A stretch of 64,000 nucleotides of DNA from Escherichia phage Phi1, in sequence record EF437941; one strand, written 5' to 3'. The notes under the pieces are model-generated. The model saw nothing but the letters and a program-made list of their open reading frames with translations, searched no databases and was not told the origin of the DNA. Numbering within the stretch: position 1 is the first letter of the stretch; every line of letters starts with the position of its first letter. Shown piece after piece: positions 1 through 64,000 of this stretch. The translations under genes were made by a program, and so were the position numbers.

Positions 1-21
1 ATCTAAATCGCTCTGTCAAGC

Positions 22-53
22 ACAAAAACAAAAAAGCCACCCCGAAGGATGGC
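22..53 (-). terminator. Rho-independent terminator downstream of hoc
   Basis: Minus-strand GCCATCC-UUCG-GGGUGGC stem-loop followed by a U-tract (plus-strand A-run at 21-35). Confidence 0.5.
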
Positions 54-65
54 TGATAGATTTCA

Positions 66-1280
66 TTAAGCAGGATGCGTTTCACGAATGCGTAGAACTC
101 GCTCTAACGTCTCTCGGTCCAGTTTATGTAACTCTTTGGAATGATACATGAAACCATTGCGAGATTCCATGCAAGTGCAATCACTATATTTTTCTTCCGC
201 TGCCGCGATTGTCTCCAGATCTTTGGCGTACTTGCTGGTTGAATAAACTTCTCGATCACGCCACTCTAACCCAGCCTCATTGAATTTAACAATCTCGTCA
301 AATACCCACCATCCAATGTAGATAAATGAAGTTTTGCGCCACGGGATCGGGTGTACGTAACGAAACATTTTAACAACTTCCATTGAACATTTTCGGCTTG
401 TACTTGCTGCAACTTCTACTGTTTCATCTTCGATCTGTTGATATAGTTTAGCAACACACCAGAATTTGGCTGTGTCATCGTAAGTAACACTCTCTTTGAA
501 CAGATGACCGTCTGGCATGATAGAAAATCCTTCCAGTGCTTCGCCGACCTCACTACCGATTAGAGTCGGTGACGGTTGCCCTTCGCGCTGCAAATACCAG
601 TTATATTTGATCGTCAAATTAGGCATACCGCTAGAATCGCCTACAATGTCCTCTGACACAACATAATTAAGTGATATCTCATTACCTAGTGCCACGGTCT
701 TTGATTCCACCACATCCTGATCTACGTTCATTGTTGCCAGCATGATTTTAGTCGATGCGCTAGCGGCTGAATCTTCCGACTCACCCCACACTTTTACAGT
801 ATACAAGCCGTTTTTATCTGCTGTAAATTCTCGGATTGTAATATCCTGTTTTGTGTCTATAACGTCTTCGCCCTTACTCCAACTATAATGTAGTTCATAG
901 TCGTCTGCTGGAGTCTTCCCACCAGAAAATTTTACTGTTGCATGTAATTCTACGTCTTTTTGTGATGATACGTAAAAATGCTGCGGTTCGGTGATATTTA
1001 CGATTAATTCAGCTTCTTCCATGAGGAAAACTTCAGATTCTACTGATTCCGTCGTATCGGTATCTTGTACCGTTACTTTATAGCTACCCGCATTTTCACT
1101 TGTTGCGTCTGCTACAGTTAGCGTAGCTGTGTTATTTTCATGCGGTTGGTCGTCTTTTGTCCATGTATATGTCAAATTGCTGGGTAATGGTTCGTCACCC
1201 GCTACAGTCGCCGTTAAGGTGAAACCATCTCCAGCAAGAAAACATCTTTTGTTAGATTGTATTGATACTGTGAAAGCCAT
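66..1280 (-). CDS. hoc: Hoc-like outer capsid decoration protein with Ig-like domains
   Basis: Tandem Ig-like beta-rich repeats plus a distinct C-terminal domain; sits next to inh/uvsW as in T4. Confidence 0.7.
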   Translation of the reverse strand: MAFTVSIQSNKRCFLAGDGFTLTATVAGDEPLPSNLTYTWTKDDQPHENNTATLTVADATSENAGSYKVTVQDTDTTESVESEVFLMEEAELIVNITEPQHFYVSSQKDVELHATVKFSGGKTPADDYELHYSWSKGEDVIDTKQDITIREFTADKNGLYTVKVWGESEDSAASASTKIMLATMNVDQDVVESKTVALGNEISLNYVVSEDIVGDSSGMPNLTIKYNWYLQREGQPSPTLIGSEVGEALEGFSIMPDGHLFKESVTYDDTAKFWCVAKLYQQIEDETVEVAASTSRKCSMEVVKMFRYVHPIPWRKTSFIYIGWWVFDEIVKFNEAGLEWRDREVYSTSKYAKDLETIAAAEEKYSDCTCMESRNGFMYHSKELHKLDRETLERVLRIRETHPA

Positions 1281-1375
1281 ATAAAGCCACTCCCATCGAA
1301 AATCCGAATTTAATTAATTGAAATAGTTGATTGTCATCAACCAGATAACCATTGCGAGATTCCAATACATGAGTA

Positions 1376-1540
1376 TTAGAATAGTGATGCAACGAGGCCG
1401 AAATAGTATCGATCTCGTCTGGGTATTTGTTCTGCTATAAAGTCTGCTGTACTAACAACAATCTTTAACAGAAGTGGATGACCAACGGAGCCATAAACCG
1501 GATCTTCTGTTTGATGTAATACATTGATTTTGTTAGACAT
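1376..1540 (-). CDS. Small hypothetical protein
   Basis: Track ORF; likely start at the internal Met (MSNKINV...) preceded by an AAGAGGA RBS. Confidence 0.4.
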   Translation of the reverse strand: MSNKINVLHQTEDPVYGSVGHPLLLKIVVSTADFIAEQIPRRDRYYFGLVASLF

Positions 1541-1620
1541 GTAGTATCCTCTTTTTAATTGCATAACGGAACTACAATTAAAATTATAACAAATATTTCA
1601 CAACTTTTATCACCCAAAAA

Positions 1621-2346
1621 TTACTTGAGTGTGTGGAATTGGCTATGTTTAGTCTCTCGCACCTTGACAGACCCATCGCGTTTGATATAATAGATCAGTG
1701 ACTTGAGGGTGTCGTGTACATACGCGTGCGGGAAACGCTCTGGATACTTCTTCCAATCTGGAGTATTAACGATCCAGTCGAAAATCCACCACGGGCAGGA
1801 GTAGTAACCACGACCGCCACCGATCAAACAAATGGTCGGACGGAAACCAGTAAGATCGCAAAATGAATCAGTGTCATGTGCTGGGGAACGATGTTCTGCT
1901 TCGTCAGAGAAAATGTTTGCTACCGGAGATTTCACTTTAACTTCCGGTGCTTCTTCAACATCTGACTTAACTTCTTCGACCACTTGTTCAACTGCTGGAG
2001 ATTCTTCTTTTGTTTCTTCAATGACGATCTCAGGTTCTTTCATTGCTTCACCCAGAGACGGATCAACTTCGTCAAATACTACTTTATCATCTGCGGTATC
2101 TGCTGCCAGAATAAGATCGTTAATACTGGTTCCTTCTGCCGGAGTTTCTTCTTCCATTTCGGAAGCCAGTTTAGTTAATTCGGTTTCTACGAACTCGATC
2201 ATGTTCTCTAGCGAGAGCGTCTTTTTGACCTTTATATCAAATTGTTTTGCGTAGTCCGCTAATTCTGTTTTAGCTGTTTTCTGTGCTTCTTTGTCGTCGG
2301 ACGCCGCAATAGCGCGGAGTTCTTCGAAATATTCTTTATCAAACAT
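1621..2346 (-). CDS. Acidic protein at the T4 inh position
   Basis: 241 aa with a Glu/Asp-rich centre and Cys/Trp-rich C-terminus; assigned by position between hoc and uvsW only. Confidence 0.4.
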   Translation of the reverse strand: MFDKEYFEELRAIAASDDKEAQKTAKTELADYAKQFDIKVKKTLSLENMIEFVETELTKLASEMEEETPAEGTSINDLILAADTADDKVVFDEVDPSLGEAMKEPEIVIEETKEESPAVEQVVEEVKSDVEEAPEVKVKSPVANIFSDEAEHRSPAHDTDSFCDLTGFRPTICLIGGGRGYYSCPWWIFDWIVNTPDWKKYPERFPHAYVHDTLKSLIYYIKRDGSVKVRETKHSQFHTLK

Positions 2347-2373
2347 GTTATTCTCCTGATTGGGGGGTGTTTG

Positions 2374-2381
2374 TATAAATA
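2374..2381 (+). promoter_or_regulatory. T4-type late promoter box TATAAATA upstream of uvsW
   Basis: Exact TATAAATA about 37 nt upstream of the uvsW ATG. Confidence 0.5.
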
Positions 2382-2417
2382 TTTGTATACTGTATTTATT
2401 GAGTGAGGCTATTCGCT

Positions 2418-3920
2418 ATGCAAGATATTAAAATTCACTTTCTGAACTACTCTCATGTTCAAATTGAATGTAGCGATTCAATTTTATTAGAAATGCGAGA
2501 TTATTTTAGTTTTGAAGTCGAGGGAGCGCGGTTTCAAAAAAGATTTAAGTATGGTGGATGGGATGGGCGTATTCGTCTTTTAGATTACAACGGAAAGCTG
2601 CCAATCGGCCTAACTAAAACCGTGGGAATCTTCGCTAAAAATATGGGCTATAGCGTATGGGTAGATCCTCGCTTATTCGAAAAAGAACAAGTTACAGAAG
2701 AAGAAATTACAAAATGGTGTAATGACTTAGAATTATATTCCGGTGCTAACAGGATCACCCCTCATTGGTATCAATCAAAGGCCGTCTTTGAAGGTATTCA
2801 TCATAAACGCCGTATGTTAGTTTTGCCTACGTCCGCTGGTAAATCTGCGATTGCTTGTATGTTGTCTCGTTGGTACTTAGAGAATTACGAAGGGAAAGTG
2901 TTGATCATCGTTCCTACCACGTCGCTAGTGCTGCAAATGCGTGATGACTTTGTTGATTATCGCCAGTTTCCTTATGAAGCAATTCATACTATCATGAGCG
3001 GTACTAGTAAACACGTAGGTGATCGCCTGATCGTTGTTAGTACGTGGCAATCTGCATGTAAACAACCTCGTGAGTGGTTCCAACAATTCGGGATGGTTAT
3101 TGTTGACGAATGTCACAAAGCCACTGCTAAAAACCTGCTAAACATCGTTACTGATATGGATCATTGCCAATTTAAGATCGGCATGACTGGTTCCCCTCGT
3201 GACGGGAAAGCTAACATGATGCAGTATGTCGGGCTTTTCGGTGATATTTCTAAGATCGTGAGTATTGACCGCCTGATGGAAGAAGGGCAGGTGACAAAAC
3301 TGAAAATTAACTGTCTTTTCCTTCGTTATACCGATGAGGAATGTAGCGCGGTTAAGGGGCGAGAATATGCGGAAGAGATCAAGTATATTACGTCTAACCC
3401 ACGACGAAATAAGTTTGCTTGTAATTTGGCGCTAAAACTCGCTAAGAAGGGAGAAAACGTATTCCTGATGTTCCGCAATACTAAGCACGGAAAACTTATG
3501 TATGATGCGTTACAGAAGGTACACGACAAGGTTTATTATATTGACGGTGGAGTTAAGACAGAAGAACGTGATGAATTTAAGAAAATGGCGGAGGGTGACA
3601 CCGGGATCATTTGTGTTGCGTCTTATGGTGTGTTCTCTACTGGTGTTTCAATTAAGAATTTGCACCATGTTATTTTCGGTCATCCAGTGAAGGAATCAAC
3701 TATCGTTCGTCAGAGTATCGGTCGTGCATTGCGTAAACATGGTTCGAAAGACATTGCAACGGTCTGGGATCTTATAGATCATCTGGCGGTGAAGACAAAG
3801 AGCAAGAATGCTAAGAAACAGTTTAGTCACCTTAATTATGCTCTTAAACATGCCCTTGAAAGAATAAAAATTTACAACACCGACCGATTCGAATATGTCA
3901 CGAAAACCATCGAGATATAA
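2418..3920 (+). CDS. uvsW: UvsW SF2 DNA helicase
   Basis: Strong similarity to T4 UvsW from MQDIKIHF onward, with Walker A (PTSAGKS) and DECH motifs; the track ORF begins at an upstream GTG. Confidence 0.9.
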   Translation: MQDIKIHFLNYSHVQIECSDSILLEMRDYFSFEVEGARFQKRFKYGGWDGRIRLLDYNGKLPIGLTKTVGIFAKNMGYSVWVDPRLFEKEQVTEEEITKWCNDLELYSGANRITPHWYQSKAVFEGIHHKRRMLVLPTSAGKSAIACMLSRWYLENYEGKVLIIVPTTSLVLQMRDDFVDYRQFPYEAIHTIMSGTSKHVGDRLIVVSTWQSACKQPREWFQQFGMVIVDECHKATAKNLLNIVTDMDHCQFKIGMTGSPRDGKANMMQYVGLFGDISKIVSIDRLMEEGQVTKLKINCLFLRYTDEECSAVKGREYAEEIKYITSNPRRNKFACNLALKLAKKGENVFLMFRNTKHGKLMYDALQKVHDKVYYIDGGVKTEERDEFKKMAEGDTGIICVASYGVFSTGVSIKNLHHVIFGHPVKESTIVRQSIGRALRKHGSKDIATVWDLIDHLAVKTKSKNAKKQFSHLNYALKHALERIKIYNTDRFEYVTKTIEI

Positions 3921-3925
3921 TAAAT

Positions 3926-3950
3926 AGGGGCTTTAATGCCCCTCTATTCT
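3926..3950 (+). terminator. Possible weak terminator after uvsW
   Basis: AGGGGCTTTAATGCCCCT hairpin followed by a pyrimidine-rich tract. Confidence 0.3.
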
Positions 3951-3963
3951 ACGGAGATTACAA

Positions 3964-4200
3964 ATGATTAGCTTTAAACGTTTTTTGGTTGAGGCCGCTA
4001 TTGACGGTTTCATGCGTAAGATTTATTCTTGTAATACTATCGAGGGATTAAATGAACTTGAGGCATATTATGAGAAGCGCAAGAAAGAAACAGAATTGAA
4101 ACCTGCTGATGATATTTCGATCCGTGATGCCATCGCTGGACGCCGTAAGCAATTGGAAGCGGACAACGAGCCAGAAGAGGAGCCGGAAGAGGATTTTTAA
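3964..4200 (+). CDS. uvsW.1: UvsW.1-like small protein
   Basis: 78 aa ORF immediately downstream of uvsW, as in T4; acidic C-terminus. Confidence 0.6.
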   Translation: MISFKRFLVEAAIDGFMRKIYSCNTIEGLNELEAYYEKRKKETELKPADDISIRDAIAGRRKQLEADNEPEEEPEEDF

Positions 4201-4204
4201 GATA

Positions 4205-4230
4205 TAAAAAAGCCCCATCAATGATGGGGC
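4205..4230 (-). terminator. Rho-independent terminator (minus strand)
   Basis: GCCCCATCAATGATGGGGC hairpin followed on the minus strand by a U-run. Confidence 0.5.
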
Positions 4231-4263
4231 AAAATAAACCAATTAAAATCGGTTATCAACAAA

Positions 4264-4440
4264 TTACATTAACAGCATTGTTTGCTCTACGAGTTGTTCT
4301 TGTTCTTCGCCGTTCGCATCTTCACTAATCGAACGTTCTGTTACTAGCTGTAAGCAGTAGCCAGTGTGAACAACGCCGTTTTCTGTCTGGACTGATAACG
4401 CATCCTCGACAGGTTGTTTACAACAAATACAGATTTTCAT
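4264..4440 (-). CDS. Small CxxC protein at the T4 uvsY.-2 position
   Basis: 58 aa ORF MKICICCKQP... below the track cutoff, read by hand; lies between uvsW.1 and uvsY. Confidence 0.45.
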   Translation of the reverse strand: MKICICCKQPVEDALSVQTENGVVHTGYCLQLVTERSISEDANGEEQEQLVEQTMLLM

Positions 4441-4461
4441 AAAAATTCCTCCTGCATGTAT

Positions 4462-4869
4462 TTAGCGACCAGATTCCAACATACGCAATTCTATAGCATT
4501 CTTGATCGCAAAGCCACGAGATTTAACGATATCAAGTGCGCGACCAGCAAAATCCATTACCATCTGGTAATATGCAATTTTTGTATCAAGCGGTAAGATC
4601 TCGTCGTCTGCTGCCATGACAACTTTCAATTCTGATTTCTCATATTCAGCACGACACCAGTCATCACTACGGTTAGTGTAAAAGTCAAGACGATTTTTCA
4701 TAGCCTTTTTCTTTTTAGCCTCAAGTGCAATCGTCTCTCTTTTCGCCTCGCTGTAAATCCTTAACCACTTTGAGTATACTACCGGATTATTCAGCGCCTC
4801 CCATTGCAACTTAGTCGCATCGATCTTCATGTCAGCTTCTAATTGTTCTTTCAAATCGTTTAGGTCCAT
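4462..4869 (-). CDS. uvsY: UvsY recombination mediator
   Basis: 135 aa with clear similarity to T4 UvsY (KSRGFAIK motif region). Confidence 0.9.
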   Translation of the reverse strand: MDLNDLKEQLEADMKIDATKLQWEALNNPVVYSKWLRIYSEAKRETIALEAKKKKAMKNRLDFYTNRSDDWCRAEYEKSELKVVMAADDEILPLDTKIAYYQMVMDFAGRALDIVKSRGFAIKNAIELRMLESGR

Positions 4870-4916
4870 AATATCCCCTTATTCACACTAAGACCTATAT
4901 CATATCACACACAAAA

Positions 4917-5315
4917 TCACTTTGCAAGTCTTATGCGTAGTTGTTCAAGATCATCTGGGTTATCTATTACTGAAAAGTAGATTGATACTATGATTGAGTT
5001 ATCGTCGTACTGCGGAGTTACTTCTACTGTCAGGTTTCGGACCCGTGGTTCATAGTTTCGGATCGCCTCATTGATGTTTTTTGATAAGGTATCCACTGTC
5101 AGTGGGTTCATGTTCTCAAACAGTGATTTATTGAGATCGCATCCAAACAGTGGATCAAATGGACGAGACCCCTTGCGAGTAGTCACGATCAGTAGAATAG
5201 AATCTTTAACCGCTTTAATACCTATGTTCTTTTTAACGTCGTTATTCCACGATCTGGATATATTGAGATCCAAATCAGTATACATCTGATTAATAGTTGC
5301 CATGTTATACCTCAA
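4917..5315 (-). CDS. 25: Baseplate wedge protein gp25
   Basis: 132 aa matching T4 gp25 (RKGSRPFDP.FGCDL, SVIDNPDD). Confidence 0.9.
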   Translation of the reverse strand: MRYNMATINQMYTDLDLNISRSWNNDVKKNIGIKAVKDSILLIVTTRKGSRPFDPLFGCDLNKSLFENMNPLTVDTLSKNINEAIRNYEPRVRNLTVEVTPQYDDNSIIVSIYFSVIDNPDDLEQLRIRLAK

Positions 5316-5941
5316 AGAATTTTAAGGAAACTGGATAGACCTGATAATGAATATACACCAGATTCCCCGCATTCGCACTTGATCGGTACTGCCAGCGTGA
5401 TTTGATTTCTTGTTAGCTCGTCGATCACTTCTTCCACTTTATCCGTGGTAAGCATATCCAGCACGCGGTCAAAGTCCTGTGCGTTCAGGTCGTCTATATT
5501 GAATTGTTGATCGCCGATCACGATATATTCGATACATGCAATTACCATCTGCATAATATCAACATCTTCTGTAAACTTAGGTTGACGAAACTTGATTTTT
5601 ACTTGTCCTAAGTCCAGAATATACGGTTCAACTTCTGGTATCTGTGTGCGTGAAACATCAAGAGAATATACTTTCTCTTTATTGCATACACCACACACCC
5701 AAGTAGCATCAATTTTCATCTTATTGAGGCTGTGACACCATAAGAGAAGAAAAAGATATTCTGCTTCGCATTTCTCTAGCTCTAATGCATTGATCCCCGT
5801 ACATTCATGTATGATCTCTATAACAACCTCTGACAGCTTGCCAGTCTCTTTTGCTGCTACCAGTTTTTGAAATTCGCCGAAGGTGAAAGCACGGGCGTGT
5901 ATCAACTTTTCGCCTAATTGGATCTTGAAAAAGTATTGCAT
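5312..5941 (-). CDS. 26: Baseplate hub protein gp26
   Basis: 209 aa at the gp26 position, overlapping the gp25 start. Confidence 0.7.
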   Translation of the reverse strand: MQYFFKIQLGEKLIHARAFTFGEFQKLVAAKETGKLSEVVIEIIHECTGINALELEKCEAEYLFLLLWCHSLNKMKIDATWVCGVCNKEKVYSLDVSRTQIPEVEPYILDLGQVKIKFRQPKFTEDVDIMQMVIACIEYIVIGDQQFNIDDLNAQDFDRVLDMLTTDKVEEVIDELTRNQITLAVPIKCECGESGVYSLSGLSSFLKIL

Positions 5942-5982
5942 AATAAAACACCCTTTATAAACACATAGAATTATTTAGTATT

Positions 5983-5990
5983 TTATAAAT
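5983..5990 (+). promoter_or_regulatory. T4-type late promoter box TATAAATA upstream of gene 51
   Basis: Exact TATAAATA about 22 nt upstream of the gp51 ATG in the 25/26-51 divergent region. Confidence 0.55.
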
Positions 5991-6011
5991 ACCCGAAAGG
6001 GGGATTATACC

Positions 6012-6782
6012 ATGAATATTATCCGAATAAAACTACCGGAAGGTGTGCAGAGATTTAAACCATTCACGGTAAAAGATTATAGAGATTTCCTTCTGGTGTC
6101 AACCGAAATTAAGATGAATCCAGAAGAAGAACAAACGATTCTTGATGAGCTATTAGAAGAAATATATCCAGACGTAGATCCGGCATTTCGTGAATATATT
6201 TTCCTGAATGTCTTTACTAGTTCAATTGGTAAAACTAAAATACCTCTTTGTTTTACTTGCCCGACTTGCAACAAAGAAAGAAAAATGTTGCTTAACTTAC
6301 AGGTTGAAGCACTAAAACCAATCGTTCTAGAGGCCGCAGGGCTTAAAATAACTTTCCGGTATGTTAAACCATCAACCGACTATGCAAAAACGTTTCTGGA
6401 TGCGATAGAGCGTGTATCTGATGGTATTAATGATTATCTATGGACTGAATTGCCGGAAGAAGTTAGAGAACAGGTTATCGATTCAATCTCATTTGCTGAA
6501 TTTGAAGAAGTTGTTAAGCAGATGCACACAATCAAGATCGAACAAAAGATATCTTGTTGTGAAAGTCATGACCTGAAATACATAGGTCTTCTTCCATTAT
6601 TCAAATTGTTGTTGAATCCAGATGAGTTATTCATCTTTTATCGAATAAACCATCTATTGGCAAAATCAAATTATTCTATCAGTGATCTTATGGATATGTT
6701 ACCGGTCGAGAGAAACATTGCACTGACACTGGTCGAGAAAGACGTAAAAGAGGCAAATAATGCAAAGAACGGGGTTTCCTAA
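6012..6782 (+). CDS. 51: Baseplate hub assembly protein gp51
   Basis: 256 aa at the gp51 position upstream of gp27. Confidence 0.7.
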   Translation: MNIIRIKLPEGVQRFKPFTVKDYRDFLLVSTEIKMNPEEEQTILDELLEEIYPDVDPAFREYIFLNVFTSSIGKTKIPLCFTCPTCNKERKMLLNLQVEALKPIVLEAAGLKITFRYVKPSTDYAKTFLDAIERVSDGINDYLWTELPEEVREQVIDSISFAEFEEVVKQMHTIKIEQKISCCESHDLKYIGLLPLFKLLLNPDELFIFYRINHLLAKSNYSISDLMDMLPVERNIALTLVEKDVKEANNAKNGVS

Positions 6783-7869
6783 TGTCTCAATAAAACTTTA
6801 TCAGGATTATGAGGCATTTCTAAATCATCGCTTTATAGAATTGGGTGCTACCTTTGTTACAATGACTCTGCGTGATTCGATTCGTGGGGTGAACGAAGGA
6901 TTGTTGCAATTCTATGATAATAAGGCGATGCATACAAAATTAAACGGGAGAGAGATCATTCAGATTTCGCTATCCACTGCTAATACAGATGAAGTGTTTA
7001 ACCGAATCTATGGTATCTCTCATAGTAATGTAACAATTGACCAAAAATCCGACAACATTTTAACATTCCAGTTAAAGAGCTATCACGAAACACTAAACCT
7101 TAAATTTTCTCGCTCATTGACAAATAACGCTGTTAATAACGTAACTAGCATGATTGATGCCATCTATAAGGAAGTTCCTTTATGGAAACCTACTATAAAG
7201 GGTGATAACGTTGTTATTCCTCGTTGTCCGTGGGTTAGTACCATAAATGACTATATGGATTTTGTGAGGGCATACGGGCAAAGCGTAGAAACAGAGTCTT
7301 TCGTGTATTGCTGGGAAGATTTTGATGGTATAACGATCGCTGGACACGATACAATATTAAAAAATGAGCCAATACCAGCTATAATCTGTGAGCCTAGACT
7401 CATGGGGCAATTTATTGATATGTCGCCTAATCTGATGGTTTTTAATTTCGAGTGGCAGACTAAGAGCAATGCTAAAGTTAAAAATTCATTTAGCAATGTG
7501 ACATACACAACTATTGATTTTGTTACTAAGCAGTATAATAAAATTATTGTTGGTAATGGTGATAATATTGCACACTTTGCTCATGGTGGCGCTTATGGCG
7601 ATTTAACTTATAAGAATGCGTTTTTGGAAGGATCTAAACTTGCCACAATAGAACAATATGATTCATATGCTACCGCCGTGTGTCACGGTAATTTTTCGTT
7701 GCGCCCCGGTATGGTTATTCGATTCTTTGATGAGAAGCAACAAGCACGCAATGATTTTATTGTTGACGAAGTGGTGCATGAAATTAGCCGAGAGCAATCA
7801 TTAACTCACCTGTATATGATCGGTAACAGCGAAGAATTACAGGAAGTCAAATTTGAAGGTAAGATATAA
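6760..7869 (+). CDS. 27: Baseplate hub protein gp27
   Basis: N-terminus and length match T4 gp27. Confidence 0.85.
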   Translation: MQRTGFPNVSIKLYQDYEAFLNHRFIELGATFVTMTLRDSIRGVNEGLLQFYDNKAMHTKLNGREIIQISLSTANTDEVFNRIYGISHSNVTIDQKSDNILTFQLKSYHETLNLKFSRSLTNNAVNNVTSMIDAIYKEVPLWKPTIKGDNVVIPRCPWVSTINDYMDFVRAYGQSVETESFVYCWEDFDGITIAGHDTILKNEPIPAIICEPRLMGQFIDMSPNLMVFNFEWQTKSNAKVKNSFSNVTYTTIDFVTKQYNKIIVGNGDNIAHFAHGGAYGDLTYKNAFLEGSKLATIEQYDSYATAVCHGNFSLRPGMVIRFFDEKQQARNDFIVDEVVHEISREQSLTHLYMIGNSEELQEVKFEGKI

Positions 7870-8387
7870 TGACAGAAACTAAACCTATGTTAAAATTTGT
7901 TGTTCCTGTAAAAAAATTAGAGATAAACGGGAAACATATCAAGATCCCAAAAATGGGGATTAAGCAACATCGATTATTAAAAGATGTTCGTAGCTGTGAT
8001 GAAACATTAAAGATTCTTCTTGATTCAATCTGTCCTGGGTTAAACGCTGCCGAGTCTGAATTGGTTATGCTTAACCTTTGTGCGTTTAATGGTAAGTGTC
8101 TGGAAGAAAAAGATGGTCTTAAGCTGTCTGATGTGTATATTTGTACAGAGACTGAATTTACTTTAAATGGTAAAGTCTTTAAATTTAAAAATCCAATGTA
8201 CACTTCTGACCCCATTATCGATGACGCTGATTTCTTGAGTCATCATTATCACGATCCTAGTGTAGACTTCCATGATTTCCCAGCTTTTATTATGGATTGG
8301 GCTACAGGATTAAGAAAAACTATTGCGCTGGATACACCGGAAGGTACTATCTATGGTGGAATTAACATATTGGATCGCCTATCATGA
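7869..8387 (+). CDS. 28: Baseplate hub distal subunit gp28
   Basis: 172 aa, position and size as T4 gp28. Confidence 0.75.
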   Translation: MTETKPMLKFVVPVKKLEINGKHIKIPKMGIKQHRLLKDVRSCDETLKILLDSICPGLNAAESELVMLNLCAFNGKCLEEKDGLKLSDVYICTETEFTLNGKVFKFKNPMYTSDPIIDDADFLSHHYHDPSVDFHDFPAFIMDWATGLRKTIALDTPEGTIYGGINILDRLS

Positions 8388-10117
8388 ATGACGCATTAAC
8401 ATCATTTCGCGGGATGCGCAAGGAAGCGGAAGAAAACCCGATTGATAAACTTAACAAATTAGATAAACTTGATTCTATTGATAATTTGCAAGCCGCTACC
8501 GAATTGGTGGCGGAGACAGTAGAACAAAAATCTAATGAAGTTGTTGGTGCGGTCGAGGATAACACCGCAGCCAATGAATTGACGGCAGAAAATACACAAT
8601 CTACCGCTGGCAATACCAAAAAAACTTATGAAGAATTGCAAAAACTCAATAATTTCTCTTCTCAGATGAATGAGAAATTACGTGGTTTTGGTGTTATGAT
8701 GGAACGTAGATTTGGTGTTGTCAGTAAAATGGCTAGCGGTATTGGTGCGATTGAAGAAGCACTGAAAAAACCGGAACAACCGCAAACAATGCCATCACCT
8801 CAGCCAGTTTTGCCTACTGTACCGGAACAGCCTAATAATGACAACTATCAAGGTCTTCCAAAGAAAAAACCGGATGTTGATGACCGAAAGAAAAAGAACG
8901 CCGCAGATAAGCGTAATGCCGATTCTATGGAAAATCTTCTTAAAGTTGTTCGTGGAGGATTTAAAGAAACCATAGGTATCTCTAATAAGGTCTTAGGGAT
9001 GTTATTTAAGATCACCTTGACCGCTATGGCAGAAGCCGCAAAATGGGGTGCTATTTTGATGGGTATTGTTTTTGTCATTGATACCCTGATGGTTCATTTC
9101 AGATATTGGAGTGATTTATTCGAAACAAAATTCAATGAATTTATGGATAAGGCCGGAGGATGGGCTGGTCCTATTAGCGATATTTTAACTACTGTTCGTC
9201 AGGTTCGAGATTATTGGTCTAAAGGAGAATATAAAGAATTAATTAAATCGCTGGTTATGGGTATTGGTGATGCATTCTATAAAACCTTTATCCAACTTGA
9301 TCGAATTATCACTACTGGTATTGCTAAAATTCTTCGTATGATCCCTGGTATGGGTGATTATGCCGATAAGTTAGAATACGGTGCTTTAAAGTCTGCTGTC
9401 GCTCAAGGCTATACGCCAAATGAAAGAGAACTCGAATTAATGGATAAGGTCGAGTCTGAACATGAAGAAGACAAATATGGAGAGCGTACTGGTTGGACCG
9501 GAAAAGCCCGTGACATTGGCGAAGCTATTGGGGATTCTATTAAGGATAAAGTTAACGAAGGTCTTGTTAGTCTGGGCTGGAGAGATCAAAAGGATGTTGA
9601 CGCAGAGAAACGACAAGAAGAATTAAAACGCGGGGAATATAAGTCTGTTTCTGCTGAACAACGATCTGCTAGTCGTAAACTTAGAATTAAAAGCGAGGGC
9701 GCGATCAATAATATTAATGAAGTTATGGAGAATTTGAGCGGTGACTATGACAAAGAAAGAATGGGAGAGTTGAAAAAGGATATTGATGTTTACCGTGAGC
9801 AAGTTCAAGATCCTACATTAGTTGAAAGTGATCGTTCTCAGTTAGAGCGTCTTATTGAAAAATTTGATGAGATGTATGCTGATAAAACTAATGGTGTGGT
9901 TCCAACTAATCCTGTTCCTGCAACTGAAACGGAAACAGCAAAACAAGCGGAACGTACTGAACAAATGCAGAAACAAGCTGCAATCCAGCAACAAACGACA
10001 AATCAGACCTCAAACGTAAATAATACACAAATTGTAACAAACAATAGAACTGTTAAACAGGGTGCACCAACAACTAGAATTGATGCCCCCGGTACAATTA
10101 ATATGGGGAACTTTTAA
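8384..10117 (+). CDS. 29: Baseplate hub / tail length determinator gp29
   Basis: 577 aa (T4 gp29 is 590 aa), coiled-coil rich, in synteny. Confidence 0.8.
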   Translation: MNDALTSFRGMRKEAEENPIDKLNKLDKLDSIDNLQAATELVAETVEQKSNEVVGAVEDNTAANELTAENTQSTAGNTKKTYEELQKLNNFSSQMNEKLRGFGVMMERRFGVVSKMASGIGAIEEALKKPEQPQTMPSPQPVLPTVPEQPNNDNYQGLPKKKPDVDDRKKKNAADKRNADSMENLLKVVRGGFKETIGISNKVLGMLFKITLTAMAEAAKWGAILMGIVFVIDTLMVHFRYWSDLFETKFNEFMDKAGGWAGPISDILTTVRQVRDYWSKGEYKELIKSLVMGIGDAFYKTFIQLDRIITTGIAKILRMIPGMGDYADKLEYGALKSAVAQGYTPNERELELMDKVESEHEEDKYGERTGWTGKARDIGEAIGDSIKDKVNEGLVSLGWRDQKDVDAEKRQEELKRGEYKSVSAEQRSASRKLRIKSEGAINNINEVMENLSGDYDKERMGELKKDIDVYREQVQDPTLVESDRSQLERLIEKFDEMYADKTNGVVPTNPVPATETETAKQAERTEQMQKQAAIQQQTTNQTSNVNNTQIVTNNRTVKQGAPTTRIDAPGTINMGNF

Positions 10118-11175
10118 TGAAAATTAGTGTTATCAATGATGCCGTTGATAGCTTTAAAGCGGGGGTTAAAACCTCCGCTGGTTTTACCTCAAAAAATAAA
10201 GGGAAAACATTAACCGCTCAATTCCCCGCTGAACGTGCTAGCGGTAATGATGCTAGCGGTTATTATATCAACGACTTATATAATAATGGTCTGTTATTCA
10301 CTGCATACGATTATACATCTCGTACTACTGGATCGTTGCGTGATTTCAGGAAAAAGAAAAATGTTGCTAGCGGTTTTGGCGGTAGCGTTAATATCGCTGG
10401 TTTTGATTTAAATTTGGGAGGGAGAAATGCTGCATTTGATCGAGAGGCAATTGCTAATATTCTTCTTCCTCGTAGTCAATCTGACGTTGACGCTGCTAGC
10501 CATAAGTTTAATGATGTTGGTGAATCTGTCATTTCTCGCGGCGGTGGTACTTTAGGCGGTGCTCTTTCTAATATGGCATCTACTGCCGTTTTTGGTGGTA
10601 TCGAAAGTATTACTGGTGGATACCTTGCCGATCACGGTGAACAGATTTATAATACTGCGCGAAGCATGTATGCGGGTGCTGACGCACGAACTAAAAACTA
10701 CGTATGGCATTTAACCCCACGTAGTATTGAAGACCTTCGCAATATTCTGATCATATACGAAACGTTTTTAGAATTGTCTTATGGATCTAGTGGTATTTCC
10801 AGCACCGCAAAAGAATTAAAAGCGGAAGTTGATGCGTGGTATAAAAATACACTATTGAGAAAATCCACCCCAGAGGAAGCGAAGAGAAATGATACTCTGT
10901 TTGAAGGGATCACCGATTTTCTATCAAACGCAATTACTGTATCTAACCCGACAATATGGATGATCTCTAACTTCGGTAAGCGTACATCGTTTGAAGGGCG
11001 TAGCGATGCATTTGGCCCCGCTCAGATCTCAAGTGTACGTCTGGACAAGTCGCCTGATGGTAAGTTTAATGGCCTTGCTATTTCTCCTAACTTGCCTAGT
11101 ACATTTGTTCTTGAAGTATCATTTAGAGAGATCTTGACACTTTCCCGTGGTACTATATTTGGGAGTGCGGTATAA
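10117..11175 (+). CDS. 48: Baseplate tail-tube junction protein gp48
   Basis: 352 aa, position and size as T4 gp48. Confidence 0.75.
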   Translation: MKISVINDAVDSFKAGVKTSAGFTSKNKGKTLTAQFPAERASGNDASGYYINDLYNNGLLFTAYDYTSRTTGSLRDFRKKKNVASGFGGSVNIAGFDLNLGGRNAAFDREAIANILLPRSQSDVDAASHKFNDVGESVISRGGGTLGGALSNMASTAVFGGIESITGGYLADHGEQIYNTARSMYAGADARTKNYVWHLTPRSIEDLRNILIIYETFLELSYGSSGISSTAKELKAEVDAWYKNTLLRKSTPEEAKRNDTLFEGITDFLSNAITVSNPTIWMISNFGKRTSFEGRSDAFGPAQISSVRLDKSPDGKFNGLAISPNLPSTFVLEVSFREILTLSRGTIFGSAV

Positions 11176-12107
11176 TGTTTGATTTAAATGATTTTAACGA
11201 ACAAGCCGCTAACCTTGACTTTCAGCGATCCAACTTATTCAGCGTGGCATTTGCCACCACTCCAAGTAATAAGACACAAGCGATCCTAGAAAGTATGGGC
11301 GGGGCGGTATATGATATTATACCAAATGCATTAAATGACTATTTCGGGATTACTCGTGGTGATTATACTGACGCATTAACAAATCTTGCTGTACAGGGTG
11401 TTAGGCGTGCTGTTGATTCATCCGGTGTCAAAAAGTATCTTTTAGGTGCAATGTCATCCCGCGTAGTTCAATCTCTTCTGGGGCAATTTGATGTTGGTAC
11501 ATATGCGCTTGACTGGTTCAATATGGCATATAAGACAAGCGGTCTTCTGGTGTATGCTGTTAAGGTTCCAGAAAACAGATTGAATTATGAAATGGACCGT
11601 AACCACAATGCGCCAAACATTCGAATTACCGGACGTGATTTTGATCCGCTTGTGTTGAGCTTTAGAATGGACTCTAGCGCATCAAACTATAGAGCAATGC
11701 AAGATTGGGTTAACTCAGTAGAAGACCCCGTCACAGGGCTTCGTGCGCTTCCTGTTGACGTTGAAGCGGATATTCAGGTCAACTTACATAACCGAATGGG
11801 AGTCCCTCACACGATCATGATGTTTAATGGTTGTGTTCCTGTTGGTGTGAGTGCACCGGAATTAACCTATGAAAACAACAACGAAATTACAACATTCGAT
11901 GTTGTTTTTGCGTATAGGACTATGCAAACTGGTGCTGTAGGAGAGCAAGCCGCGCGAGAATGGATTGAGGATAAGGCAATAAACGCAATAACAAACACTT
12001 TCGGCAATAATTTACTTGATAGTGGGTTATCTGCTGCTGGTAATGCTTTATCGCGTCTAAATGGCGTTGGTGGGCGTGTGGTGAATACTGTCACCAACTG
12101 GTTCTAA
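11175..12107 (+). CDS. 54: Baseplate tail-tube initiator gp54
   Basis: 310 aa, position and size as T4 gp54. Confidence 0.75.
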   Translation: MFDLNDFNEQAANLDFQRSNLFSVAFATTPSNKTQAILESMGGAVYDIIPNALNDYFGITRGDYTDALTNLAVQGVRRAVDSSGVKKYLLGAMSSRVVQSLLGQFDVGTYALDWFNMAYKTSGLLVYAVKVPENRLNYEMDRNHNAPNIRITGRDFDPLVLSFRMDSSASNYRAMQDWVNSVEDPVTGLRALPVDVEADIQVNLHNRMGVPHTIMMFNGCVPVGVSAPELTYENNNEITTFDVVFAYRTMQTGAVGEQAAREWIEDKAINAITNTFGNNLLDSGLSAAGNALSRLNGVGGRVVNTVTNWF

Positions 12108-12117
12108 TAAGCGAAAG

Positions 12118-12146
12118 GCGGGGATAATCCCCGCCTTTTTATTTTG
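12118..12146 (+). terminator. Rho-independent terminator after gene 54
   Basis: GGCGGGGATAATCCCCGCC hairpin followed by TTTTTATTTT; lies between convergent genes. Confidence 0.7.
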
Positions 12147-12624
12147 CTAAATCATTGCAATATTTTAGTGCCTTAGTTTGAAATTCTGCGCTGTTAAGTT
12201 CTTCATAACGGTCATAATCACCGTTTAATGCTGCCTTTCTTGCTTCTTGCTCTATCTGCATGTCAGACATGATAATACAGCGATCCCGCGCTTTCATCTT
12301 CTCAAGTTGTATAGACTCTTCTTTCTGCTTGCGCAATTCTTCTTGACGCTTCTTTTCTTCTTGTGCTTTCTCTTCCCGCGCTTCTTTGATTGCATCCTTG
12401 AACATCTGCGTTTGTGGTGCTAAACCAACTTTAACGCGATCCACGTCTCGACGTTCCATTTTAGAAATAAAGCATGATTCGATCTGATCATCACTTGCAT
12501 ATGCTGCTTTACATTCACGAAGCAAGAAAACCGGATCTGATTTAGCATTCATCATAGCTTCCATGTTGGCACAACCAGTAAGCATGAATGCAGCCGCAAG
12601 ACCAATCAGTTTAATCATTTTCAT
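12139..12624 (-). CDS. Putative lipoprotein
   Basis: Signal peptide with lipobox (AAAFMLTGC), then a charged coiled-coil-like region. Confidence 0.5.
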   Translation of the reverse strand: MKMIKLIGLAAAFMLTGCANMEAMMNAKSDPVFLLRECKAAYASDDQIESCFISKMERRDVDRVKVGLAPQTQMFKDAIKEAREEKAQEEKKRQEELRKQKEESIQLEKMKARDRCIIMSDMQIEQEARKAALNGDYDRYEELNSAEFQTKALKYCNDLAK

Positions 12625-13445
12625 TTAGTCACCTCACCGAAAATTGTAAATTGTCTACGATTCTCATCGCCGAAAGATTCTACTACGTCGTTTACCTTGA
12701 CGCAAGTCCCGCGCGGTAAAATTACTTCACATTCGCAAGGGTTCCATGCAATTGACCCAACAACAAAACCTTTATGATCTTTTACGTCAATTACCCATGA
12801 TACATTACAAGAATGTTGCATCTTTCCGGTCATGGATTCATATCGATTCTCACAATAAAGGCTAGTGCTATTTGAAAGCCAGCCTCCAAAGATGATCGGT
12901 GTCATGCTGGTCGATACAAAGTTTTTAAAGGTAAACTCCTTATCTTCAATAATACGCTCTATTGTCTGAATGTCAAGATGTTGACCGCGATAAAGAGTAC
13001 CGTTTAACTTTTCGGTTTTATCCATGACACAATCCATCAAATCAACAATCTCTGATATCTCATCGGTCATGTCTTCTTCCCCTAAGAGAGCACCATTTAC
13101 CCATTCGTATTGTTCAGACACATAATCACAGATTGCATTATATTCTGCTGGGGTTATGTTGTTATGTTTGTAATGTTTGAATACATTATCTCCAAAGTCT
13201 TCGGAGTGTACTTCATACATCACATTAATGATTTTCTTGACAAATCCATAATCTTGTGTCTCACGCTCAAGGAAGCGGATAACCTTCACATAATCATCAA
13301 AGTTAATCTGATCGCTGATCATCTCAGTGATCATGTAACCATTAATCCCCTCAATGTCATATGTTTCGATGTAATTATCCATACGTTCCATCATTGATTC
13401 GCGTGATTCTTCTGAAAGACGAAAATCCTGTAATTTCTTGAACAT
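12621..13445 (-). CDS. Alt-like ADP-ribosyltransferase paralog (catalytic domain only)
   Basis: Shares YRG ... FxFKNFVSTS ... IFGGW ... ECE(V/I)LPRG motifs with the C-terminus of the adjacent alt gene. Confidence 0.6.
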   Translation of the reverse strand: MFKKLQDFRLSEESRESMMERMDNYIETYDIEGINGYMITEMISDQINFDDYVKVIRFLERETQDYGFVKKIINVMYEVHSEDFGDNVFKHYKHNNITPAEYNAICDYVSEQYEWVNGALLGEEDMTDEISEIVDLMDCVMDKTEKLNGTLYRGQHLDIQTIERIIEDKEFTFKNFVSTSMTPIIFGGWLSNSTSLYCENRYESMTGKMQHSCNVSWVIDVKDHKGFVVGSIAWNPCECEVILPRGTCVKVNDVVESFGDENRRQFTIFGEVTK

Positions 13446-13463
13446 TTTAAACCTCCCATATAA

Positions 13464-13496
13464 CAGAAAACGGGGCTAGTATAAAACTAGTCCCCG
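13464..13496 (-). terminator. Rho-independent terminator downstream of alt
   Basis: CGGGGCTAGT...ACTAGTCCCCG hairpin followed on the minus strand by UUUUCUG. Confidence 0.5.
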
Positions 13497-13523
13497 TTTG
13501 AGTCAACCATTATTTCTTAAAAA

Positions 13524-15575
13524 TTACATTTTAAATTTATCTGGCATTGCGTCTACAGATACCAGATCAGCGATAAGCTGACGTAGAGTTGCCTTATCTG
13601 CTTTCTTACGTTCGGTTTTAGCTTCGCTAATGAAGCTGGAGAAAGACAGGTCAGAAGCAGGTTTAACAACACCTTCACGGATGAATGCATCACCGTCCGC
13701 GATCATCTCACCAGATTCTTGTAATGCTGCCAGTTCACTTTTGTTCATAATATGTGCCTCAATGTAATAAGTTTCTTGTGAATCCGTAGATGCCGTAGCA
13801 CGAGTTACCGTATCAAAGGATAACACAACACCGCGAGGAAGTAAAATCTCGCATTCTTTGTAAGCAAATGCTTTGTTACCTACTGGCAATACAGGGATGT
13901 TTTCCGCGCCAGCAATGGAGAAAGCAACATTAGCGCCACCTTCACCGCGAGATCCAGCCATAGAATCTACCCCAGCAACGGCACTAGCCACGTTTGCATT
14001 CCAGCCGCCAAAAATGTTAGGTGCAAGGGAAGTGCTCACGTAGTTTTTAAAGTAAAACGCTTTTTGCTTACGTGCAGTTTCCCACATTTGAGACCGGAAG
14101 TCCATACCACGATACAGAATAGTACCCGGATCAAGTTTAACGCCATAGTTAGAGAAGGCATTATCCAGTGCATCGCACATCTTGACCAATTCTTCTGGAT
14201 CTGCGATTCCCTCAAACTCTTCCAGCTTGCGATCAGTTAGGAAGTTGTTCATATTGATGTATGCTGCATCGGCATATTCGCTCAACACAAAACCTTCCGC
14301 GCCCGGCAGATCAAGATCAATATCTGCCATCATTTCACCCATGTTGCTAGCAATTGCTTCAAACATACCGGACGCAACATTACGAAGGGCATCGGTTTTA
14401 ATCTGGGTGATATGACTACGCAGCATTTCAGCTTTTACATCTGCTGGCATAGACTGGTCTACTCGATCCATTGCCAGGGCGGTGATCTTGTTTTCGAATA
14501 CTTCCTCGCTCATGATTTCTTTTAAGCGTTTGATTGATGCTGCGATAACTTCCGCAGACAACGGATCATATTGATCCTGAACTTTTACCAGTTCGCTTAC
14601 TGCGTATTTTGCATCGGCTTCGCTTTCAAAAATAGTACGCATGAAACCATAGCGAGTGATAATATCACTTGTCCAGTCATTCAGAGAACGGGCGGTTGAA
14701 CGTTCTAAGGCTTGACGGTCAATCAGAGTATTAAACTGTTTCTTAGGTTCTGCTTCGGTGATATCTTCTTCCGGTTTAAGATTAATTTTTTCTGGATGAT
14801 TCACATAGTCGCTGTTATAGGTCGCTTGAGTTTTCAGCATTTCTTCTTTAGTCAAACGAGATTTAGCCGCTACGCGTTGTTCCGCTTCCGCGTTTCGTTC
14901 TTCTTCTGACACAAGACTAGCCGCATATGCCTCATCTTTAGTCAGAGATTCACCAGTAGCCTTAGATACCCAGCGATCACCTAAATCACTTTCTACTTTA
15001 GTGAACAAGGATTCATCAAGTTTAATCCCTTTAATCTTATCAATCGCCATCCCGCGACGCTTGACAACAACTAAAGCGATCTTTTTGCTGGTCATTACTT
15101 CCTGCTGGAATACTTCAAACTTCGGTGTACGACGCACCAAACGCTCTATAACGCGCTTAACCAGTTCGGTCTTACCTTTCATGCGGGATACGTTAAAACG
15201 GAACATAACAGCGTCTAATTGCGCTTTACGGGCTGTTTCCATAACCACATCAAACGCACTTGCCATAACTGCAATCGGGTTATCGCCTAGACCATTTTTA
15301 AGCTGTACAATACGACCGCTTTTGTTCATTTCGCACAGTACAACATGTGCGGTCTTGTCACCCATACGAATGATTTTAGGTGTTTTGTTGGTGAAGTTAC
15401 AAAGACGGACAATCACATCTTTATCGCGTGTCTGTACTGCAAAAAGCTGTTTAGGATTCTGCTTCGGCTTTAAGCACTGTACCGGAGCAATACTGCCAAA
15501 GTTTTCTTCCTCTTCCGTCAACAGCCATTTCTCGAAAGATTCAATCATTAGATCGTCGATTTCTAAGTTAAACAT
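13524..15575 (-). CDS. alt: Alt ADP-ribosyltransferase (packaged)
   Basis: 683 aa (T4 Alt is 682 aa) with a C-terminal R-S-E type ART domain; conserved position after gene 54. Confidence 0.8.
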   Translation of the reverse strand: MFNLEIDDLMIESFEKWLLTEEEENFGSIAPVQCLKPKQNPKQLFAVQTRDKDVIVRLCNFTNKTPKIIRMGDKTAHVVLCEMNKSGRIVQLKNGLGDNPIAVMASAFDVVMETARKAQLDAVMFRFNVSRMKGKTELVKRVIERLVRRTPKFEVFQQEVMTSKKIALVVVKRRGMAIDKIKGIKLDESLFTKVESDLGDRWVSKATGESLTKDEAYAASLVSEEERNAEAEQRVAAKSRLTKEEMLKTQATYNSDYVNHPEKINLKPEEDITEAEPKKQFNTLIDRQALERSTARSLNDWTSDIITRYGFMRTIFESEADAKYAVSELVKVQDQYDPLSAEVIAASIKRLKEIMSEEVFENKITALAMDRVDQSMPADVKAEMLRSHITQIKTDALRNVASGMFEAIASNMGEMMADIDLDLPGAEGFVLSEYADAAYINMNNFLTDRKLEEFEGIADPEELVKMCDALDNAFSNYGVKLDPGTILYRGMDFRSQMWETARKQKAFYFKNYVSTSLAPNIFGGWNANVASAVAGVDSMAGSRGEGGANVAFSIAGAENIPVLPVGNKAFAYKECEILLPRGVVLSFDTVTRATASTDSQETYYIEAHIMNKSELAALQESGEMIADGDAFIREGVVKPASDLSFSSFISEAKTERKKADKATLRQLIADLVSVDAMPDKFKM

Positions 15576-15608
15576 TTTATATCCTCTAGTTGATAACCTA
15601 TAAACCTA

Positions 15609-15616
15609 TATTTATG
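15609..15616 (-). promoter_or_regulatory. Possible late promoter variant (CATAAATA) upstream of alt
   Basis: One mismatch from TATAAATA, about 30 nt upstream of the alt ATG. Confidence 0.3.
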
Positions 15617-15621
15617 AAAAA

Positions 15622-15643
15622 GGGGCTTAACGCCCCCCTTTTA
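15622..15643 (-). terminator. Hairpin / putative terminator between the small-gene array and alt
   Basis: GGGGC-TTAAC-GCCCC stem-loop flanked by T/A runs on both strands. Confidence 0.4.
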
Positions 15644-15856
15644 TTATAATGCACCATCGAGCAATTGCTCTAAGGTGTATCCTGAATAGTCTTTTTCAAT
15701 CAGGGTATATTTTCCTACTCGTTTAATACAACCGCGCATTTCAACGTATTCTGCGTAGTTGATGGTACGAGTTGTTCCATCTTCCAGTAATGCAGTACCG
15801 ATTTCGTTAATGCGGTCATAAGTTACGTCGGTAATGATGATTTCGATGTTAGCCAT
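15644..15856 (-). CDS. Small hypothetical early protein
   Basis: 70 aa ORF with GGAG RBS, preceded by an early promoter cassette. Confidence 0.5.
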   Translation of the reverse strand: MANIEIIITDVTYDRINEIGTALLEDGTTRTINYAEYVEMRGCIKRVGKYTLIEKDYSGYTLEQLLDGAL

Positions 15857-15892
15857 TTGATACTCCTTAGTAGTTCGTTTCGGTATGGGTGT

Positions 15893-15922
15893 ATTATGAT
15901 ATACACCCTCTGTTATGTCAAC
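15893..15922 (-). promoter_or_regulatory. Early promoter cassette (TTGACA-N17-CATAAT)
   Basis: Minus-strand GTTGACA, 17-nt spacer, CATAAT, then the conserved leader ACCCATACCGAAACGAA and GGAG RBS. Confidence 0.6.
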
Positions 15923-15928
15923 AACTTT

Positions 15929-16108
15929 TTAGAACATTTTTGAAATTAATTTTGCTTTGATTTCGCAGAGAACACCTAAAGATTTCTCGTCACCCGCTTT
16001 TGCTGCTTCTGATTGCATTTTTGAAATGGCTTCAATGTCAGTGCAATTATAAGCCGCTTGAACTTTAGCGATTGCGATGATTGCCGATTCGATGGTTAAG
16101 TGTTTCAT
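15929..16108 (-). CDS. Small hypothetical early protein (59 aa)
   Basis: ORF below the track cutoff (MKHLTIESAI...), read by hand, with RBS and its own promoter cassette. Confidence 0.45.
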   Translation of the reverse strand: MKHLTIESAIIAIAKVQAAYNCTDIEAISKMQSEAAKAGDEKSLGVLCEIKAKLISKMF

Positions 16109-16140
16109 GTTTGATTCTCCTTTCGTTTCGGTATGTGTGT

Positions 16141-16171
16141 ATTATGGGGGATCACCGATCCCCCTGTCAAC
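16141..16171 (-). promoter_or_regulatory. Early promoter cassette with GATC palindrome in spacer
   Basis: TTGACA, spacer GGGGGATCGGTGATCCCCC (perfect inverted repeat), CATAAT, conserved leader. Confidence 0.6.
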
Positions 16172-16177
16172 AACTTT

Positions 16178-16732
16178 TTAGTTATTTTTTAATTGCTCAT
16201 CTTGCAATAGGGAAATCACATGCTGGCGATGTTCTTCCGATTGAGGGACACCGAAAAAGTTTGTTTTGTAGAAATACTCTAATCGGTCTTCTCGTGTGCT
16301 CTCTTCCATCATGATCGCGGGTAGTCCGAGATTTCGGAAACGTCGCTTTTCTGCTGGCGTAAAATCACTGTAATACAGCATAGAATCATCGTTACCAGCA
16401 ATGCTAAACTCATCATTCATGAAGGAGAATATTGCGTTTAAACGCTGTTTACCGTCCACGATTTCGATCTCATAGCGAGAGCCATCATCAATCTTAGCCA
16501 TTGCGATAGCACCAACCGGAAAATCATTAATCAGGTTTTCGATAAACATACGTTTGTTTTCGGTGTCCCATACCAAAGGACGCTGATAATCTGGGTTCAT
16601 GTTGATATAGCCATCTTCTAACCACGCCTCATAAACAGAGATGACAAAGTTTTTAGTATTGGTATAGTAACGGCGTTTAGGCGTTAAACGGTTCATGTTA
16701 TAGTCTCCTGAATGGATCATCACGTAAATCAA
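16178..16732 (-). CDS. ParB/Srx-fold DUF262-like protein
   Basis: Motifs PDYQRPLVW and IVDGKQRLNAI resemble the DUF262 (GmrSD N-terminal) signature; last gene of a coupled operon. Confidence 0.5.
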   Translation of the reverse strand: MIYVMIHSGDYNMNRLTPKRRYYTNTKNFVISVYEAWLEDGYINMNPDYQRPLVWDTENKRMFIENLINDFPVGAIAMAKIDDGSRYEIEIVDGKQRLNAIFSFMNDEFSIAGNDDSMLYYSDFTPAEKRRFRNLGLPAIMMEESTREDRLEYFYKTNFFGVPQSEEHRQHVISLLQDEQLKNN

Positions 16733-17030
16733 TATCTTTTAAGAACTCATCCCATGAATGGCGGATATTGTTCTTAATTCTCCAGATAAGCGCAGGGATT
16801 GAACGCTCTCCCATCTGGAAGTAAGGATCATATGATCCGTATGCCCAATATGCTACTACAATTCCACAATCAGCGCAATAATATTCTATTTCACTTGCTG
16901 GCGACCAAAGTCCATCAATATGATCGGTGATCCTGCTTTCGATGTTATGGCTATGGCAATCAGGGCAACGGATGCAATGACCTTGTTTATCGTAATTTGA
17001 CGTTAGCGAATACTTAAACAATCTCATCAT
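16698..17030 (-). CDS. Zinc-ribbon protein
   Basis: CxxC...CxxC pairs (CIRCPDC, CADCG); overlaps both neighbours, suggesting translational coupling. Confidence 0.45.
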   Translation of the reverse strand: MMRLFKYSLTSNYDKQGHCIRCPDCHSHNIESRITDHIDGLWSPASEIEYYCADCGIVVAYWAYGSYDPYFQMGERSIPALIWRIKNNIRHSWDEFLKDIDLRDDPFRRL

Positions 17031-17743
17031 AGATCCTTATTGGCTTCAAATACTGCCTTTGCGAATCCTCGCGGGGTAAGTGACCTGATAGTCTTTGTTC
17101 TGGTTCCTTTCCCGCCTAGCTTAGAATGCTGTTTACTGTACCCTTTATTAATATGCAACGGTTTCTTTTCTGGCATTATAAAGCCTTGTCCGGTCCATAA
17201 GCAAGTCTTTTTCGGGTACATATCACGGGCGGCAATATACTCAGGAAACGTAGGATGTTTATCATCTTCCGGCAAATAACCGCCATATTCCCACGGATGG
17301 AACATGTAATCAGGCTTACGCCACATACTAGAGATAACGCTTACAGGATTCTCTATCATGTAGGGAACTCCTAGCCATTCACCCAAATAAGCGGTTATTT
17401 TAGCTGCCCGTACATCATGAACTTGAATCAATGGTCCTTGTTCTCGTTTCTTTCGTTCAAAGTGTGCAGCGCCACTAACAGCTAAATTGGTGCACGGTGG
17501 GAATGCAAATATAATATCCGGTTTCCCCCATTCAAGGTCCATTGCTCTTTCCAGCCAGTTCAAATCAATCCAGGTGTTTACATAAGTAATGTTTGGATGT
17601 TCAAATCTGGTATTATACTTTTTGTATGTACCGTGGTCGGCGTCATCCGCATTAAAGCAGACTACCTTATGACCTGCTTTAGCCCATTCTAGCCCCATTA
17701 TCCCCGATCCGTCAAAGTTGCAGAATATTAATTTTTGTTTCAT
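17027..17743 (-). CDS. Minimal cytosine-C5 methyltransferase-like protein
   Basis: 238 aa with motif I-like FDGSG, motif IV-like FPPC and motif VI-like ENP in canonical order; no obvious target-recognition domain. Confidence 0.4.
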   Translation of the reverse strand: MKQKLIFCNFDGSGIMGLEWAKAGHKVVCFNADDADHGTYKKYNTRFEHPNITYVNTWIDLNWLERAMDLEWGKPDIIFAFPPCTNLAVSGAAHFERKKREQGPLIQVHDVRAAKITAYLGEWLGVPYMIENPVSVISSMWRKPDYMFHPWEYGGYLPEDDKHPTFPEYIAARDMYPKKTCLWTGQGFIMPEKKPLHINKGYSKQHSKLGGKGTRTKTIRSLTPRGFAKAVFEANKDL

Positions 17744-17985
17744 ATACGACCCTTTAACCCAGCACAGATTTTAGTCGGTTCTTTACCGTGCCACATTAAG
17801 TAAAGTCCGTTAATGCGACCTTGTTTTGTGTGTGATTCTTTTCTGATCTTCTTATAGTGTCGTGCTTCCTCAACTGATTGTTTAGAATACCAATCATAAA
17901 GGAAGAGGCACAAAGGCCAACCATTAGCGGCCTTAATGCAGTTATTAAGAAATTCCTTATTGCGTTTAATTAATTTTCTTTTCAC
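17740..17985 (-). CDS. Small basic hypothetical protein
   Basis: 81 aa, Lys/Arg-rich, overlaps neighbours by 4 nt. Confidence 0.45.
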   Translation of the reverse strand: MKRKLIKRNKEFLNNCIKAANGWPLCLFLYDWYSKQSVEEARHYKKIRKESHTKQGRINGLYLMWHGKEPTKICAGLKGRI

Positions 17986-18233
17986 GCTGCCCCCATTGGT
18001 TTGATAGTAACAGAATCTAAAAGACCTTTGTTAGCCAGTTCGCGGCAAGTTTTCAGATCCGTAACTTCCCAGCCAGCCGCAATCAGGTTATCGATGAGGC
18101 TGTTAGCTACTTCCTCGCTCATGAAAGAGCACTGTTTGCCGATGGTGTAGCGCACACGATGTAATTTCAGTTTACGGAAGCCTTTAACGTTCAGGTCTTT
18201 AGCGATTTTCTTTGCGGTTTCGATGTTAGCCAT
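17982..18233 (-). CDS. Small hypothetical protein (first gene of the operon)
   Basis: 83 aa, GGAG RBS, directly downstream of a promoter cassette. Confidence 0.5.
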   Translation of the reverse strand: MANIETAKKIAKDLNVKGFRKLKLHRVRYTIGKQCSFMSEEVANSLIDNLIAAGWEVTDLKTCRELANKGLLDSVTIKPMGAA

Positions 18234-18273
18234 TGTTTGATTCTCCTAAGTGGTATCTCGTTTCGATGGTTGT

Positions 18274-18304
18274 ATTGTAGGGGGAGTTATCCTCCCCTGT
18301 CAAC
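18274..18304 (-). promoter_or_regulatory. Early promoter cassette (TTGACA-N18-TACAAT)
   Basis: Spacer holds the palindrome GGGGAGGATAACTCCCCC; conserved leader and RBS follow. Confidence 0.55.
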
Positions 18305-18317
18305 ACTTTTTATAAAA

Positions 18318-18485
18318 TTATTTGTTAATTTCTGGTGCGTTGCTAGGATAGTAACCTTCTTTAACTCCGAGGTATTTCGCAACCATCCCTACAATCTTCT
18401 GTGCTACTACAATGTCAAATTTCAGATAATCTTCGCCGTGGGTTTCAATGATATATGCTTCACATGCTGCTTTAGTCTCGAACAT
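18318..18485 (-). CDS. Small hypothetical protein (55 aa), paralog of 21593..21760
   Basis: MFETKAACEAYIIETHGEDYLKFDIVVAQK..., roughly 89 percent identical to the second copy. Confidence 0.5.
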   Translation of the reverse strand: MFETKAACEAYIIETHGEDYLKFDIVVAQKIVGMVAKYLGVKEGYYPSNAPEINK

Positions 18486-18518
18486 TTTGATTCTCCTATT
18501 TCGTTTCGGTATGTGTGT

Positions 18519-18548
18519 AGTATAGGGGATCTCCCGACCCCCGTCAAC
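18519..18548 (-). promoter_or_regulatory. Early promoter cassette (TTGACG-N17-TATACT)
   Basis: Conserved architecture with a GATC-containing GC-rich spacer. Confidence 0.5.
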
Positions 18549-18561
18549 AACTTTTTTAAAA

Positions 18562-18843
18562 TTATTCGTGATTAGTTTCGATGTTGTGCATTTTGCACCA
18601 GTTCAACCAATCACCCATATCTTGATAGTTGATGCTTTTATCTGCTGCCATCGTTTTTGTCTTGATACCCATATGTGCGTTATGAGTAAGCATTTTTACA
18701 GTGAACTCAATTTTATCGCCTTTAGCTTTAACATCAACCAGTTTGGTCCACTGGCTACCAGCGCCGCGAATGTTCATACCAACGATGTTTCCGATGTATG
18801 CTTCTTTGTTTTTCAGGATTTCGGTTGCTTTGATGAATTTCAT
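18562..18843 (-). CDS. Small hypothetical early protein
   Basis: 93 aa with RBS and own promoter cassette. Confidence 0.5.
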   Translation of the reverse strand: MKFIKATEILKNKEAYIGNIVGMNIRGAGSQWTKLVDVKAKGDKIEFTVKMLTHNAHMGIKTKTMAADKSINYQDMGDWLNWCKMHNIETNHE

Positions 18844-18876
18844 TTTTGATTCTCCAGTTCGTTTCGGTATGGGTGT

Positions 18877-18906
18877 ATTATGCTATGTTCTTACTTTGGT
18901 GTCAAC
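18877..18906 (-). promoter_or_regulatory. Early promoter cassette (TTGACA-N17-CATAAT)
   Basis: Conserved -35, -10 and leader. Confidence 0.6.
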
Positions 18907-18913
18907 AACTTTT

Positions 18914-19183
18914 TTAGATATTTTCAGAAATAAATTTTAAAACTTGACGTAAATGTTTCTCATCTTTGATAGTCGCCGGAAGTTCTTCTTTTACTTCCTG
19001 TGCAAGATAGATATTTCCGTTCCAAGTGAAAGATCCGTCTTTGTTTACGCGATAGCTGAACATCCACTCGCAATCATTTTCGATTTCATATACACACAGA
19101 AGGGTGTAATCGTTAAAGCTATTGATTTCAAGGTCGAAGCCGTGACGTTTTGCAAAGTTGGTAGTGGTTTTAGTCAGTGCCAT
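18914..19183 (-). CDS. Small hypothetical early protein
   Basis: 89 aa with RBS and own promoter cassette. Confidence 0.5.
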   Translation of the reverse strand: MALTKTTTNFAKRHGFDLEINSFNDYTLLCVYEIENDCEWMFSYRVNKDGSFTWNGNIYLAQEVKEELPATIKDEKHLRQVLKFISENI

Positions 19184-19223
19184 TGTTTGATTCTCCTAAG
19201 TGGTATCTCGTTTCGATGGGTGT

Positions 19224-19253
19224 ATTATGCTATAGGTCGGATCTGGTGTCAAT
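19224..19253 (-). promoter_or_regulatory. Early promoter cassette (TTGACA-N17-CATAAT)
   Basis: Conserved -35, -10 and leader. Confidence 0.6.
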
Positions 19254-19275
19254 TCTTTTTTTAAAATTTTATGCA

Positions 19276-19302
19276 ATAAAAAAGCCGACGCTAAGGTCGG
19301 CT
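19276..19302 (-). terminator. Rho-independent terminator
   Basis: GCCGACCTTAGCGTCGGC hairpin followed on the minus strand by UUUUUUAUU. Confidence 0.65.
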
Positions 19303-19309
19303 AATAAAA

Positions 19310-19618
19310 TCATTTAGACAAATAATCATTCAGTGCAATCCGGTCGGCGTATGCTGGTGTTACGTCAATCGCAATCACTTTAACGCGTGCTTTCTTGCGA
19401 CCTGGGTTTTCACGTAACCAGTGCTCATGACCGTGAACATTTTTATACTGCGATGCTTCTTCGAAGGTACGGATCGGACCTGGGTAATCAGCGTAAAGGA
19501 TCTCTAGATCTTCGGTGATGTAAAAATATACATCATAATTACTGTTCTCTAGTTTAAGCAGAGACTTTCGGAACATTGGGAGATTTTCGCGGGTAAATTC
19601 AAAGATATTATCTTTCAT
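19310..19618 (-). CDS. H-x-H-W family small protein (member 1)
   Basis: HGHEHWL ... VIAIDVTPAYAD motif block shared with five paralogs. Confidence 0.5.
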   Translation of the reverse strand: MKDNIFEFTRENLPMFRKSLLKLENSNYDVYFYITEDLEILYADYPGPIRTFEEASQYKNVHGHEHWLRENPGRKKARVKVIAIDVTPAYADRIALNDYLSK

Positions 19619-19668
19619 AGTATTATCCTCAATAGTTGGATGAGAAGGGGCGTTAACGCCCCCATATA

Positions 19669-19956
19669 TTAAAACAGTCCTTCATGTACACCGTAGTAGA
19701 GTTCGTCGCTGATAATTTCATTAATGCGACGGTGTGCATATTCCTGATTTGCGAAGTTGTCAGCAAGTTCTACTTTAGTTTCGCCGTCATGAGTCCATTT
19801 AGTGATAACTTTACCATCTGCAAATTTGAAGTTGAACTCTTTAGCTACTGCATCGCGTACCAGACGTGCAAACTTATTGTTGCGGATTGCATTGTCGGTT
19901 TCGTGTGAAGCGTGAGCAAATTTGTTAACTTTCAGAGTGATAGTGATGTATGCCAT
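19669..19956 (-). CDS. Small hypothetical protein, paralog of 22995..23306
   Basis: Shares an AKEFN(F/T)K block with the 22995..23306 product. Confidence 0.5.
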   Translation of the reverse strand: MAYITITLKVNKFAHASHETDNAIRNNKFARLVRDAVAKEFNFKFADGKVITKWTHDGETKVELADNFANQEYAHRRINEIISDELYYGVHEGLF

Positions 19957-20002
19957 AATTTGATTCTCCTAGTTAGAAAGTGTATCTCGTTTTGATGGGG
20001 AT

Positions 20003-20032
20003 ATTATGCTATATCCCCGATCCGGTGTCAAC
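20003..20032 (-). promoter_or_regulatory. Early promoter cassette (TTGACA-N17-CATAAT)
   Basis: Conserved architecture; spacer palindrome GGATCGGGGATAT... Confidence 0.55.
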
Positions 20033-20037
20033 ACTTT

Positions 20038-20316
20038 TTATAAAATAATTTTTTGATATTTTTCTATGATGTTCGTGTAAGTCACATCAACCGCTAGCAC
20101 CGTTGCTTCGAATCCACCGTTTAGCCAATGGCTATGATCATGGTCGTGAAAGAAACCTAGACCAGTACGAAGACCTTCTTTATATTCTGCGCGTACATTC
20201 AGTTTGTCGTCGATAAACAGATAAAACCATGAATTTTTACTAGGATTGATGATACAACCTTTCAGATTAGGGAGAATATCACGACTAAGAATAAACTTAT
20301 CACCTACTTTGAACAT
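20038..20316 (-). CDS. H-x-H-W family small protein (member 2)
   Basis: HDHDHSHWL ... VLAVDVT motif; start placed at the internal Met with GAGGA RBS. Confidence 0.5.
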   Translation of the reverse strand: MFKVGDKFILSRDILPNLKGCIINPSKNSWFYLFIDDKLNVRAEYKEGLRTGLGFFHDHDHSHWLNGGFEATVLAVDVTYTNIIEKYQKIIL

Positions 20317-20320
20317 AATA

Positions 20321-20641
20321 TTAGTCCTCACTTATAAGGTCAAACCAATTGTTTTTCGCATAATGCTTAATGCGTGCTTGATCTGCTTCCGCTGGTGATA
20401 GATTCCATGCAACCACTACAACTTCTGACGCATCGTCATCCGTTTCTGATACCCAATGATTGTGATTCATACAGTTATTTGCTATCGAGTGAGCAAATGA
20501 TTTCATCACTGGAGACGTATAATCATAGTAACGGATTTTCAGATTTTCATCAACATACAAATAGATCGTATAAGGTTTATATTCAGTAACCAGTAACAGA
20601 CAGTTACGCAATTCTGGGAAAATCTTTTTAGTTAATTTCAT
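20321..20641 (-). CDS. H-x-H-W family small protein (member 3)
   Basis: NHNHW ... VVVVAW..SPAEAD motif. Confidence 0.45.
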   Translation of the reverse strand: MKLTKKIFPELRNCLLLVTEYKPYTIYLYVDENLKIRYYDYTSPVMKSFAHSIANNCMNHNHWVSETDDDASEVVVVAWNLSPAEADQARIKHYAKNNWFDLISED

Positions 20642-20843
20642 ATTCTAGTTCTCCGTAATACACGGTAATCCATTTTTCTTCATACTTTGTATCTTTCCAA
20701 CACACAATACCGTTTACTGTGCAATCTTTGGAATTGACGAATGATTCATATTGTTCCGCATCTTCCATCATTTCATGAGCGGTCTTTTCATCGAATATAT
20801 CGCAGATCGCTTTATATGCTCGATAATCTTTAAATTTGCTCAT
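20628..20843 (-). CDS. Small hypothetical protein, paralog of 20846..21055
   Basis: MSKFKDYRAY... shares its N-terminus and a cysteine pattern with the adjacent gene. Confidence 0.45.
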   Translation of the reverse strand: MSKFKDYRAYKAICDIFDEKTAHEMMEDAEQYESFVNSKDCTVNGIVCWKDTKYEEKWITVYYGELEYEIN

Positions 20844-20845
20844 AA

Positions 20846-21055
20846 TTAACACCACTCAAGAGTTTTTGAAAACACATCTATCCATTGTTGAGTATATGCG
20901 GTTTCTTTCCATGATACAATACCAGTCGAATAATGGTTTTTGTTTCCAGAAAAGGACGGGCATTTTGATGCATCTTCCATCATCTTTTCGGCGAACTCTG
21001 GTTCGTATACTCGCAAGATCTGTTGATATGCTTTATAATCTTTAAACTTACTCAT
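20846..21055 (-). CDS. Small hypothetical protein, paralog of 20628..20843
   Basis: MSKFKDYKAY...; tandem duplicate. Confidence 0.45.
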   Translation of the reverse strand: MSKFKDYKAYQQILRVYEPEFAEKMMEDASKCPSFSGNKNHYSTGIVSWKETAYTQQWIDVFSKTLEWC

Positions 21056-21336
21056 AACAACACCACCGATACATCGTAATCATTCGCGGCCTTATCGGCT
21101 TCTTCAACCGACATAATACCTTCTGCGACAATTGGCATAGGGTGATCGTGATTCCACCAATGGTCATGTATATCAATTTCAGTTTTGCCGGAAAATGAAT
21201 CATGTTTGACGTTTTTCACTTTATACCCGATGTGACCGTCGTGGTCAATAAAGATATAGTTTCCGAAAATCGGTGTCTGTAAAATCATACCGAAAAATTT
21301 TTCTTTGTTGTTCGGGTCGAGTGTAATCATTTTCAT
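21052..21336 (-). CDS. H-x-H-W family small protein (member 4)
   Basis: IHDHWWNHDHP ... motif. Confidence 0.45.
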   Translation of the reverse strand: MKMITLDPNNKEKFFGMILQTPIFGNYIFIDHDGHIGYKVKNVKHDSFSGKTEIDIHDHWWNHDHPMPIVAEGIMSVEEADKAANDYDVSVVLL

Positions 21337-21348
21337 AATATATTCCTC

Positions 21349-21528
21349 TTAGAAAGGGATGGTCATTTCTTGAGCTTGTACATTCTCATTAGGATTAAAC
21401 TTAATCCAACCGATATTGTCTACCAGCATATGCACATTTTTATCATATCCTACGTGAGTAGTCAACACTAAATGTGATTTACCTTCAACGATGATTTCCA
21501 TGTACTTCTGAACTTCGATAGCTTTCAT
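21349..21528 (-). CDS. Small hypothetical protein (59 aa)
   Basis: ORF below the track cutoff (MKAIEVQKYM...), read by hand, with RBS downstream of a promoter cassette. Confidence 0.4.
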   Translation of the reverse strand: MKAIEVQKYMEIIVEGKSHLVLTTHVGYDKNVHMLVDNIGWIKFNPNENVQAQEMTIPF

Positions 21529-21560
21529 TTTGATTCTCCGTTTGTTGTCTTGATGGGAGT

Positions 21561-21590
21561 ATCTTACTACTCCCTTTAATCATTGTCAAC
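21561..21590 (-). promoter_or_regulatory. Early promoter cassette (TTGACA-N17-TAAGAT)
   Basis: Variant -10 with the palindrome GGGAGTAGTAAGATACTCCC around it. Confidence 0.45.
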
Positions 21591-21592
21591 TA

Positions 21593-21760
21593 TTATTTGT
21601 TAATTTCCGGTGCGTTGCTTGGATAGTAACCTTCTTTAACACCCAGATATTTTGCAACCATTCCGGTGATCTTCTGTGCTACTACGATATCGAATTTCAG
21701 GTAGTCTTCACCGTGGGTTGCTACAAAGTATGCTTCGCATTCTGCTTTAGTCTGGAACAT
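21593..21760 (-). CDS. Small hypothetical protein (55 aa), paralog of 18318..18485
   Basis: MFQTKAECEAYFVATHGEDYLKFDIVVAQK...; the track ORF has an unlikely N-terminal extension across the promoter. Confidence 0.5.
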   Translation of the reverse strand: MFQTKAECEAYFVATHGEDYLKFDIVVAQKITGMVAKYLGVKEGYYPSNAPEINK

Positions 21761-21793
21761 TTTGATTCTCCTATATCTCGTTGGTATGTGTGT

Positions 21794-21823
21794 AGTATAG
21801 GGGATCGGTGATCCCCTGTCAAC
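21794..21823 (-). promoter_or_regulatory. Early promoter cassette (TTGACA-N17-TATACT) with GATC palindrome
   Basis: Spacer AGGGGATCACCGATCCCCT. Confidence 0.55.
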
Positions 21824-21830
21824 AACTTTT

Positions 21831-22139
21831 TTATTCTTCATCTTCATTTTTATCTTTATATGCGTACTTCATAAATTTGTCTGCTACTTTGTCCGCGTTT
21901 TCAGGTTCTACGTCTGACGCTAGGACAACAGCTAGTTCGGTTTTGTCGTTTCCATCATACCAATGATTATGAGTGTCGTTTTCTTCGATATAAAACGAAT
22001 CATTTGGAGTTGTGCGACAATATACGTCTAAATTCCCATCGATATAAAAGATCCAATCCGAATACAAAATGATTGCGTTAGCCAGATTTTTATTGTCTCT
22101 TACAAAAGGTTCCGCGACAAATAGCTTAGTTTGTTCCAT
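21831..22139 (-). CDS. H-x-H-W family small protein (member 5)
   Basis: THNHWY ... LAVVLASDVEPENADK motif; start at the internal Met with GAGGAAA RBS. Confidence 0.5.
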   Translation of the reverse strand: MEQTKLFVAEPFVRDNKNLANAIILYSDWIFYIDGNLDVYCRTTPNDSFYIEENDTHNHWYDGNDKTELAVVLASDVEPENADKVADKFMKYAYKDKNEDEE

Positions 22140-22155
22140 AATATTTTCCTCAAAA

Positions 22156-22347
22156 TTATACAGCTTCGTAAACTTCCCAATGTTCAGCGCCAACACGCTT
22201 AACGAAAAGGTTTTCTTTGATGTTATTCATAAACGTCTGGATGGATTTAATGCGGTTGGAAGGTTTCCAGTCTTCGTTGGCATTGCGATGATACATAATA
22301 ACATTACCAGTTCGCTTATATTCAGCAACCATTTTAAGACCACACAT
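22156..22347 (-). CDS. Small hypothetical protein
   Basis: 63 aa with GAGGATAA RBS. Confidence 0.45.
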   Translation of the reverse strand: MCGLKMVAEYKRTGNVIMYHRNANEDWKPSNRIKSIQTFMNNIKENLFVKRVGAEHWEVYEAV

Positions 22348-22404
22348 AATATTATCCTCAATTTGTGGGAGAGTATTACCCCTCCCAATGATTGTTATGT
22401 TATA

Positions 22405-22725
22405 TCACACAAAATGGCGTGTCAATGCTTCTTTTGCGGTTCCGCTAAGACTTTCGATCTCGCCTGGCATAACATCAACCGCCAGAACTTCTACAACATC
22501 CTCGGACCCTAACCAGTGAGTATGGCCTTTGTAGAACTTGATAACCAGACTACCTTCCTCATCCCATTTAACACTATCGCTAGCCCACCACACATCACCG
22601 TCGATAAAGTTGATGTAAAGCACACTACGCCACATTGAATTAATTACTTTCAATACTGCGCCTTTCATCTCTTCCACGGTATGGTCTTCCATTTTGAAGA
22701 CCTCACCTACCTGAACTTTTGCCAT
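22405..22725 (-). CDS. H-x-H-W family small protein (member 6)
   Basis: KGHTHWLGSEDVVEVLAVDVMPGE motif. Confidence 0.5.
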   Translation of the reverse strand: MAKVQVGEVFKMEDHTVEEMKGAVLKVINSMWRSVLYINFIDGDVWWASDSVKWDEEGSLVIKFYKGHTHWLGSEDVVEVLAVDVMPGEIESLSGTAKEALTRHFV

Positions 22726-22742
22726 TTAGTCACCTCTCTTTA

Positions 22743-22922
22743 TTACATAACAATCACGCCAGCCGTTGAAAGTTGATGTTTCAACTGAGCATTTTCTGCT
22801 ACCGTCAAATCAATGATTTCTTGTGACGCTGCAATCATATATCCATTGGTGATATTGTTTTGCATCAGTTCAATGGTTTCTTCGTTGTAGCGGATTTTAG
22901 CGATGATTTCGTTGAAGTTCAT
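22743..22922 (-). CDS. Small hypothetical protein (59 aa)
   Basis: ORF below the track cutoff (MNFNEIIAKI...), read by hand, with RBS downstream of a promoter cassette. Confidence 0.4.
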   Translation of the reverse strand: MNFNEIIAKIRYNEETIELMQNNITNGYMIAASQEIIDLTVAENAQLKHQLSTAGVIVM

Positions 22923-22956
22923 GATTGATTCTCCTAGTTCGTTTCGGTATGTGTGT

Positions 22957-22987
22957 ATTATAGGGGATCTCCCGATCCCCTGTCAAC
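22957..22987 (-). promoter_or_regulatory. Early promoter cassette (TTGACA-N18-TATAAT) with GATC palindrome
   Basis: Spacer GGGGATCGGGAGATCCCC. Confidence 0.6.
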
Positions 22988-22994
22988 AACTTTT

Positions 22995-23306
22995 TTAAAG
23001 TTTTTCCATGATAACGGTCATAATTACATCTTCTGCGCGAGCGGTCAGATTATCAGCGTCAGCATGTGGGCGGTTGGTTGTTACAGAGATAACACCGTTG
23101 CGCACTGGTTTGATATTGATATCAAGATGATCCGCGAAACGTTCGCCAGTTACAGAATGAATTTTGGTGTTAAATTCTTTTGCCAGTGCCTTGCGAACTT
23201 CACGAATCAGGGTAGCGTTTTTCAGTTGGTTCTCCGCGCTCATGGTCTTCTGGGTGTTCATGGTTCCGTCGAAGTCAATCATTGGCAGCGTTACGATGTA
23301 TTTCAT
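22995..23306 (-). CDS. Small hypothetical protein, paralog of 19669..19956
   Basis: 103 aa with the shared AKEFNTK block. Confidence 0.5.
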   Translation of the reverse strand: MKYIVTLPMIDFDGTMNTQKTMSAENQLKNATLIREVRKALAKEFNTKIHSVTGERFADHLDINIKPVRNGVISVTTNRPHADADNLTARAEDVIMTVIMEKL

Positions 23307-23351
23307 TTTTGATTCTCCGTTTAAGAAAGTGTGTTTCGTTTTGATGTGTGT

Positions 23352-23382
23352 ATTATAAGGGGATCACCGATCCCCTGTCAAC
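23352..23382 (-). promoter_or_regulatory. Early promoter cassette (TTGACA-N18-TATAAT) with GATC palindrome
   Basis: Spacer GGGGATCGGTGATCCCCT. Confidence 0.6.
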
Positions 23383-23393
23383 AACTTTTTGAA

Positions 23394-23870
23394 TTATTTT
23401 TCTTGATGCTCGCGCTCGTACTTTTCGAAATAAAATTCTACTGGCTGATCGTGGATTGAAAGCAAGCCAAAGCGTTTAGCCGCTCGCAATCCCATATTGC
23501 GCTGAATGTACTTCTGGAAGTTCTCGCGTATACACTTACGCCAGGATTCTAAGCCCATACAGCTTTTATAAAGATTGCATTGCACACACGCCGGATTCAT
23601 GTTATCAAGTATATCATGCTCCGGTTTATGCATTCCTACAACCTTATACTTCCACGATCCATCATCATTACGAGCAATTCGTCCATTTTCATCATAGACT
23701 ACCTTTGAGCGTCGTAATACTGGTTTGATGTGGTCTGCGTGCCAGCGATCCCCTAGTTCCTCGCCACAATAGGCACAACGTCCACCATATTTCATTTTCA
23801 GGATCTGGCGTTGCTCTTTCTTTGACAATTTTTTAGGTTTAGGGGCTTTCGCCCCTTCATTATCACACAT
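23394..23870 (-). CDS. HNH endonuclease
   Basis: CAYCG ... HADHIKP ... N ... CVQCN: HNH core with a Cys4 zinc site; start overlaps the ligase stop. Confidence 0.7.
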   Translation of the reverse strand: MCDNEGAKAPKPKKLSKKEQRQILKMKYGGRCAYCGEELGDRWHADHIKPVLRRSKVVYDENGRIARNDDGSWKYKVVGMHKPEHDILDNMNPACVQCNLYKSCMGLESWRKCIRENFQKYIQRNMGLRAAKRFGLLSIHDQPVEFYFEKYEREHQEK

Positions 23871-25365
23871 CGAATACCTCTTTTACTGTATTTGCAGTGG
23901 TCTTGTCGTAGCGAATACGTTTGATGATCGGGAGAAATAAAGAGAACTCCGGTTCATCTTCTTTACGTGATTTGCTTCGAATGTACCCGTTGCATGTCAT
24001 CTCAATGACTTTTCCGACCAGGTTATGCCGTTCAGCCCATAACATTTCTCGGTCAAGATCATTTCGACGATCGAACGGAATTACACGTTCAATACCATCA
24101 TCACATTTTTCGGTTGTGGTGTCAGTCAATCCCGATCCGGTGTTAGTCATCATTCGTCCGCACGCACTACGGACAGTAAAACCGCCCACCTTATTAGGAT
24201 CTTTACTATGCGGATATACATCAACAATTTCCGCGTCGAAGTCAATCACTTCTTTAAATTTAACCTGATCTTTACTGCGACGATCTTCAAATACACCATG
24301 TAAATTTTTAAGGATAATACCTTCTAATCCCATGTTTACATAGCGATGATATACTTCGCGAGCTTCATCGAGATTGTTAACTACGGTATTTTCGATTATC
24401 TGAACACGAGGATCGTTAAGTTCTTCAACAATCTGTTTTAGTTCCTCAAATCGATCTTTATACTGCTTCGTTGCTTTCTCGTTACCGTAGTACACATCAC
24501 GGTCGATAACATCCCAGACAGTGTAAACAATACATTGGGCTTCTTCTTTTGGAATAGTTCCTTTCAGTGATTTGTTGAGGATACCATTTCCGGTCTGACG
24601 ATCTGCAACAACGGATTCTTTCACTGCTTCCGTTACTGGCGTTAATGGCATTTCCTCTTCTTCAAATATCCATGACAGAGTACCATCATAAACGCTCTCA
24701 ACGAAGTTCTGCGCTGGTGTTTGCGAAAGGGTAGGCATATATACCAATTCGCCATCTAGAACAATTCCACGGCCTCGTAAACGCTCTAAAACCGCAAACA
24801 AATCATCAAGCCCTTGATAGGTATTACCTGAGCGGGTATAGATTGCTAATGTTTCCCCGTCAATATCAGCCATCCCACGAGCGCCATCGCTTTTAAGTTG
24901 TGCATACGCCGGATACTTGATATTAGCAATAGTCTTGTCAGAACATGACGATGCAAGGTGGCACGGCTGCTGGGGGATCAGTTTCTTCCATACCTTGTTT
25001 GCAGTGGTAGCGGAACAACCGCATTCCAGGTCACGATTCAGGACCATCATTGCAACTTTAGCATCATCCTCTGACAAGCAAGTCAGAGTATCGGTAACTA
25101 GCTGTAATGCTGCATTACCAGTTACTTGACGCGTGGCAAGTTTATTTTTAAAGACCTGTAATGCACCGGATAAAGACAATACAGACGAATAACGCGATGG
25201 TTTATCGTATTTCTTTACGCCAAACGTAACCTGTTTGCAATATGCCAGATAAAAGCATTCTTTCAGCGTTTCATTGCTCGCGGATTCTTTCAGAATCTTT
25301 TCTTTCAGCGATGTTTTGTCTGTTGCTGCAAGCTGATTAATGATATTAAGAATTGACATTTTCAC
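23863..25365 (-). CDS. 30: ATP-dependent DNA ligase gp30
   Basis: 500 aa matching T4 DNA ligase, including the adenylation motif AQLKSDGAR. Confidence 0.9.
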   Translation of the reverse strand: MKMSILNIINQLAATDKTSLKEKILKESASNETLKECFYLAYCKQVTFGVKKYDKPSRYSSVLSLSGALQVFKNKLATRQVTGNAALQLVTDTLTCLSEDDAKVAMMVLNRDLECGCSATTANKVWKKLIPQQPCHLASSCSDKTIANIKYPAYAQLKSDGARGMADIDGETLAIYTRSGNTYQGLDDLFAVLERLRGRGIVLDGELVYMPTLSQTPAQNFVESVYDGTLSWIFEEEEMPLTPVTEAVKESVVADRQTGNGILNKSLKGTIPKEEAQCIVYTVWDVIDRDVYYGNEKATKQYKDRFEELKQIVEELNDPRVQIIENTVVNNLDEAREVYHRYVNMGLEGIILKNLHGVFEDRRSKDQVKFKEVIDFDAEIVDVYPHSKDPNKVGGFTVRSACGRMMTNTGSGLTDTTTEKCDDGIERVIPFDRRNDLDREMLWAERHNLVGKVIEMTCNGYIRSKSRKEDEPEFSLFLPIIKRIRYDKTTANTVKEVFDV

Positions 25366-25825
25366 CTCGTTTTGTTAAACGTTCACGAATATCATTGAGG
25401 ATACTACAAAATTCCGATTCAGTCAATATAGTCTTTAACGGATCAGTTCCACCTATACTATGACGCAATTTCTTATTTCCGGTAGCGAGTAATGCTTTAC
25501 AAAATTCTGGGTTATTCCGTGCCATCGTAACAAATGCCAGATGTACCAGTCTGTAATAATGCTCACTCATTCGATGAATCGGGCGACCCTGAAAATATAA
25601 CATGTGATTCTCTATCTTTTCGGTCCTTCCGGTTCTTTTTGCTTTGCCACCGTGCATCAAAAAGATTTCTCTTTGTCTCTGAGGGTTCTTAAATCTTAGC
25701 CCCTGTAAAAATCCTTCTGTGCTGTTAATATCGCAACCAAATAGACGGAATGGTCTTTTATTGAAATTACTCAATTCACCCGATGGATAAGGTCCACCCG
25801 CATAGATATCAATTTCAGAAGTCAT
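25346..25825 (-). CDS. NADAR (YbiA-like) domain protein, tentative
   Basis: 159 aa with SNF ... LLATG-like blocks reminiscent of NADAR domains; sits where T4 has the 30.x genes. Confidence 0.35.
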   Translation of the reverse strand: MTSEIDIYAGGPYPSGELSNFNKRPFRLFGCDINSTEGFLQGLRFKNPQRQREIFLMHGGKAKRTGRTEKIENHMLYFQGRPIHRMSEHYYRLVHLAFVTMARNNPEFCKALLATGNKKLRHSIGGTDPLKTILTESEFCSILNDIRERLTKRGENVNS

Positions 25826-26062
25826 TGAAACTAATCTCGCTAATCAGAGAGAACGGATCATAATCGTCACTAGGAATATCGATAGTAATCGAGTGAGGGT
25901 TTACCCATACACCAAACTGGTCTTCTTCGGTGAATACTTCGGTATGGATTTCGTGGATGTTTACATTCATAGTTTTCATAATAAAATTCCTTAATAATCA
26001 ATAACTTACAAAATCATATAGCCAAAATATAGGCGGGATTATTACCCGCCGTTTAAAAATCA

Positions 26063-26386
26063 TTAACCGTAAACTACCACAATATTCTGTTTGTGCGTTA
26101 CAGTCCATTTCAGGTCGATCTCTTCTTCCTTCTTAACGCCGTTAATAACGTCTGGATGAGGAACTTTATTCATCTTTCCATGTGGCAGTAAAACAGTTTT
26201 ACCCAGCAATTCTTTATCTACCGTCTCGCCAATATCAATAATCTTACCTACCAGCGGAATCTCACCCATAGTGCGCTTTTGCTCAATAATGATCCCCATA
26301 GAGCTTTTTACTTCGGTCCCTGCGCTTTCTGCTTTAGCTTCGATAATTACATAATCACCAAGTGCTTTAGGAGTTTTAACGGTCAT
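26063..26386 (-). CDS. 31: gp31 co-chaperonin (GroES analogue)
   Basis: 107 aa GroES-like profile, upstream of cd as in T4. Confidence 0.6.
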   Translation of the reverse strand: MTVKTPKALGDYVIIEAKAESAGTEVKSSMGIIIEQKRTMGEIPLVGKIIDIGETVDKELLGKTVLLPHGKMNKVPHPDVINGVKKEEEIDLKWTVTHKQNIVVVYG

Positions 26387-26427
26387 AATTTTATTACCTC
26401 TTCAAATCAATACAGTTTAATGATGAA

Positions 26428-26748
26428 TTATTTATAAATTTCGACGATCTGCGCTGGAGTCAGCCCGTCTACATTAATCAGACTATCAAGCCCAAAACTA
26501 CGGAAACCTTCAACTGCAATTTCATATACTGGCAAAGATGTTTCTGATTCTTTACGCGGTTTTTCGACATTAGGAACTAACCACTTTTCGTATGTTTCGA
26601 AAGGCATCAGTGCCGGATCTCGCGTGGCGATCATCTCGCGGACAGTACCATCTTTCTTAGTAAACTGCAAAGAGTGAGTACCGACCGAAAACATTTTCTT
26701 TAGTGCTTCACGAAGTGCGATATTATCAATTTGTTCAGTCATTATCAA
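26428..26748 (-). CDS. Hypothetical protein
   Basis: 106 aa ORF between gene 31 and cd. Confidence 0.45.
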   Translation of the reverse strand: MIMTEQIDNIALREALKKMFSVGTHSLQFTKKDGTVREMIATRDPALMPFETYEKWLVPNVEKPRKESETSLPVYEIAVEGFRSFGLDSLINVDGLTPAQIVEIYK

Positions 26749-27241
26749 TACCCTTCAAATCAGTCAATAATTCTTTTGGAATACGAGTGATCGTAATATC
26801 TGCATTGTTCAGAATATCAGCCCAATCACGCCCACCATTTCGATCATATGTGTCGCAATAATATAGATGTTTAATTCCACTGTTTGCAATTGCTTTAGCG
26901 CAATCTGGACATGGTGAAGCAGTACACCACATACTAGCGCCTTCAATCGATACACCGCTACGGGCAGCAAACAAAATAGCATTTAATTCAGCGTGGATCT
27001 CGTTTTTCTGTGACCATGCACTATGCTCTGGTCGTTTTTCTGGGATCATTTTGCCTTCATCATCCAGCCAACCGCTTTTATGTGCATGACAGCTACAATT
27101 TACTTGCCCTGCTGGAGTGCCGTTAAATCCAGTAGAAATAATTCGCCCGTCTTTTTCGATTAGTGCTCCTACCTTCCACGAAACACATTTAGAGTTCTTT
27201 GCGATTAGATAGGCGATCTGCATGTAAGTTTGTGACAACAT
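26735..27241 (-). CDS. cd: dCMP deaminase
   Basis: Zinc-binding HAE ... PCxxC deaminase motifs (HAELNAI, PCPDCAKAI). Confidence 0.85.
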   Translation of the reverse strand: MLSQTYMQIAYLIAKNSKCVSWKVGALIEKDGRIISTGFNGTPAGQVNCSCHAHKSGWLDDEGKMIPEKRPEHSAWSQKNEIHAELNAILFAARSGVSIEGASMWCTASPCPDCAKAIANSGIKHLYYCDTYDRNGGRDWADILNNADITITRIPKELLTDLKGIDND

Positions 27242-27262
27242 AATATAATCCTCACATATTAA

Positions 27263-27466
27263 TTAACCGTATACGCGAAAGTATTCTACTGATCCGTCGC
27301 TATACTGTTTTACATTGAATGTATTCACACCATGATTATTTCTCATGATGACATATACACTGCGACGTTCATCGCTAAACGGCATAACTGGCGCTGGTTC
27401 AATATCAACACTAAAACCACGTTTAGCAAGTGCTTCGCCTAATTGCTTGAGTTTATCGGTAAACAT
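27263..27466 (-). CDS. Small hypothetical protein
   Basis: 67 aa ORF between cd and pseT. Confidence 0.45.
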   Translation of the reverse strand: MFTDKLKQLGEALAKRGFSVDIEPAPVMPFSDERRSVYVIMRNNHGVNTFNVKQYSDGSVEYFRVYG

Positions 27467-28344
27467 TAAAAGTCTCCGTAGTTAACCTGAAAACATTCTA
27501 CACCAATTGAGCGGTACATGTCAACCACTTGATCACGGTCATCTACTGCCAAAACAACATGATAACGCGGTGCAATTTCAGAGAAGAAAATCTCTTTCTT
27601 CACTTCATGATCAGGACGACGATCATTAGTTTCACGTTGAAAGTGATCACTAGGTTCAATACCCTGTTCACGCAACCATTGCAGAGTATCTTCTTCGCAA
27701 ACATCCTCACGTCCTGAGCATGTAATGATACGATAACCATTATCACGATACAGTTTAAGCATTTCGATCACTTGCGGACGCGGTTTATCTTCTTTGACCT
27801 TTGTCCAGTCAAACGGATGACGACCGCCCTTATCCGCTAATGTCCCATCAATATCAAAGATCACTGCCTTTGGCAGCATGGTATTCGGTTTGTATACTTC
27901 TTGACCCATATATTCCTGCATCAGATAAAATTGGTTGCGCAAATGAGAAAGTGGAATTGCTTTCTCTCCGCGATAGAAATTACGTTTCTTTAGTGTCTCA
28001 AATGATTCATTGAACACTTGTTCAGTATACACCGCGTTAAATTCTTTTGCAAGTTCTTTGTAGAATACACGATGTTTTTCTTTCAGGTTAGTATCAGAGA
28101 TAATGATACTTAATCCGCGTGATAGAGTCTCACGAGCAATCATTCTCTGAATAGTCTCTACCAGCTTTTCTTTTTCCTTAGTATACTTGTATTTCAAATG
28201 TGAGTCAACACCAAACAACATAAGACGAAGGTCATCACGATTCACATTACGATAATTACTAAACCGTTTACATGTCTCCATAGCCCATGTAGTTTTACCG
28301 GACCCAGAACAACCAACGGTTAAAATCACTTCACATTTCGGCAT
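27466..28344 (-). CDS. pseT: Polynucleotide kinase / 3-phosphatase
   Basis: N-terminal P-loop kinase (GCSGSGKTTWA) and C-terminal HAD phosphatase motif (VIFDIDGTL); start placed at the internal Met. Confidence 0.85.
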   Translation of the reverse strand: MPKCEVILTVGCSGSGKTTWAMETCKRFSNYRNVNRDDLRLMLFGVDSHLKYKYTKEKEKLVETIQRMIARETLSRGLSIIISDTNLKEKHRVFYKELAKEFNAVYTEQVFNESFETLKKRNFYRGEKAIPLSHLRNQFYLMQEYMGQEVYKPNTMLPKAVIFDIDGTLADKGGRHPFDWTKVKEDKPRPQVIEMLKLYRDNGYRIITCSGREDVCEEDTLQWLREQGIEPSDHFQRETNDRRPDHEVKKEIFFSEIAPRYHVVLAVDDRDQVVDMYRSIGVECFQVNYGDF

Positions 28345-28796
28345 TATTTCTCCTTCGGTTTGCACCGTTCCTCATTAAGTTCTTTTCGATAATAACACAT
28401 GATCAACTTACTTTCAAGTGTATATCTCTTAATATCCGCAAGCCAGACTCTGAATTTTTGGGAGTCCTCCCACGACATAGAAACTCTAGGTTTACCGTCT
28501 ATTGTATCCACTTTCAGGTCAATGTCAACTTTTTCTATTGGTGCTGGTAGTGGAGGATGTAATTTCGGTTCCTGTGAATAATGGTCCATTGTACACGAAG
28601 AAAGCGCAAATACAATAGGCACAGCGAAGACATGGATTATGGCGGTCTGAAAATTCTTATGTGCTTTCTTAAACATCCAGTGTATCACGAAAATTGAAAA
28701 CACCATCAGGATAATAATGCTTGCACCTATCCACAGATAATCAACCAGATTAAAATTGCTTATCTGCTCTTGTGTAGGCAATATTTCTATGCTCAT
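28344..28796 (-). CDS. Putative membrane protein
   Basis: Two predicted transmembrane helices; occupies the T4 alc region but is not called Alc. Confidence 0.45.
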   Translation of the reverse strand: MSIEILPTQEQISNFNLVDYLWIGASIIILMVFSIFVIHWMFKKAHKNFQTAIIHVFAVPIVFALSSCTMDHYSQEPKLHPPLPAPIEKVDIDLKVDTIDGKPRVSMSWEDSQKFRVWLADIKRYTLESKLIMCYYRKELNEERCKPKEK

Positions 28797-29167
28797 TTAG
28801 TAGCCTCCTTTAATTCTTCGGTAAACTCCTTAAATGAATCATTAAGCTGTTTCTCTACCAACTTGGGTTTTTGTGCTACTACGTAGCCTCGTGTAGCGTC
28901 TTTCATTGCTTTGTTTTGTTCTTCTGTAAACTTAGTTCTTATTCCGTACATCTCCTTTTGTAGTGAGTCTACGACCTTCATCTTTTCATCGGTCTTTTTC
29001 TTATACTCTGTAAATTCCTGATTCAGTCGATCTACCTCCTTTTTATTTTCCCACCACATATTGCCACCTACCCCCAGCAACGCAGATATGATAACAATGT
29101 ATATCAGCTTTGACATATTACCCCCAACGACAAAAGGCGGGGAACTAGCCCCGCTTATTATTACCAA
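28793..29167 (-). CDS. Putative membrane-anchored coiled-coil protein
   Basis: N-terminal hydrophobic helix followed by a charged coiled-coil region. Confidence 0.45.
   Translation of the reverse strand: MVIISGASSPPFVVGGNMSKLIYIVIISALLGVGGNMWWENKKEVDRLNQEFTEYKKKTDEKMKVVDSLQKEMYGIRTKFTEEQNKAMKDATRGYVVAQKPKLVEKQLNDSFKEFTEELKEATK
29130..29154 (-). terminator. Possible weak terminator after rnlA
   Basis: GCGGGGCTAGTTCCCCGC hairpin followed by CUUUUGU on the minus strand. Confidence 0.35.
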
Positions 29168-30330
29168 TCAATCTTATCAGCCGGAATCAGTTTCTTATAA
29201 TTCCGTAGATAGTAAGTTTTCATTGAATCCAGAATACGGTCATAATCAAGACCATCAAATGCAATCATCAGACACATGAAAATATATGCTTGTGCATCAC
29301 CATGTTTACGCGATTCGATAGTCGCATTGGACGCATATGTCTTTCTGTCTTCTCCCGCGTGTGCGTTATAAAATTCTGTTGCTGTCGTAAAGGCATTGCG
29401 AAGAATAGACCTGAATGCTTCCTCGAATAGCTCGATTCGTTCCAGTGCTTCCGGTTCTCCTTCATATGCAGCACGCAAATCATCGGTTTCGCTTTCTACG
29501 ACATAGTAGATCAGGTTATTAGGAAACATCGATGTGTTTTTAATGTTATGCACACCAATATACCATTCACTCTTCACCTTGAACATTTGACCGTCTTTAG
29601 TGCGTGCAACAATTCCTTCGATACCTTCTGCGGTCCGAACTTCATCAAGAATATTGCTAAAACGCGCTGAATCAACCTGTAACGCATTTACCAGATGAGG
29701 ACGTAGGATTGAATCGGCGAATAGCATTTGATGCGGCACATACTCTCCTGTGACGTTATGGCGTACATTCAGAAGTGTTAGCGACGGTTCAGAATATTCT
29801 ACAACAATTCGGTTGCTGGGTGCTGTATATTCAAAGTTGAAAGTATAATCAGACCCAATATCAGCAATCTTAGCGCGTAGATCCGCATACTTCTCTGAAT
29901 ACAGAAGACCGTTTGCTCTCTCTGCCTGGCTTGAGTACAAGGCCGCTTTAGACTTCAACTGAACATAGCCGTTATCAATGTATGTGCTTACTAGACTACC
30001 GTCCATTTTGTCCATGACCATTTCCACATCTTCCGGCTTAAAGCGAGCGCGATCATTCTCACCCAAATTAAAAAACTTCTCCATAGGACGAGATGCAATG
30101 CGGACAGGTCGGTCTTTATCATCGATTTCAAACATGATCCCGCGACACTCTAACGCATCTGGTTTATTCCACATTTCCGGTTTGCTCAAGTACAGATAAC
30201 TAAAAATGCGCATACGGGTTTGCATCGCCGTAATTTCATCTTTGTAATAGAACGTATCAGATCCGTCACATAGTGCCATCAGATTTTTGAACAATGCTAA
30301 AACTTTTTTGTTGTTTTCTTTTGTTGACAT
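29161..30330 (-). CDS. rnlA: RNA ligase 1
   Basis: Similarity to T4 Rnl1, including the KxDG nucleotidyltransferase motif (MDKMDGSL). Confidence 0.8.
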   Translation of the reverse strand: MSTKENNKKVLALFKNLMALCDGSDTFYYKDEITAMQTRMRIFSYLYLSKPEMWNKPDALECRGIMFEIDDKDRPVRIASRPMEKFFNLGENDRARFKPEDVEMVMDKMDGSLVSTYIDNGYVQLKSKAALYSSQAERANGLLYSEKYADLRAKIADIGSDYTFNFEYTAPSNRIVVEYSEPSLTLLNVRHNVTGEYVPHQMLFADSILRPHLVNALQVDSARFSNILDEVRTAEGIEGIVARTKDGQMFKVKSEWYIGVHNIKNTSMFPNNLIYYVVESETDDLRAAYEGEPEALERIELFEEAFRSILRNAFTTATEFYNAHAGEDRKTYASNATIESRKHGDAQAYIFMCLMIAFDGLDYDRILDSMKTYYLRNYKKLIPADKIDW

Positions 30331-30727
30331 AATTTGTGTTCCATTCTGGTTTAAATTTGGTGATCAAAACAGGTTCTTCGATATCGGCAGTGCTTATAAT
30401 ATCCTTACCCGTTGGATTCTCAATATATAACTCAAAGCACTGGCGGTAATAGAATGTTACTGTCTTACCTTCCTCTAGCGCCTTATGAATATTCTTACTC
30501 TTGCGAGTATCCGCTGTTGGTGTTTGTCTGTTAATGCTAGTCCGGTAATAATTGATCCGCTTTCTGAGATTGACAGTCTGTCCAATATATACCAGTTCAT
30601 CATCAACCACAATAGCATAAAGAACATTTAAACGGTTCTTCTGAGGCGGTAGAATCACATCACCATCTTTACACTCTAAACATGAATATTTAACGAATCC
30701 ATAGTTTTCTATTAGCTCATTAATCAT
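30266..30727 (-). CDS. denA: Endonuclease II (GIY-YIG)
   Basis: VLYAIVVDDELVYIGQTVNLRKRINYYRT closely matches T4 DenA. Confidence 0.85.
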   Translation of the reverse strand: MINELIENYGFVKYSCLECKDGDVILPPQKNRLNVLYAIVVDDELVYIGQTVNLRKRINYYRTSINRQTPTADTRKSKNIHKALEEGKTVTFYYRQCFELYIENPTGKDIISTADIEEPVLITKFKPEWNTNYVNKRKQQKSFSIVQKSDGTM

Positions 30728-30777
30728 TATCCTTTCCTCACGTCACAACAAAGGCGGGATTTCTCCCGCCCACCTTA

Positions 30778-31176
30778 TTAACTTTCCAGAATATCGCGAG
30801 CTTCGTTACGCTCCTTGATGATTTTCAGGACAAATTCCAGTTTTTCTTTGTTCAGTGTTCCATTTTCCATCGCTTCTTTGACGGTAAACACCCCGCCACC
30901 TTGCCCGTATACAGTGACAGTGATTTCACCTAACATCGTGGTATGAAAACCGCCAATTTTCGGTGATTCGAAAGAAACAATTACCTCGCGGACAGTATTA
31001 CCGTCGTTGATTTCTGAGAGGGTAATGTCGTTTTTGTAGGCGGTTGCTTTAACCATACGGATCAGCATAGTCTGATCTGGGGAGATGGTCATTTTGTCCA
31101 TTGCATGTTGCAATGCAGCGTAACCGAAAACTTTAACGAAGTCCAGAACGTCTTTGCGAGTTTGAAATTTAATCAT
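30778..31176 (-). CDS. Hypothetical protein
   Basis: 132 aa with RBS and own early promoter cassette. Confidence 0.5.
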   Translation of the reverse strand: MIKFQTRKDVLDFVKVFGYAALQHAMDKMTISPDQTMLIRMVKATAYKNDITLSEINDGNTVREVIVSFESPKIGGFHTTMLGEITVTVYGQGGGVFTVKEAMENGTLNKEKLEFVLKIIKERNEARDILES

Positions 31177-31209
31177 CTTGATACTCCTTAGTTGTTTTGG
31201 TATGGGAGT

Positions 31210-31239
31210 ATCTTACTACTCCCGTGATATGCTGTCAAC
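31210..31239 (-). promoter_or_regulatory. Early promoter cassette (TTGACA-N17-TAAGAT)
   Basis: Conserved cassette architecture. Confidence 0.45.
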
Positions 31240-31246
31240 TGCTTTT

Positions 31247-31396
31247 TTATGCAACCGCAAACATCAACATTTGAACATTCTTGGCTGTCTGGCTTTCAAA
31301 GTTCTGACATTCTTTGATAATGTCCTCTACTTTCTCGCCGGAGATCTCCGCGTAAGTTTCGATTGCCATTTTCAGTACCGCGTCAAAGTTGTTCAT
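31247..31396 (-). CDS. Small hypothetical protein (49 aa)
   Basis: ORF below the track cutoff (MNNFDAVLKM...), read by hand, with RBS. Confidence 0.35.
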   Translation of the reverse strand: MNNFDAVLKMAIETYAEISGEKVEDIIKECQNFESQTAKNVQMLMFAVA

Positions 31397-31434
31397 TTGA
31401 TTCTCCTTAAAGTGTATTTCGTTTCGATGGGGGT

Positions 31435-31464
31435 ATATTAATACCCCCGTTATTCAGTGTCAAC
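31435..31464 (-). promoter_or_regulatory. Early promoter cassette (TTGACA-N17-TAATAT)
   Basis: Conserved cassette with the palindrome GGGGGTATTAATATACCCCC. Confidence 0.45.
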
Positions 31465-31682
31465 TACTTTTTAATGACAAGTTCGAATTTTGCTACCTTG
31501 CGTCCGCGTTTATTGAAAGCAACCCACGGACGGTTTTCAATGTAGAACAATTCTTCGCCAATAATGAATACTGGCTGATTGTAAAGTCGACCCATCAGGT
31601 CACGTTGACGAATAGTAGTAGATTCGTATACTTCGCCCACTACAAAGTGTTTGTTGATAGAGTCGGTGCAAATAAATTTCAT
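31464..31682 (-). CDS. Small hypothetical protein
   Basis: 72 aa with RBS and own promoter cassette. Confidence 0.45.
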   Translation of the reverse strand: MKFICTDSINKHFVVGEVYESTTIRQRDLMGRLYNQPVFIIGEELFYIENRPWVAFNKRGRKVAKFELVIKK

Positions 31683-31715
31683 TTTGATTCTCCTTTGTTT
31701 CGTTTCGATGGGAGT

Positions 31716-31745
31716 ATCTTACTACCCCCTTTATTCAGTGTCAAC
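31716..31745 (-). promoter_or_regulatory. Early promoter cassette (TTGACA-N17-TAAGAT)
   Basis: Conserved cassette architecture. Confidence 0.45.
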
Positions 31746-31750
31746 TACTT

Positions 31751-31969
31751 TTACTTGTTATATTCATTCCACCATTGGGTGAGCTTATCAATTATTTTTG
31801 TGTTTCTATCCAACTTCTCCCACCGTTTTCGAGGGTTTATCAACCGGAATAGGTAAGGTGTACTTGTTAAACTAACTCGGTCAAAGTAATATTTGATCAG
31901 TTGACATTCAATGATGAGTTTCATCTTTTTACGATGAAAATATGCAATGACTTGTTCTTCTGTTTCCAT
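31751..31969 (-). CDS. Small hypothetical protein
   Basis: 72 aa with RBS and own promoter cassette. Confidence 0.45.
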   Translation of the reverse strand: METEEQVIAYFHRKKMKLIIECQLIKYYFDRVSLTSTPYLFRLINPRKRWEKLDRNTKIIDKLTQWWNEYNK

Positions 31970-31991
31970 ATGTTCCTCCGTTTCGGATGTG

Positions 31992-32021
31992 TATTATGCT
32001 ATGGCAAGATCCGATTGTCAA
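31992..32021 (-). promoter_or_regulatory. Early promoter cassette (TTGACA-N17-CATAAT)
   Basis: Conserved cassette architecture. Confidence 0.55.
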
Positions 32022-32069
32022 CACCCAACAACAAAAAAAGTCGCCACTATGGGCGACTTTGAACAAACA

Positions 32070-32546
32070 TTAATCATGACCGTGATTTGCAATATCCGCT
32101 CGCGTCTTATCTTTGTGATTTCCTACGTCAAAGACACGATAACCATTTTCACGCAAAACTTTAATCACTTCTGGGTTATCCTCAAAGACTCCGACAACTT
32201 CATCTTTATCAAAGGATTTAATTACCTCTAATTTGATGTGATAGTCTTTACGAGAATCGGTACGGCCTCTCATAAAGATTTTATCAAAACACACTCCGTT
32301 AGAAATTAACCAATCAATTGTTTCCATGTAAGCATGTGAACTTCGTCCGGTGAGGATGTAAATCAAATGCCCGTTGTCGGAAAGAGCATTAATAACACGA
32401 ATTACATCGTAAATGGGGGAATCTCCCCCACATGCCTTGTTATATTCGATCCATGACTCGACTTTATCAAGATTTTCGGTTGGCATCTTTGCTAGTCGAT
32501 GTGTTGGATCTGTGATCGTAAAATCTAAATCGACAAAATATATCAT
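32070..32546 (-). CDS. HAD-superfamily phosphatase-like protein
   Basis: N-terminal DxDxT motif (VDLDFTIT) and ILTGR block typical of HAD hydrolases. Confidence 0.5.
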   Translation of the reverse strand: MIYFVDLDFTITDPTHRLAKMPTENLDKVESWIEYNKACGGDSPIYDVIRVINALSDNGHLIYILTGRSSHAYMETIDWLISNGVCFDKIFMRGRTDSRKDYHIKLEVIKSFDKDEVVGVFEDNPEVIKVLRENGYRVFDVGNHKDKTRADIANHGHD

Positions 32547-33703
32547 AGATATTTCCCGAATCGGTTGTAGTCATCGTCTGTTAAATCGGTATTAACCTGA
32601 GATACCAGATACATGATCTCGACTTCTTGCGCTGCATTCTGTACTTCGTCAGAGTTCAACCATTTACGCATCCACGGTAACGGATGACGACGAACACTAA
32701 ACGGGCTTTTCAGTCCGGCAGCACGCATACGGGAATCTGCCAGGTATTCTACATAGGTTTTCAGAATTTCCGGTGACAGGTTAGGAATTGCCCCCATTGC
32801 GAATAGGTGGTCTACCCATTCTTTTTCTTGCTCGACAACATCCAGAAAGATTTTCGTTGCTTCGCCTTCAAGTTCTTCCGCAATCTGTTTCCACTCATCA
32901 CCATCAGCCCCCGTTTGCCATTGACGAATAATGTATTGTGTGCCTTTTAAGTGAAGTTGTTCATCACGAGCAATAAATTTCATGATCTTCGCGTTACCTT
33001 CCAGTAAGCCACGTTCGGCAAAGCTGAAAGTACATGCAAAGGACACATAAAAACGGATTGCTTCCAGTGCATTAACGCAGTGTGCACACAGATAAATCGA
33101 AGCCATCAGATCTCGTTTTGTATCTTCAAAAAATCTTCTTGCATCATCTAATGCTGTATGATCGTCTCGTTCTTCCCAATAGCGGAGATCTTCTTTTGCA
33201 TTCTCATACTTACGAATCCAATAAAGAACATCATCATAATATTGCCCGATAGATTCCGCTCGCTTCATGATAGCGGGGTTATCGATGATCTGGTCGAACT
33301 CACTAGCCGGATCAATGAAACAGTTACGCATAATGTGTGTATAGCTTCGGCTATGAATCGTTTCGCTGAATGTCCATGTTTGCAACCATGTATCGAGAGT
33401 TGGATCAGATACAATTGGACCAAATGCTGCGGACGGTGCGCGACCTTGAATAGAATCAAGTAATGTCTGATACTTCAAATTTTCGGTAAAGAAACGCTTT
33501 TCAACGTCACCCATATTAAGATATTGAATGCGGTCGGTTGCAAGTGAAATTTCTTCGGGGCGCCAAAAAAATGACAATTGCTTTTCGATCAGTTCTTCAA
33601 ATACTTGATGACGCTGAATATCATAGCGAGCGATACCCAACCCACTACCCAGAAACATTGGTTCGTTCATAATATCAACATGTTCGCGGTTAAATACGCT
33701 CAT
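32543..33703 (-). CDS. nrdB: Ribonucleotide reductase small subunit
   Basis: 386 aa with a di-iron ferritin-like R2 profile; single uninterrupted ORF. Confidence 0.9.
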   Translation of the reverse strand: MSVFNREHVDIMNEPMFLGSGLGIARYDIQRHQVFEELIEKQLSFFWRPEEISLATDRIQYLNMGDVEKRFFTENLKYQTLLDSIQGRAPSAAFGPIVSDPTLDTWLQTWTFSETIHSRSYTHIMRNCFIDPASEFDQIIDNPAIMKRAESIGQYYDDVLYWIRKYENAKEDLRYWEERDDHTALDDARRFFEDTKRDLMASIYLCAHCVNALEAIRFYVSFACTFSFAERGLLEGNAKIMKFIARDEQLHLKGTQYIIRQWQTGADGDEWKQIAEELEGEATKIFLDVVEQEKEWVDHLFAMGAIPNLSPEILKTYVEYLADSRMRAAGLKSPFSVRRHPLPWMRKWLNSDEVQNAAQEVEIMYLVSQVNTDLTDDDYNRFGKYL

Positions 33704-33718
33704 TAATTCACCTCACTA

Positions 33719-33886
33719 TCACTTTTTAACACAAAAGAACTTAGTATTTCTGTTAACTTCGCTATCCCGTTGCAATTCCTGCATGGCTTCAAAACAATTT
33801 TGATGTGATGAAAACTCTACGCTGGTAACAGTTCCTTTATTATATGATCCTACGCTAACGGAAAGCAATAACCATAATGTAGCCAT
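33719..33886 (-). CDS. Small hydrophobic-N-terminus protein (55 aa)
   Basis: MATLWLLLSVSVGSYNKG...; ORF read by hand, overlaps the next gene in a TAATG junction. Confidence 0.35.
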   Translation of the reverse strand: MATLWLLLSVSVGSYNKGTVTSVEFSSHQNCFEAMQELQRDSEVNRNTKFFCVKK

Positions 33887-34059
33887 TAGTTCACCTTTTG
33901 TTTTTCAACGCAATATAGATTCATAAAGCGTTTATTGTCTTCGCGGATAATCTCGCGAGCTTTAACGCAATCCTGCTTTGTTGCAAACTCAATGCTTGAC
34001 ATATTTCCGTAATTATACATTGAATTGCTTATTGCAATCAATAACCATACAGTAGCCAT
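33886..34059 (-). CDS. Small hydrophobic-N-terminus protein (57 aa), paralog of 33719..33886
   Basis: MATVWLLIAISNSMYNYG...; ORF read by hand, tandem paralog. Confidence 0.35.
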   Translation of the reverse strand: MATVWLLIAISNSMYNYGNMSSIEFATKQDCVKAREIIREDNKRFMNLYCVEKQKVN

Positions 34060-34226
34060 TATTCGACAACCTCAAAACATTTATCACCAGGAAGAATAGC
34101 CCATTCTATGCCGTATTCATCCTCAACGTAGTAGCAAGCCCCATCATGTCGAGCATCATATACATCACCGACAACAAAGCTATCAGCTAGTTCAAAATCT
34201 ACAGCAACACATTTTAATTTGGTCAT
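34059..34226 (-). CDS. Small hypothetical protein
   Basis: Start placed at the internal Met (MTKLKCVAVD...) with GAGGA RBS, downstream of a promoter cassette. Confidence 0.4.
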   Translation of the reverse strand: MTKLKCVAVDFELADSFVVGDVYDARHDGACYYVEDEYGIEWAILPGDKCFEVVE

Positions 34227-34257
34227 AATAAAATCCTCACTTGTTTTTGATGGTTGT

Positions 34258-34287
34258 ATTATAGCGGGGATTTCTCCCCGCGTCAAC
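34258..34287 (-). promoter_or_regulatory. Early promoter cassette (TTGACG-N17-TATAAT)
   Basis: Spacer palindrome GCGGGGAGAAATCCCCGC; immediately after the nrdA stop. Confidence 0.5.
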
Positions 34288-34294
34288 ACTTATT

Positions 34295-36538
34295 TTACAG
34301 CTTGCAAGATGAGCACTCGCTAGAGTCTTCCGTACCATCTGCACCGTCGCGAACGTTCGCATAATACAGGGTTTTCAGACCGTAATATTGAGCAAACAAC
34401 ATATCATCTAACACATCAGCAATATCGACTTTACCAGTCTTATAAGTGCTTGGATCGTAGGATGTATTGGAACTAATCGCCTGATCCACAAACTTCTGCA
34501 TGATCGCTGCCAGTGTCAGATAAGGCTTGTTACCTTTCTTGATCAGTGTCCAAAGCAGGTCAATAACATCAGCATTATTCTCTACGTTCGGAATAACCTG
34601 ATTAAATTGCCCTTCTTTCGATCCTTTAACCGATACAATCCCGCGAGGCGGTTCAATACCGTTTGTGCTGTTAGATACCTGAGAAGACGACTCACAAGGC
34701 ATCAGAGCCGAAAGCGTACTATTACGAATGCCATATTTTTTCAGGTCTTCGCGCAGTTCTTCCCAATCCATCTCATACACCGGATCAACCAGTTCATCTA
34801 CTGTCTTTTTGTACCAGTCGATAGGAAGTTCACCGCGACCATAGCGTGTTTCGTGCATCAGTTCGCAAGCACCCTTCTCTTTAGCCAGTCGCACACTAGC
34901 TTTAATCAGAGCATATTGCAAGCGTTCAAACGTTTTATGCGTAAACTCGTTAGCGTCTTCATATGTGAAGAAATTATCTGCTAGATATGATGCAAAGTTA
35001 GTTACACCAACACCCAGAGAGCGACGTTTTTTGGCTGTCAGAGCTTGTTCTACAGGATAATCCTGATAATCTAACAGGTTGTCAAGTGCACGCACCATAA
35101 CCATAGCAATGCGTTCTACTTCTTCCATATTTTCGATATCAAAGTTTCCTAAAACATATGCTGCCAAAGTGCATAGGCTGATCTCTGAATCATCACGACC
35201 CATCGGTTTTGTAGGCAGAGCAATTTCACAACACAGGTTAGATTGTTTAATTGGTGCTACATTACGAATAAACGCCCCGTGATTGTTCATGTTGTCTGTG
35301 AACGTTGGGTAGATTCGACCAGTGTTAAAACGTTCAATTGCCACCGCTAAAAACAGGTCTTCGGCTTTAACACGAGTTTTACGAACACTCGGATCTTTTT
35401 CCAGTTTTTCGTAAAGCTGACGGAAACCTTCCTCATCTCGGAAGTATAGATCCCACAACAAGCCACCTGCAACATCTGGACTAAACAGAGTAATGTAATC
35501 CCGTTTAAGGAATCGCTCTACCATCAGGTTATTAATCTGTACGCCGTAGTCAAGATGGCGAATGCGGTTATCTTCCACCCCCTTATTGTTCTTTAACACA
35601 ATCAGACTTTCAAACTCTAAATGCCACATTGGGTAATAGAGAGTCGCCGCCCCGCCACGAATACCGCCTTGTGAGCATGACTTAACGGCAGTCTGAAAAT
35701 GTTTCCAGAATGGGATAACGCCAGTATGACGAACTTCACCATGCCCGATCTTAGATCCTTCCGCGCGAATCATGCCAGCGTTGATACCGATACCAGCACG
35801 CTTGCTAATATACTTGATGATTGCATTTGCTGTTTCGTTGATGCCCTGCAATGAGTCATCACTTTCAATCACCACACACGAACTAAATTGGCGTGTTGGG
35901 GTACGCACACCTGCCATAATCGGAGTAGGCAGAGAGATTTGCTTATTCGCAACAGCATTATAAAAATCAATCACATGTTCAAGTCGATTTTCTGTCTCTT
36001 CTTGATGCAAGCACATACCGATCAGCATATACGCAAATTGCGGTGTTTCGATGATTTTCTTAGTGCTGCGATCCTGAACAAGATATTTCTCTTTTAACTG
36101 CATCGCACCAGCATAGGTCATTTTAAAATCAAGTTTATGGTCGATGAATTTCTCCAGATATTCCACTTCTTCACGGGAATACTTTTGCAGAATTTCGCGA
36201 TCATATTTTCCGGTTGCAATATTGCGCTCAATATGGCAGTAAAAATCAATCGGTTGGAATTGTCCGTATACTGATTTGCGAAGCGCGAACATTGCAAGGT
36301 TACTTGCTACATATTGATAATCTGGTGTTTCTACAGTAATGTTATCTGCTGCGACCTTAATCAATACTTTCTGGATATCATTGGTAGACATACCTTCTGT
36401 CAGAAGTGGTTCAACCATATCAAACAATTCATATGGATCAACGTTATGACCTTCGGCTGCCGCTTCCAGAATTTTCATTACTTTTTCTTTTTCAAACGGA
36501 ACAGTCAGACCGGAAGACTTAACAACATTTTTAATCAT
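34295..36538 (-). CDS. nrdA: Ribonucleotide reductase large subunit
   Basis: 747 aa class Ia RNR alpha with ATP-cone N-terminus, active-site Cys/Asn/Glu region and a C-terminal CxxC tail. Confidence 0.9.
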   Translation of the reverse strand: MIKNVVKSSGLTVPFEKEKVMKILEAAAEGHNVDPYELFDMVEPLLTEGMSTNDIQKVLIKVAADNITVETPDYQYVASNLAMFALRKSVYGQFQPIDFYCHIERNIATGKYDREILQKYSREEVEYLEKFIDHKLDFKMTYAGAMQLKEKYLVQDRSTKKIIETPQFAYMLIGMCLHQEETENRLEHVIDFYNAVANKQISLPTPIMAGVRTPTRQFSSCVVIESDDSLQGINETANAIIKYISKRAGIGINAGMIRAEGSKIGHGEVRHTGVIPFWKHFQTAVKSCSQGGIRGGAATLYYPMWHLEFESLIVLKNNKGVEDNRIRHLDYGVQINNLMVERFLKRDYITLFSPDVAGGLLWDLYFRDEEGFRQLYEKLEKDPSVRKTRVKAEDLFLAVAIERFNTGRIYPTFTDNMNNHGAFIRNVAPIKQSNLCCEIALPTKPMGRDDSEISLCTLAAYVLGNFDIENMEEVERIAMVMVRALDNLLDYQDYPVEQALTAKKRRSLGVGVTNFASYLADNFFTYEDANEFTHKTFERLQYALIKASVRLAKEKGACELMHETRYGRGELPIDWYKKTVDELVDPVYEMDWEELREDLKKYGIRNSTLSALMPCESSSQVSNSTNGIEPPRGIVSVKGSKEGQFNQVIPNVENNADVIDLLWTLIKKGNKPYLTLAAIMQKFVDQAISSNTSYDPSTYKTGKVDIADVLDDMLFAQYYGLKTLYYANVRDGADGTEDSSECSSCKL

Positions 36539-36585
36539 ATTACCTCACTTCATATTTTAGCAGGAACAAGTTTATCCTCCATATT

Positions 36586-36601
36586 GGGGGCTTTCGCCCC
36601 C
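36586..36601 (-). promoter_or_regulatory. Intercistronic GNRA-type stem-loop (GGGGGC-GAAA-GCCCCC on the mRNA)
   Basis: Perfect 6-bp GC stem with GAAA loop between td and nrdA; the same RNA hairpin recurs at 48441..48456. Confidence 0.4.
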
Positions 36602-36607
36602 TTTTGT

Positions 36608-37828
36608 TTATACTGCCATTTGAGCGGTGATCGCTGGATGGCTTTGATAGTTGTGAATTTTAAAGTCTTTCGGAGTCTTTGTCAATACCTCATCTAAAGA
36701 TTTAAATTCCGGCAACTCAATTGTTGGTTTATCAAACGGAACACGGCTTAACTGTTCCATAACTTGATCAAAATGGTTTTTGTAAATGTGAGTATCTCCA
36801 CCAGAGAAAATCAGTTCTCCTACCTCAAGATCACACATTTTCGCTATGATGTGAGTTAACAGCGCATAGCTGGCGACGTTAAAGGGCAAGCCCAAAAAGC
36901 TGTCTACGCTTCGCTGAAACCACATACAAGACAGTTTACCCTCATTGACATAGAATTGCACGAACGGATGACATACACCTAATACAGCATTATGTGTTCC
37001 TTGTACGTTCCACGAGTCAATAATGATCCGGCGATCCGTTGGATTGTTTTTAATTTGTTCAATCACGTTTTGTAACTGGTCTTCCCAAATCTTCGGGCGA
37101 TAGACATATTCTTCATCGTCTTTAGTGCTCGATGTGTCTACGTCCATACTAACAAAGATCGTGGTATCCGGTGCTAAAATGTCACCGCCCAGATAATCAC
37201 TATCAAGCAGATAATCGAAATAACCACTATCTACCCATTCCTGGAATCCCCACAAGCAATATGCATCATTAACAAAATTAGATTGAGTCTTCCAGTGGTC
37301 TGCTACCAGAATACAATCAAACTCTTCATAAATCATACCACGCCAGATAGCACATAAACGGTCTTCTGTGTCATTGGTTGGCGTAAAGTCTTCTACCCAC
37401 GGGTGTTTAAATGTATGTGTATATTTGCTCTTAACGCGCTTAATTTTGATTTCACCGTGTGGATGAATCGGTTTGCGTCGCCATGACATACCATACATAT
37501 TTCCGACATTATAACCATTGAATCGCAAAGGATTCTTTTCTTTCATATCAAGACAGTTGCCGCGCCAAATGTCGAAGGCTTCTTCGTCAAACTTACCGCG
37601 TGTAATTTCCTGTAAGCGACGGCGGTCGAGTGATCCCTCCATAAACCATAGCAACTCGCCAATTACAGAGGATGTAGCCATCTTTTTAGTGGTCAGTAAG
37701 GGGAAACCCTTGCTTAAATCAATTCGCATCTCTGCGCCGAATTTAGAGAGCGTACCTACCCCCGTTCGATCTTCACGAGGCCAGCCATTATCAAGAACAT
37801 CACGCAATAGTTTCAAATATTCTTTCAT
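36608..37828 (-). CDS. td: Thymidylate synthase with a large in-frame insertion
   Basis: ThyA motifs throughout (DRTGVGT, catalytic VCHPFVQFY, SVDSFLGLPFN, C-terminal ...MAV); 406 aa against ~286 aa in T4 owing to a ~128-aa insert after GMSWRR. Confidence 0.8.
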   Translation of the reverse strand: MKEYLKLLRDVLDNGWPREDRTGVGTLSKFGAEMRIDLSKGFPLLTTKKMATSSVIGELLWFMEGSLDRRRLQEITRGKFDEEAFDIWRGNCLDMKEKNPLRFNGYNVGNMYGMSWRRKPIHPHGEIKIKRVKSKYTHTFKHPWVEDFTPTNDTEDRLCAIWRGMIYEEFDCILVADHWKTQSNFVNDAYCLWGFQEWVDSGYFDYLLDSDYLGGDILAPDTTIFVSMDVDTSSTKDDEEYVYRPKIWEDQLQNVIEQIKNNPTDRRIIIDSWNVQGTHNAVLGVCHPFVQFYVNEGKLSCMWFQRSVDSFLGLPFNVASYALLTHIIAKMCDLEVGELIFSGGDTHIYKNHFDQVMEQLSRVPFDKPTIELPEFKSLDEVLTKTPKDFKIHNYQSHPAITAQMAV

Positions 37829-38096
37829 CCCACATCACCTTTTTCTTATTGATTGCTTTCTTACGCAGTTTTGCTACTGTCTCGTCAATATTGATAAAGA
37901 CAACGCCCGGATCGAATACAGTAGCAGGTCTTGAAATGTCGCTATTTTCCTGTACTGGAAGCCATGATGCGCTCGCTTCATCATAGAGATATTGTAAACC
38001 GTAATAATCTACGGCTACTGCGTAGTTTTCACTGGTAGCCGTCCATAATTGAATAATACCGACTTTCATTATTGTTCCCGTCCGCAATGTAAGCAC
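37800..38096 (-). CDS. Small hypothetical protein
   Basis: Track ORF; the real start may be the internal Met (MKVGIIQLW...). Confidence 0.4.
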   Translation of the reverse strand: MLTLRTGTIMKVGIIQLWTATSENYAVAVDYYGLQYLYDEASASWLPVQENSDISRPATVFDPGVVFINIDETVAKLRKKAINKKKVMWDERIFETIA

Positions 38097-38162
38097 CGAC
38101 TACCAGCAAACATCAAAGATTCACCACAATGTTTGCACTCATAATCTGTAAGAATTTTCATG

Positions 38163-38744
38163 TTACGCCTTCTTACGTTCTAAAATTTGTTCGCTGATCA
38201 GGTAATTATCAAGGAAGTAATTATGTTCTTCTTTGGTTACAAAGTCAAAATATAATTCCTGAATCATTTCCTTAGAGATACCAACATCATATTCAAATGG
38301 ATCGTTGATTCCTGAACGTTGAACATACGTTAACACAATACGGTCCGCAAAGTCAACCGCTTTTTCAATCAGGGAAGGTCCACCAATAACGCTTACCAAA
38401 CCTTGCAATTTCTCTATGACTTCTAATAATTCCTTCAATCCACCATCATTAGTAATCGCGGTATACACATCAGGTTGTTCGCCGTTTTTTGCTTTCGGTG
38501 CTGGCTTACTGGTATCGGTACTAACAACCACATTCACACGACCTTCCAGTGCTTTAGGGAGACTTTCAAAGGTATTACGTCCCATTACTACCGCCGCAAG
38601 TTCAACATCTCCCATAGTGCGCATTTTAAAGTTTTCCATGTCCTTTTTGATTGGACGACCCCACGGTAAACCGCCTTTAAAACCAAAAGCCCAATTTTCA
38701 TCTGACATTTTAGTGTCACCAATCGCAAATACACATTGAATCAT
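38163..38744 (-). CDS. frd: Dihydrofolate reductase
   Basis: DHFR signature GGLPWGRP and overall similarity to T4 Frd. Confidence 0.85.
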   Translation of the reverse strand: MIQCVFAIGDTKMSDENWAFGFKGGLPWGRPIKKDMENFKMRTMGDVELAAVVMGRNTFESLPKALEGRVNVVVSTDTSKPAPKAKNGEQPDVYTAITNDGGLKELLEVIEKLQGLVSVIGGPSLIEKAVDFADRIVLTYVQRSGINDPFEYDVGISKEMIQELYFDFVTKEEHNYFLDNYLISEQILERKKA

Positions 38745-38759
38745 AATATAAATCTCCCA

Positions 38760-39089
38760 TCAAATCAGTTTGAAATAGTTTTCGTTTACATTTTCTTCTG
38801 TGATTGCTGTCTTAAATTCTTGACCGTTATCCGGTGTGATGAAATAACGATCAGAATAATCACGAAAACGTTTTAAGTGAGATACCCCAACATTAACACC
38901 ATTTTCCCAAAAACGAAAGGTAATCATTTTTGGTTCATATCGATAGTCGCTGGTTAACACAGTACCGTCACCGCGACGGGCTTCATAAACCGTAATACAT
39001 TCACGATTAGCGGCTTTAAGGCATTCTTCAATAGTGCCGCACGAGATAATACTTACCTTTTCATCTACGATTTGTTCTACAGTCCACAT
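38760..39089 (-). CDS. Hypothetical protein
   Basis: 109 aa with own promoter cassette and GAGGA RBS. Confidence 0.5.
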   Translation of the reverse strand: MWTVEQIVDEKVSIISCGTIEECLKAANRECITVYEARRGDGTVLTSDYRYEPKMITFRFWENGVNVGVSHLKRFRDYSDRYFITPDNGQEFKTAITEENVNENYFKLI

Positions 39090-39120
39090 AATATAGTCCT
39101 CACTTTGTTTCGATGTTTGT

Positions 39121-39149
39121 ATTATACACTGTTGCGTTACGCTGTCAAC
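39121..39149 (-). promoter_or_regulatory. Early promoter cassette (TTGACA-N16-TATAAT)
   Basis: Conserved -35, -10 and leader. Confidence 0.55.
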
Positions 39150-40519
39150 TCTTTTTCAAAAGATTTTACGATATACATGATAGTGCTCAATTCAGACGGC
39201 GCTACTGTTTCTGTGTAGCCATCCGGCATATCTTCTTTTGATATATAGGAAGTTTTATCTTTCATTGCTTCCTTGATCTTGTTCTCTAAGTCTAAGATCT
39301 TTTGACCGTCTTGTAAAGTCAATTCATAAAAGATCTCGTGATCGAACTTAGAAACACGAGATTGGTTTCTCATTCGTTCTTGTGTTGTTAAATTGGTTAT
39401 TCCAAACTTAACTGCCGTTAACGATTTATGTTTGTTTAGTTTCTGTACATAAAATGTTCCAGGTTTTATAGGTTGATAGCCCATTTTAGAACATTTTCTG
39501 CATCTTGTTCCAGATTGTACAAATTTACTATATGTTGGTGTATACTCATGACCCATTTCACATGTAATTTTTAATCTTGTTTCGACCCCAGAATAGCTAC
39601 CTCCACAAAATCCGTGAAATTTATTATTACCCAACACGGAAATTATATTTTTTATTGCATCGTCTTCGTTCCTGCGACCACTACATACTCCACATCTATA
39701 TCCACCATGAAAAAAATCACTAAACGCAATATTGTACTCGTGTCCATTATTACACGTCATATTAAGTCTCGTCCTTATATTTTCGTATTTTCCACCAACA
39801 AATCCATTGAAAATATGGTCTCCTTTGACCGAATTAATTCTATCTAACGCGGTAGTTTCTGTTAAACGCTTGGTCCCGCAGCATTCTGGGCATCTAGTTC
39901 CTTGAATAAAATGACCATACGTTGGTTGATATATGTGTCCATTATTACACTCTATTATTAACTTTGTTTTATGTGCACCAATGTAAGCACCACCAACAAA
40001 TCCATGAAATTTTTCATCGACCAGTGCGTTGATGATATTTTGTATAGCTTCATCATTCGATTTTTTGTGTTTATTATTGCAAATTGGACATGTATTGACA
40101 CCACCAATTATGCTGGAATAACATCTATGGTATTCGTGACCGTGTTCTTTACATTTTAATATAATTTTAGATGTCGATACATTTTTAAACTCTTCTGTCG
40201 TGAAACCCATAAACTCGCTATCTGTTAATGAAGATTTGATATCATCAATAACTTGTTCGGTTGATTTCTTTGCATTGGGTGCGCATAAACCACACTTGGT
40301 TTTTCTTCCAACTAGTGTTTTAATAGTTTTTGTGTGTGTTGTGTGTCCTTTATCGCACATTATACATACCCTTGTATCACATCCTTTCCAATCATCAACA
40401 AACCCGAGAAATTTGTAATTTATAGAGTGACAATATTCGCGTACTGTATTCTCGTGAATTGTCGGTTGTTTTTGTCTCTTACCAACGCAAATGTCCTTAG
40501 CAAAGTATGTTTTCATCAT
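39137..40519 (-). CDS. Five-fold zinc-finger repeat protein with T5orf172 (GIY-YIG-like) C-terminal domain
   Basis: Five repeats of roughly F.GF.GG.Y...(T/R)L...C..GH.Y...(F)..G..C..C; C-terminus GTFYVQK...AVKFGIT resembles T5orf172; start at the internal Met with GGAGGA RBS. Confidence 0.5.
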   Translation of the reverse strand: MMKTYFAKDICVGKRQKQPTIHENTVREYCHSINYKFLGFVDDWKGCDTRVCIMCDKGHTTHTKTIKTLVGRKTKCGLCAPNAKKSTEQVIDDIKSSLTDSEFMGFTTEEFKNVSTSKIILKCKEHGHEYHRCYSSIIGGVNTCPICNNKHKKSNDEAIQNIINALVDEKFHGFVGGAYIGAHKTKLIIECNNGHIYQPTYGHFIQGTRCPECCGTKRLTETTALDRINSVKGDHIFNGFVGGKYENIRTRLNMTCNNGHEYNIAFSDFFHGGYRCGVCSGRRNEDDAIKNIISVLGNNKFHGFCGGSYSGVETRLKITCEMGHEYTPTYSKFVQSGTRCRKCSKMGYQPIKPGTFYVQKLNKHKSLTAVKFGITNLTTQERMRNQSRVSKFDHEIFYELTLQDGQKILDLENKIKEAMKDKTSYISKEDMPDGYTETVAPSELSTIMYIVKSFEKELTA

Positions 40520-40546
40520 TTTTATCCTCCGTTGTTCGATGTGTGC

Positions 40547-40575
40547 ATGATACATGACCACATAAGCATGTCAAC
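40547..40575 (-). promoter_or_regulatory. Early promoter-like element (TTGACA with weak -10)
   Basis: -35 well conserved; -10 degenerate (TATCAT). Confidence 0.35.
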
Positions 40576-40599
40576 ACCTTTTTCATAAATTTTTAGGCA

Positions 40600-40625
40600 A
40601 TAAAAAAGCCTCCCCGAAGGGAGGC
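40600..40625 (-). terminator. Rho-independent terminator after gene 32
   Basis: GCCTCCC-TTCG-GGGAGGC hairpin followed on the minus strand by UUUUUUAUU. Confidence 0.7.
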
Positions 40626-40636
40626 TGTAAAATTCA

Positions 40637-41605
40637 TTACATCGCTAACAGAGAGTCCAGGTCATCCAGATCAGAAGCGGAGGAAGTACCGCCACCCAGA
40701 TCCAGCGATGCCATCAGGTCATCAGCGGAAGAATCTAACGCCGTGCTAGCTGCGTTAATACCAACTACAGTGCTAGCTGCGGTAATACCAGCGTCGAATG
40801 CATTCATCTGTGCGTCAAAATCATCAAGCTGGCTGTTAATCGCTGCCGCAGCACTGGAAGCCGCAGCACCAGCTACCATAGACACACCCATAGTTTTCTT
40901 AAATTTGGTTTCCAGTTCATCGAACGGTTTAAACTGGCTAGGCGCTACAATCTCACTCAGATCAACCATGTTTTCCATCAGGTATTTCTGATATGCTTCG
41001 TCTTCAATCTTCGGAAGCTGTGATTGCTGCATGACACGAGAATCATCATAGTTGTGGTGTATATCAACCTTCTTAGCTTTCAGGACGAAGTTAGCGCCAG
41101 AGAACACACAAGTTACATCTACCGGAACTTGGCCCATATCGGTATTCACGTTCACCATTGCAACGATCTTATCATAAATTTTCTGACCGAAGCGGAATTT
41201 GAATACCTTACCTTCATTTTCTGGTGCTTGAGGATCTTTCAGTACCAGAATATTTGCGTAGTAGGACGCTTTACGCTTAATCAGTTGCCATTCGGTTTTA
41301 TCGGTATTGTATAGGTCTTTTTCGTTAATATATTTGCACACAGGGCAAGAATCAAAATCACCGTGGGTGCTTGAGCAGTTTTCCCAATACCATTTGCCAT
41401 TAACTTTGAAGGAATGGTTTACCAGTTTCACAATCGGCAGACCGTCTTCTGTCTTAGACGGCAGGAAGCGAATCAGGGCTTCACCGTTACCTGCTGCATC
41501 AGTCTTAATCTTCCACTCTTTCGGATCTTCTTTGGAGAAACCGTTGCCACCTTTCAGTGCGGCCAGTTGAGCTTGCAGTTTGGAGCTATCTTGACGTTTA
41601 AACAT
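40637..41605 (-). CDS. 32: Single-stranded DNA-binding protein gp32
   Basis: Strong match to T4 gp32 (IRFLPSK, zinc site [10 protein letters not shown], acidic Ser/Asp-rich C-terminal tail). Confidence 0.95.
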
Positions 41606-41641
41606 ATTCACTATTCCTTCTTTTGATTAATTTACTAGACT

Positions 41642-41670
41642 ATTATACAGATTTAAATTTACTTGTCAAC
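41642..41670 (-). promoter_or_regulatory. Sigma70-like promoter upstream of gene 32 (TTGACA-N16-TATAAT)
   Basis: Consensus hexamers about 35 nt upstream of the gp32 ATG. Confidence 0.5.
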
Positions 41671-42346
41671 TATTTGTTTCGGCTTTTAATTGAGATATTT
41701 CTTTACACTCTTTAACTACTTTAACAAATAATGCTCTTGCTTTTGCGGCGTCAATAACAAGTAGTTTCTTGTACGCCTTCATTTTAACACTATAAGTTTG
41801 CCAAATCAAGTCTTTGGCTACCTTGTCGTGTTCGTCGATTATATTTAGAAAGCTATCTAACAACATAAACGACTCAAACGATATAATCCGATTTTGCAGT
41901 AGTTTAAATATACCGCTAGTTTCGGTTGCGGGATTGTATGTAATTAGCTCTTTAAGAGTAACCCCGCGTTTCTCGGAGAAGTATACCAGACTTTTAATGT
42001 CATCGTCAAATCTTGTTGCTGCATCGGTTATCTTTCCTATGTATTCCATATAAAAGCCGTATGCGTCAACATCAGTGATTTCACCTACCCATGCATCGGT
42101 ATTAGCTACCAGATTGCTTAGGAATAGGAAGTATAATTCTCTTAGATTGTACTTTTCCGCTAATTTTGCGAAATAATACTTATCTCTGCGTTTATTGAAT
42201 GCGGCATCAGACAACCGCATCCTCCAATTGTATTTTACGCAATCATAACGCCCGTTCATGTGAGCTTTCATCATGCAATATAACATATACACAGATTTAG
42301 CATTAATTCGCATATCTGGATCTGGAGGAAGACGGTTTCTGATCAT
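41666..42346 (-). CDS. 59: Helicase loader gp59
   Basis: Extensive similarity to T4 gp59 (KSVYMLY, NWRMRLSDAAFNKRRDKYYF, SNLVANTDAW). Confidence 0.9.
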   Translation of the reverse strand: MIRNRLPPDPDMRINAKSVYMLYCMMKAHMNGRYDCVKYNWRMRLSDAAFNKRRDKYYFAKLAEKYNLRELYFLFLSNLVANTDAWVGEITDVDAYGFYMEYIGKITDAATRFDDDIKSLVYFSEKRGVTLKELITYNPATETSGIFKLLQNRIISFESFMLLDSFLNIIDEHDKVAKDLIWQTYSVKMKAYKKLLVIDAAKARALFVKVVKECKEISQLKAETNS

Positions 42347-42355
42347 ACATACCCC

Positions 42356-42625
42356 TTAAATATCGAGAGTGTTGGTCGGTTCGTCGATCACTCCCTTCCT
42401 GAGCGTTCTATTTACTATACATTCTTGTGTGATCTTGTCAATAATGGACACCGGAATATACTTCTGATAGTGACCATATTCTATAGAGTTTTCCTCTACA
42501 AACTGAGTTGTCGCTTCAAGATAAGTCAATCCCTCTTCAACAACCAATTTTTCGATTGCAAGACCGTTTGCTGTTTTGTTCGCGGCTTTTACCGCATGTT
42601 CATTAAGCATTGAACACCCGATCAT
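42356..42625 (-). CDS. 33: Late transcription accessory protein gp33
   Basis: YLEATTQFVEENSI block matches T4 gp33; conserved position. Confidence 0.75.
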   Translation of the reverse strand: MIGCSMLNEHAVKAANKTANGLAIEKLVVEEGLTYLEATTQFVEENSIEYGHYQKYIPVSIIDKITQECIVNRTLRKGVIDEPTNTLDI

Positions 42626-42878
42626 AGAGTTCTACCGCTTCGTCGCGTTCTGCTTCGAAGGTTTCGCGCTGTTGCTGGTGATACAGTTTAAACAGAATGC
42701 CCCACATTTTACCATCTACGCCTAATTCTTCTTTAGCACGCTGTTTGATCTCTTTGATCTTATCGCCATATGCTTCTTGAATGGTTTTCTGATCGCTGGC
42801 TTCTTTAATCAGTTGTGCCAGGGTATTTCCGTGCACTGCTTCGTCAAATACTACTTTTTCTTTTTTCTGTTCAGTCAT
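42603..42878 (-). CDS. dsbA: dsDNA-binding protein DsbA
   Basis: 91 aa with VFDEAVHG ... AKEELGVDGKM ... VELYDRVF, similar to T4 DsbA. Confidence 0.75.
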   Translation of the reverse strand: MTEQKKEKVVFDEAVHGNTLAQLIKEASDQKTIQEAYGDKIKEIKQRAKEELGVDGKMWGILFKLYHQQQRETFEAERDEAVELYDRVFNA

Positions 42879-42882
42879 AATA

Positions 42883-43482
42883 TTAACCCTCTTTAGTCAT
42901 TAATTGAAAACCACGTTCAGCTTTTGAGATTTCGCTAGGACTTAAATCGTCACCCACATATTCTAGCATCATTTCTCGGATAATGTCAAGTGCTTTTTCA
43001 TCACCTGATTTTAACTCGAACTCAAGTTCATAATGAGCAGTGTCGCCCAATCCTTCGCCTACTTTGCCATAATAGAAAGTGTCTTTGCACATTTCCACTA
43101 TACCACAACCCATATCTAGAGTCAATGACTTTCGATATGTCATTACTTGCATTATTGTAGTGATATAGTCGGAGTTTACCCCTAGACTATCAATAAAATG
43201 GACGAACTCATCCCAGTTTGAAAATGTCATTTCATCGCGGTTGAATAGTCCAGATTCATTATCACCCATTTTGATCATGATCTCTGATTTTCTACAGTCA
43301 AGTCGTGCATAAATTCCTTTTTGACGTAGAGCATGATCTTCGGTATCATAATAAAATTCGTGTTTTAATATGTTATCTCGATCGACGATATTATAACCGT
43401 CATACATTGCCACCCACAAATCACAGATGGTTTCGACGCCAATTTGTGAGTGTGCATAGTATTTTAACTCAAGTTCTTTCAT
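42883..43482 (-). CDS. CYTH-like (triphosphate tunnel metalloenzyme / class IV adenylate cyclase-like) protein
   Basis: N-terminal E-x-E-x-K (MKELELKYY) and C-terminal acidic HYELEFELK motifs at ~200 aa fit the CYTH pattern; by-eye assignment. Confidence 0.4.
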   Translation of the reverse strand: MKELELKYYAHSQIGVETICDLWVAMYDGYNIVDRDNILKHEFYYDTEDHALRQKGIYARLDCRKSEIMIKMGDNESGLFNRDEMTFSNWDEFVHFIDSLGVNSDYITTIMQVMTYRKSLTLDMGCGIVEMCKDTFYYGKVGEGLGDTAHYELEFELKSGDEKALDIIREMMLEYVGDDLSPSEISKAERGFQLMTKEG

Positions 43483-43492
43483 GTGTCAACCC

Positions 43493-44437
43493 TTAGAACT
43501 CACCAATTTTCTGCAACATTTTAACTAACGCATTTGTTACAAAATAGTTATAAATTTTACCGCGTGGTGCTGGTTTAGATTTTTCCCATGACTCAAGAAT
43601 CTGATTCTGAATATCATCTGGGATGTAATCGAAGTCAATAAGTTCGCGGTTTTCGTCAAAACGTCGTGCTTCTTCTTCTGTCATCAAAGACTTTGGATCT
43701 TCGGCATCGAAAATTTGCTCTAACCATTTGGTTGCAACTGGTTTAGCTCGTTCCCCTTCCAGTCTAGAGATAATGAAATCACTACGACACTTGACAGAAG
43801 CCACACCGTCTTTTGCGTCACCCTTAACACATTTTACCATAAGGTCTTTGTAAGGGCTACCATATTTGCATTTCTTCCATGCTTTCTGTACTGGCGCCCA
43901 CTGTTTCACGTTTTTGTATTTGTGCAACTGCGTGTAGTCACCATCACCTGAGTTGATCAGCACCTGGCGACCTTCTACAGAAAACTTTTTAGTTAATACA
44001 GCGATTATATCATCTGCTTCAACTTTGTCAACCTTAATAACGTGATAAGGCATGTTCTCTTTAAACTCTTCGGTGATCTTATTGATCGCAGCAAAGATCA
44101 TCTCCCAATCACGCGGATCTGCGTCTCGTTTTTCCTTACGGTTGCGTTTATAGTAAGGGGCGATATCACGTCGCCAGTAACCTTTGCTTGAATCAAAAGC
44201 AAGCACCGTAATAGGGTATTGCTCTTTGAATTTTGTCATATTATAACGCATGGTGTCAAGAATAAGATGACGGATCATGCCTTCATTAATAGATCTCCGG
44301 TTAAAGGTATGCGAGATAGTCGCAATCATAAGCTGCGACATATCAATCAAATGCACACCTTCCGGCAGTTTATCTTCTGGATCATCGAAGAAATCATTAA
44401 GTGTAGCGGTAGTTTTTGTAAACGGGTTATACGTCAT
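43493..44437 (-). CDS. rnh: RNase H / flap endonuclease
   Basis: Similarity to T4 RNase H (GDAKDGVASVKCRSDF, PRGKIYNYF). Confidence 0.9.
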   Translation of the reverse strand: MTYNPFTKTTATLNDFFDDPEDKLPEGVHLIDMSQLMIATISHTFNRRSINEGMIRHLILDTMRYNMTKFKEQYPITVLAFDSSKGYWRRDIAPYYKRNRKEKRDADPRDWEMIFAAINKITEEFKENMPYHVIKVDKVEADDIIAVLTKKFSVEGRQVLINSGDGDYTQLHKYKNVKQWAPVQKAWKKCKYGSPYKDLMVKCVKGDAKDGVASVKCRSDFIISRLEGERAKPVATKWLEQIFDAEDPKSLMTEEEARRFDENRELIDFDYIPDDIQNQILESWEKSKPAPRGKIYNYFVTNALVKMLQKIGEF

Positions 44438-44622
44438 ATAGTTCTCTCCACTCTCACAACAACATATTCTCCAAACGAGTTAGATACTTCACGATCATAC
44501 CCGTATTTCTCCATAACTCGCAGAATTGCATTGTTTAATTCGGCGCGGAAATAATTGTAATCCTTATCAGGGATTCTGTCAACTACCCATTTTGCACCGT
44601 CTGACAAATCAACTTTAACCAT
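44434..44622 (-). CDS. Small hypothetical protein
   Basis: 62 aa ORF overlapping the rnh start by 4 nt. Confidence 0.4.
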   Translation of the reverse strand: MVKVDLSDGAKWVVDRIPDKDYNYFRAELNNAILRVMEKYGYDREVSNSFGEYVVVRVERTI

Positions 44623-44658
44623 AATATATCATCCTCTTTGTTTCTATCAAGCCTTATT

Positions 44659-44666
44659 TATAAATA
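44659..44666 (+). promoter_or_regulatory. T4-type late promoter box TATAAATA upstream of gene 34
   Basis: Exact TATAAATA about 30 nt upstream of the gp34 ATG. Confidence 0.65.
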
Positions 44667-44694
44667 TGATCATACTATAAAAGGAGACCCAATA

Positions 44695-47600
44695 ATGGCA
44701 GATTTTTCTCAACATTTCAAGGCCACATTTGGCTTTGACGCTGGTAATGAAAAGGTCGTCAATGTAGCATTGGCTGATAAGAATGTCAACACCGATGCGG
44801 TCAACGTTGAATTTTTCAATTACCATAATGGTATTACTCAGTATGACACAACTCGCGGTTATGATCAATACGGAACTACAATCTATCAAAACCGTCCGTA
44901 TTATGCAAAAGAAGATATCACAAAGCCAGCAGGTGATTTTGACCCGACTAAATGGCAAGCACTGCGCACGGACCCACGTTGGGATTATATTGCAGCAACT
45001 TCCGGTGATACTCCTTTACAGTCTGGTGATTATATCGCAGCAGATGGTCAATTTGCAAACTTGACTTTCTCTATGCCAACTAAACCAGCAGAGGGAGACA
45101 CTATAACAGTAAAAGATATCGGTGGCAAGTGTGGTGTTAACGAATTATCGTTCTTGAGTTCAGGACATGAGTTTTACCATAACGGTAATGTGTATAACCG
45201 AAAATGGTATTGTACTACCCCGTATGCAATGAACTATTTCATCTTTGTTCGTAATCGTTGGCATGTTTATCAGACAGGAACAGAGCCACGCGGTGTGTAC
45301 GCACAGCCAGCGATTGATGCTATTCAAATGCAGAATGGTGATCAGGTATTTCGTCGTAGTTCATTGGGTAATATTACCTTAGTGCTTCCTAAGTTTGCCA
45401 ACAATGGCGACATGATCCAGACTACAGACCTTGACGGATTAACCGCAACCAACCACGTTACGGTTAAAGTTCATGAGCACGCAGAAGAACAATCAATTGG
45501 CACGTCCGGTCTAAAAGAGATTATCGGTAAGCGTAGCGGTCATGGTGTATTCATCTTTGACAAGACGGAAAACTTATGGCGTTTGTGGGATGGTGATCAG
45601 TCTGTTCGTCTTAAACCGATCATCGATGACACTCGCTTGCAACCTAATAGCTATGTTGCTGTATTTGGTGATCGTGATGTTACTCTGACGCTGCCGACCA
45701 ATGTCGAGCCGGGTGATCGTATTCAAGTTTCTATGCAGTATATGCACGGAAACCAGAATTGCCGTATTATCACCGCCACAGAGGATACAAAAATCCTTAT
45801 GTCGAAAAACATGGTTCAGTTGCCGAAGCGTAGCGAGTACCCATTCAATGGGACCGATACATGGAAGGAAGTGTCTGAATTGTCGTTCAATGCGGCTAGT
45901 GATTATGTACCTTATCTGGAGTTCTCTTATTCAGAAGGTGATGATGGTAAGAAACATTGGCTGGTAGCACACTCTCATCCGATCGTCGAACGAGTAGACC
46001 CTACTCGTAAAGAGCGTGTGGGTGTAATTGCACTGGCTACCCAAACTGAAACGAATAAAAACCATGAAGAGAATCCTAGCGACGAAGTTGCAGTAACACC
46101 AAAAATGCTGGCTAATAAAACCGCCAACGAAACTCGACGCGGTATTGCTCGCATTGCGACTCAAGCGGAAACGCATCAAGATACTGGTTCTAACTTCCTG
46201 GATGATGTTATCGTTACGCCTAAAAAGTTAAATGACTGTGTTGCTACCGAAGCCCGTCGTGGTGTGATGGAAATTGCAACCCAGCACGAAACCAATGAAG
46301 GTTTAGACGATACCCGCGCTATTACTCCTAAGAAATTAGAAGAACGTCGCGCTTCCGAAGATCTCGCTGGTATTGCTGAAATTGTTCAGGTTGGCGGTAG
46401 TGCTGCCGCTCGACGCGGCGAAGCTGGTACAGGGATCTATAACATCAATGACCATGCTAAAATTGTTACGCCAAAAAACATCAACGAAGTCAAGGCGACC
46501 GAAACTTCCCGTGGTGTTGGCTATCTGGCAACTGACGCGGAAGTGCAAGGGGCTACAGAATCAACCCCGCAAGATGCTTTACTAATCACGACTCGCACGC
46601 TAACGAAACGTACTGCTACCGAATCGCGCACTGGTATCGCTGAAATTGCAACTCAGGAAGAAACAAACTTAGGTCAAAGTGATAACCATATCATCACGCC
46701 TAAAAAGCTGCATACTCGCCGTGCAACGGAAACTTTACACGGTTTAGCAGAAATTGCAACTCAGCCGGAATTTGACGCAGGTCTTGACGATGCTCGCATT
46801 TCTACCCCATTGAAGATTAAAACCTTCTTTGAGAATGCACAGCGTTTGAAAGTAGATCCGACTCAGGGGCTTAACCTTACTGGTGATTTGTGGCAAGGTA
46901 TCATGATCCGCGGTCTGGACGCAACCGAAGACACAAAAGGTGTCGCTAAAGTTGCTACTACTCAGCTTACGGATGCTGGTCAAGATGATACTACAATCAT
47001 CACGCCTAAAAAGCTGCAAGGCAAAAAGGCCACAGAAGGTAAAGAAGGTATTATCCGAGTTGGTACTCAAGCCGAAACCGTGGCTGGTACACTGGCTAAT
47101 GTAGCAATTTCTCCGAAGAACTTCAAATATGTTGTTCAGACAGAGGATACATGGAAAGCAACCGAAGCGCGTCGTGGATTCTTGAAAGTTGCTACTCAGG
47201 AAAACTGTTTTGTTGGTGATAATCTGCAAGGTTCTACTCAAGAACTAGGAAACTACCAGCATGACGGAATTGCTGTTACCCCGAAAGGATTAAACTACGC
47301 ACTTGCTAATTTCTTACCTAAGATGGCAACCGCTCAGAATAGTTTGAAATTAGGTAACGTAGAGGCCGCTAAATGGGCGCGTAGAGACATTGACCAGACC
47401 ATAGAGAGCAATTACACGTTTAATAAAAACGTTAACGTGAAGGGCGATTTAGAGTGCTTAAAATCAGGTTCCTTTGAAACTCTGTATGTGACTAAGAACT
47501 CTACTGATGATCCGAGTAATGGTCATCTGGTGTTGGGTGAGCGTGGAGTTGACGGTCACACCGGAATTACTCTGCATGGCACAACCGCATCGGAAGGCAT

Positions 47601-48435
47601 GAAAAACTCCTGGTCTATTATCGTTGGTGGTACTGGAACGGCGCAAGCAGTTAATAGTGGCGCTATCGCTTTCGGTCAAATCAATGATGGTGGAGTCGTC
47701 GAGCATTACGCCTTTGCTATGGAACACACTGGCGACGCGACAGCATATAGAAACTTTATGGCAGGTCGTAACCTGTATGCAAAACAAGGCGGTTTATACA
47801 TTGTTGACCTGTCTAATCCGGCAATGACTCGTTCCTCAGATGGTATGCTGAATATCGGTCACGGTGGAAGTGTTAACATCAAGGCAGGTTATCAGAATCT
47901 GACTACAGAGATCGCCGGACAGAAATATCAGATCGTACACACAGGAAACGCTGACGAAGTTCTTAACCGTCAGTTTGTTAAGAATGCTGGCGATACAATG
48001 GTCGGTAAGCTGACTATGGATAATGCGCCTATTGTTTCTGTTAAGCATGAAGCTAGCGCGGCAACCGCCCCGGCAATCGGTAACATCGGTTTCTGGAATA
48101 TGCGAGTTACTACCCAGAACATCAAAGAAACTTATCCAGAGAAGAAAAACGGTACTCTGATGCAATGGGGTACTGACGCGGACGGGCTTACCCAGCTTTG
48201 GTCCCCTGATGGTACTCATAAACATTATATCCGTTCCGGTACTGGTGGTCAATGGACCGCATGGGGTGAAATTTACACCAAACAGAACAAACCTACCGCC
48301 CAGGAAATCGGGGCAGTAGTTGCAGAAGGTGGTTTAATGAACTCTATGACGGTGCGTGACTGGATCAAGGTTGGTAATGTTAAAATCATCGCCAATAATC
48401 TGACTCGTACCGTAGACTTTATCTGGGAAGACTAA
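44695..48435 (+). CDS. 34: Long tail fibre proximal subunit gp34
   Basis: Extensive similarity to T4 gp34 (ALADKNV, GVIALATQ, ETRRGIARIAT repeats); start at MADFSQ with AAGGAG RBS. Confidence 0.9.
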   Translation: MADFSQHFKATFGFDAGNEKVVNVALADKNVNTDAVNVEFFNYHNGITQYDTTRGYDQYGTTIYQNRPYYAKEDITKPAGDFDPTKWQALRTDPRWDYIAATSGDTPLQSGDYIAADGQFANLTFSMPTKPAEGDTITVKDIGGKCGVNELSFLSSGHEFYHNGNVYNRKWYCTTPYAMNYFIFVRNRWHVYQTGTEPRGVYAQPAIDAIQMQNGDQVFRRSSLGNITLVLPKFANNGDMIQTTDLDGLTATNHVTVKVHEHAEEQSIGTSGLKEIIGKRSGHGVFIFDKTENLWRLWDGDQSVRLKPIIDDTRLQPNSYVAVFGDRDVTLTLPTNVEPGDRIQVSMQYMHGNQNCRIITATEDTKILMSKNMVQLPKRSEYPFNGTDTWKEVSELSFNAASDYVPYLEFSYSEGDDGKKHWLVAHSHPIVERVDPTRKERVGVIALATQTETNKNHEENPSDEVAVTPKMLANKTANETRRGIARIATQAETHQDTGSNFLDDVIVTPKKLNDCVATEARRGVMEIATQHETNEGLDDTRAITPKKLEERRASEDLAGIAEIVQVGGSAAARRGEAGTGIYNINDHAKIVTPKNINEVKATETSRGVGYLATDAEVQGATESTPQDALLITTRTLTKRTATESRTGIAEIATQEETNLGQSDNHIITPKKLHTRRATETLHGLAEIATQPEFDAGLDDARISTPLKIKTFFENAQRLKVDPTQGLNLTGDLWQGIMIRGLDATEDTKGVAKVATTQLTDAGQDDTTIITPKKLQGKKATEGKEGIIRVGTQAETVAGTLANVAISPKNFKYVVQTEDTWKATEARRGFLKVATQENCFVGDNLQGSTQELGNYQHDGIAVTPKGLNYALANFLPKMATAQNSLKLGNVEAAKWARRDIDQTIESNYTFNKNVNVKGDLECLKSGSFETLYVTKNSTDDPSNGHLVLGERGVDGHTGITLHGTTASEGMKNSWSIIVGGTGTAQAVNSGAIAFGQINDGGVVEHYAFAMEHTGDATAYRNFMAGRNLYAKQGGLYIVDLSNPAMTRSSDGMLNIGHGGSVNIKAGYQNLTTEIAGQKYQIVHTGNADEVLNRQFVKNAGDTMVGKLTMDNAPIVSVKHEASAATAPAIGNIGFWNMRVTTQNIKETYPEKKNGTLMQWGTDADGLTQLWSPDGTHKHYIRSGTGGQWTAWGEIYTKQNKPTAQEIGAVVAEGGLMNSMTVRDWIKVGNVKIIANNLTRTVDFIWED

Positions 48436-48440
48436 TTAAA

Positions 48441-48456
48441 GGGGGCGAAAGCCCCC
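48441..48456 (+). promoter_or_regulatory. Intercistronic GNRA-type stem-loop (GGGGGC-GAAA-GCCCCC)
   Basis: Same hairpin as in the td-nrdA junction, between genes 34 and 35; no U-tract. Confidence 0.4.
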
Positions 48457-48469
48457 ATATGGGGTTATT

Positions 48470-49609
48470 ATGACACAAGAGATAGAATTACGCAACACTG
48501 GAATTAGGTTTGCGCATTTCGACGAAGACTCTGCGACATTTACCAGCATTTCAGAAAATAACTCTGTGATGTATAAGCTGGAAGTGCGCGGATCTAATGC
48601 GGATTCTACCAAACCAGCAAGAATTAGATTTAATGGAGTGGAGATTGTTGGCACTGGCTATGAAAATGGCCTAAATTTTAAAGTTCTTACTCCAACTGGA
48701 CAATTACACGAAGAAAAGGTATTCTATGGTCGCGGTGCTGTTTTGGCAATGCGTGATTATCTTTCTTTGCTGAAAGGTGACTATATCATTGCGATGGCAA
48801 CGCATGGAGAATTGTTTGCAGATCCGATAAGTGATGATGTATTTTCTAAGCTGGGATCTGTATCATTCCCGAATCACATTTTGTTACAGCAAATGCCTCG
48901 TGTATCATATGCAGCAATTTATTCTACTAAAATGGGTAAAATTGTGTGCGAAGGTATGCAAGCGACCCACGGGGAAGGACAAGATTCATCTATACAAATT
49001 GAGAAAGTCTATGATACTATAGATGATCTTGCTATAACAGGAACACCACAACGATTTTTAGATTATCCGGTTGAGTATGTGAGCGAAGATGCCGAACATT
49101 TCGAGCTAATACAATGGCCTCACGATGAGATCAGCGCCCCACTTGAGGATTTTAACATAAAGGCAGGTGACAAACTATCAATATCCTTTGAATTGTTCCG
49201 TGATAGTGCCGCAGCCGCAGCCAACGTAACAGCGCGTTTCTATCACAACTACTTCACCGATGGACAATATCAAACTGGTGTTCGATACAATGCCAGCAAA
49301 AAAGACCAATGGGAAAAGTTTGAAGCCGTCTATACCGTACCGGAAGGAGTTGATAGTGTAGTAACTGGTTGTATCAGATATCCAACCAACTCCAATGAAG
49401 GTATTGTTAAAATTAGAAACATACTAATAACGCCGATCAGTGGAGTCGTCAAAACTACTGGTCCTACTTCATTTGGTGTTAATGGTGTTAGAACAACTCA
49501 TATTCAGGATAACGGTGATTTTACTAACCCTGTAATGAGTCTTCTTAAACTACCCAGAGATAATAAACACATCACATCCAACAACTTTAAAGAGTTTGAT
49601 GTTGATTAA
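48470..49609 (+). CDS. 35: Long tail fibre hinge protein gp35
   Basis: 379 aa (T4 gp35 is 372 aa); conserved position. Confidence 0.8.
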   Translation: MTQEIELRNTGIRFAHFDEDSATFTSISENNSVMYKLEVRGSNADSTKPARIRFNGVEIVGTGYENGLNFKVLTPTGQLHEEKVFYGRGAVLAMRDYLSLLKGDYIIAMATHGELFADPISDDVFSKLGSVSFPNHILLQQMPRVSYAAIYSTKMGKIVCEGMQATHGEGQDSSIQIEKVYDTIDDLAITGTPQRFLDYPVEYVSEDAEHFELIQWPHDEISAPLEDFNIKAGDKLSISFELFRDSAAAAANVTARFYHNYFTDGQYQTGVRYNASKKDQWEKFEAVYTVPEGVDSVVTGCIRYPTNSNEGIVKIRNILITPISGVVKTTGPTSFGVNGVRTTHIQDNGDFTNPVMSLLKLPRDNKHITSNNFKEFDVD

Positions 49610-49630
49610 CATTTTTTACAAGCCGATCCA

Positions 49631-49660
49631 TGTGGTCGGCTTTATTTTTATACAGTTGGT
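49631..49660 (+). terminator. Rho-independent terminator after gene 35
   Basis: AGCCGATCCATGTGGTCGGCT hairpin followed by TTTATTTTTA. Confidence 0.7.
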
Positions 49661-49770
49661 TAAAATGTAACCAAAACGAAGAAAGATCTTTAGAATAATA
49701 GAAAATTTGTTTCGGTTAAAAATTAGTCAGTGCCTACGGCACGTCGCGAAGCGATATTTTGTTAACATTC

Positions 49771-49778
49771 TATAAATA
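49771..49778 (+). promoter_or_regulatory. T4-type late promoter box TATAAATA upstream of gene 36
   Basis: Exact TATAAATA about 34 nt upstream of the gp36 ATG. Confidence 0.65.
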
Positions 49779-49811
49779 CTCGGAACTATAACTAATTTTT
49801 GAGGTTACTTT

Positions 49812-51302
49812 ATGGCAGATTTGAAATATGGATCTACTGTAGGTGGATCTCCCATTTGGACGCAAGGAAACTTGACGATCCAGCCAGCGGGGGATCAGCT
49901 TTTCTACAAAGGTCATAAAATCTATACCGCTTTTGATAGACCTTCGGCTACCGATTTTGATGCTGTTAGTGCATCCGAAGGTGGCACATTTCAAAAGCAA
50001 GTTCATTTCGAGGAAGGTTTAAGCGTAGGTAGCGCATCGGCTGGAGAAACTAAAAAGAATGGTATCTTTAAAGGTCAGAGTGACGCTGCTAATTTTGACG
50101 GTGTAAGCTGGGGTTTGCATTCATGGAAGTCAATCGGCTTTGTTAATGCCCGTGATGGCGTTATAATGGCGTATATTGACACCACAACGGGCGAATTTAA
50201 GTCTAAAGGGACTATCGAAGGGACAACCATTAAAGACACAGGTCAACGCGTCTATAGCCCTGTTAATAAACCAACGAATAATGATTTAGATTTGGTGTCT
50301 CGTCGCGGTGATACCCTCACAGGAACATATAATTTAAACACCGTCACTGTTAAACTATCGGTTGATTCGAAATTAATTGCAAGGGAACGTGATTTAATTA
50401 ATTTTGATGCGACTAAGATCTATTATGGTAACGTTCTTGATACGTTGGTATTCCGAAGTAAAGATGAGCCTACCATTTTTGTTAATGGCAAAGAAGGTCG
50501 TTTTTATCACACCAACAATAAACCAACTAAAGCCGATGTTGGACTAGGCAATGTCACCAATGATGCACAGGTTAAACGTGCTGGTGATATTATGGAAGGT
50601 AACTTGCAAGCGCCTAGAATGTTGGCGACAAACGATCCTGCTGGTCCGAATGAATTGGTTCGTTTGAGCTACTTTGAGAGAAAATCAATGGTAGCAAATC
50701 CAACCATCATTGGAAACGTTGATTGGAACACTCTTATTAATCGCGGTATCTATCGTGTGGAAAATGCTGGGTCGGGTACTAATAAACCGTCTGATAGCTA
50801 TTATAACGGCGTTTTGATGGTATATCGCCCAGAAGATGCGGTCGGTACTCGTCGAATTGTTCAGGTGTATTATCCTGAATCTATTGACCATCCGATGTGC
50901 TGGCGTTCTTGTTCTAATGAATCATGGACTGCATGGAACTATGTAGATCACCGTAAATTAGCCGATATTCGCTATGTTAACGTAACTGGCGATACCATGA
51001 CAGGACCGTTAACTGTTCCGGCGGCAAACGGTGTTAGAACAGCTAAAACTAACTATAATGGGGATAATTGCTATGCAGCCTTAAGTGGTGCTGATGGCAC
51101 TGCTATGATTCACCGTATCAGTGATATTAAAGGGACCGAAAAGCTGGGGATCACCCACGACTCAAAGGTCGTGTTTTTCCGTTCTAGAAACAATACTCAA
51201 ACCGTGGACCGCTATCAGCTTTATCATGAAGGTAATAAACCTACTCCGGCTGATGTTGGCGCAGTTCCACTTAATGCGGTGATTGATTTTGGTACTTTCT
51301 AA
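49812..51302 (+). CDS. 36: Long tail fibre distal connector gp36 (expanded)
   Basis: N-terminus MADLKYGSTVGGSPIWTQGN matches T4 gp36, but 496 aa against ~221 aa in T4. Confidence 0.8.
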   Translation: MADLKYGSTVGGSPIWTQGNLTIQPAGDQLFYKGHKIYTAFDRPSATDFDAVSASEGGTFQKQVHFEEGLSVGSASAGETKKNGIFKGQSDAANFDGVSWGLHSWKSIGFVNARDGVIMAYIDTTTGEFKSKGTIEGTTIKDTGQRVYSPVNKPTNNDLDLVSRRGDTLTGTYNLNTVTVKLSVDSKLIARERDLINFDATKIYYGNVLDTLVFRSKDEPTIFVNGKEGRFYHTNNKPTKADVGLGNVTNDAQVKRAGDIMEGNLQAPRMLATNDPAGPNELVRLSYFERKSMVANPTIIGNVDWNTLINRGIYRVENAGSGTNKPSDSYYNGVLMVYRPEDAVGTRRIVQVYYPESIDHPMCWRSCSNESWTAWNYVDHRKLADIRYVNVTGDTMTGPLTVPAANGVRTAKTNYNGDNCYAALSGADGTAMIHRISDIKGTEKLGITHDSKVVFFRSRNNTQTVDRYQLYHEGNKPTPADVGAVPLNAVIDFGTF

Positions 51303-51306
51303 TTTT

Positions 51307-51331
51307 AGCGGGGATTATCTCCCCGCTTTTC
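51307..51331 (+). terminator. Rho-independent terminator after gene 36
   Basis: AGCGGGGATTATCTCCCCGCT hairpin followed by TTTTCT. Confidence 0.55.
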
Positions 51332-51372
51332 TAAATAATATTATTCTAATAACCGTTTAAGGATTTTATAAA

Positions 51373-54315
51373 ATGGCAGATTTAAGCAGAATCCAATTTA
51401 AACGCACTAGCACTAAAGGTCGTAAACCTGATGCTAGTACGATGAATCCGGGGGAATTGGCAATCAACCTTGCGGATCAATATCTTCTTACTAAAAATGA
51501 TTCCGGTGCTATTATCAATTTAAGTTGTCCTCCGGTTTATGACCGCGATGTTACAATGGCGGGTAAGGTTAAAGGTAATAATTATATCTTAAGTAAAACC
51601 GCCAACTATCTGGAAGATCAGACAGCGCGAGATCTTAATTACTTTGGTGCTTTCCGAACTAATGGACAAGATGGTCTTTTAGATCTAACTCTTAATGTTC
51701 CTCATTCTGCTGGCGTTAATCATGGTCGAGGATTTACTTTCCGTTATGCGACTGGCGGATCTCGTGTTGAAACCTATGGGTATAATGCACAGGGACAAAA
51801 AGCATTTAGCTATAAAATGTATCATGAAGGTGATAAACCTACCCCATCGGAATTGAACGTTTATAGCAAACAAGAAGTTGACCGTATGTTTGTTAAAACC
51901 GTTAAACTTGCTACAGTTCCTGTTGATATCGTTGACGGTTATTTTAAATTAGCAACTGCAATGATTCCGCAAAACGGTCGTAGTGTATTTTTCCGTATTC
52001 ATGGTGGTAACGGATATAACGTTACTGCATACGATCAAGTTGATATTGTAGAAATTGTTATTCGCAGTGGAAATAATCGTCCTAAAGGTGTTAACGTTAT
52101 TGCATACCGCCGAAATACAAACAAAGCATTTGATGTTTTGGCTGTTAATACTTCGGGTGATAACTATGATATCTACGTGAAATATCAGCGTTACACTGAT
52201 AACGTTATTGTTGAATTTGGTAAAAGTGTTGATGTTGATCTGGTGGTTCATGACGTTCCAGACTTTGTTGTTGATCGTCCTGTTGGCGATAATGTTATTG
52301 GCGGTCGCGCGGTAACTCTTTTCAACACCGAAAACAAACGAGGTGTGTTGAGTTTTGACGATAACACACAAAATAGTTATGATATTGTTCACTTGAGTAA
52401 TGATAGGGGTACTGGACGGAAATATATTCGTAAATTCCGTAGCAACTATAACGAAATGATCTGGCATGAGACGGTTCAAGGTTCTACTTATCGACTCGCC
52501 ACGGGTAGTACAGATGCCCAGGAGATTCTATCCGTTGAATCTAGTAGCTCTATTGCTGGGACTCATAAAGGTAATATTCTTTCTGGTCGAATGATGTTGG
52601 GTGGTGGTAGTAATGTTATTACCTTGCGGCGTCCTGCTGGTCAATCCAACCATATTACGTTTCAAGATAATCGGACTGGATCTATTACCCGTCAAGGGTG
52701 GATCGGTTATGGTAATGCTGATACTAACGTTTTTGAATGGTATAGTGATGTGGGTGGTAGTTCTATTCGTCACCACATCGACGGACAGATCGAATTTCAG
52801 ACAGGTAACACAAAACGAGTTTATACTAACGCTCAATTCATCTCAATGAATAGCGACGCCTACCGAATGCTCTACGGTAATTACGGTGCATTCTGGCGTA
52901 ATGACGGCGTTAAAGTTTATCTTCTTTCTACTGCCGAAAATGATAAATTGGGCGGGTGGAATGCCTATCGTCCATTCATTTATGATTTAACTTCCGGTAA
53001 CGTTCAATTAGGCGGTGATGGTAACGAAGATGCATTAACGTTAGAACGTGCTTCTCGTGCCGCTCGATTTAGTAATGACGTTTACATTAAGAAAGGGCAT
53101 TTGACTTTCGACGCTGGGCGATTAAATTCCCGCGATTATTTCCGGTTTAACCATTGGGGTGATAGCAATAACGCGCGTGATAACATCTTACAGCTTGACG
53201 ATAGCATGGGTGCACACTTCACCACTGAACGTACTTTAGCAACTGGTGCAATTAAAACTAAATTCTTCGGTAATTTGGAATCTGCTGGTCAAATTAAATG
53301 GGGTAAAGGGACCGCCACATCTACGTTTACTCTACGTGTATGGGGTAGCGATAGCCGTAAACAAATATTTGAATGCGGCGATGAAAGCGGGTGGCATTGG
53401 TATACCCAACGCGCGGGCGGTCCGGATACTTCTGCAATTGAGTTTGCCATCAACGGTACTCTTAGGCCGCAAGCAATTACCACTGGCGGTAATATTATTT
53501 TGGGCGGTTCTGATATTGATTTTCGTCGCACTGGTAATAAGCATATCTGGTTTAGAGATCCGAACGGTTTAGAGTTAGGCTTGATGTACTGCGATGATGC
53601 TGGTGTTATTCGCTTCCGTGGTCAGAAACAAGCTCAGGCGTGGAAATTTGCAGATAAAATGATCCAGTTGGAATCTGGCACTGTATCCGGTGGCGGTAAT
53701 GGCCTGATTCGTGGTGAAGTTGCTGGCGGTAGTTGGGCTAGCTGGCGTGACCGTCCTGCTGGTCTTATGGTTGGGTGTCCTCAATCCGTTGACTCGGCAC
53801 ATAACGTATGGAAAGCGACGCATTGGGGTAAATATCACATTGCAGCAATGGGTGTACATGTTCCTAGTGGTACTATTACCAATGCTTTAGCTCGCCTAAA
53901 CGTTCATGACGCCAACTTTGACTTTAGCGCCTCCGGTGATATGACGATAGGTCGTAACGGTTCGTTTAACGATGTTTACATTCGTTCTGATGCTCGCCTT
54001 AAAATCAATAAGGAAGAGTATAAAGAGAATGCCACAGATAAAGTTAATCGCTTGACGGTATACACCTATGACAAGGTTAAATCTTTAACCGACCGTACTG
54101 TCATTGCTCATGAAGTTGGTATTATTGCTCAGGATCTTGAAAAAGAATTGCCGGAAGCCGTAACAACTTCTAAGATCGGCGACCCAGATAATCCAGAAGA
54201 GATCTTAACAATTTCTAACTCTGCTGTCAACGCTCTTTTAATTAAGGCGTTTCAGGAAATGAGCGAAGAATTGAAAGCCGTTAAAGCTGAACTAGCGGAA
54301 CTTAAAAAGAATTAA
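51373..54315 (+). CDS. 37: Long tail fibre distal subunit gp37 with C-terminal intramolecular-chaperone-like domain
   Basis: N-terminus IQFKRTS...PGELAINL matches T4 gp37; C-terminal ~110 aa (SDARLKINKEEYKE...AVKAELAELKKN) resembles self-cleaving intramolecular chaperone domains of other tail fibres. Confidence 0.85.
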   Translation: MADLSRIQFKRTSTKGRKPDASTMNPGELAINLADQYLLTKNDSGAIINLSCPPVYDRDVTMAGKVKGNNYILSKTANYLEDQTARDLNYFGAFRTNGQDGLLDLTLNVPHSAGVNHGRGFTFRYATGGSRVETYGYNAQGQKAFSYKMYHEGDKPTPSELNVYSKQEVDRMFVKTVKLATVPVDIVDGYFKLATAMIPQNGRSVFFRIHGGNGYNVTAYDQVDIVEIVIRSGNNRPKGVNVIAYRRNTNKAFDVLAVNTSGDNYDIYVKYQRYTDNVIVEFGKSVDVDLVVHDVPDFVVDRPVGDNVIGGRAVTLFNTENKRGVLSFDDNTQNSYDIVHLSNDRGTGRKYIRKFRSNYNEMIWHETVQGSTYRLATGSTDAQEILSVESSSSIAGTHKGNILSGRMMLGGGSNVITLRRPAGQSNHITFQDNRTGSITRQGWIGYGNADTNVFEWYSDVGGSSIRHHIDGQIEFQTGNTKRVYTNAQFISMNSDAYRMLYGNYGAFWRNDGVKVYLLSTAENDKLGGWNAYRPFIYDLTSGNVQLGGDGNEDALTLERASRAARFSNDVYIKKGHLTFDAGRLNSRDYFRFNHWGDSNNARDNILQLDDSMGAHFTTERTLATGAIKTKFFGNLESAGQIKWGKGTATSTFTLRVWGSDSRKQIFECGDESGWHWYTQRAGGPDTSAIEFAINGTLRPQAITTGGNIILGGSDIDFRRTGNKHIWFRDPNGLELGLMYCDDAGVIRFRGQKQAQAWKFADKMIQLESGTVSGGGNGLIRGEVAGGSWASWRDRPAGLMVGCPQSVDSAHNVWKATHWGKYHIAAMGVHVPSGTITNALARLNVHDANFDFSASGDMTIGRNGSFNDVYIRSDARLKINKEEYKENATDKVNRLTVYTYDKVKSLTDRTVIAHEVGIIAQDLEKELPEAVTTSKIGDPDNPEEILTISNSAVNALLIKAFQEMSEELKAVKAELAELKKN

Positions 54316-54356
54316 GGAAAACTCCCAGGGAAGGGAACTACTAAGGAGAAACGGCT

Positions 54357-54596
54357 ATGGTCTATAATATCGTCATTGGTGCTTTGTCTAATTTCGGAAT
54401 GAAATTATTGTCAAAGTTAATTAGTGAAAAGATGCTCACTAAAATTTTCTTCTATTGCGCTCGTCGTCTTGCGGCTTATACCAATACGCCAATTGATGAT
54501 CGTTTTGTGGAAGAACTTTATAAGGAGTTTAATAAAAATCAGTCAGAAGATAGTAACGAGCAAGATAAACCTAGTGATAGTCAACTACCTAAATAA
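54357..54596 (+). CDS. Small membrane-associated protein at the gp38 position
   Basis: 79 aa with hydrophobic N-terminal helix and acidic C-terminus; no resemblance to gp38. Confidence 0.4.
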   Translation: MVYNIVIGALSNFGMKLLSKLISEKMLTKIFFYCARRLAAYTNTPIDDRFVEELYKEFNKNQSEDSNEQDKPSDSQLPK

Positions 54597-54629
54597 GAGT
54601 ACACTGTCATAGTTATCTTAGGGCGTTAT

Positions 54630-55286
54630 ATGCAAGTTTCTGAAAAAGGGAAAGACTTTGCTATCTCAAATGTCCTGCGCGCTATTTTCACAACTAAAAG
54701 CACGGAGTTGCTCGTACTTCGTGTTTTTGCTGCCGTCGTGTTGTCCATATTGGCATTTGTCGTTTATAGTAAAAACGAGTTATTTGCGCTTTATAAAGAG
54801 ACTCGTTATGAGACTTATGCTCACATTCTCCAGGTAGAGAAAGACCGCAATTTTGATAATGCAGCACAGGAGCAGTTACAGATAGTTCATGTGTCGGCTG
54901 ATGCCGATTTTTCTGCTGTTTTTAGTTTTCGTCCGAAAAACCTAAACTATTTTGTTGATTTGGTGGCATATGAAGGAAAGCTACCGCACACAATCGATGA
55001 AAAAAATTTAGGCGGATTCCCTATCAATAAAACGAGTGAAGAATATCGTAGGCATCTTTTAGGTAAATCCTATTTTACCGATAAAGATTTCCAGTATATT
55101 CCATCAAGAGAAAAGAAATTAGAGAATATCGATATAGGTTTCATGTATTCTTGTCCTATATTCAATCTCGATAATGTCTATTCTGGTAGTATCGCCATTT
55201 CATGGAAGAATAAACCGGATATTGACATTGAGAATTTAGATACTCTTTGCAATCAATCTGCCAGAATCCTCGGAAGGATTAGATAA
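54630..55286 (+). CDS. t: Holin
   Basis: 218 aa closely matching T4 holin T (QLQIVH.S.DADFSAV.SFRPKNLNYFVD..AYEGKLP, MYSCP.FNLDN). Confidence 0.9.
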   Translation: MQVSEKGKDFAISNVLRAIFTTKSTELLVLRVFAAVVLSILAFVVYSKNELFALYKETRYETYAHILQVEKDRNFDNAAQEQLQIVHVSADADFSAVFSFRPKNLNYFVDLVAYEGKLPHTIDEKNLGGFPINKTSEEYRRHLLGKSYFTDKDFQYIPSREKKLENIDIGFMYSCPIFNLDNVYSGSIAISWKNKPDIDIENLDTLCNQSARILGRIR

Positions 55287-55291
55287 CTTAA

Positions 55292-55325
55292 AGGGGAAGC
55301 CTTTCGGCCTCCCCTTCTTTTTATT
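55292..55325 (+). terminator. Rho-independent terminator after t
   Basis: AGGGGAAGCC-TTTC-GGCCTCCCCT hairpin followed by TCTTTTTATT. Confidence 0.65.
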
Positions 55326-55569
55326 GACGCATAGAAGCCCCTGAATCACATTTTGACGCTGTATGATGAAAACAGGTAGCGTACCAGTCATCGGCTTGTT
55401 TGTCTTCGTCAGAAAACGCGTAATTTCGTTGTATGCCGTTTTCTACTTTGACCAGTGCAATGGCTGTTTCTGGAAGATCGATCAATCGTACAAAATCACC
55501 ATCTTCCCACTCTACACGAGCAATATCATAACCCATCTCAAAATAAACAATCGCTTGTTCTAATTTCAT
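55321..55569 (-). CDS. Small hypothetical protein
   Basis: 82 aa ORF; no recognisable similarity to AsiA. Confidence 0.4.
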   Translation of the reverse strand: MKLEQAIVYFEMGYDIARVEWEDGDFVRLIDLPETAIALVKVENGIQRNYAFSDEDKQADDWYATCFHHTASKCDSGASMRQ

Positions 55570-55889
55570 TCTGGAAACTTCCCGTAAACATTCTCTGCTA
55601 ATTTACGTGCATCTTTTACAATATCTTTCATGTAATGACTATAATTTTTAGCTAGATCAATGATGCAATCAACAAAGAAGTAATAGCGTCGCAGTGCTAC
55701 CAGCTCAACATCTTCAAGATGACCATTTTCTCCAATCGCTGAAATATGTTTAAATTCCTTTCGGATCGCGTCCATCGCGACATTAACTTCTTTTATAATA
55801 TCTTTCGTATTATATGCACCTCGACTAATCAAAATTTTGGTTAGGTCTTCTGCTTTTTCGTGAAAGTTGTCAATTTCAAACTCGATCAT
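55566..55889 (-). CDS. Hypothetical protein, paralog of 56004..56336
   Basis: Shared C-terminal block ...(K/R)(L/I).(A/T)EN(V/I)(Y/F)GKF. Confidence 0.45.
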   Translation of the reverse strand: MIEFEIDNFHEKAEDLTKILISRGAYNTKDIIKEVNVAMDAIRKEFKHISAIGENGHLEDVELVALRRYYFFVDCIIDLAKNYSHYMKDIVKDARKLAENVYGKFPE

Positions 55890-56003
55890 AATAACCTCTC
55901 ATAATTTCACGCTGTTGTGTCAACATTTTTTCGTGGTTTGCTAATTCTATACATTGTAATAGCATAACCAGTGCAATTTTCAATGATTCATCATCTTTCA
56001 TAA

Positions 56004-56336
56004 TCAAAATTTACCGAAAATATTCTCTGTCATAATTCTTGCTTCGTCGATTATTTTCGTCATGTTCATGGTGTAGTTATGATCATTTAGTGCTTTAATG
56101 ACAACGAGCAAGGAATCTAAAAACACTCGATACCGGGTATATTCTACGCTATTTGTGAATACCGATGTTTTCTCTACTTTATCGATCAGATAGCCTAAAA
56201 CCGATAGCGCCTCGTTTACTTCCCTTGTTACTTTATCGGCGCTAAACAACACCGGATAAAGACGCGGTGTGATTAACCGCGCTGCCTCTTTCAATTCTGT
56301 CGCTTTCCATGATTCATATTTGTCATAATTAAACAT
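56004..56336 (-). CDS. Hypothetical protein, paralog of 55566..55889
   Basis: 110 aa with the same C-terminal block. Confidence 0.45.
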   Translation of the reverse strand: MFNYDKYESWKATELKEAARLITPRLYPVLFSADKVTREVNEALSVLGYLIDKVEKTSVFTNSVEYTRYRVFLDSLLVVIKALNDHNYTMNMTKIIDEARIMTENIFGKF

Positions 56337-56348
56337 TATACAATACCC

Positions 56349-56693
56349 TTACAGATGAAAACCTGTTACGATCACCGCATCGATCATACCGCTAGGAATA
56401 AACGGTTCGCCCTCTTTTATTTCAACTTTGAATTGATGCCATTTCGCTAATACTTCTTCCGGTACACCCAGCGATTCGGCGTCTGCTTTAGTTTCATCCA
56501 TAATCCAACTAGGCTGCATGAGAGCATAGTTTACATAGTCCATTTCTGTGGTCATGTCATCAATGTTAATATATTTGCAATTGACGCGTTTCAGAATTTC
56601 AAATTCTTTATTGTCAACCTGTACCATGTATAATTCAGTAGTTTCTGGAATCAGTTCCCACACAATCAGTACATTTTTCATAGTTCGCCTCAC
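56349..56693 (-). CDS. Hypothetical protein
   Basis: 114 aa ORF overlapping the upstream gene by 4 nt. Confidence 0.45.
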   Translation of the reverse strand: MRRTMKNVLIVWELIPETTELYMVQVDNKEFEILKRVNCKYINIDDMTTEMDYVNYALMQPSWIMDETKADAESLGVPEEVLAKWHQFKVEIKEGEPFIPSGMIDAVIVTGFHL

Positions 56694-57058
56694 TTAACAA
56701 AGATTTTCTTTAATGCTTTCAGGATCGTTGCTTCCGGCGCTTCTTCCGGTGGAGGAAGCAATTCTACCACTTCCTCTTCCAACTCGATATAGTCTACCAG
56801 ATATTCTACATAGAATGCAAGTGCTTCCATGAAATTAGATGCTACATCCGATTCGCCACACGCGCCCACATGCATTGTATAAACATCACTGCGATCAAGT
56901 TTGTGGATGCTTCCCAGATAGTTTCGGTTATACCAGACTTCCCACACTTTCAACTTTCCTGTTTTGGTTGCTGTTTTATAATCCGTTTCATAATGATGCA
57001 ATTGACGTTGCAAATCATTGATAATAACACATTTTTCGTAATTGTTTTGAATTTCCAT
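56690..57058 (-). CDS. Hypothetical protein
   Basis: 122 aa ORF. Confidence 0.45.
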   Translation of the reverse strand: MEIQNNYEKCVIINDLQRQLHHYETDYKTATKTGKLKVWEVWYNRNYLGSIHKLDRSDVYTMHVGACGESDVASNFMEALAFYVEYLVDYIELEEEVVELLPPPEEAPEATILKALKKIFVK

Positions 57059-57068
57059 GATGTAATCC

Positions 57069-57260
57069 TCACTTATCGTTAAGAAGTTCTAAAACTTTCT
57101 GCCGTACTTTGTCAATATTAGTTGATTCAAAAACTGTACGGTATCCCCAACTTTGACCGTATGATCGCGAGCAATCCCCATATCCCCATTGTTCAACCTG
57201 ATAGTATTCAAGGAATGGGTGCTGCCGAACTATGATACCATCGCGATTAAAAATTACCAT
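57069..57260 (-). CDS. Small hypothetical protein
   Basis: 63 aa with GAGGA RBS immediately after the triple repeat. Confidence 0.45.
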   Translation of the reverse strand: MVIFNRDGIIVRQHPFLEYYQVEQWGYGDCSRSYGQSWGYRTVFESTNIDKVRQKVLELLNDK

Positions 57261-57274
57261 AATATAATCCTCAC

Positions 57275-57355
57275 GTCAACAACTTATTTTCGGTTGTACT
57301 TGTCAACAACTTATTTTCGGTTGTACTTGTCAACAACTTATTTTCGGTTGTACTT
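57275..57355. repeat. Perfect 3 x 27-bp direct tandem repeat
   Basis: GTCAACAACTTATTTTCGGTTGTACTT three times; on the minus strand each unit is AAGTACAACCGAAAATAAGTTGTTGAC. Confidence 0.9.
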
Positions 57356-57619
57356 CTGCCACTTTCGGTAATACTGCTTGTAATATTGTTTAATGTTTGG
57401 TGGTTCGTCACTATACATGTTATCAACCATCATGTCAATAAGACCTTCCGGTGTTTGATAGTTACCCGCTCGAATGAGTTCCTTAATCAAAAGATCTTGT
57501 GTCGCTTTATACTTGACAATAACAACTGTCTTTTCTGCCTTTCCAATTCCGATCCGGTCGTTAGCTCTCATAGCATCCCACCAATCTTTTTTAAACTTCA
57601 TGTTGTTAAATTTCATCAT
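57338..57619 (-). CDS. Basic hypothetical protein whose 3-prime end lies in the tandem repeat
   Basis: 93 aa; the C-terminal KYNRK and stop codon are encoded by the first repeat unit encountered on the minus strand. Confidence 0.45.
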   Translation of the reverse strand: MMKFNNMKFKKDWWDAMRANDRIGIGKAEKTVVIVKYKATQDLLIKELIRAGNYQTPEGLIDMMVDNMYSDEPPNIKQYYKQYYRKWQKYNRK

Positions 57620-58420
57620 TTAACCCTTCTTATATTCGCAAACATATTGAGTACCATAATCATAGCTAATGCGACCTTTCTCGATTACTTCAAAGCGGAT
57701 TTCATCGTTTTCCCCTACCCACATTTTGTACTCGTTGAAGTATCCTGCTACATCCGGTTTGCTCATACCAACAACCATATTTTTATATTGTTTGCTGTGT
57801 GTCAGATTTGATTTAAACACTTCGCGCTCATCAACATATACGAAAGAAGACAATTCACCTTCGGTCATGGTCATTTTCAGCTTGCCGCCCTTGTTGCCAT
57901 AAGTAGAGTTGCCATACAATGGATCTTTGCGGCTGTCTGTTTCAATACCATCAATGATTTTCCATGTAAATTTTGCAATGCACTGATAAGTGATAGATCC
58001 AGAGATTTTCTCTTCTTTCTTCTGTTCTTCCACCACTTTTGCTTCGTGTTTCGGTTGTTCTTCTTCAACCTTCACAGAAGTCTCTGAATCGCTTTCTGAC
58101 GCGGTTTCTTCTTTAGGTAATACATTCATCAAGTTTTGGATTTGAGCGTTGTATACAGCCTCCAGTGGCTGAATCTGCCCGATATTGATCATTGTATCAC
58201 GAACAGTTTTATTCCAGTTGCGTTGCTCTTGTTTAAGAGACGGATCAATCTTAACAGCCTTAACATATACCTCATGAAGTTTAGAATCAAGTGCTGAGAT
58301 TGACTCATTAGCACAAATAAACTTCTCTGATTTGGTAGTAGCTTTAGCGCAATCAAAGGACGCAGCATTAGCACCGAAAGTAGTAGCAGAAAGAACGATA
58401 GCAGCGATAATGTTTTTCAT
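57620..58420 (-). CDS. Secreted DUF1311/LprI-like protein
   Basis: Signal peptide (MKNIIAAIVLSATTFGANA), then FDCAKA...E.FIC...LD..L...Y...EQR.W pattern, an acidic linker and a C-terminal domain. Confidence 0.45.
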   Translation of the reverse strand: MKNIIAAIVLSATTFGANAASFDCAKATTKSEKFICANESISALDSKLHEVYVKAVKIDPSLKQEQRNWNKTVRDTMINIGQIQPLEAVYNAQIQNLMNVLPKEETASESDSETSVKVEEEQPKHEAKVVEEQKKEEKISGSITYQCIAKFTWKIIDGIETDSRKDPLYGNSTYGNKGGKLKMTMTEGELSSFVYVDEREVFKSNLTHSKQYKNMVVGMSKPDVAGYFNEYKMWVGENDEIRFEVIEKGRISYDYGTQYVCEYKKG

Positions 58421-58456
58421 AATATATATTCCTCAGTGTTTTGTCTTGATGAGAGT

Positions 58457-58486
58457 ATCTTACTACTCCCTTAATCCGGTGTCAAC
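58457..58486 (-). promoter_or_regulatory. Early promoter cassette (TTGACA-N17-TAAGAT)
   Basis: Conserved cassette upstream of the secreted-protein gene. Confidence 0.45.
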
Positions 58487-58492
58487 CACTTT

Positions 58493-58648
58493 TTAAATTT
58501 CTTCTACAGTAAAGTCTTCAATGTTGTTGTGCTCGGCGAACGTTGCTAGACCAGCATCCCATGCATCATCCTCAGAGAAGAATACACCGTAACGTTCATA
58601 TCCTTTAGCGCCTTCAAATTTAACCATTAATTTGTGAGTATGTTTCAT
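58493..58648 (-). CDS. Small hypothetical protein (51 aa)
   Basis: Start at the internal Met (MKHTHKLMV...) with GGAG RBS; the track ORF runs through the promoter. Confidence 0.4.
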   Translation of the reverse strand: MKHTHKLMVKFEGAKGYERYGVFFSEDDAWDAGLATFAEHNNIEDFTVEEI

Positions 58649-58679
58649 TTTGATTCTCCTTCGTTGTCTTGATGAGTTT

Positions 58680-58709
58680 AGTATAGGGGATCGCCGATCC
58701 CCTGTCAAC
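58680..58709 (-). promoter_or_regulatory. Early promoter cassette (TTGACA-N17-TATACT) with GATC palindrome
   Basis: Spacer AGGGGATCGGCGATCCCCT. Confidence 0.55.
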
Positions 58710-58719
58710 TATTTTTAAA

Positions 58720-58980
58720 CTATTTTCGCCATTCACCGGAAACGATGAAGTTTGTAAAGTGATTGTGGTCCGTGATAATGTCATTAAGTACCATATGCGG
58801 ATATGCTTTAGTGTAATCACGTTTACGATCAGTCATCCAGCCAACGAAAGTCGGTGCAAAGTACGGCACACCGTCAGACGATGCCATATTAAACCCTTTA
58901 TCAGCCATAAATGCAGCCGCCCTAAGATTTTTAATTGAAGTAGTGCGACTAATTTCAAAAACTTTATCGGTAAAATTCAT
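58720..58980 (-). CDS. Hypothetical protein
   Basis: Start placed at the internal Met (MNFTDKV...). Confidence 0.4.
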   Translation of the reverse strand: MNFTDKVFEISRTTSIKNLRAAAFMADKGFNMASSDGVPYFAPTFVGWMTDRKRDYTKAYPHMVLNDIITDHNHFTNFIVSGEWRK

Positions 58981-58981
58981 T

Positions 58982-59194
58982 TTAATAAGCCCCCACTCGT
59001 GCATTAATGCGCATTTTCTGCATAGCCATGATCTGGTTTACTGCTTCTTCTTTGCGTTTTTGCGTGATAACGTGACCAGATTCCGCAAACTCTCCCGCAA
59101 CTTCTTCTACGATCTCGCGAACTTGAGAACGTCCAAAGATGCGGTTTCCTTCGTAGCTCATAAATTCAGTCACTACTTGCTCAATAGATTTCAT
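58982..59194 (-). CDS. Small hypothetical protein
   Basis: 70 aa with GGAG RBS downstream of a promoter cassette. Confidence 0.45.
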   Translation of the reverse strand: MKSIEQVVTEFMSYEGNRIFGRSQVREIVEEVAGEFAESGHVITQKRKEEAVNQIMAMQKMRINARVGAY

Positions 59195-59227
59195 GTGATT
59201 CTCCTTCTTTCGTTTCGGTGTGGGAGT

Positions 59228-59257
59228 ATGTTAATACTCCCATTTCTTTACGTCAAC
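59228..59257 (-). promoter_or_regulatory. Early promoter cassette (TTGACG-N17-TAACAT)
   Basis: Conserved cassette with the palindrome GGGAGTATTAACATACTCCC. Confidence 0.4.
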
Positions 59258-59259
59258 AA

Positions 59260-59490
59260 CTATTTTAAATTATTTTCGACCTTCATCCATTCCGCGTATT
59301 CTTGCGCGGCTACTTTCGGATTTAGTCCGTCTTCGTACATTGCTTCAAGTAATTCTTCGTCGGTGGGCTTATACCCTAGATAAGCCTCCACCTGATTTTT
59401 CCAAATTTTATACCAGTTCATATTATCACCAATCAAGAGCGCGTGTCTCTGCGTCTTCCCATGCTTGATCCATAACAGCCTTGAAAACAT
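59260..59490 (-). CDS. Small hypothetical protein (start uncertain)
   Basis: Track ORF; overlaps the upstream gene, so the real start is probably the internal Met (MNWYKIW...). Confidence 0.35.
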   Translation of the reverse strand: MFSRLLWIKHGKTQRHALLIGDNMNWYKIWKNQVEAYLGYKPTDEELLEAMYEDGLNPKVAAQEYAEWMKVENNLK

Positions 59491-59697
59491 ATTCTAGAGT
59501 ATCATCTTTAGAGAATCCGAAGACCTTAGACGGGATATCTTCAATTGCTACTCCCACAACTTCTGCATTACGCGCTTGGCAGTAATGCAACTCTAAGTTA
59601 TCGAGATAGCGACCGCCTAATTTCTCCATATCATCCCAGCATTTCCAGTAACCTACTTTATCTGCAATTGCTAACACTTTGCTGTTTTTGTTGCTCA
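59426..59697 (-). CDS. Hypothetical protein (90 aa)
   Basis: Start at the internal Met (MSNKNSKV...) with GGAGAATCAAAG RBS. Confidence 0.45.
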
Positions 59698-59729
59698 TCT
59701 TTGATTCTCCTTTTGTCTGGTATGTGTGT

Positions 59730-59759
59730 ATTATGTAGTGTTGGATTCTGTAAGTCAAC
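59730..59759 (-). promoter_or_regulatory. Early promoter cassette (TTGACT-N17-CATAAT)
   Basis: Conserved cassette architecture. Confidence 0.5.
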
Positions 59760-59770
59760 AACTTTTTAAA

Positions 59771-59797
59771 ATAAAAAGCCGACCACAAGGATCGGCT
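59771..59797 (-). terminator. Rho-independent terminator
   Basis: GCCGATCCTTGTGGTCGGC hairpin followed on the minus strand by UUUUUAUUUU. Confidence 0.6.
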
Positions 59798-59807
59798 TAA
59801 TAATCAG

Positions 59808-60200
59808 TTACTTACTAAATTTCTTTTTGGCTTCGTCTACTGCATGAGATGCCAGTACCGCTGCCGCATGTGCACTTTTATCTGTGTTGCAGAGAACACC
59901 CAGATAAACATCACGCCAAAGTTTAATCATCTCGTAGATCATATCAATATCATTTTCTTGTTTGTTGGTGATGCTATTCGTCGTTATCTGGTAAGGTAAC
60001 GGCTTAATCTGTACTGGTTCCGCCATCGGGCTAAACGGTTTCTGATCAGTCATCGGATTAATTGGTGGCGATGTTTTCCATACGTCATTATTCCACGGTT
60101 TAACGGTTGTACCGTATATTTTATAAGGATTTTTGTCTGGATCAACCATCCATGTATGATGGATACCTAAACCATTTGAAGTGATGCGTCGTTCAGTCAT
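59808..60200 (-). CDS. Hypothetical protein
   Basis: 130 aa ORF. Confidence 0.45.
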   Translation of the reverse strand: MTERRITSNGLGIHHTWMVDPDKNPYKIYGTTVKPWNNDVWKTSPPINPMTDQKPFSPMAEPVQIKPLPYQITTNSITNKQENDIDMIYEMIKLWRDVYLGVLCNTDKSAHAAAVLASHAVDEAKKKFSK

Positions 60201-60203
60201 AAT

Positions 60204-60407
60204 TTATTTCCTCTCTGAAAATTCTTTCATCAAGCTGTCGATCTTTGCTCTGTGTTCTGGCGTGTTTGTCATCTCTGCTAATTTGCTCAGAGATTCACTG
60301 GTGATCCGGTTGGATTCTTCCAGTGTTTCAACGACAATTGGCACAATCTTTTTATTGTTGTACAGAAATGCAATATAACCGCCTTCTGGATATTCTTTCA
60401 TAATCAA
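60204..60407 (-). CDS. Small hypothetical protein
   Basis: 67 aa ORF overlapping the gene 52 start by 4 nt. Confidence 0.45.
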   Translation of the reverse strand: MIMKEYPEGGYIAFLYNNKKIVPIVVETLEESNRITSESLSKLAEMTNTPEHRAKIDSLMKEFSERK

Positions 60408-61765
60408 CCCTTCTTAAGTTCTTTAAGATCTTTCTTATATTCCTTCATTGCGGTCGTCTTTGTCCAATACTCATATTCACTATGATGTTTCTCGGCATCT
60501 TTGACCAGTCGATCATACTCTTCTTGGGTAACGCTGTACAATGGCATAGAAACTAGCTTATCGGCGTATGGACGTAGTTTTTCATGTCCATTGATGGATT
60601 GCATTACCTCGGCCTTTTTCTTTCCCTGTAGCTCGATTTCGCCCTTAATTACGCGATCGATAAATTCGGCTTTAGCCATTGCATAATTGTATGCTTCCAG
60701 CGTTTCCGCTTGCATCAATTCAATGCGTTTATCGACATACCCTAATCGGATTTCGACGAATCGACGGATCAGATCGCTCGCTTTCTCGAATACTTCTACT
60801 AAACCACGTTCGTTAACTACCACGATATTCTGGGCTACTAACTGTGTTAGTTTAAAATCCTTCATGATTTTCTCATGTCGAGCGGATTCATCTTCGCTTT
60901 TGAAATAATCGCGTTTCAGTGTTACTTCAAATCTGAATCCGTCCTTAGAGCAACGGTCATTATACGATACAATCAGATCTTTTTCTTCCAGTGCATCCAG
61001 TACCGCTACATATTCTTCACGGTCGAACTTATAAGGAACTTCTGATATTGTTAGTGTAGTCTTGCCGTTTAGTTCATATGTACCCTCAAGGATCACCCCA
61101 TCGCGATCATCTCGCGGGATAACTTTACCCGTGAATTTCGGGAATTGAACACTAGGTTCTTTATCCAGTTTTCCGGCAAGTGCTAGCTCTGTGCATTCAA
61201 TGAGGCTTTCCAGTGAATGTGGTAAAATGTCAGTTTTATACCCTGTAGCAATACCACTAATACCATTAGCCAATACCATTGGCACAACTGGCAAGTAGAA
61301 CGCTGGCGGGATGTGTTCCAGATCTTCGTGCTTAGGTGCGCAATTCATATCTTTATAGATTTTAAAGAAGTTTTCATGCACACGAGCAAAAATATAACGT
61401 GCTGCACCTGCTTTCTGGACTAAACGCGATCCGAAGTTACCTTGACCGTCAAGCAGTGGAGTATTATTGCTCCATGTATTCGCCATGAGTGATCCGGCTT
61501 CTACGGCATTAGTTTCGCCGTGGTGATACCCCAACTCAGCGACACCAGATCCAATATCTGCCATCTTACGGAATTTCTTACGGTCGCCTTTACTCTTTTG
61601 CAAAGCACATTCCATAACAAAGCGTTGCACTGGTTTAAGCCCATCCACTAATTGAGGAATCCCGCGTTCCTCGGCAGAATAGATCGCATATTCCTTAGCT
61701 TCATTATGTACAATGCTTTCAAGGCTGCGGTAAGTAACTGATTTATTCATCTTCACCTCATACAC
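60404..61765 (-). CDS. 52: DNA topoisomerase II medium subunit gp52
   Basis: 453 aa (T4 gp52 is 442 aa) with a GyrA-like N-terminus (ERGIPQLVDGLKPVQR) and active-site region. Confidence 0.85.
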   Translation of the reverse strand: MYEVKMNKSVTYRSLESIVHNEAKEYAIYSAEERGIPQLVDGLKPVQRFVMECALQKSKGDRKKFRKMADIGSGVAELGYHHGETNAVEAGSLMANTWSNNTPLLDGQGNFGSRLVQKAGAARYIFARVHENFFKIYKDMNCAPKHEDLEHIPPAFYLPVVPMVLANGISGIATGYKTDILPHSLESLIECTELALAGKLDKEPSVQFPKFTGKVIPRDDRDGVILEGTYELNGKTTLTISEVPYKFDREEYVAVLDALEEKDLIVSYNDRCSKDGFRFEVTLKRDYFKSEDESARHEKIMKDFKLTQLVAQNIVVVNERGLVEVFEKASDLIRRFVEIRLGYVDKRIELMQAETLEAYNYAMAKAEFIDRVIKGEIELQGKKKAEVMQSINGHEKLRPYADKLVSMPLYSVTQEEYDRLVKDAEKHHSEYEYWTKTTAMKEYKKDLKELKKG

Positions 61766-62120
61766 GCTTACAAATCACACTCTTTACTTTATCAGATTTA
61801 TCAGCCCAATCCAATAGCCATTTTAACGGAAGGATTGAAACAATAAACGGGGCAGCAATCAAAGCAAACATGATACACCGGATAATCAGGAAAGTGCAAG
61901 TAACAAAGCTAGCGATAGCGATCCCGACAAAACAAAATACCATAGAAAACAGAGTAATGATATAGAAAGGCCAGAATACCCACTCCCGCATCTTAACGCC
62001 TTTATATTCTCTGAATTGCTTAAAATCTACAAACAACTCTCGGATAGACGCGTACAGGACCGAAAAATCATCTTTCATTGCTCGGAATGAGCAATCTTCT
62101 ATTTTAGAATGACCTAGCAT
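61758..62120 (-). CDS. Integral membrane protein
   Basis: 120 aa with predicted multi-pass hydrophobic helices. Confidence 0.45.
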   Translation of the reverse strand: MLGHSKIEDCSFRAMKDDFSVLYASIRELFVDFKQFREYKGVKMREWVFWPFYIITLFSMVFCFVGIAIASFVTCTFLIIRCIMFALIAAPFIVSILPLKWLLDWADKSDKVKSVICKRV

Positions 62121-62122
62121 TA

Positions 62123-62416
62123 TTAACCGCCTTTCATCATTGATACTGGAATTGTTTTCTGATTTGTGTATAATTGGCCTACTTCAATTTTTTCTTGAAT
62201 CACCACGACGTTACAATATCCACTGTCTTTAAGTTTTCTGATAATAACTCGCTTTTGTTCGTCGGTGATAGGATTGACTGTTCTCACCAATTCACCGCAA
62301 ATAATAGCACCATCTTTACAATTACCAGTAACTTTCATGCTACGACCGTGAACAACAACCACATCACCGTAAATCACATTTTCGTCGTCGTATTTGGTAA
62401 TAACCGTGACCGTCAT
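62123..62416 (-). CDS. Hypothetical protein
   Basis: 97 aa ORF. Confidence 0.4.
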   Translation of the reverse strand: MTVTVITKYDDENVIYGDVVVVHGRSMKVTGNCKDGAIICGELVRTVNPITDEQKRVIIRKLKDSGYCNVVVIQEKIEVGQLYTNQKTIPVSMMKGG

Positions 62417-62431
62417 AATGTATTCCCTCTA

Positions 62432-62449
62432 AGAAAGGCCGCGCAAAGC
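62432..62449 (-). terminator. Possible weak terminator
   Basis: AGGCCGC-TTTG-CGCGGCCT hairpin followed by UUUCUU on the minus strand. Confidence 0.3.
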
Positions 62450-62461
62450 GGCCTATGTTGA

Positions 62462-62788
62462 TTATTGTTCTACAGTATAACCGTTGTTTTCAAGCCATGC
62501 AATAACAATCTTCTCACCAATTTCATCGAGCATTTCATCAGATCCGTATTCTTTGATGAAAATCGATGGATCATTATTGCTTACTACGTGCTGGATCACA
62601 ACATGTTCAGGAATTGCGTCTAGCAGTTCGCTATGGTCATACTCATTAACGATATCTTCAACACTAACATTATTAACCAAATCAACATCATCCATAGTCA
62701 CAGTAACGCGACCGGACGGACGAAGTGAATATTGGCTACTTTCAACTTCAACATGTGCACTTTCGCAAGTAACTTTCATATCAACCAT
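62462..62788 (-). CDS. Acidic hypothetical protein
   Basis: 108 aa, Asp/Glu-rich. Confidence 0.4.
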   Translation of the reverse strand: MVDMKVTCESAHVEVESSQYSLRPSGRVTVTMDDVDLVNNVSVEDIVNEYDHSELLDAIPEHVVIQHVVSNNDPSIFIKEYGSDEMLDEIGEKIVIAWLENNGYTVEQ

Positions 62789-62802
62789 AATTAATTCCTC
62801 TG

Positions 62803-63804
62803 TTAGTAATGGCTAAAACCTTCGGTCACATCTTCAACCACATAGTAACGATGACAGCGCATTTTGGCATTCGCATAATCTTTCGGGATACTTACAACGT
62901 GACGCGGATCAACTTTGCATTTAATGATTCGGCCTCGCCCACCGCCATAGTGTGGAATATAGTGTTTCGCTGCAACATGGAGGCCATTAGAGCAAGTGCG
63001 ATCATCATCTGGGTCCACGTCTTTACGCTTCATTTTAACCGTGCGCCCTGGGCTATTATCAAACGTATGAGTAAAGAAATCTTTATAATCTACATCAACA
63101 CGTTTCCATGCATAGAAACAACCATCTTCCCCGATCTCAATGTCGTTGTGTTCTAAGAAGTCAAACAGACGATCTACCGCCTTACGGCTAGGGTTTTTCT
63201 TGCACTTCTCAAAGAAGTTCAGATAGTGCGTATATGGCTTATTCTCTTTAATAGACTCAACAACTCGACGAGTCAGATTATTATCAAGAACAATATTATG
63301 ATAATACACAATACCATTTTCGATACGGAAAGCGCCGTGATAATATACTTCAACCGCTTTCTTAATGTCAATCAGCGTAATTGCTTTAATAAAATCATTC
63401 TGCTTAACTGCTTCCAGTGCTTCCTTAAAGTTAACATGTGATGGATCAGCAGTATAAACAATGTCACCGCATGTAATAGTAATAAACTTAGTTGAGGCTA
63501 TGGCTACGATTTTTGAGGTAGTAGTCACGGGCTTTTTTGCGCGTTCACCGCCTTTTCCTTTACTGGTTTTACGGCGTGCTTTACGTTTTTCTAGTGCCTT
63601 GCGACCTTCCGCTACTGCGTCTTTCTGAATCAGTAATACACGGGAGGCAGTACGACGAGATACCCCAAATGCTGCCGCAAGTGCTTCGCGGGTAGTAAAC
63701 TTACCTTCGCCCCACTGTTTAGCCAGTTTGATTTGTTTCGCAGAATCCAGGCATTGAACGTTACGGTCAGAGACGGTGATTTTTGCTTTAGTCATAGTAT
63801 TCAT
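62803..63804 (-). CDS. HTH-containing protein with uncharacterised C-terminal domain
   Basis: N-terminal helix-turn-helix (TTREALAAAFGVSRRTASRVLL), basic linker, ~230-aa C-terminal domain of unknown family. Confidence 0.45.
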   Translation of the reverse strand: MNTMTKAKITVSDRNVQCLDSAKQIKLAKQWGEGKFTTREALAAAFGVSRRTASRVLLIQKDAVAEGRKALEKRKARRKTSKGKGGERAKKPVTTTSKIVAIASTKFITITCGDIVYTADPSHVNFKEALEAVKQNDFIKAITLIDIKKAVEVYYHGAFRIENGIVYYHNIVLDNNLTRRVVESIKENKPYTHYLNFFEKCKKNPSRKAVDRLFDFLEHNDIEIGEDGCFYAWKRVDVDYKDFFTHTFDNSPGRTVKMKRKDVDPDDDRTCSNGLHVAAKHYIPHYGGGRGRIIKCKVDPRHVVSIPKDYANAKMRCHRYYVVEDVTEGFSHY

Positions 63805-63857
63805 TCCTCTATTAGTTGGGCGACTATCGCCGCCCTATTCACATCATTATACCAGAA

Positions 63858-63989
63858 TTATTTTGCTTCTACAACCTTGCGGATTGTGCGGTCTGATACA
63901 TTATAGATTCGTGCCAGTTCGCCTTTAGTCAAGCCGCGAGCGTATTGTTTACGGATGGTTTCTTTCTGGATAGCGGTCAGTTTAGTCAT
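63858..63989 (-). CDS. Small standalone HTH protein (43 aa)
   Basis: ORF read by hand (MTKLTAIQKETIRKQYARGLTKGELARIYNVSDRTIRKVVEAK) with GAGGTGAT RBS; resembles the N-terminus of the adjacent 333-aa protein. Confidence 0.4.
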   Translation of the reverse strand: MTKLTAIQKETIRKQYARGLTKGELARIYNVSDRTIRKVVEAK

Positions 63990-64000
63990 AATATCACCTC

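Follow-up and report, generated by a model that had tools for sequence, protein, structure and literature searches.

In phage RB49, gene 38 (g38) was displaced to a locus far away, and a small ORF fills its slot (Trojet et al. 2011, PMC3157838). The gp37 of this phage cleaves itself, after which monomeric gp38 attaches, and the host-range mutations E230K/Y231S map to gp38 (PMC9569957). In phage S16, the cleavage of gp37 exposes the surface on which gp38 docks, and the motif DVYIR^SD.RLK is shared by the gp37 of the fPS phages and the gp37 described here (PMC7917993). Regarding the small ORF, protein P18 of phage PM2 helps the disintegration of the outer membrane (PMC6356626), and homologues of P18 were reported in RB49 and Felix O1 (PMC1950889). 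The displaced g38 and the self-cleaving gp37 of RB49-like phages are already known and published. The locus described here is very probably a standard RB49-like (Krischvirus) fibre-tip system, which belongs to the class of T2, T6 and S16 and not to that of T4, with a displaced g38 and with the small protein Dc5.

The tail-fibre module and its relatives

The window, by which we mean the whole 64-kb stretch of DNA that was analysed, makes up the final 64 kb of the genome of an RB49-like phage (Krischvirus). Overall, RB49 140850-164018 is collinear with it, GEC-3S matches its first 24 kb at 98.9% identity, and the stretch from g37 to t shows 95% nucleotide identity with Ec_Makalu_003. All ORFs listed in a preliminary description of this DNA were found in the window at the same coordinates. 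Genes 34-36 are collinear with those of RB49, with 98-99.8% amino acid identity for gp35 and gp36, and holin t is 100% identical to RB49 t at the amino acid level. The features are collected in Table 1. The hairpin between g36 and g37 has the sequence GGGGATTATCTCCCC and is followed by a T-run. The late-promoter type motif TATAAATA is present 5' of g34 and g36, and none was found directly 5' of g37, dc5 or t. Globally, its occurrences in the window are at chance level.

Table 1. Coordinates of the features in the 64-kb window
Feature	Position	Strand	Evidence or remark
gp34	44638-48435	+	PHROG long tail fiber proximal connector / hinge connector matches in the gp34-gp36 module
gp35	48470-49609	+	ORF; long-tail-fibre module 44638..51302
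gp36, 496 aa	49812-51302	+	ORF; long-tail-fibre module
Putative terminator-like hairpin between g36 and g37	51310..51322	+	Consensus scan
gp37 precursor, distal long-tail-fibre subunit, 980 aa	51373..54315	+	phrog_1699, E 3e-197
T4/T6-like N-terminal region of gp37, aa 1-116	51373..51720	+	tblastn
Mosaic, highly variable gp37 mid-shaft, aa 301-500	52273..52872	+	Comparison with RB49
Gp34_trimer-like domain in gp37 shaft, aa 473-537	52789..52983	+	Pfam PF21446, E 1.6e-25
Conserved tip at the distal end of mature gp37, about aa 778-871, last residues ...NDVYIR871	53704..53985	+	Alignment
Autocleavage / catalytic motif S872-D-A-R-L-K877	53986..54003	+	Predicted cut R871/S872
Intramolecular chaperone (Peptidase_S74 / CIMCD), gp37 aa 872-980	53986..54315	+	Pfam PF13884
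Dc5-like ORF, 79 aa, putative lysis accessory factor	54357..54596	+	phrog_402, E 5.6e-20
Holin t	54630..55286	+	Pfam Phage_holin_T, E 4.5e-61
Spanin pair, pseT.2 / pseT.3 homologues	28344..29167	-	phrog_812, E 1.5e-32; phrog_739, E 1.9e-26

The family matched by gp37 is labelled 'long tail fiber protein distal subunit', and the protein shares 78% overall amino acid identity with RB49 gp37. Its N-terminus, which had been called T4-like, proved to be so: tblastn gave 58% identity to T4-type gp37 for aa 1-50 and 41.5% to T6 gp37 for aa 1-116. This region presumably joins gp36. In the mid-shaft, amino acid identity to RB49 falls to 34-60% per 50-aa block over aa 301-500, while the flanking blocks reach 94-98%, and nucleotide similarity to RB49 breaks off at 52515-52854. 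The shaft domain listed in Table 1 gave phmmer matches to the T4 gp34 structures 4UXE/5NXF. No Pfam match to gp37_C or gp37_trimer was found in gp37.

Dc5, the protein in the gene 38 slot

Directly 5' of holin t, in the slot that g38 occupies in T-even phages, a 79-aa ORF and not gp38 had been described. This ORF was confirmed, and its product is 96% identical to RB49 Dc5. Dc5 gave no Pfam or NCBIfam match, the Pfam copy used being one without the PF26925 model; in precomputed annotation, its homologues carry the label PF26925 'Phage_PM2_Gpl'. In a comparison with PM2 gp l, hhalign gave a probability of 83.8% (E 7.9e-6) and covered 41 of the 51 P18 residues. When 24 members from tailed phages were made into an HMM, with PM2 left out, PM2 P18 scored 22.7 bits against it (E 2e-6). 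By these profile comparisons, Dc5 belongs to the P18/gp l family of phage PM2.

The AF2 model of Dc5 consists of three helices at low confidence (pLDDT 63). The ORF had also been taken to be membrane-associated, a view that hydropathy did not support: the best 19-residue Kyte-Doolittle mean was 1.19 and the best 18-residue Eisenberg value was 0.51, values at which we see no clear transmembrane helix. On the same grounds, Dc5 was rejected as a candidate for a transmembrane holin or antiholin. A replacement of the spanins was ruled out by the canonical spanins in the window, whose two families are both labelled 'Rz-like spanin' and which are annotated as pseT.2/pseT.3 in RB49. Since canonical spanins are already present, a role of Dc5 in lysis would be auxiliary, and because holin t lies immediately downstream, Dc5 would most likely act late. 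We give about even chances to the reading that Dc5 acts late in lysis, as an accessory factor at the outer membrane.

A more specific version is possible but rather doubtful, namely that Dc5, expressed from the tail-fibre operon's end together with holin t, is a working outer-membrane disruptor of the PM2 P18 type beside the canonical spanins. If this is true, Dc5 would provide a second, spanin-independent route of outer-membrane breach in Krischvirus, Felix O1-like, Vibrio and other tailed phages. No experiments on the Dc5/P18 family in tailed phages were found in the literature searched, and the role of this PM2-P18-like protein beside holin t is the loose end of research value at this locus.

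The gene neighbourhoods of the homologues bear on an alternative, in which Dc5 is not a lysis protein but functionally replaces gp38, as a small chaperone or tip factor of the tail fibre. Beside its position in the g38 slot directly 3' of g37, this reading is favoured by the Felix O1-like phages, where the homologue lies directly 3' of a T4-gp37-type tail-fibre gene (gp37_trimer + gp37_C), and by 7-11, A24 and LAh_8, where it adjoins tail adaptor and fibre genes. In these three phages and in Felixounavirus, the genes around the homologues are tail or structural genes and not those of lysis. Nevertheless, the Vibrio phages carry the homologue directly after the endolysin gene and far from the fibre genes, Dc5 shows no similarity to either type of gp38, and its family is that of the lysis factor P18 of PM2, a tailless phage. 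Furthermore, gp37 carries its own chaperone and the relatives have gp38 elsewhere. This alternative thus appears very unlikely. A remnant of T4 gp38 was also considered, as the two proteins share the heptapeptide EELYKEF and occupy the same slot. The hhalign probability between them was 2%, and we therefore attribute the shared heptapeptide to chance.

Location of gp38, and the tip and chaperone of gp37

The preliminary description had stated that gp38 is absent. For the slot between g37 and t and for the window as a whole, this was correct. When RB49 gp38 and T4 gp38 were searched against all frames of the window, the best tblastn match was at E 0.17 for the T2 type and E 0.62 for the T4 type, phmmer gave none for either, and what was returned was glycine-rich noise at most. 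Two unannotated ORFs of ~240 aa, at 1621-2346 and 17027-17743, were considered as candidates; their sequences were read and are not gp38. For the genome, judged from the relatives, the statement would not hold. RB49 encodes gp38, a GP38 + Gp38_N protein (PF05268 + PF21721; Pfam GP38 E 7e-72), at 45367-46143 on the minus strand. In RB49 and every close relative checked, the gene of this T2-type adhesin is ~105 kb from g37, or ~58 kb when measured the other way round the circular map. Full-length homologues with 81-100% identity occupy the same distant position in all 26 Krischvirus entries that were listed both among the best 30 nucleotide matches and in the search for gp38 in relatives, and the closest relatives with a distant gp38 include Ec_Makalu_003, ECD7, GEC-3S, JSE and others. 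The lack of gp38 in the window is therefore most likely an effect of the window edge, and the gp38 gene of this phage would lie outside it.

The receptor-binding tip had been placed just upstream of the cleavage site, an assignment that we do not retain. In S16 and RB49, cleavage exposes a docking surface for gp38 and gp38 is the adhesin. Because the RB49 literature describes a gp37 that cleaves itself and a gp38 monomer that docks and sets the host range, the tip of gp37 is most likely a docking surface for gp38 and not a receptor-binding site. The tip contains the conserved block GLIRG..GG.W..WRDR.AGL..DC...S..SA..WKATHWG..HIAAMGVH, and its aa 801-871 are 84-96% identical to RB49, compared with values down to 34% in the mid-shaft. 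From a receptor-binding site, one would not expect a conserved tip on a variable shaft. RB32 gp37 shares 63.8% identity with aa 802-964, and DVYIR, the final strand before the cut, is identical in the fPS phages, which are Tequatrovirus phages that use gp38. The pre-cleavage tip resembles the S16 gp37 tip weakly, the significant part of the match to 6F45_A being the chaperone domain.

One could suppose instead that the phage has no gp38, and that gp37 is self-chaperoned and binds the receptor directly through the tip upstream of the cut, like T5 pb1 or K1F endosialidase. This would agree with the failure to find either type of gp38 in any part of the 64-kb window. There are S74-bearing fibres that themselves bind receptors, T5-like fibres are 35-40% identical to the last 180 aa of gp37, and the pre-chaperone region of gp37 resembles part of phage Mu fibre protein S. 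However, a full-length gp38 at the distant locus in every sequenced relative checked, the change of RB49 host range by mutations in gp38, and the conservation of the tip between phages with varying shafts leave this supposition with very little probability.

The C-terminal segment of ~110 aa had been described as chaperone-like. It comprises 109 aa from S872 (SDARLKINKEEYKE) to N980, at the extreme C-terminus of the distal subunit (aa 872-980 of 980), and is a true Peptidase_S74 intramolecular chaperone. The full PF13884 profile (1-58) matched aa 872-931 with 45.1 bits against a cut-off of 22 (E 1.2e-11). Ser872 and Lys877, five residues apart at the start of the domain (S113 and K118 in the numbering of the aligned fragment), are invariant in the alignment of 22 homologues. 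The motif aligns with DLNVS^SDRRIKK of S16 and DVYIR^SDGRLKI of fPS, and when every reading-frame segment of 40 aa or more in the window is considered, SD.R.K occurs a single time. The chaperone also gave profile matches to S16 gp37 (6F45_A, E 4.4e-12) and to the MyRF ICA domain (7DC3, E 7.6e-7). In the AF2 monomer model (overall pLDDT 71), the chaperone part reached a pLDDT of 75-94 per 10-residue block, and residues 190-220 of the fragment (gp37 aa 949-979) form a long helix. In the fold typical of such chaperones, beta elements precede a long helix at the C-terminus, which makes a trimeric coiled coil. The best Foldseek matches of the predicted fold were 7DC3, 3GW6 and 3GUD, which are the chaperone structures of MyRF ICA, endosialidase and GA-1.

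The chaperone would be cleaved off after trimerisation, as judged from its homologues. That it is a degenerate remnant which stays attached to gp37 uncleaved might be read from the moderate overall confidence of the monomer model, but is extremely improbable given the invariant dyad and surrounding motif, a Pfam score of twice the gathering threshold, 96-97% identity to the RB49 domain, and the cleavage of the S16 homologue with the same motif.

Taken as an RB49-like fibre-tip system, the locus would work as follows. gp37 would first be made as a 980-aa precursor, whose S74 domain (872-980) would be the template on which the distal fibre trimerises and would afterwards cut itself off at R871/S872 through the Ser872/Lys877 dyad, as is suggested by the homologues. 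The new C-terminal tip of gp37 (about aa 778-871) would serve as the socket for one monomer of the gp38 adhesin, and gp38 (GP38 + Gp38_N) would bear the receptor-binding loops, to go by the S16 structure and RB49 genetics. In Krischvirus, g38 has moved those ~105 kb from g37 (~58 kb the short way) and would hence lie outside the 64-kb window, and the vacated slot holds Dc5, for which a late accessory role in lysis, at the outer membrane, is the likeliest. The preliminary description had suggested a strategy different from that of T4. It does differ from T4 itself, but it is not new, being the predominant strategy of the T2/T6/S16 type. As a consequence for annotation, RB49-like gp37 should not be labelled as the receptor-binding protein, and a g38 that does not adjoin g37 does not mean that the adhesin is absent. 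Host-range prediction for RB49-like phages in therapeutic use depends on the distant g38.

Comparison with known systems

In T4, whose fibre system comprises gp37, the gp38 chaperone and gp57A, the N-terminus of gp37 is homologous, and the fibre module is the same overall and likewise precedes holin t. By contrast, T4 gp37 ends in a gp37_C needle tip without an S74 domain, and its gp38 is a Tfa-like chaperone that is unrelated to the adhesin and has no homologue in the window. The chaperones of endosialidase, T5 pb1 and GA-1 (MEROPS S74; 3GW6, 3GUD) and the MyRF ICA domain (7DC3) belong to the same Pfam family and share the Ser-Lys motif and the predicted fold. In these proteins, however, the C-terminus itself serves as the functional tip once matured, whereas the one described here is expected to bear a separate adhesin.

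As with Dc5, the gene of P18 (gp l) in the corticovirus PM2 has a holin-like gene as its neighbour and is located where a late operon ends. Dc5 is longer than P18, as it has an acidic tail and an additional helix at the N-terminus. PM2 is without an endolysin and spanin system (PMC1950889), while the phage of Dc5 has both, and the outer-membrane disruption role of P18 at lysis is known in PM2 only (PMC1950889, PMC6356626).

In Salmonella phage S16 (PDB 6F45) as well as T2 and T6, gp37 likewise ends in an S74 chaperone with S-D-x-R-x-K, and its partner, as in RB49, is an adhesin of the GP38 family that has a Gp38_N domain for attachment. The cleavage-then-docking mechanism proposed for S16 would be the same here, although the S16 tip differs in sequence from the gp37 tip described here upstream of the last five residues. 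In S16, T2 and T6, g38 is located immediately 3' of g37, while the corresponding slot in the window is taken by Dc5, the known RB49 exception. This difference concerns gene order and not mechanism.

The RB49 (Krischvirus) locus has the same gene order and sizes, g34-g35-g36-g37-dc5-t, with g38 displaced. Its gp35, gp36, Dc5 and t are 96-100% identical to those described here, and the tip and chaperone of gp37 are 84-97% identical. The difference from RB49 lies in the mid-shaft of gp37 (aa about 100-500), which is another mosaic variant with 34-82% identity per 50-aa block.

Chaperone domain and gene context of gp37

Pfam, the motif, the invariant residues and the matches to phage S16 gp37 identify the C-terminus of gp37, the distal long-tail-fibre subunit precursor, as an intramolecular chaperone. 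Since the predicted fold agrees with these, the preliminary description was correct in calling this end chaperone-like. An HMM search placed the whole Pfam Peptidase_S74 profile ("chaperone of endosialidase") on aa 872-931 at 45.1 bits (gathering score 22). The C-terminal segment comprises 109 aa and begins at S872 with SDARLK, a motif type that occurs once across all frames of the window. Across 22 aligned homologues, V868, R871, S872, D873, R875, L876 and K877 are invariant. A Ser-Lys dyad is the defining feature of MEROPS S74, and here it consists of S872 and K877. Both the last 280 aa (phmmer, E 1.5e-4) and a profile search with the C-terminal region (E 4.4e-12) matched 6F45_A, the C-terminal part of Salmonella phage S16 gp37 that has been crystallised; the profile search matched the MyRF ICA domain 7DC3 and a further fibre, 8JOV, as well. 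The AlphaFold2 model of aa 760-980 had a mean pLDDT of 71, with blocks of 75-94 in the chaperone part, and its top Foldseek matches in the PDB were 7DC3 (E 6.6e-5), the endosialidase intramolecular chaperone 3GW6 and the GA-1 chaperone 3GUD. Drexler, Riede and Henning reportedly showed in the 1980s that T2 gp37 loses about 120 residues from its C-terminus by proteolysis. Around the predicted cleavage position (^), the window gp37 reads DVYIR^SDARLKI. Tequatrovirus fPS phages have DVYIR^SDGRLKI at their cleavage position, and in S16 gp38 docks on a surface that the cleavage of gp37 lays bare (PMC7917993).

The gene order is gp34, gp35, gp36, gp37, Dc5 (the 79-aa ORF) and holin t, and the last three are exactly as the preliminary description had stated. 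It had also called the gp37 N-terminus T4-like, which is borne out by 58% identity to T4-type gp37 over aa 1-50 and 41.5% to T6 gp37 over aa 1-116. The window gp36 is more than twice as long as T4 gp36 (221 aa) and has only a sub-threshold Phage_T4_gp36 match; this length is a genus trait, common to RB49.

Coordinates of features in the window and in related records
Feature	Record	Coordinates	Strand	Description
ADPrib_exo_Tox domain protein	window	12621-13445	-	274 aa
Alt homologue	window	13524-15575	-	683 aa
Canonical spanins	window	28344-29167
gp36	window	49812-51302	+	496 aa
gp37	window	51373-54315		980 aa
gp37 mid-shaft	window	52273-52872	+	aa 301-500
Dc5 (PF26925 family)	window	54357-54596	+	79 aa
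Holin t	window	54630-55286		Pfam Phage_holin_T, E 4.5e-61
Tad2-like ORF	window	55321-55569	-	82 aa; 27.9 bits, cut-off 25, E 3.4e-6
Tandem repeat	window	57275-57355		perfect, 27 bp x 3.0 copies, GTCAACAACTTATTTTCGGTTGTACTT
LprI-like ORF	window	57620-58420	-	266 aa; weak match, 25.3 bits, cut-off 22
Tail-fibre region	Felix O1 (L003)	2564-5552		fibre with gp37_trimer + gp37_C tip, and the ORFs after it
PF26925 family member	Felix O1 (L003)	4992-5186
PF26925 family member	L004	4004-4213
PF26925 family member	L014	9922-10077
g38	RB49	45367-46143	-	annotated "g38; similar to T2 and RB69 gp38 adhesin"
gp38 homologue	Ec_Makalu_003	45283-46059		full length, position equivalent to RB49 g38

Position of g38 and the role of the gp37 tip

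In nucleotides, the g37-t region shares 95% identity with Escherichia phage Ec_Makalu_003, 94.6% with ECD7 and 88.7% with RB49; the three are Krischvirus phages. The first 24 kb of the window are 98.9% identical to GEC-3S. Because of this identity and because RB49 140850-164018, the right end of the RB49 record, is collinear with window 40510-64000, the window is the final ~64 kb of an RB49-like genome.

The statement that gp38 is absent holds for the g37-t slot and for the window as a whole: tblastn against the window gave a best E of 0.17 with RB49 gp38 and 0.62 with T4 gp38, and phmmer found neither type among its 606 stop-to-stop segments. It probably does not extend to the genome. The RB49 g38 product is a complete gp38 with both the GP38 (E 7e-72) and the Gp38_N (E 6e-18) domain. 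As a tblastn query it recovered full-length counterparts, placed correspondingly to RB49 g38, in Ec_Makalu_003, ECD7, GEC-3S, JSE, Makalu_001/002, E26, Sf20 and others. Full-length gp38 was present in each of the 26 Krischvirus rows common to the top 30 g37-t nucleotide matches and the gp38 tblastn matches. In relatives, g38 lies ~105 kb from g37, or ~58 kb by the short way of the circular map, both beyond the reach of the window. Judged from these positions, the absence of gp38 probably reflects the position of the window's edge, and a loss of gp38 in this phage is not supported. For RB49, Trojet et al. (2011, PMC3157838) had already described g38 as moved to a distant locus, its old place being taken by a small ORF. 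In RB49, the gp38 monomer attaches once the gp37 C-terminal chaperone domain is removed, and host-range mutants carry E230K/Y231S in gp38 (Efimov et al., PMC9569957).

A receptor-binding site just upstream of the cleavage site had also been proposed. The tip (aa 801-871) is 84-96% identical to RB49 and the chaperone domain 96-97%, against 34% in the mid-shaft (aa 401-450); a receptor tip on gp37 is not supported. Because the tip is conserved, it would fit better as the surface on which the conserved Gp38_N domain docks than as a specificity determinant. RB32 gp37 is 64% identical to the last 180 aa of window gp37. The region before the tip resembles part of phage Mu fibre protein S in a profile search, showing its modular origin. 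We also observed a mosaic hot spot at aa 301-500, where identity to RB49 is 34-60% between flanks of 94-98% and megablast matches of several relatives are interrupted.

Dc5, the small ORF in the former g38 slot

Dc5 is 96% identical to its RB49 counterpart and matches phrog_402, a family without assigned function. About 390 phage records carry a homologue, distributed over Krischvirus, Felixounavirus, Erwinia, Vibrio, Aeromonas and 7-11/A24-like phages. In a large protein collection the homologues are labelled PF26925, named Phage_PM2_Gpl in neighbour tables. The 51-aa PM2 gp l (P18) was aligned with the Dc5 alignment by hhalign over 41 columns (probability 83.8%, E 7.9e-6), and 24 family members from tailed phages went into an HMM that scored PM2 gp l at 22.7 bits. 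Krupovic and Bamford noted in 2007 that Felix O1 and RB49 have homologues of P18 (PMC1950889), and in PM2 P18 contributes to the disintegration of the outer membrane (PMC6356626); we found no experimental work on the family in tailed phages in the literature searched. The family, with the invariant core F..E..FF..A..T.T..DD.F, was confined to phage records and contigs of phage size.

Dc5 is not a gp38 substitute, and the heptapeptide EELYKEF that it shares with T4 gp38 is due to chance. Our best guess, put at roughly even odds, is a lysis-accessory protein, because of the P18 family matches and the gene context: 33 bp separate Dc5 from holin t downstream of it, the intervals of the g37-dc5-t series contain no terminator-like site, and in Vibrio phages the homologue is directly 3' of the endolysin gene. 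Weighed against this, the homologue stands amid structural genes in A24, 7-11 and LAh_8 and after a T4-type tail-fibre gene in Felix O1, canonical spanins are also in the window, and hydropathy gave no clear transmembrane helix. The structure model, of low confidence, has three helices and an acidic tail.

Other features of the window were also noted. The ORF directly past holin t matches a Thoeris anti-defence 2 domain and is possibly an anti-Thoeris sponge in a Krischvirus. The tandem repeat lies between or overlaps small minus-strand ORFs. The LprI-like (lysozyme inhibitor) ORF has an apparent N-terminal signal-peptide segment by reading of its sequence, and may encode a secreted phage protein interfering with lysozyme. 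The Alt gene adjoins the ADPrib_exo_Tox gene, placing two ADP-ribosyltransferase genes side by side.

Comparison with known fibre systems

The Felix O1 fibre carries a T4-type tip, which in T4 requires the gp38 chaperone; 3' of it lie only two genes, the Dc5 homologue and an ORF of 121 aa whose match to a septum-formation (DivIC) family is weak and sub-threshold. A 303-aa protein from an E. coli contig (P0036) fuses, in a single ORF, the Gp38_N / GP38 N-terminal part to the gp37 tip and S74 chaperone domain; it could have arisen by recombination between g38 and g37 within glycine-rich sequence, or be a chimera of the assembly.

Overall, the sequence observation in the preliminary description was accurate and its interpretation half correct: there is indeed a chaperone domain, but a loss of gp38 and a receptor tip on gp37 are not supported. 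A self-cleaving gp37 domain with a displaced g38 is already described for RB49-like phages. The arrangement does differ from that of T4 itself, but it is not novel, being the common strategy of T2, T6 and S16.

Follow-up and report, generated by a model that had tools for sequence, protein, structure and literature searches.

At positions 57275-57355 of the window, by which we mean the whole 64-kb stretch of DNA analysed here, a 27-bp sequence occurs three times in succession, across the end of one small gene and up to the ribosome binding site of the next. Is this array the trace of a recent event in one phage lineage, an error of sequencing or assembly, or an element selected for its effect on the neighbouring genes? 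We favour, with a probability of roughly 0.7, a recent lineage-specific tandem expansion from one to three copies (+54 bp), located at the stop codon of a 93-aa gene and the relic -35 box of a promoter-early stem-loop (PeSL), in an early operon of a hyperplastic region.

Structure of the array

The array (57275..57355, minus strand with respect to transcription) consists of 3.0 perfect head-to-tail copies of the 27-bp unit GTCAACAACTTATTTTCGGTTGTACTT (plus strand), as found by direct reading of the sequence, by TRF and by a repeat search, in agreement with the three identical copies reported in the preliminary description. TRF gave a period of 27, 3.0 copies, 100% matches and a score of 162, and the array is the sole tandem repeat scoring above 50 in the 64-kb window. 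On the plus strand its flanks read C|G...T|C and extension by even one base is impossible on either side, so that there are exactly 3.0 copies and zero microhomology with the flanking DNA. Chance alone would place two further perfect copies next to a 27-mer in 64 kb with a probability of about 64000 x 4^-54, or approximately 2e-28.

In the direction of transcription, unit 1 covers 57355..57329, unit 2 57328..57302 and unit 3 57301..57275. Each reads AAG TAC AAC CGA AAA TAA followed by GTTGTTGAC, which can also be written AAGTACAACCGAAAATAA|GTTGTTGAC; it thus comprises the last five codons and the stop of the 93-aa ORF (which ends ...QKYNRK*) plus the 9 nt of GTTGTTGAC. The end of the array directly adjoins the GTGAGGATTATATT-ATG of a 63-aa gene, unchanged with respect to the single-copy relatives, where GTGAGGATTATATT (57261..57274, minus strand) contains the Shine-Dalgarno sequence GAGGA (57272..57268) and the spacer of that gene. 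The anatomy described beforehand, namely a gene end joined to a -35 box in an array that stops at a ribosome binding site and has no -10 element, is accurate as judged from the sequence, the ORF ends and a promoter scan.

Three -35-like hexamers are found on the minus strand. The ancestral one, TTGACG (57274..57279), is the relic of a PeSL -35 box, and the two others are new TTGACA hexamers lying at the junctions of units 1 and 2 (57328..57333, with no -10 partner) and of units 2 and 3 (57301..57306, with GTTGTT at 17 bp). The stop codon of the 93-aa gene and the start codon of the 63-aa gene are separated by 77 nt with the array and by 23 nt in single-copy genomes. This longer intercistronic spacer, with its two extra partnerless TTGACA hexamers, is the sole certain effect of the array.

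In frame 0, every unit of the array contains a stop codon. The +1 frame is open across the array (STTENKLLT three times) and forms part of a 51-aa mechanical ORF (57271-57426, minus strand). An extension of the upstream protein through the array by readthrough or frameshifting was rejected, given these frame 0 stops and the lack of any indication that the +1 frame is used.

Copy number in related phages

The locus matches phages of the genus Krischvirus (RB49-like T4-type myoviruses of the Straboviridae), and among the matches listed the closest is GEC-3S, with 99.1% identity over 1.3 kb. The best relatives are 96-97% identical over 25 kb and their matches reach the ends of the relatives' records, indicating that the window covers the final 64 kb of a Krischvirus genome.

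A direct count found one copy of the 27-bp unit in 31 out of 31 homologous loci, 11 of them in phage genomes of GenBank/IMG-VR and 20 in independent assemblies from ENA, Logan and NCBI; the latter were found by an exact-protein look-up, and three of the 20 are GenBank phages already sampled. Half of the assembly loci (10/20) encode a 93-aa protein identical to that of the window, and the gap between the two genes in these 20 loci is 23 nt, or 22 nt in one case. Ten GenBank relatives representing several Krischvirus species were also read base by base, and each harbors one copy. MIZ6, JSE, KFS-EC and ELT3 have, as their single copy, a sequence identical to the unit of the array. Moreover, the Krischvirus GenBank matches listed across the array are each exactly 54 bp shorter than the query, and among the 176 GenBank records that match the locus none ranks as a two- or three-copy version would. 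The comparison among relatives that had been proposed earlier thus gives a clear outcome, one copy in all 31 loci against three here, and the 31 loci, the 176 records and the identity of the unit to single-copy relatives together bear out the suggestion of a recent triplication. The perfect identity of the copies implies either an event younger than, or comparable in age to, the split from the closest sequenced relatives, or copies that are being homogenised.

An exact search with a junction 26-mer and 23-mer returned nothing in IMG/VR, metagenome and genome contigs. These absences carry little weight, since even the single-copy control turned up just once in IMG/VR and was absent from the metagenome collection. 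A gapped search of IMG/VR for two nearby AAGTTGTTGAC boxes gave 30 unrelated contigs, none of them T4-type (giant-virus MAGs and arrays of 72-bp period). Among these unrelated viral contigs, some carry long arrays of AAGTTGTTGAC at a 72-bp period, with 7-10 matches each, which may be CRISPR-like or of another kind.

An artefact of assembly or sequencing, where an assembler would have expanded a short periodic segment of a genome that is truly single-copy, is unlikely. The uniqueness of the array among the 31 loci read and the GenBank relatives and the perfect identity of its copies are what such an error would produce, as is, weakly, the absence of the junction from the three public collections, where the single-copy control is also nearly absent. 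However, the 81 bp of the array are below the length of an ordinary short read, the array is internal, about 6.7 kb from the end of the record, and the flanking 3.3 kb of coding sequence carries no other indel with respect to GEC-3S and none that breaks a frame. As a rule, tandem repeats are collapsed by assemblers, not expanded. On balance, the evidence points against an artefact.

A probable relic of an early promoter cassette

The nonanucleotide GTTGTTGAC has 12 sites in the window against 0.76 expected, all on one transcriptional strand, and outside the array all nine sites (9/9) belong to full promoter cassettes. These cassettes have a constant order: an A-rich stretch with an upstream stop codon, GTTGTTGAC as the -35 box, a TATAAT-like -10 box, the leader ACACACATACCGAAACGAA, then GGAGAATCAAA and an ATG; a hairpin of the GGGGATC...GATCCCC type lies in the spacer of most of the nine. 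They correspond to the PeSLs known from RB49 and phi1, which combine a strong sigma-70 early promoter with a terminator hairpin, are concentrated in hyperplastic regions and mediate modular shuffling of ORFans (PMC2839356; PMC4122927). GTTGTTGAC is therefore the -35 box of the PeSL early promoter cassettes of the genus.

At the array, the -35 box follows an AT-rich stretch with an upstream stop codon (GAAAATAA-GTTGTTGAC), as in a PeSL. The other parts of a cassette are missing: the promoter scan found no site in or beside the array and thus no -10 box 16-18 bp downstream, there is no inverted repeat of at least 8 nt and no terminator-like site that could represent the stem-loop, and the box is followed by GTGAGGATTATATT-ATG instead of the conserved leader and Shine-Dalgarno sequence (ACATACCGAAACGAA...GGAGAATCAAA-ATG). 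Because a stop codon and a -35 box are all that is left, with hairpin, -10 and conserved leader gone, the box of the array is best read as the relic of a decayed PeSL. The ACCGAAA shared by the unit and the PeSL leader had suggested a derivation of the unit from that leader; this was rejected, as the 7-mer has 27 strand hits, 16 of them in ordinary coding DNA.

The ancestral TTGACG (57274-57279) has a partner at 17 bp, TG-G-TAATTT, whose hexamer (57251-57256, minus strand) matches at 3/6 positions and lies in the first codons of the 63-aa ORF. Judged by its letters, this pair is a possible weak promoter for the downstream genes; it is below the threshold of the promoter scan, and the curated annotation of GEC-3S has no promoter there.

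The relic box is variable among the 31 loci, occurring as GTTGTTGAC, as TTTGTTGAC, with a 1-nt deletion or as TTGGC, and this drift argues against strong constraint. The TTGGC form is found in one metagenome-assembled Krischvirus, and the deletion (GTTTTGAC) in E26 and one Logan contig. In RB49-type genomes the upstream gene is present as a divergent allele, and homology with them resumes at ACAACCGAAAATAAGTTGTTGAC, so that the conserved patch also marks an allele-exchange boundary.

Flanking genes and operon context

The gene whose end is repeated (57338..57619, minus strand) codes for a 93-aa ORFan of phrog_15915, a PHROG family of unknown function; it is without a Pfam match and is annotated as a hypothetical protein in relatives (BN201_0262 in GEC-3S, RB49p261). 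Since its true stop codon (57340..57338) sits in unit 1, the triplication leaves this protein as it was. The cistron next downstream of the array (57069..57260, minus strand) codes for a 63-aa ORFan of phrog_6957 (BN201_0261 in GEC-3S, RB49p260), also with no Pfam match, of a PHROG family of unknown function and hypothetical in relatives. Both flanking proteins are thus unaltered by the array.

The nearest upstream promoter of the annotated early type, TTGACA-17-TAAGAT, is located ahead of a 266-aa gene (58457..58485, minus strand), which places the array inside a polycistronic early transcription unit, between its second and third cistrons. This unit extends to a bidirectional terminator next to the holin gene. 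The first cistron, directly upstream of the 93-aa gene (57620-58420, minus strand), codes for the 266-aa protein, which has a signal-peptide-like N-terminus and a match to the LprI lysozyme inhibitor domain (PF07007, 25.3 bits against a cutoff of 22); relatives have either this 266-aa allele or a 252-aa allele. Downstream of the 63-aa gene lies a 122-aa ORF (56690-57058, minus strand) for which context tables of related contigs give PF26821 (Phage_T4_Y16F); our Pfam scan lists nothing for it at E <= 0.01, and the annotation of RB49 notes a similarity to a T4 12.8-kDa protein of the asiA-motA region. The last gene of the operon (55321-55569, minus strand), which adjoins the holin terminator, codes for an 82-aa protein with a match to PF11195, Tad2-like (Thoeris anti-defence 2-like; 27.9 bits against a cutoff of 25, E 3.4e-06).

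Older, degenerate direct repeats (57363..57391, minus strand) are also present in the 3' end of the 93-aa gene, where the repeat search identified a 16-nt copy offset by 21 nt (81% identical) and two 12-nt units in tandem (83%). The pattern is visible in the end of the protein, ...KQYY KQYYRK WQ KYNRK*. These repeats suggest that earlier rounds of short duplication took place at the same spot.

Possible effects on expression

No promoter-like or terminator-like site was detected by the scan on either strand of the array, and no intrinsic terminator (a G+C-rich hairpin followed by a T-run) is present in 57200-57430. The formation of a new promoter from the unit junctions was ruled out, the -10 position of TTGACA being occupied by GTTGTT and the scan being negative. 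Folding of the mRNA leader is no more stable than that of shuffled sequences, with z of +0.49 for three copies and +0.94 for one copy, and the bases around the Shine-Dalgarno sequence are predicted to pair alike in the two cases. A terminator, an attenuator and an RNA structure sequestering the Shine-Dalgarno sequence were all ruled out by the site scan, the folds and the inverted-repeat search. Moreover, Rfam gave no match at E <= 1 in 56900-57800. At approximately 2.6 helical turns, the 27-bp period does not keep the boxes in phase.

Two roles had been envisaged for the array in the preliminary description. That of a tandem binding site finds no support, as the searches for a promoter, a terminator, an inverted repeat, an RNA structure and an Rfam match were all negative, the -35-like box drifts among relatives and the boxes are unphased. 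That of a spacing element stands in so far as the spacer does grow from 23 to 77 nt, with no sign, however, of selection for this length.

An adaptive cis-regulatory change, in which the 54-nt insertion was selected for an altered expression of the downstream early genes, appears distinctly unlikely. It could act by uncoupling translation of the 63-aa gene from that of the 93-aa gene, or through the new TTGACA hexamers if these altered RNA polymerase occupancy. The increase of the intercistronic distance and the creation of two perfect TTGACA hexamers are compatible with such a change, as is the presence in the operon of candidate counter-defence genes (Tad2-like and LprI-like). However, the new hexamers have no -10 partner and no promoter is called, the predicted Shine-Dalgarno pairing does not change with copy number, the 63-aa gene has its own Shine-Dalgarno sequence, and the array is present in one genome only, at a -35 relic that is not strictly conserved. 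The triplication is probably neutral or nearly so, a neutrality that we assume here, even though the two consensus TTGACA hexamers or the tripled spacing could, on sequence grounds, affect expression. It is highly doubtful that the triplication is non-neutral in the sense that the TTGACA boxes and the 54 nt retune the downstream ORFans, or that it has enlarged the PeSL-derived patch into a hotspot of cassette capture.

A strong sigma-70-like sequence, TTGACA-17-TATAGT (11/12), is present inside the 93-aa gene (57410-57438, minus strand), 55-85 nt upstream of the array. Both of its hexamers are kept in nine of the ten relatives read, among them RB49, whose divergent allele has a different spacer; in ELT3, TTGACA is replaced by TCGACA. 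Coding constraint could also explain this conservation. If the site were active, the array would fall in the 5' leader of its transcript.

Origin of the triplication

The recent tandem expansion that we favour most likely proceeded in two steps. A homology-independent duplication, by replication slippage, template switching or end-joining without microhomology, would first have given two copies, and the resulting 27-bp direct repeats would then have allowed slipped-strand mispairing or unequal homologous exchange to produce the third, in the setting of recombination-dependent replication. T4-type replication depends on recombination, and 27-bp direct repeats should therefore expand and contract easily. 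The zero microhomology at the borders of the array is atypical for simple slippage. A DNA hairpin driving slippage was ruled out, as the single-copy DNA forms only a 5-bp hairpin (-2.1 to -2.5 kcal/mol) that does not differ from those of shuffled sequences.

It had been proposed beforehand that the copies arose by slippage between promoter cassettes. This is not supported: no second cassette is involved, the borders lie off the cassette homology, there is no microhomology, and the added bases are entirely local. A related possibility, PeSL-mediated recombination by misaligned exchange of the relic -35 patch with another cassette or a mini-circle, is very improbable for similar reasons. The unit does include the PeSL -35 box, the upstream alleles of RB49 type and GEC-3S type regain homology at ACAACCGAAAATAAGTTGTTGAC, and PeSL-bounded cassette swaps occur within 2 kb (PMC2839356), but an exchange of this kind would import the flanks of the other cassette, whereas the new copies are wholly local sequence. 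In addition, only 9-14 nt are common to the true PeSLs, the unit borders fall outside the shared patch, and the events described move whole ORFs (PMC2839356).

Other polymorphisms in the genus

A whole-genome TRF search of GEC-3S identified a tandem duplication of 21 bp x 2.3 copies in BN201_0235 (133950-133997, 92% matches, score 82). At the corresponding place, about position 34148 (~34120-34170), the window has one 21-bp unit fewer than GEC-3S, a 7-aa in-frame difference, the protein reading DVYDARRDEYDARHDGA in GEC-3S and DVYDARHDGA in the window. With this second polymorphism between the two phages, short tandem duplications emerge as a recurring and unremarkable way in which members of the genus diverge.

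Larger differences from GEC-3S are also present, namely a 489-bp insertion at 58501 (58501-58989) and, abutting the GTTGTTGAC box at 59252-59260, a 516-bp deletion at 59259. Both are textbook PeSL-bounded swaps of whole ORFan cassettes, not noise.

Significance

The array matters little and neither opens nor settles a larger question. It can be used as a strain marker, being a PCR-size polymorphism that separates this phage from all sequenced relatives, and it provides a small, clean example of how a tandem repeat has expanded very recently in a hyperplastic region of T4 type, beside a fragment of a relic promoter cassette. If sequencing reads showed mixed copy numbers, it would become a simple readout of the rates of slippage or unequal exchange in Krischvirus. 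Were the triplication non-neutral after all, it would capture the amplification and recruitment of promoter-cassette fragments under way in T4-type hyperplastic regions, and the operon so retuned ends in a Tad2-like candidate anti-Thoeris gene.

Comparison with known systems

Like iterons and tandem operator arrays, the array is made of identical short direct units, each carrying a hexamer, TTGAC[A/G]. Unlike them, it has no associated binding protein, origin or regulated promoter, its 27-bp phasing is off the helical repeat, and a single site is present in all the relatives read (31 loci) where a conserved multiple one would be expected of an iteron.

With the PeSL cassettes the locus shares the 5' part, GTTGTTGAC directly behind a stop codon and with A-rich surroundings, as well as its position in a hyperplastic region with PeSL-bounded swaps nearby and the coincidence of the conserved patch with an allele-exchange boundary. 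It differs by the lack of a -10 box, a stem-loop and the conserved leader, and is thus a fragment and not a cassette. PeSL-mediated exchanges move whole ORF cassettes (PMC2839356), and neither of the PeSL papers (PMC2839356; PMC4122927) describes a cassette fragment duplicated in tandem. We found no literature on tandem duplications at PeSLs, and PMC2839356 makes no mention of tandem repeats, duplication or slippage.

The array resembles variable-number tandem repeats in its head-to-tail copies of a single unit, whose number differs among otherwise collinear relatives (three against one). Compared with short tandem duplications arising by slippage or unequal exchange, it differs in showing no border microhomology. 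A likeness exists within the genus to the duplication in BN201_0235 of GEC-3S: both consist of head-to-tail local copies that vary in number between close relatives, both have a unit length that is a multiple of 3, and both lie in a region of small ORFans of a hyperplastic segment. The array has three perfect copies against 2.3 diverged ones, and it spans a stop codon and intergenic DNA, leaving the protein unchanged, whereas the BN201_0235 duplication is intragenic. Taken against these systems, the array looks like an ordinary, recent and strain-specific tandem expansion, an instance of a well-known kind of polymorphism.

Follow-up and report, generated by a model that had tools for sequence, protein, structure and literature searches.

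A predicted periplasmic DUF1311 protein with a cassette-like variable C-terminal domain in Krischviruses and Escherichia coli prophages

Overview

The most unusual feature of the 266-aa gene described here is its cassette-like C-terminal polymorphism, which the initial annotation of the window (the whole stretch of 64,000 nucleotides that was analyzed) had missed. Judging from the sequence comparisons below, the C-terminal barrel comes in at least three ancient allele classes joined to a constant half within a linker, and virulent and temperate E. coli phages share the gene. The DUF1311 identification was already public; what is new is the mosaic build of the gene and its capture from a virulent into a temperate phage. 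Regarding function, the reading tentatively preferred, with a probability of roughly 0.35, is that of a Spackle-like exclusion or envelope-protection factor, in which the DUF1311 domain would neutralize incoming peptidoglycan glycosidases and the barrel would add polymorphic specificity.

RB49ORF260c was listed with a weak DUF1311 match by Nolan et al. 2006 (PMC1524935), and UniProt names the RB49 protein 'Lysozyme inhibitor LprI-like N-terminal domain-containing protein'. The E. coli copies are named 'lysozyme inhibitor LprI family protein' in RefSeq, and PHROGs places the 266-aa protein in phrog_14799, function unknown.

Results

Genomic location and promoter

Escherichia phages E26 and GEC-3S were 98% identical to region 57300-58700 of the window, which matched 57 phage records, all 57 of them RB49-like Krischviruses (Straboviridae). 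By sequence identity, the source of the window is a Krischvirus, RB49/GEC-3S-like. The gene is the ORF 57620..58420 on the (-) strand, with an ATG start, encoding 266 aa; the upper coordinate of 58486 in the initial annotation takes in the promoter-like site. It is located in a block of small genes read leftward, with topoisomerase gene 52 (60404-61765) on one side and holin t (54630-55286) on the other. In T4, the interval between gene 52 and t carries early genes, such as asiA and motA. The features of the locus are listed in Table 1.

Table 1. Features of the 266-aa gene and its surroundings, in window coordinates
Feature	Coordinates	Strand	Basis
Sigma-70-type (T4 early-like) promoter candidate, TTGACA-17 nt-TAAGAT, with an A/T-rich stretch before it	58457..58485	(-)	consensus scan
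Shine-Dalgarno sequence GAGGA, 9 nt upstream of the ATG	58430..58434	(-)	direct sequence reading
Predicted signal peptide, codons 1-19	58364..58420	(-)	hydropathy and AXA rule
DUF1311/LprI helical domain (constant module), codons 20-103, four helices	58112..58363	(-)	
Acidic Glu/Lys/Pro-rich disordered linker of variable length, codons 104-138	58007..58111	(-)	charge, pLDDT, alignment indels
Variable C-terminal 8-stranded all-beta (barrel-like) domain, codons 139-266	57623..58006	(-)	
Stop codon of the 266-aa gene	57620-57622	(-)	
93-aa gene (phrog_15915), without signal peptide, within the polymorphic tract	57338..57619	(-)	

The promoter candidate matched 10 of 12 consensus positions and was kept in RB49, JSE and L013 (a metagenomic Krischvirus); moreover, the GEC-3S record HE978309 annotates a promoter at the corresponding site. 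In the 2.2-kb region, 6 consensus matches were observed against 6.5 expected by chance. Since this count was not above chance, the label 'early' rests on position, conservation and analogy. Thus, of the early promoter proposed in the initial annotation, a conserved sigma-70-type site in an early-gene block stands, its being 'early' is inferred, and by analogy the 266-aa protein is probably made early in infection. The promoter-like site of the Krischviruses was not shared by the copies in E. coli prophages, which have their own upstream sequence.

Export signal and DUF1311 domain

Residues 1-19 read MKNIIAAIVLSATTFGANA|A, with one N-terminal Lys and an A-N-A cleavage motif, and the Kyte-Doolittle 11-residue mean of the hydrophobic core reached 2.25. 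The signal peptide was called by rule, from hydropathy and the AXA rule, and the charge, hydrophobic core and ANA|A site agree with the cleavable signal peptide of the initial annotation. The region was nearly invariant across homologues, and its AF2 pLDDT was about 30, with disorder over residues 1-20. The lipobox L-[AS]-[GA]-C, the mark of lipoprotein anchoring in M. tuberculosis LprI, was absent from the 266-aa protein, the first Cys of which (context SFDC) is residue +5 after the predicted cleavage. From these sequence features, the protein is very probably exported to the periplasm as a signal-peptidase-I substrate.

The N-terminal domain of the protein is a bona fide DUF1311/LprI domain. 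The DUF1311 pattern pointed out in the initial annotation was recovered by HMM search, as Pfam PF07007 (LprI) matched residues 24-76 with 25.3 bits against a gathering cut-off of 22 (E=2.1e-5). The match was partial, covering profile positions 1-71 of 106 (approximately two thirds), and was found in 17 of 18 homologues. Cys24, Cys36 and the motif C..A....E..IC...L..LD..L were invariant in the homologue alignment, and the helical model of the domain superposed on PDB 3gi7 (P. putida PP0307). More than 500 proteobacterial species have relatives of the N-terminal domain (28-57% identity), in keeping with a domain that came ultimately from bacteria. When the N-terminal 105 residues alone were used as the query, no homologues were returned; this was ascribed to the word index, as the full-length query gave 21 clusters. 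These 21 clusters were the only homologues of the 266-aa protein among 5.8 billion proteins.

Linker and C-terminal barrel

The acidic linker and following C-terminal domain described in the initial annotation were both borne out. The linker (residues 104-138) has a net charge of -7 (12 Glu, 1 Asp), a pLDDT below 50 and indels in the homologue alignment. Residues ~139-266 were modeled by AlphaFold as an all-beta domain with a pLDDT of about 90, forming an 8-stranded beta-barrel bracketed by Cys147 and Cys261; from the model, the barrel is probably disulfide-closed.

MliC/PliC domains are 8-stranded barrels. An MliC/PliC identity of the C-terminal domain failed at the sequence level in searches of Pfam, NCBIfam and Protein Data Bank sequences: PF09864 (MliC) gave no match at E up to 10 for the 266-aa protein or at E up to 1 for 18 variants. 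The C-terminal domain had no family match in Pfam, NCBIfam, PADLOC or PDB sequences, and phmmer against 1.8 billion representative proteins returned its own cluster only. Fold searches gave only generic 8-stranded barrels, with lipocalins, lipid-binding proteins, the NHBA C-domain, TbpB handle domains and Cap15-type barrels as the best structural neighbors. Stand-alone secreted or lipoprotein barrels of similar fold are encoded by other phages; a barrel paralogue was not found in RB49 1-80 kb or the window.

Mosaic structure of the gene

In the homologue alignment, residues 1-105 were almost invariant and the barrel was highly diverged, its variability being scattered across strands and loops and not confined to one end of the barrel. 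The window was compared with RB49, JSE, ECD7 and GEC-3S by sliding nucleotide comparison. The flanks and codons 1-120 were 93-100% identical among Krischviruses, and identity fell abruptly to noise level over codons ~125-266, with breaks at codons ~121-140. The downstream 93-aa gene showed an intermediate nucleotide identity of 63-80% to RB49, JSE and ECD7, and identity was back to at least 97% at 57260.

Nei-Gojobori estimates of dS and omega gave the same picture of two unlike halves. The dS of the 5' half was 0.09-0.28 in all comparisons, whereas between barrels of different classes it was saturated (at least 1.6 or not computable). The barrels are thus old alleles that recombination in the linker has exchanged, rather than products of rapid point mutation. 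Between close barrel alleles of one class, omega was 0.24-0.34 over the whole domain, which indicates purifying selection without an obvious arms-race signature in these sequences. With such within-class values, and with dS saturated between classes, a signal of positive selection was unobtainable.

Class A barrels are found in this window, GEC-3S and some prophages, class B barrels in RB49, ECD7 and others, and class C barrels in JSE and most E. coli copies. Classes A and B were homologous by profile-profile comparison (probability 99.6%), and the same comparison detected no similarity of class C to the other barrel classes. The AlphaFold model of class C is nevertheless all-beta, of similar size and with two bracketing cysteines. 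The Marfavirus homologue (250 aa, phrog_4675) was 82-100% identical over its full length in 24 Klebsiella phages. Because these homologues are conserved over their full length, the cassette polymorphism is confined to the pool of E. coli phages and prophages.

The start of the 93-aa gene abuts the stop codon of the 266-aa gene (TAAATG). The 93-aa gene was found in Krischvirus only (57 records), in two allelic forms, neither of which tracks the barrel type; the window (type A), JSE (type C') and SSG23 (type B) all have one and the same form.

Copies in E. coli prophages

The intact gene was found in 26 of 5,426 complete E. coli genomes, with one chromosomal copy each. The first 380-420 nt of these copies were 93-96% identical to the window gene, and the matches stopped within the linker, at codons 124, 127 or 139. 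At the four loci examined, the gene was the last one in a prophage with a lambda-type terminase, the insertion of which truncates hicB; viral contigs related to the hicB prophage were 23-36 kb long.

In the prophage copies, homology to the Krischvirus gene begins at the ATG, and the region upstream is the prophage's own. In the A' and B' copies, the barrel gene is followed by ~75 nt corresponding to the first 22 codons (MKFNSMKITKDWWDAMKANH...) of the Krischvirus 93-aa gene, and this remnant stops at an identical junction in both; class C prophage copies were without the remnant. As the remnant belongs to a Krischvirus-only gene, at least the A' and B' prophage alleles derive from a virulent Krischvirus-like phage. 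Moreover, identical junctions with different barrels point to a later replacement of the cassette by homologous recombination. The G+C content was uninformative as a marker of transfer direction, since the prophage end is likewise about 38% G+C.

Spackle, lysozyme, lysis and adhesin genes

The search for Spackle and lysozyme genes covered RB49 1-80 kb and the window (together ~145 kb). Spackle is not annotated in RB49, ORFs at the syntenic 41-61 locus of RB49 gave no match to the Spackle PHROG, and tblastn with T4-type and Klebsiella-phage Spackle against RB49 1-80 kb and the window returned nothing significant. Because a Spackle homologue was not found in this range, the Spackle niche may be open in Krischvirus. 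The 266-aa protein itself had no sequence match to the Spackle family (phrog_1586), its PHROG matches being 14799, 4675 and 33858 only. The Klebsiella T4-like phage PWKp16 (Marfavirus) has both Spackle and an LprI-domain protein; thus, the two are not simple substitutes.

In the same range, gp5 was the sole Phage_lysozyme (GH24) domain found. The candidate endolysin ORF102c is a Peptidase_M15_4 protein; therefore, a periplasmic muramidase inhibitor would spare the phage's own lysis. Whatever the barrel class, gp5 (carried by 57 genome records) was at least 98.8% identical in all Krischvirus genomes listed. This invariance parallels the constancy of the DUF1311 module, and it means that, within the genus, the variable module cannot have gp5 as its partner. 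The gp38 adhesin types were mixed with the barrel types: barrel A occurs with an RB49-like gp38 in ELT3 and AV108 and with the other gp38 type in GEC-3S and E26. Such mixing argues against a mask matched to the phage's own receptor. The initial annotation had also suggested a lysis-timing factor; since RB49 has the canonical lysis-timing gene rI, an antiholin or lysis-timing function is unlikely as the primary role and was set aside.

Discussion

Proposed function

For DUF1311, the designation 'lysozyme inhibitor' is a name transfer. In PMC7933661, the inhibitory activity of M. tuberculosis LprI is attributed to its second domain, MliC, and the whole LprI protein is cited as inhibiting lysozyme. 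Conserved cysteines characterize the DUF1311 family, and Salmonella ScwA, a periplasmic LprI-domain protein with essential disulfides, confers no lysozyme resistance (PMC7933661). The LprI-type identity given in the initial annotation holds for the DUF1311 domain, whereas the inhibitor name is not established; the C-terminal domain gave no MliC match. A DUF1311 protein has been experimentally supported as a T6SS immunity protein in EHEC (Etsi4/Etse4; PMC12981562), LysM/transglycosylase and lysozyme-like effectors are predicted to have LprI-domain proteins as their immunity partners (PMC8867033, PMC9796082), and DUF1311 immunity proteins are predicted in Salmonella Dublin and Pantoea. Since single-domain DUF1311 proteins recur as immunity proteins against cell-wall effectors, DUF1311 is credibly a peptidoglycan-hydrolase-binding module.

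In the Spackle-like exclusion reading, Sec export and cleavage by signal peptidase I would yield a soluble periplasmic protein in which a flexible acidic linker joins a four-helix DUF1311 domain to an exchangeable barrel. This protein would bind and neutralize proteins reaching the periplasm from outside. DUF1311 would target the tail-spike lysozyme (gp5 type) of superinfecting T-even-like phages, and perhaps muramidase effectors as well, so that tail-tube penetration and lysis from without would be blocked. The barrel might serve, speculatively, as a second, specificity-determining binding module, the alleles of which would be shuffled through linker recombination as for a determinant facing polymorphic opponents. 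The protein is apparently independent of other Krischvirus genes, and in a temperate phage it would protect the lysogen.

Several results favor the exclusion reading. DUF1311 proteins are repeatedly linked to periplasmic cell-wall hydrolases, Spackle was not found and gp5 was the sole Phage_lysozyme domain found in the range searched, and the cassette polymorphism combines saturated dS between alleles with a low-dS constant half. Moreover, the captured gene is terminal and separately promoted in prophages, which fits a function in exclusion or defense, and a gene working alone that is of use to both a virulent phage and a lysogen fits the exclusion of competitor phages. Other results weaken it. 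No lysozyme inhibition has ever been demonstrated for DUF1311 by itself, and ScwA shows none; the variable barrel has no partner, as gp5 is invariant and gp38 does not co-vary within the genus; and the within-class omega speaks for constraint. In addition, the Marfavirus phages have Spackle and an LprI-domain protein with no barrel polymorphism, no PADLOC defense model matched, and early expression is deduced only from the presence of a consensus promoter.

A more specific form of this reading is possible but doubtful. Here, the gene would be a modular exclusion determinant, the barrel cassette of which is traded between virulent T4-like phages and a temperate prophage. The prophage would have domesticated it to defend its lysogen against that very phage family, and recombination with infecting phages, at the constant half of ~400 nt and the remnant of 75 nt, would keep the gene up to date. 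Envelope-level phage exclusion by such a pair of modules (DUF1311 plus barrel) would be a mechanism not described before.

Alternative explanations

Three alternatives were each considered unlikely. The first is an orphan immunity protein against periplasm-acting peptidoglycan hydrolases of T6SS or bacteriocin origin, which would keep the infected cell or lysogen alive and in which the barrel would match polymorphic effectors. The experimentally supported (Etsi4) and predicted DUF1311/LprI immunity proteins suit this explanation, as do the commonness of orphan immunity genes on mobile elements, the cargo position of the prophage copy at the prophage end, and a polymorphism that befits polymorphic effector families. 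However, neither an effector nor a T6SS gene adjoins it in phage or prophage, the neighbors being either small phage ORFs without known function or, in the prophage, its end beside hicB. What a virulent phage would gain in its short latent period is also doubtful, yet 57 phage records, which match the 57 Krischvirus genomes listed, have the gene; moreover, the known DUF1311 immunity proteins are single-domain, e.g., 146 aa (PMC8867033).

Similarly improbable is a ScwA-like modulator, in which DUF1311 would bind or stabilize a host lytic transglycosylase such as MltD and thereby remodel or stabilize the sacculus, tuning lysis or resisting premature lysis. ScwA raises the levels of the lytic transglycosylase MltD, and its overproduction causes lysis (PMC7933661); the constant module would suit a conserved host target, and holin t is 2.3 kb from the gene. 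This explanation leaves the anciently polymorphic barrel and its exchange among phages unaccounted for, offers no clear reason for retention in prophages, and is weakened by the presence of rI in RB49.

Little weight was likewise given to a binder of a ligand or envelope component, with DUF1311 as a scaffold. The protein would then bind lipid, LPS or a peptidoglycan fragment, occlude a receptor or porin from the periplasmic side, or act in counter-defense against a host system that senses the periplasm. The lipocalins and lipid-binding proteins among the best fold neighbors of the barrel, and the similar stand-alone secreted or lipoprotein barrels of other phages, point in this direction.

Lastly, a polymorphic toxin, in which a constant N-terminal part would deliver a variable C-terminal toxin and the 93-aa protein would confer immunity, is highly improbable and largely refuted: the likeness of layout is superficial even though the abutting 93-aa gene is also polymorphic, the 93-aa alleles do not co-vary with the barrel type, the 93-aa protein has no signal peptide, prophages dispense with it by keeping a 22-codon remnant or nothing beside a barrel gene that is intact in 26 genomes, and no toxin family matched.

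Significance

Superinfection exclusion by T-even phages is understood at the molecular level for few proteins, e.g., Imm and Spackle. If the exclusion reading is true, a secreted DUF1311 protein would be a second, unrelated solution to the problem that Spackle solves, and the large DUF1311 family would gain a testable phage-related function. Whatever the function, the mosaic is valuable, as it records a recent flow of DNA from a strictly virulent T4-like phage to a temperate prophage, together with the replacement of alleles at fixed junctions. As Krischviruses are therapeutic candidates against E. coli, the barrel is also a candidate specificity module for work on phage host range and phage therapy.

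Comparison with known systems

Compared with the DUF1311 family (PF07007; PP0307, Etsi4 and ScwA), the window protein has the same Cys pair, motif and helical fold, and it shares predicted Sec export to the periplasm with Etsi4 and ScwA. Unlike these proteins, it adds an acidic linker and a family-specific beta-barrel, and its gene lies in a virulent phage with its own promoter-like site and no adjacent effector. With M. tuberculosis LprI, it has in common the order of parts, namely, export signal, DUF1311 and C-terminal domain.

T4 Spackle, the periplasmic gp5 lysozyme inhibitor encoded by gene 61.3, is a helical bundle (PMC7677548). The window protein resembles it in its helical DUF1311 module and in being small, probably early and predicted to be Sec-exported, with Cys pairs suited to disulfides. 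However, the two have no sequence relationship and occupy different genome positions, and the window protein has two domains, including a variable barrel.

Finally, the gene resembles prophage morons and receptor-blocking lipoproteins (T5 Llp and Cor) as a single accessory gene at a prophage end with its own upstream region, the product of which would act in the envelope. Unlike Llp and Cor, the window protein is not a lipoprotein, and its barrel type is independent of the phage's own adhesin type. In contrast to moron exclusion genes, at least the A' and B' prophage alleles came from a virulent T4-like phage.

Insertions and replacements between genes 52 and t

The mosaic gene, encoding the predicted secreted protein with a DUF1311/LprI head and a variable beta-barrel, lies among the small leftward genes between topoisomerase gene 52 and holin t (52-t interval). 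Its neighbors were compared with those of related Krischviruses. The 94-aa ORF was found to be inserted in the window relative to RB49, JSE, ECD7, and GEC-3S. In the region of the 71-aa ORF, GEC-3S was also divergent, with 0% aligned to the window. Together with the mosaic gene, the 94-aa insertion and this GEC-3S difference mark the 52-t interval as prone to insertions and replacements. Individual TTGACA-type promoter-like sites were present at several small genes of the interval.

A perfect tandem repeat covered both the final five codons and stop of the 93-aa gene abutting the mosaic gene downstream and the GTTGTTGAC that comes next. The unit was present in three copies in the window versus a single copy in GEC-3S, RB49, JSE, and ECD7. 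The array, which lies where the polymorphic tract ends, appears to have arisen by recent slippage or duplication.

Table. Coordinates of the features described in this section
Feature	Sequence	Position	Strand	Remarks
Thymidylate-synthase-like ORF, 406 aa	Window	36608-37828	-	ORF listing
474-aa ORF	Window	39137-40561	-	ORF listing
Perfect tandem repeat, 27-nt x 3	Window	57275-57355		+ strand unit GTCAACAACTTATTTTCGGTTGTACTT
71-aa ORF	Window	58493-58708	-	Upstream of mosaic gene
94-aa ORF	Window	58720-59004	-	phrog_19692
hicB (antitoxin gene)	E. coli L004	8091-8402		
hicB (antitoxin gene)	E. coli L005	5076-5384		
Candidate endolysin	RB49, AY343333	54719-55108 (L033 24719-25108)		Peptidase_M15_4, E 4.4e-12

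Homologue and prophage loci

P0021, a 330-aa protein from a 152.8-kb contig, was a distant homologue of the mosaic-gene protein, with 40% identity in the N-terminal domain and an extension at the N-terminus. Its C-terminal region was Lys/Glu-rich and unlike the beta-barrel, which suggests that large phages elsewhere can pair the DUF1311 head with tail domains of a different type. In E. coli loci L004 and L005, the prophage with the captured gene interrupted hicB, which was annotated as truncated and missing its C-terminus, while hicA was intact.

Other ORFs and lysis enzymes

The ORF listing indicated an apparent internal insertion in the thymidylate-synthase-like ORF; T4 Td is about 120 residues shorter. 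The 474-aa ORF follows gene 32 on its downstream side and precedes the frd-like gene. As read from the ORF listing, it contained a ~55-residue unit, repeated about five times, in which CxxC motifs occur in pairs (...KF.GF.GG.Y.G..T.L...C..GH.Y...Y..F..G..C..C...), and it may encode a zinc-ribbon repeat protein or a mobile-element protein.

Within 1-80 kb of RB49 and the window, the only GH24 lysozyme domain found was that of gp5. Whereas T4 has an e-type lysozyme, the candidate endolysin of Krischvirus is instead a Peptidase_M15_4 enzyme.
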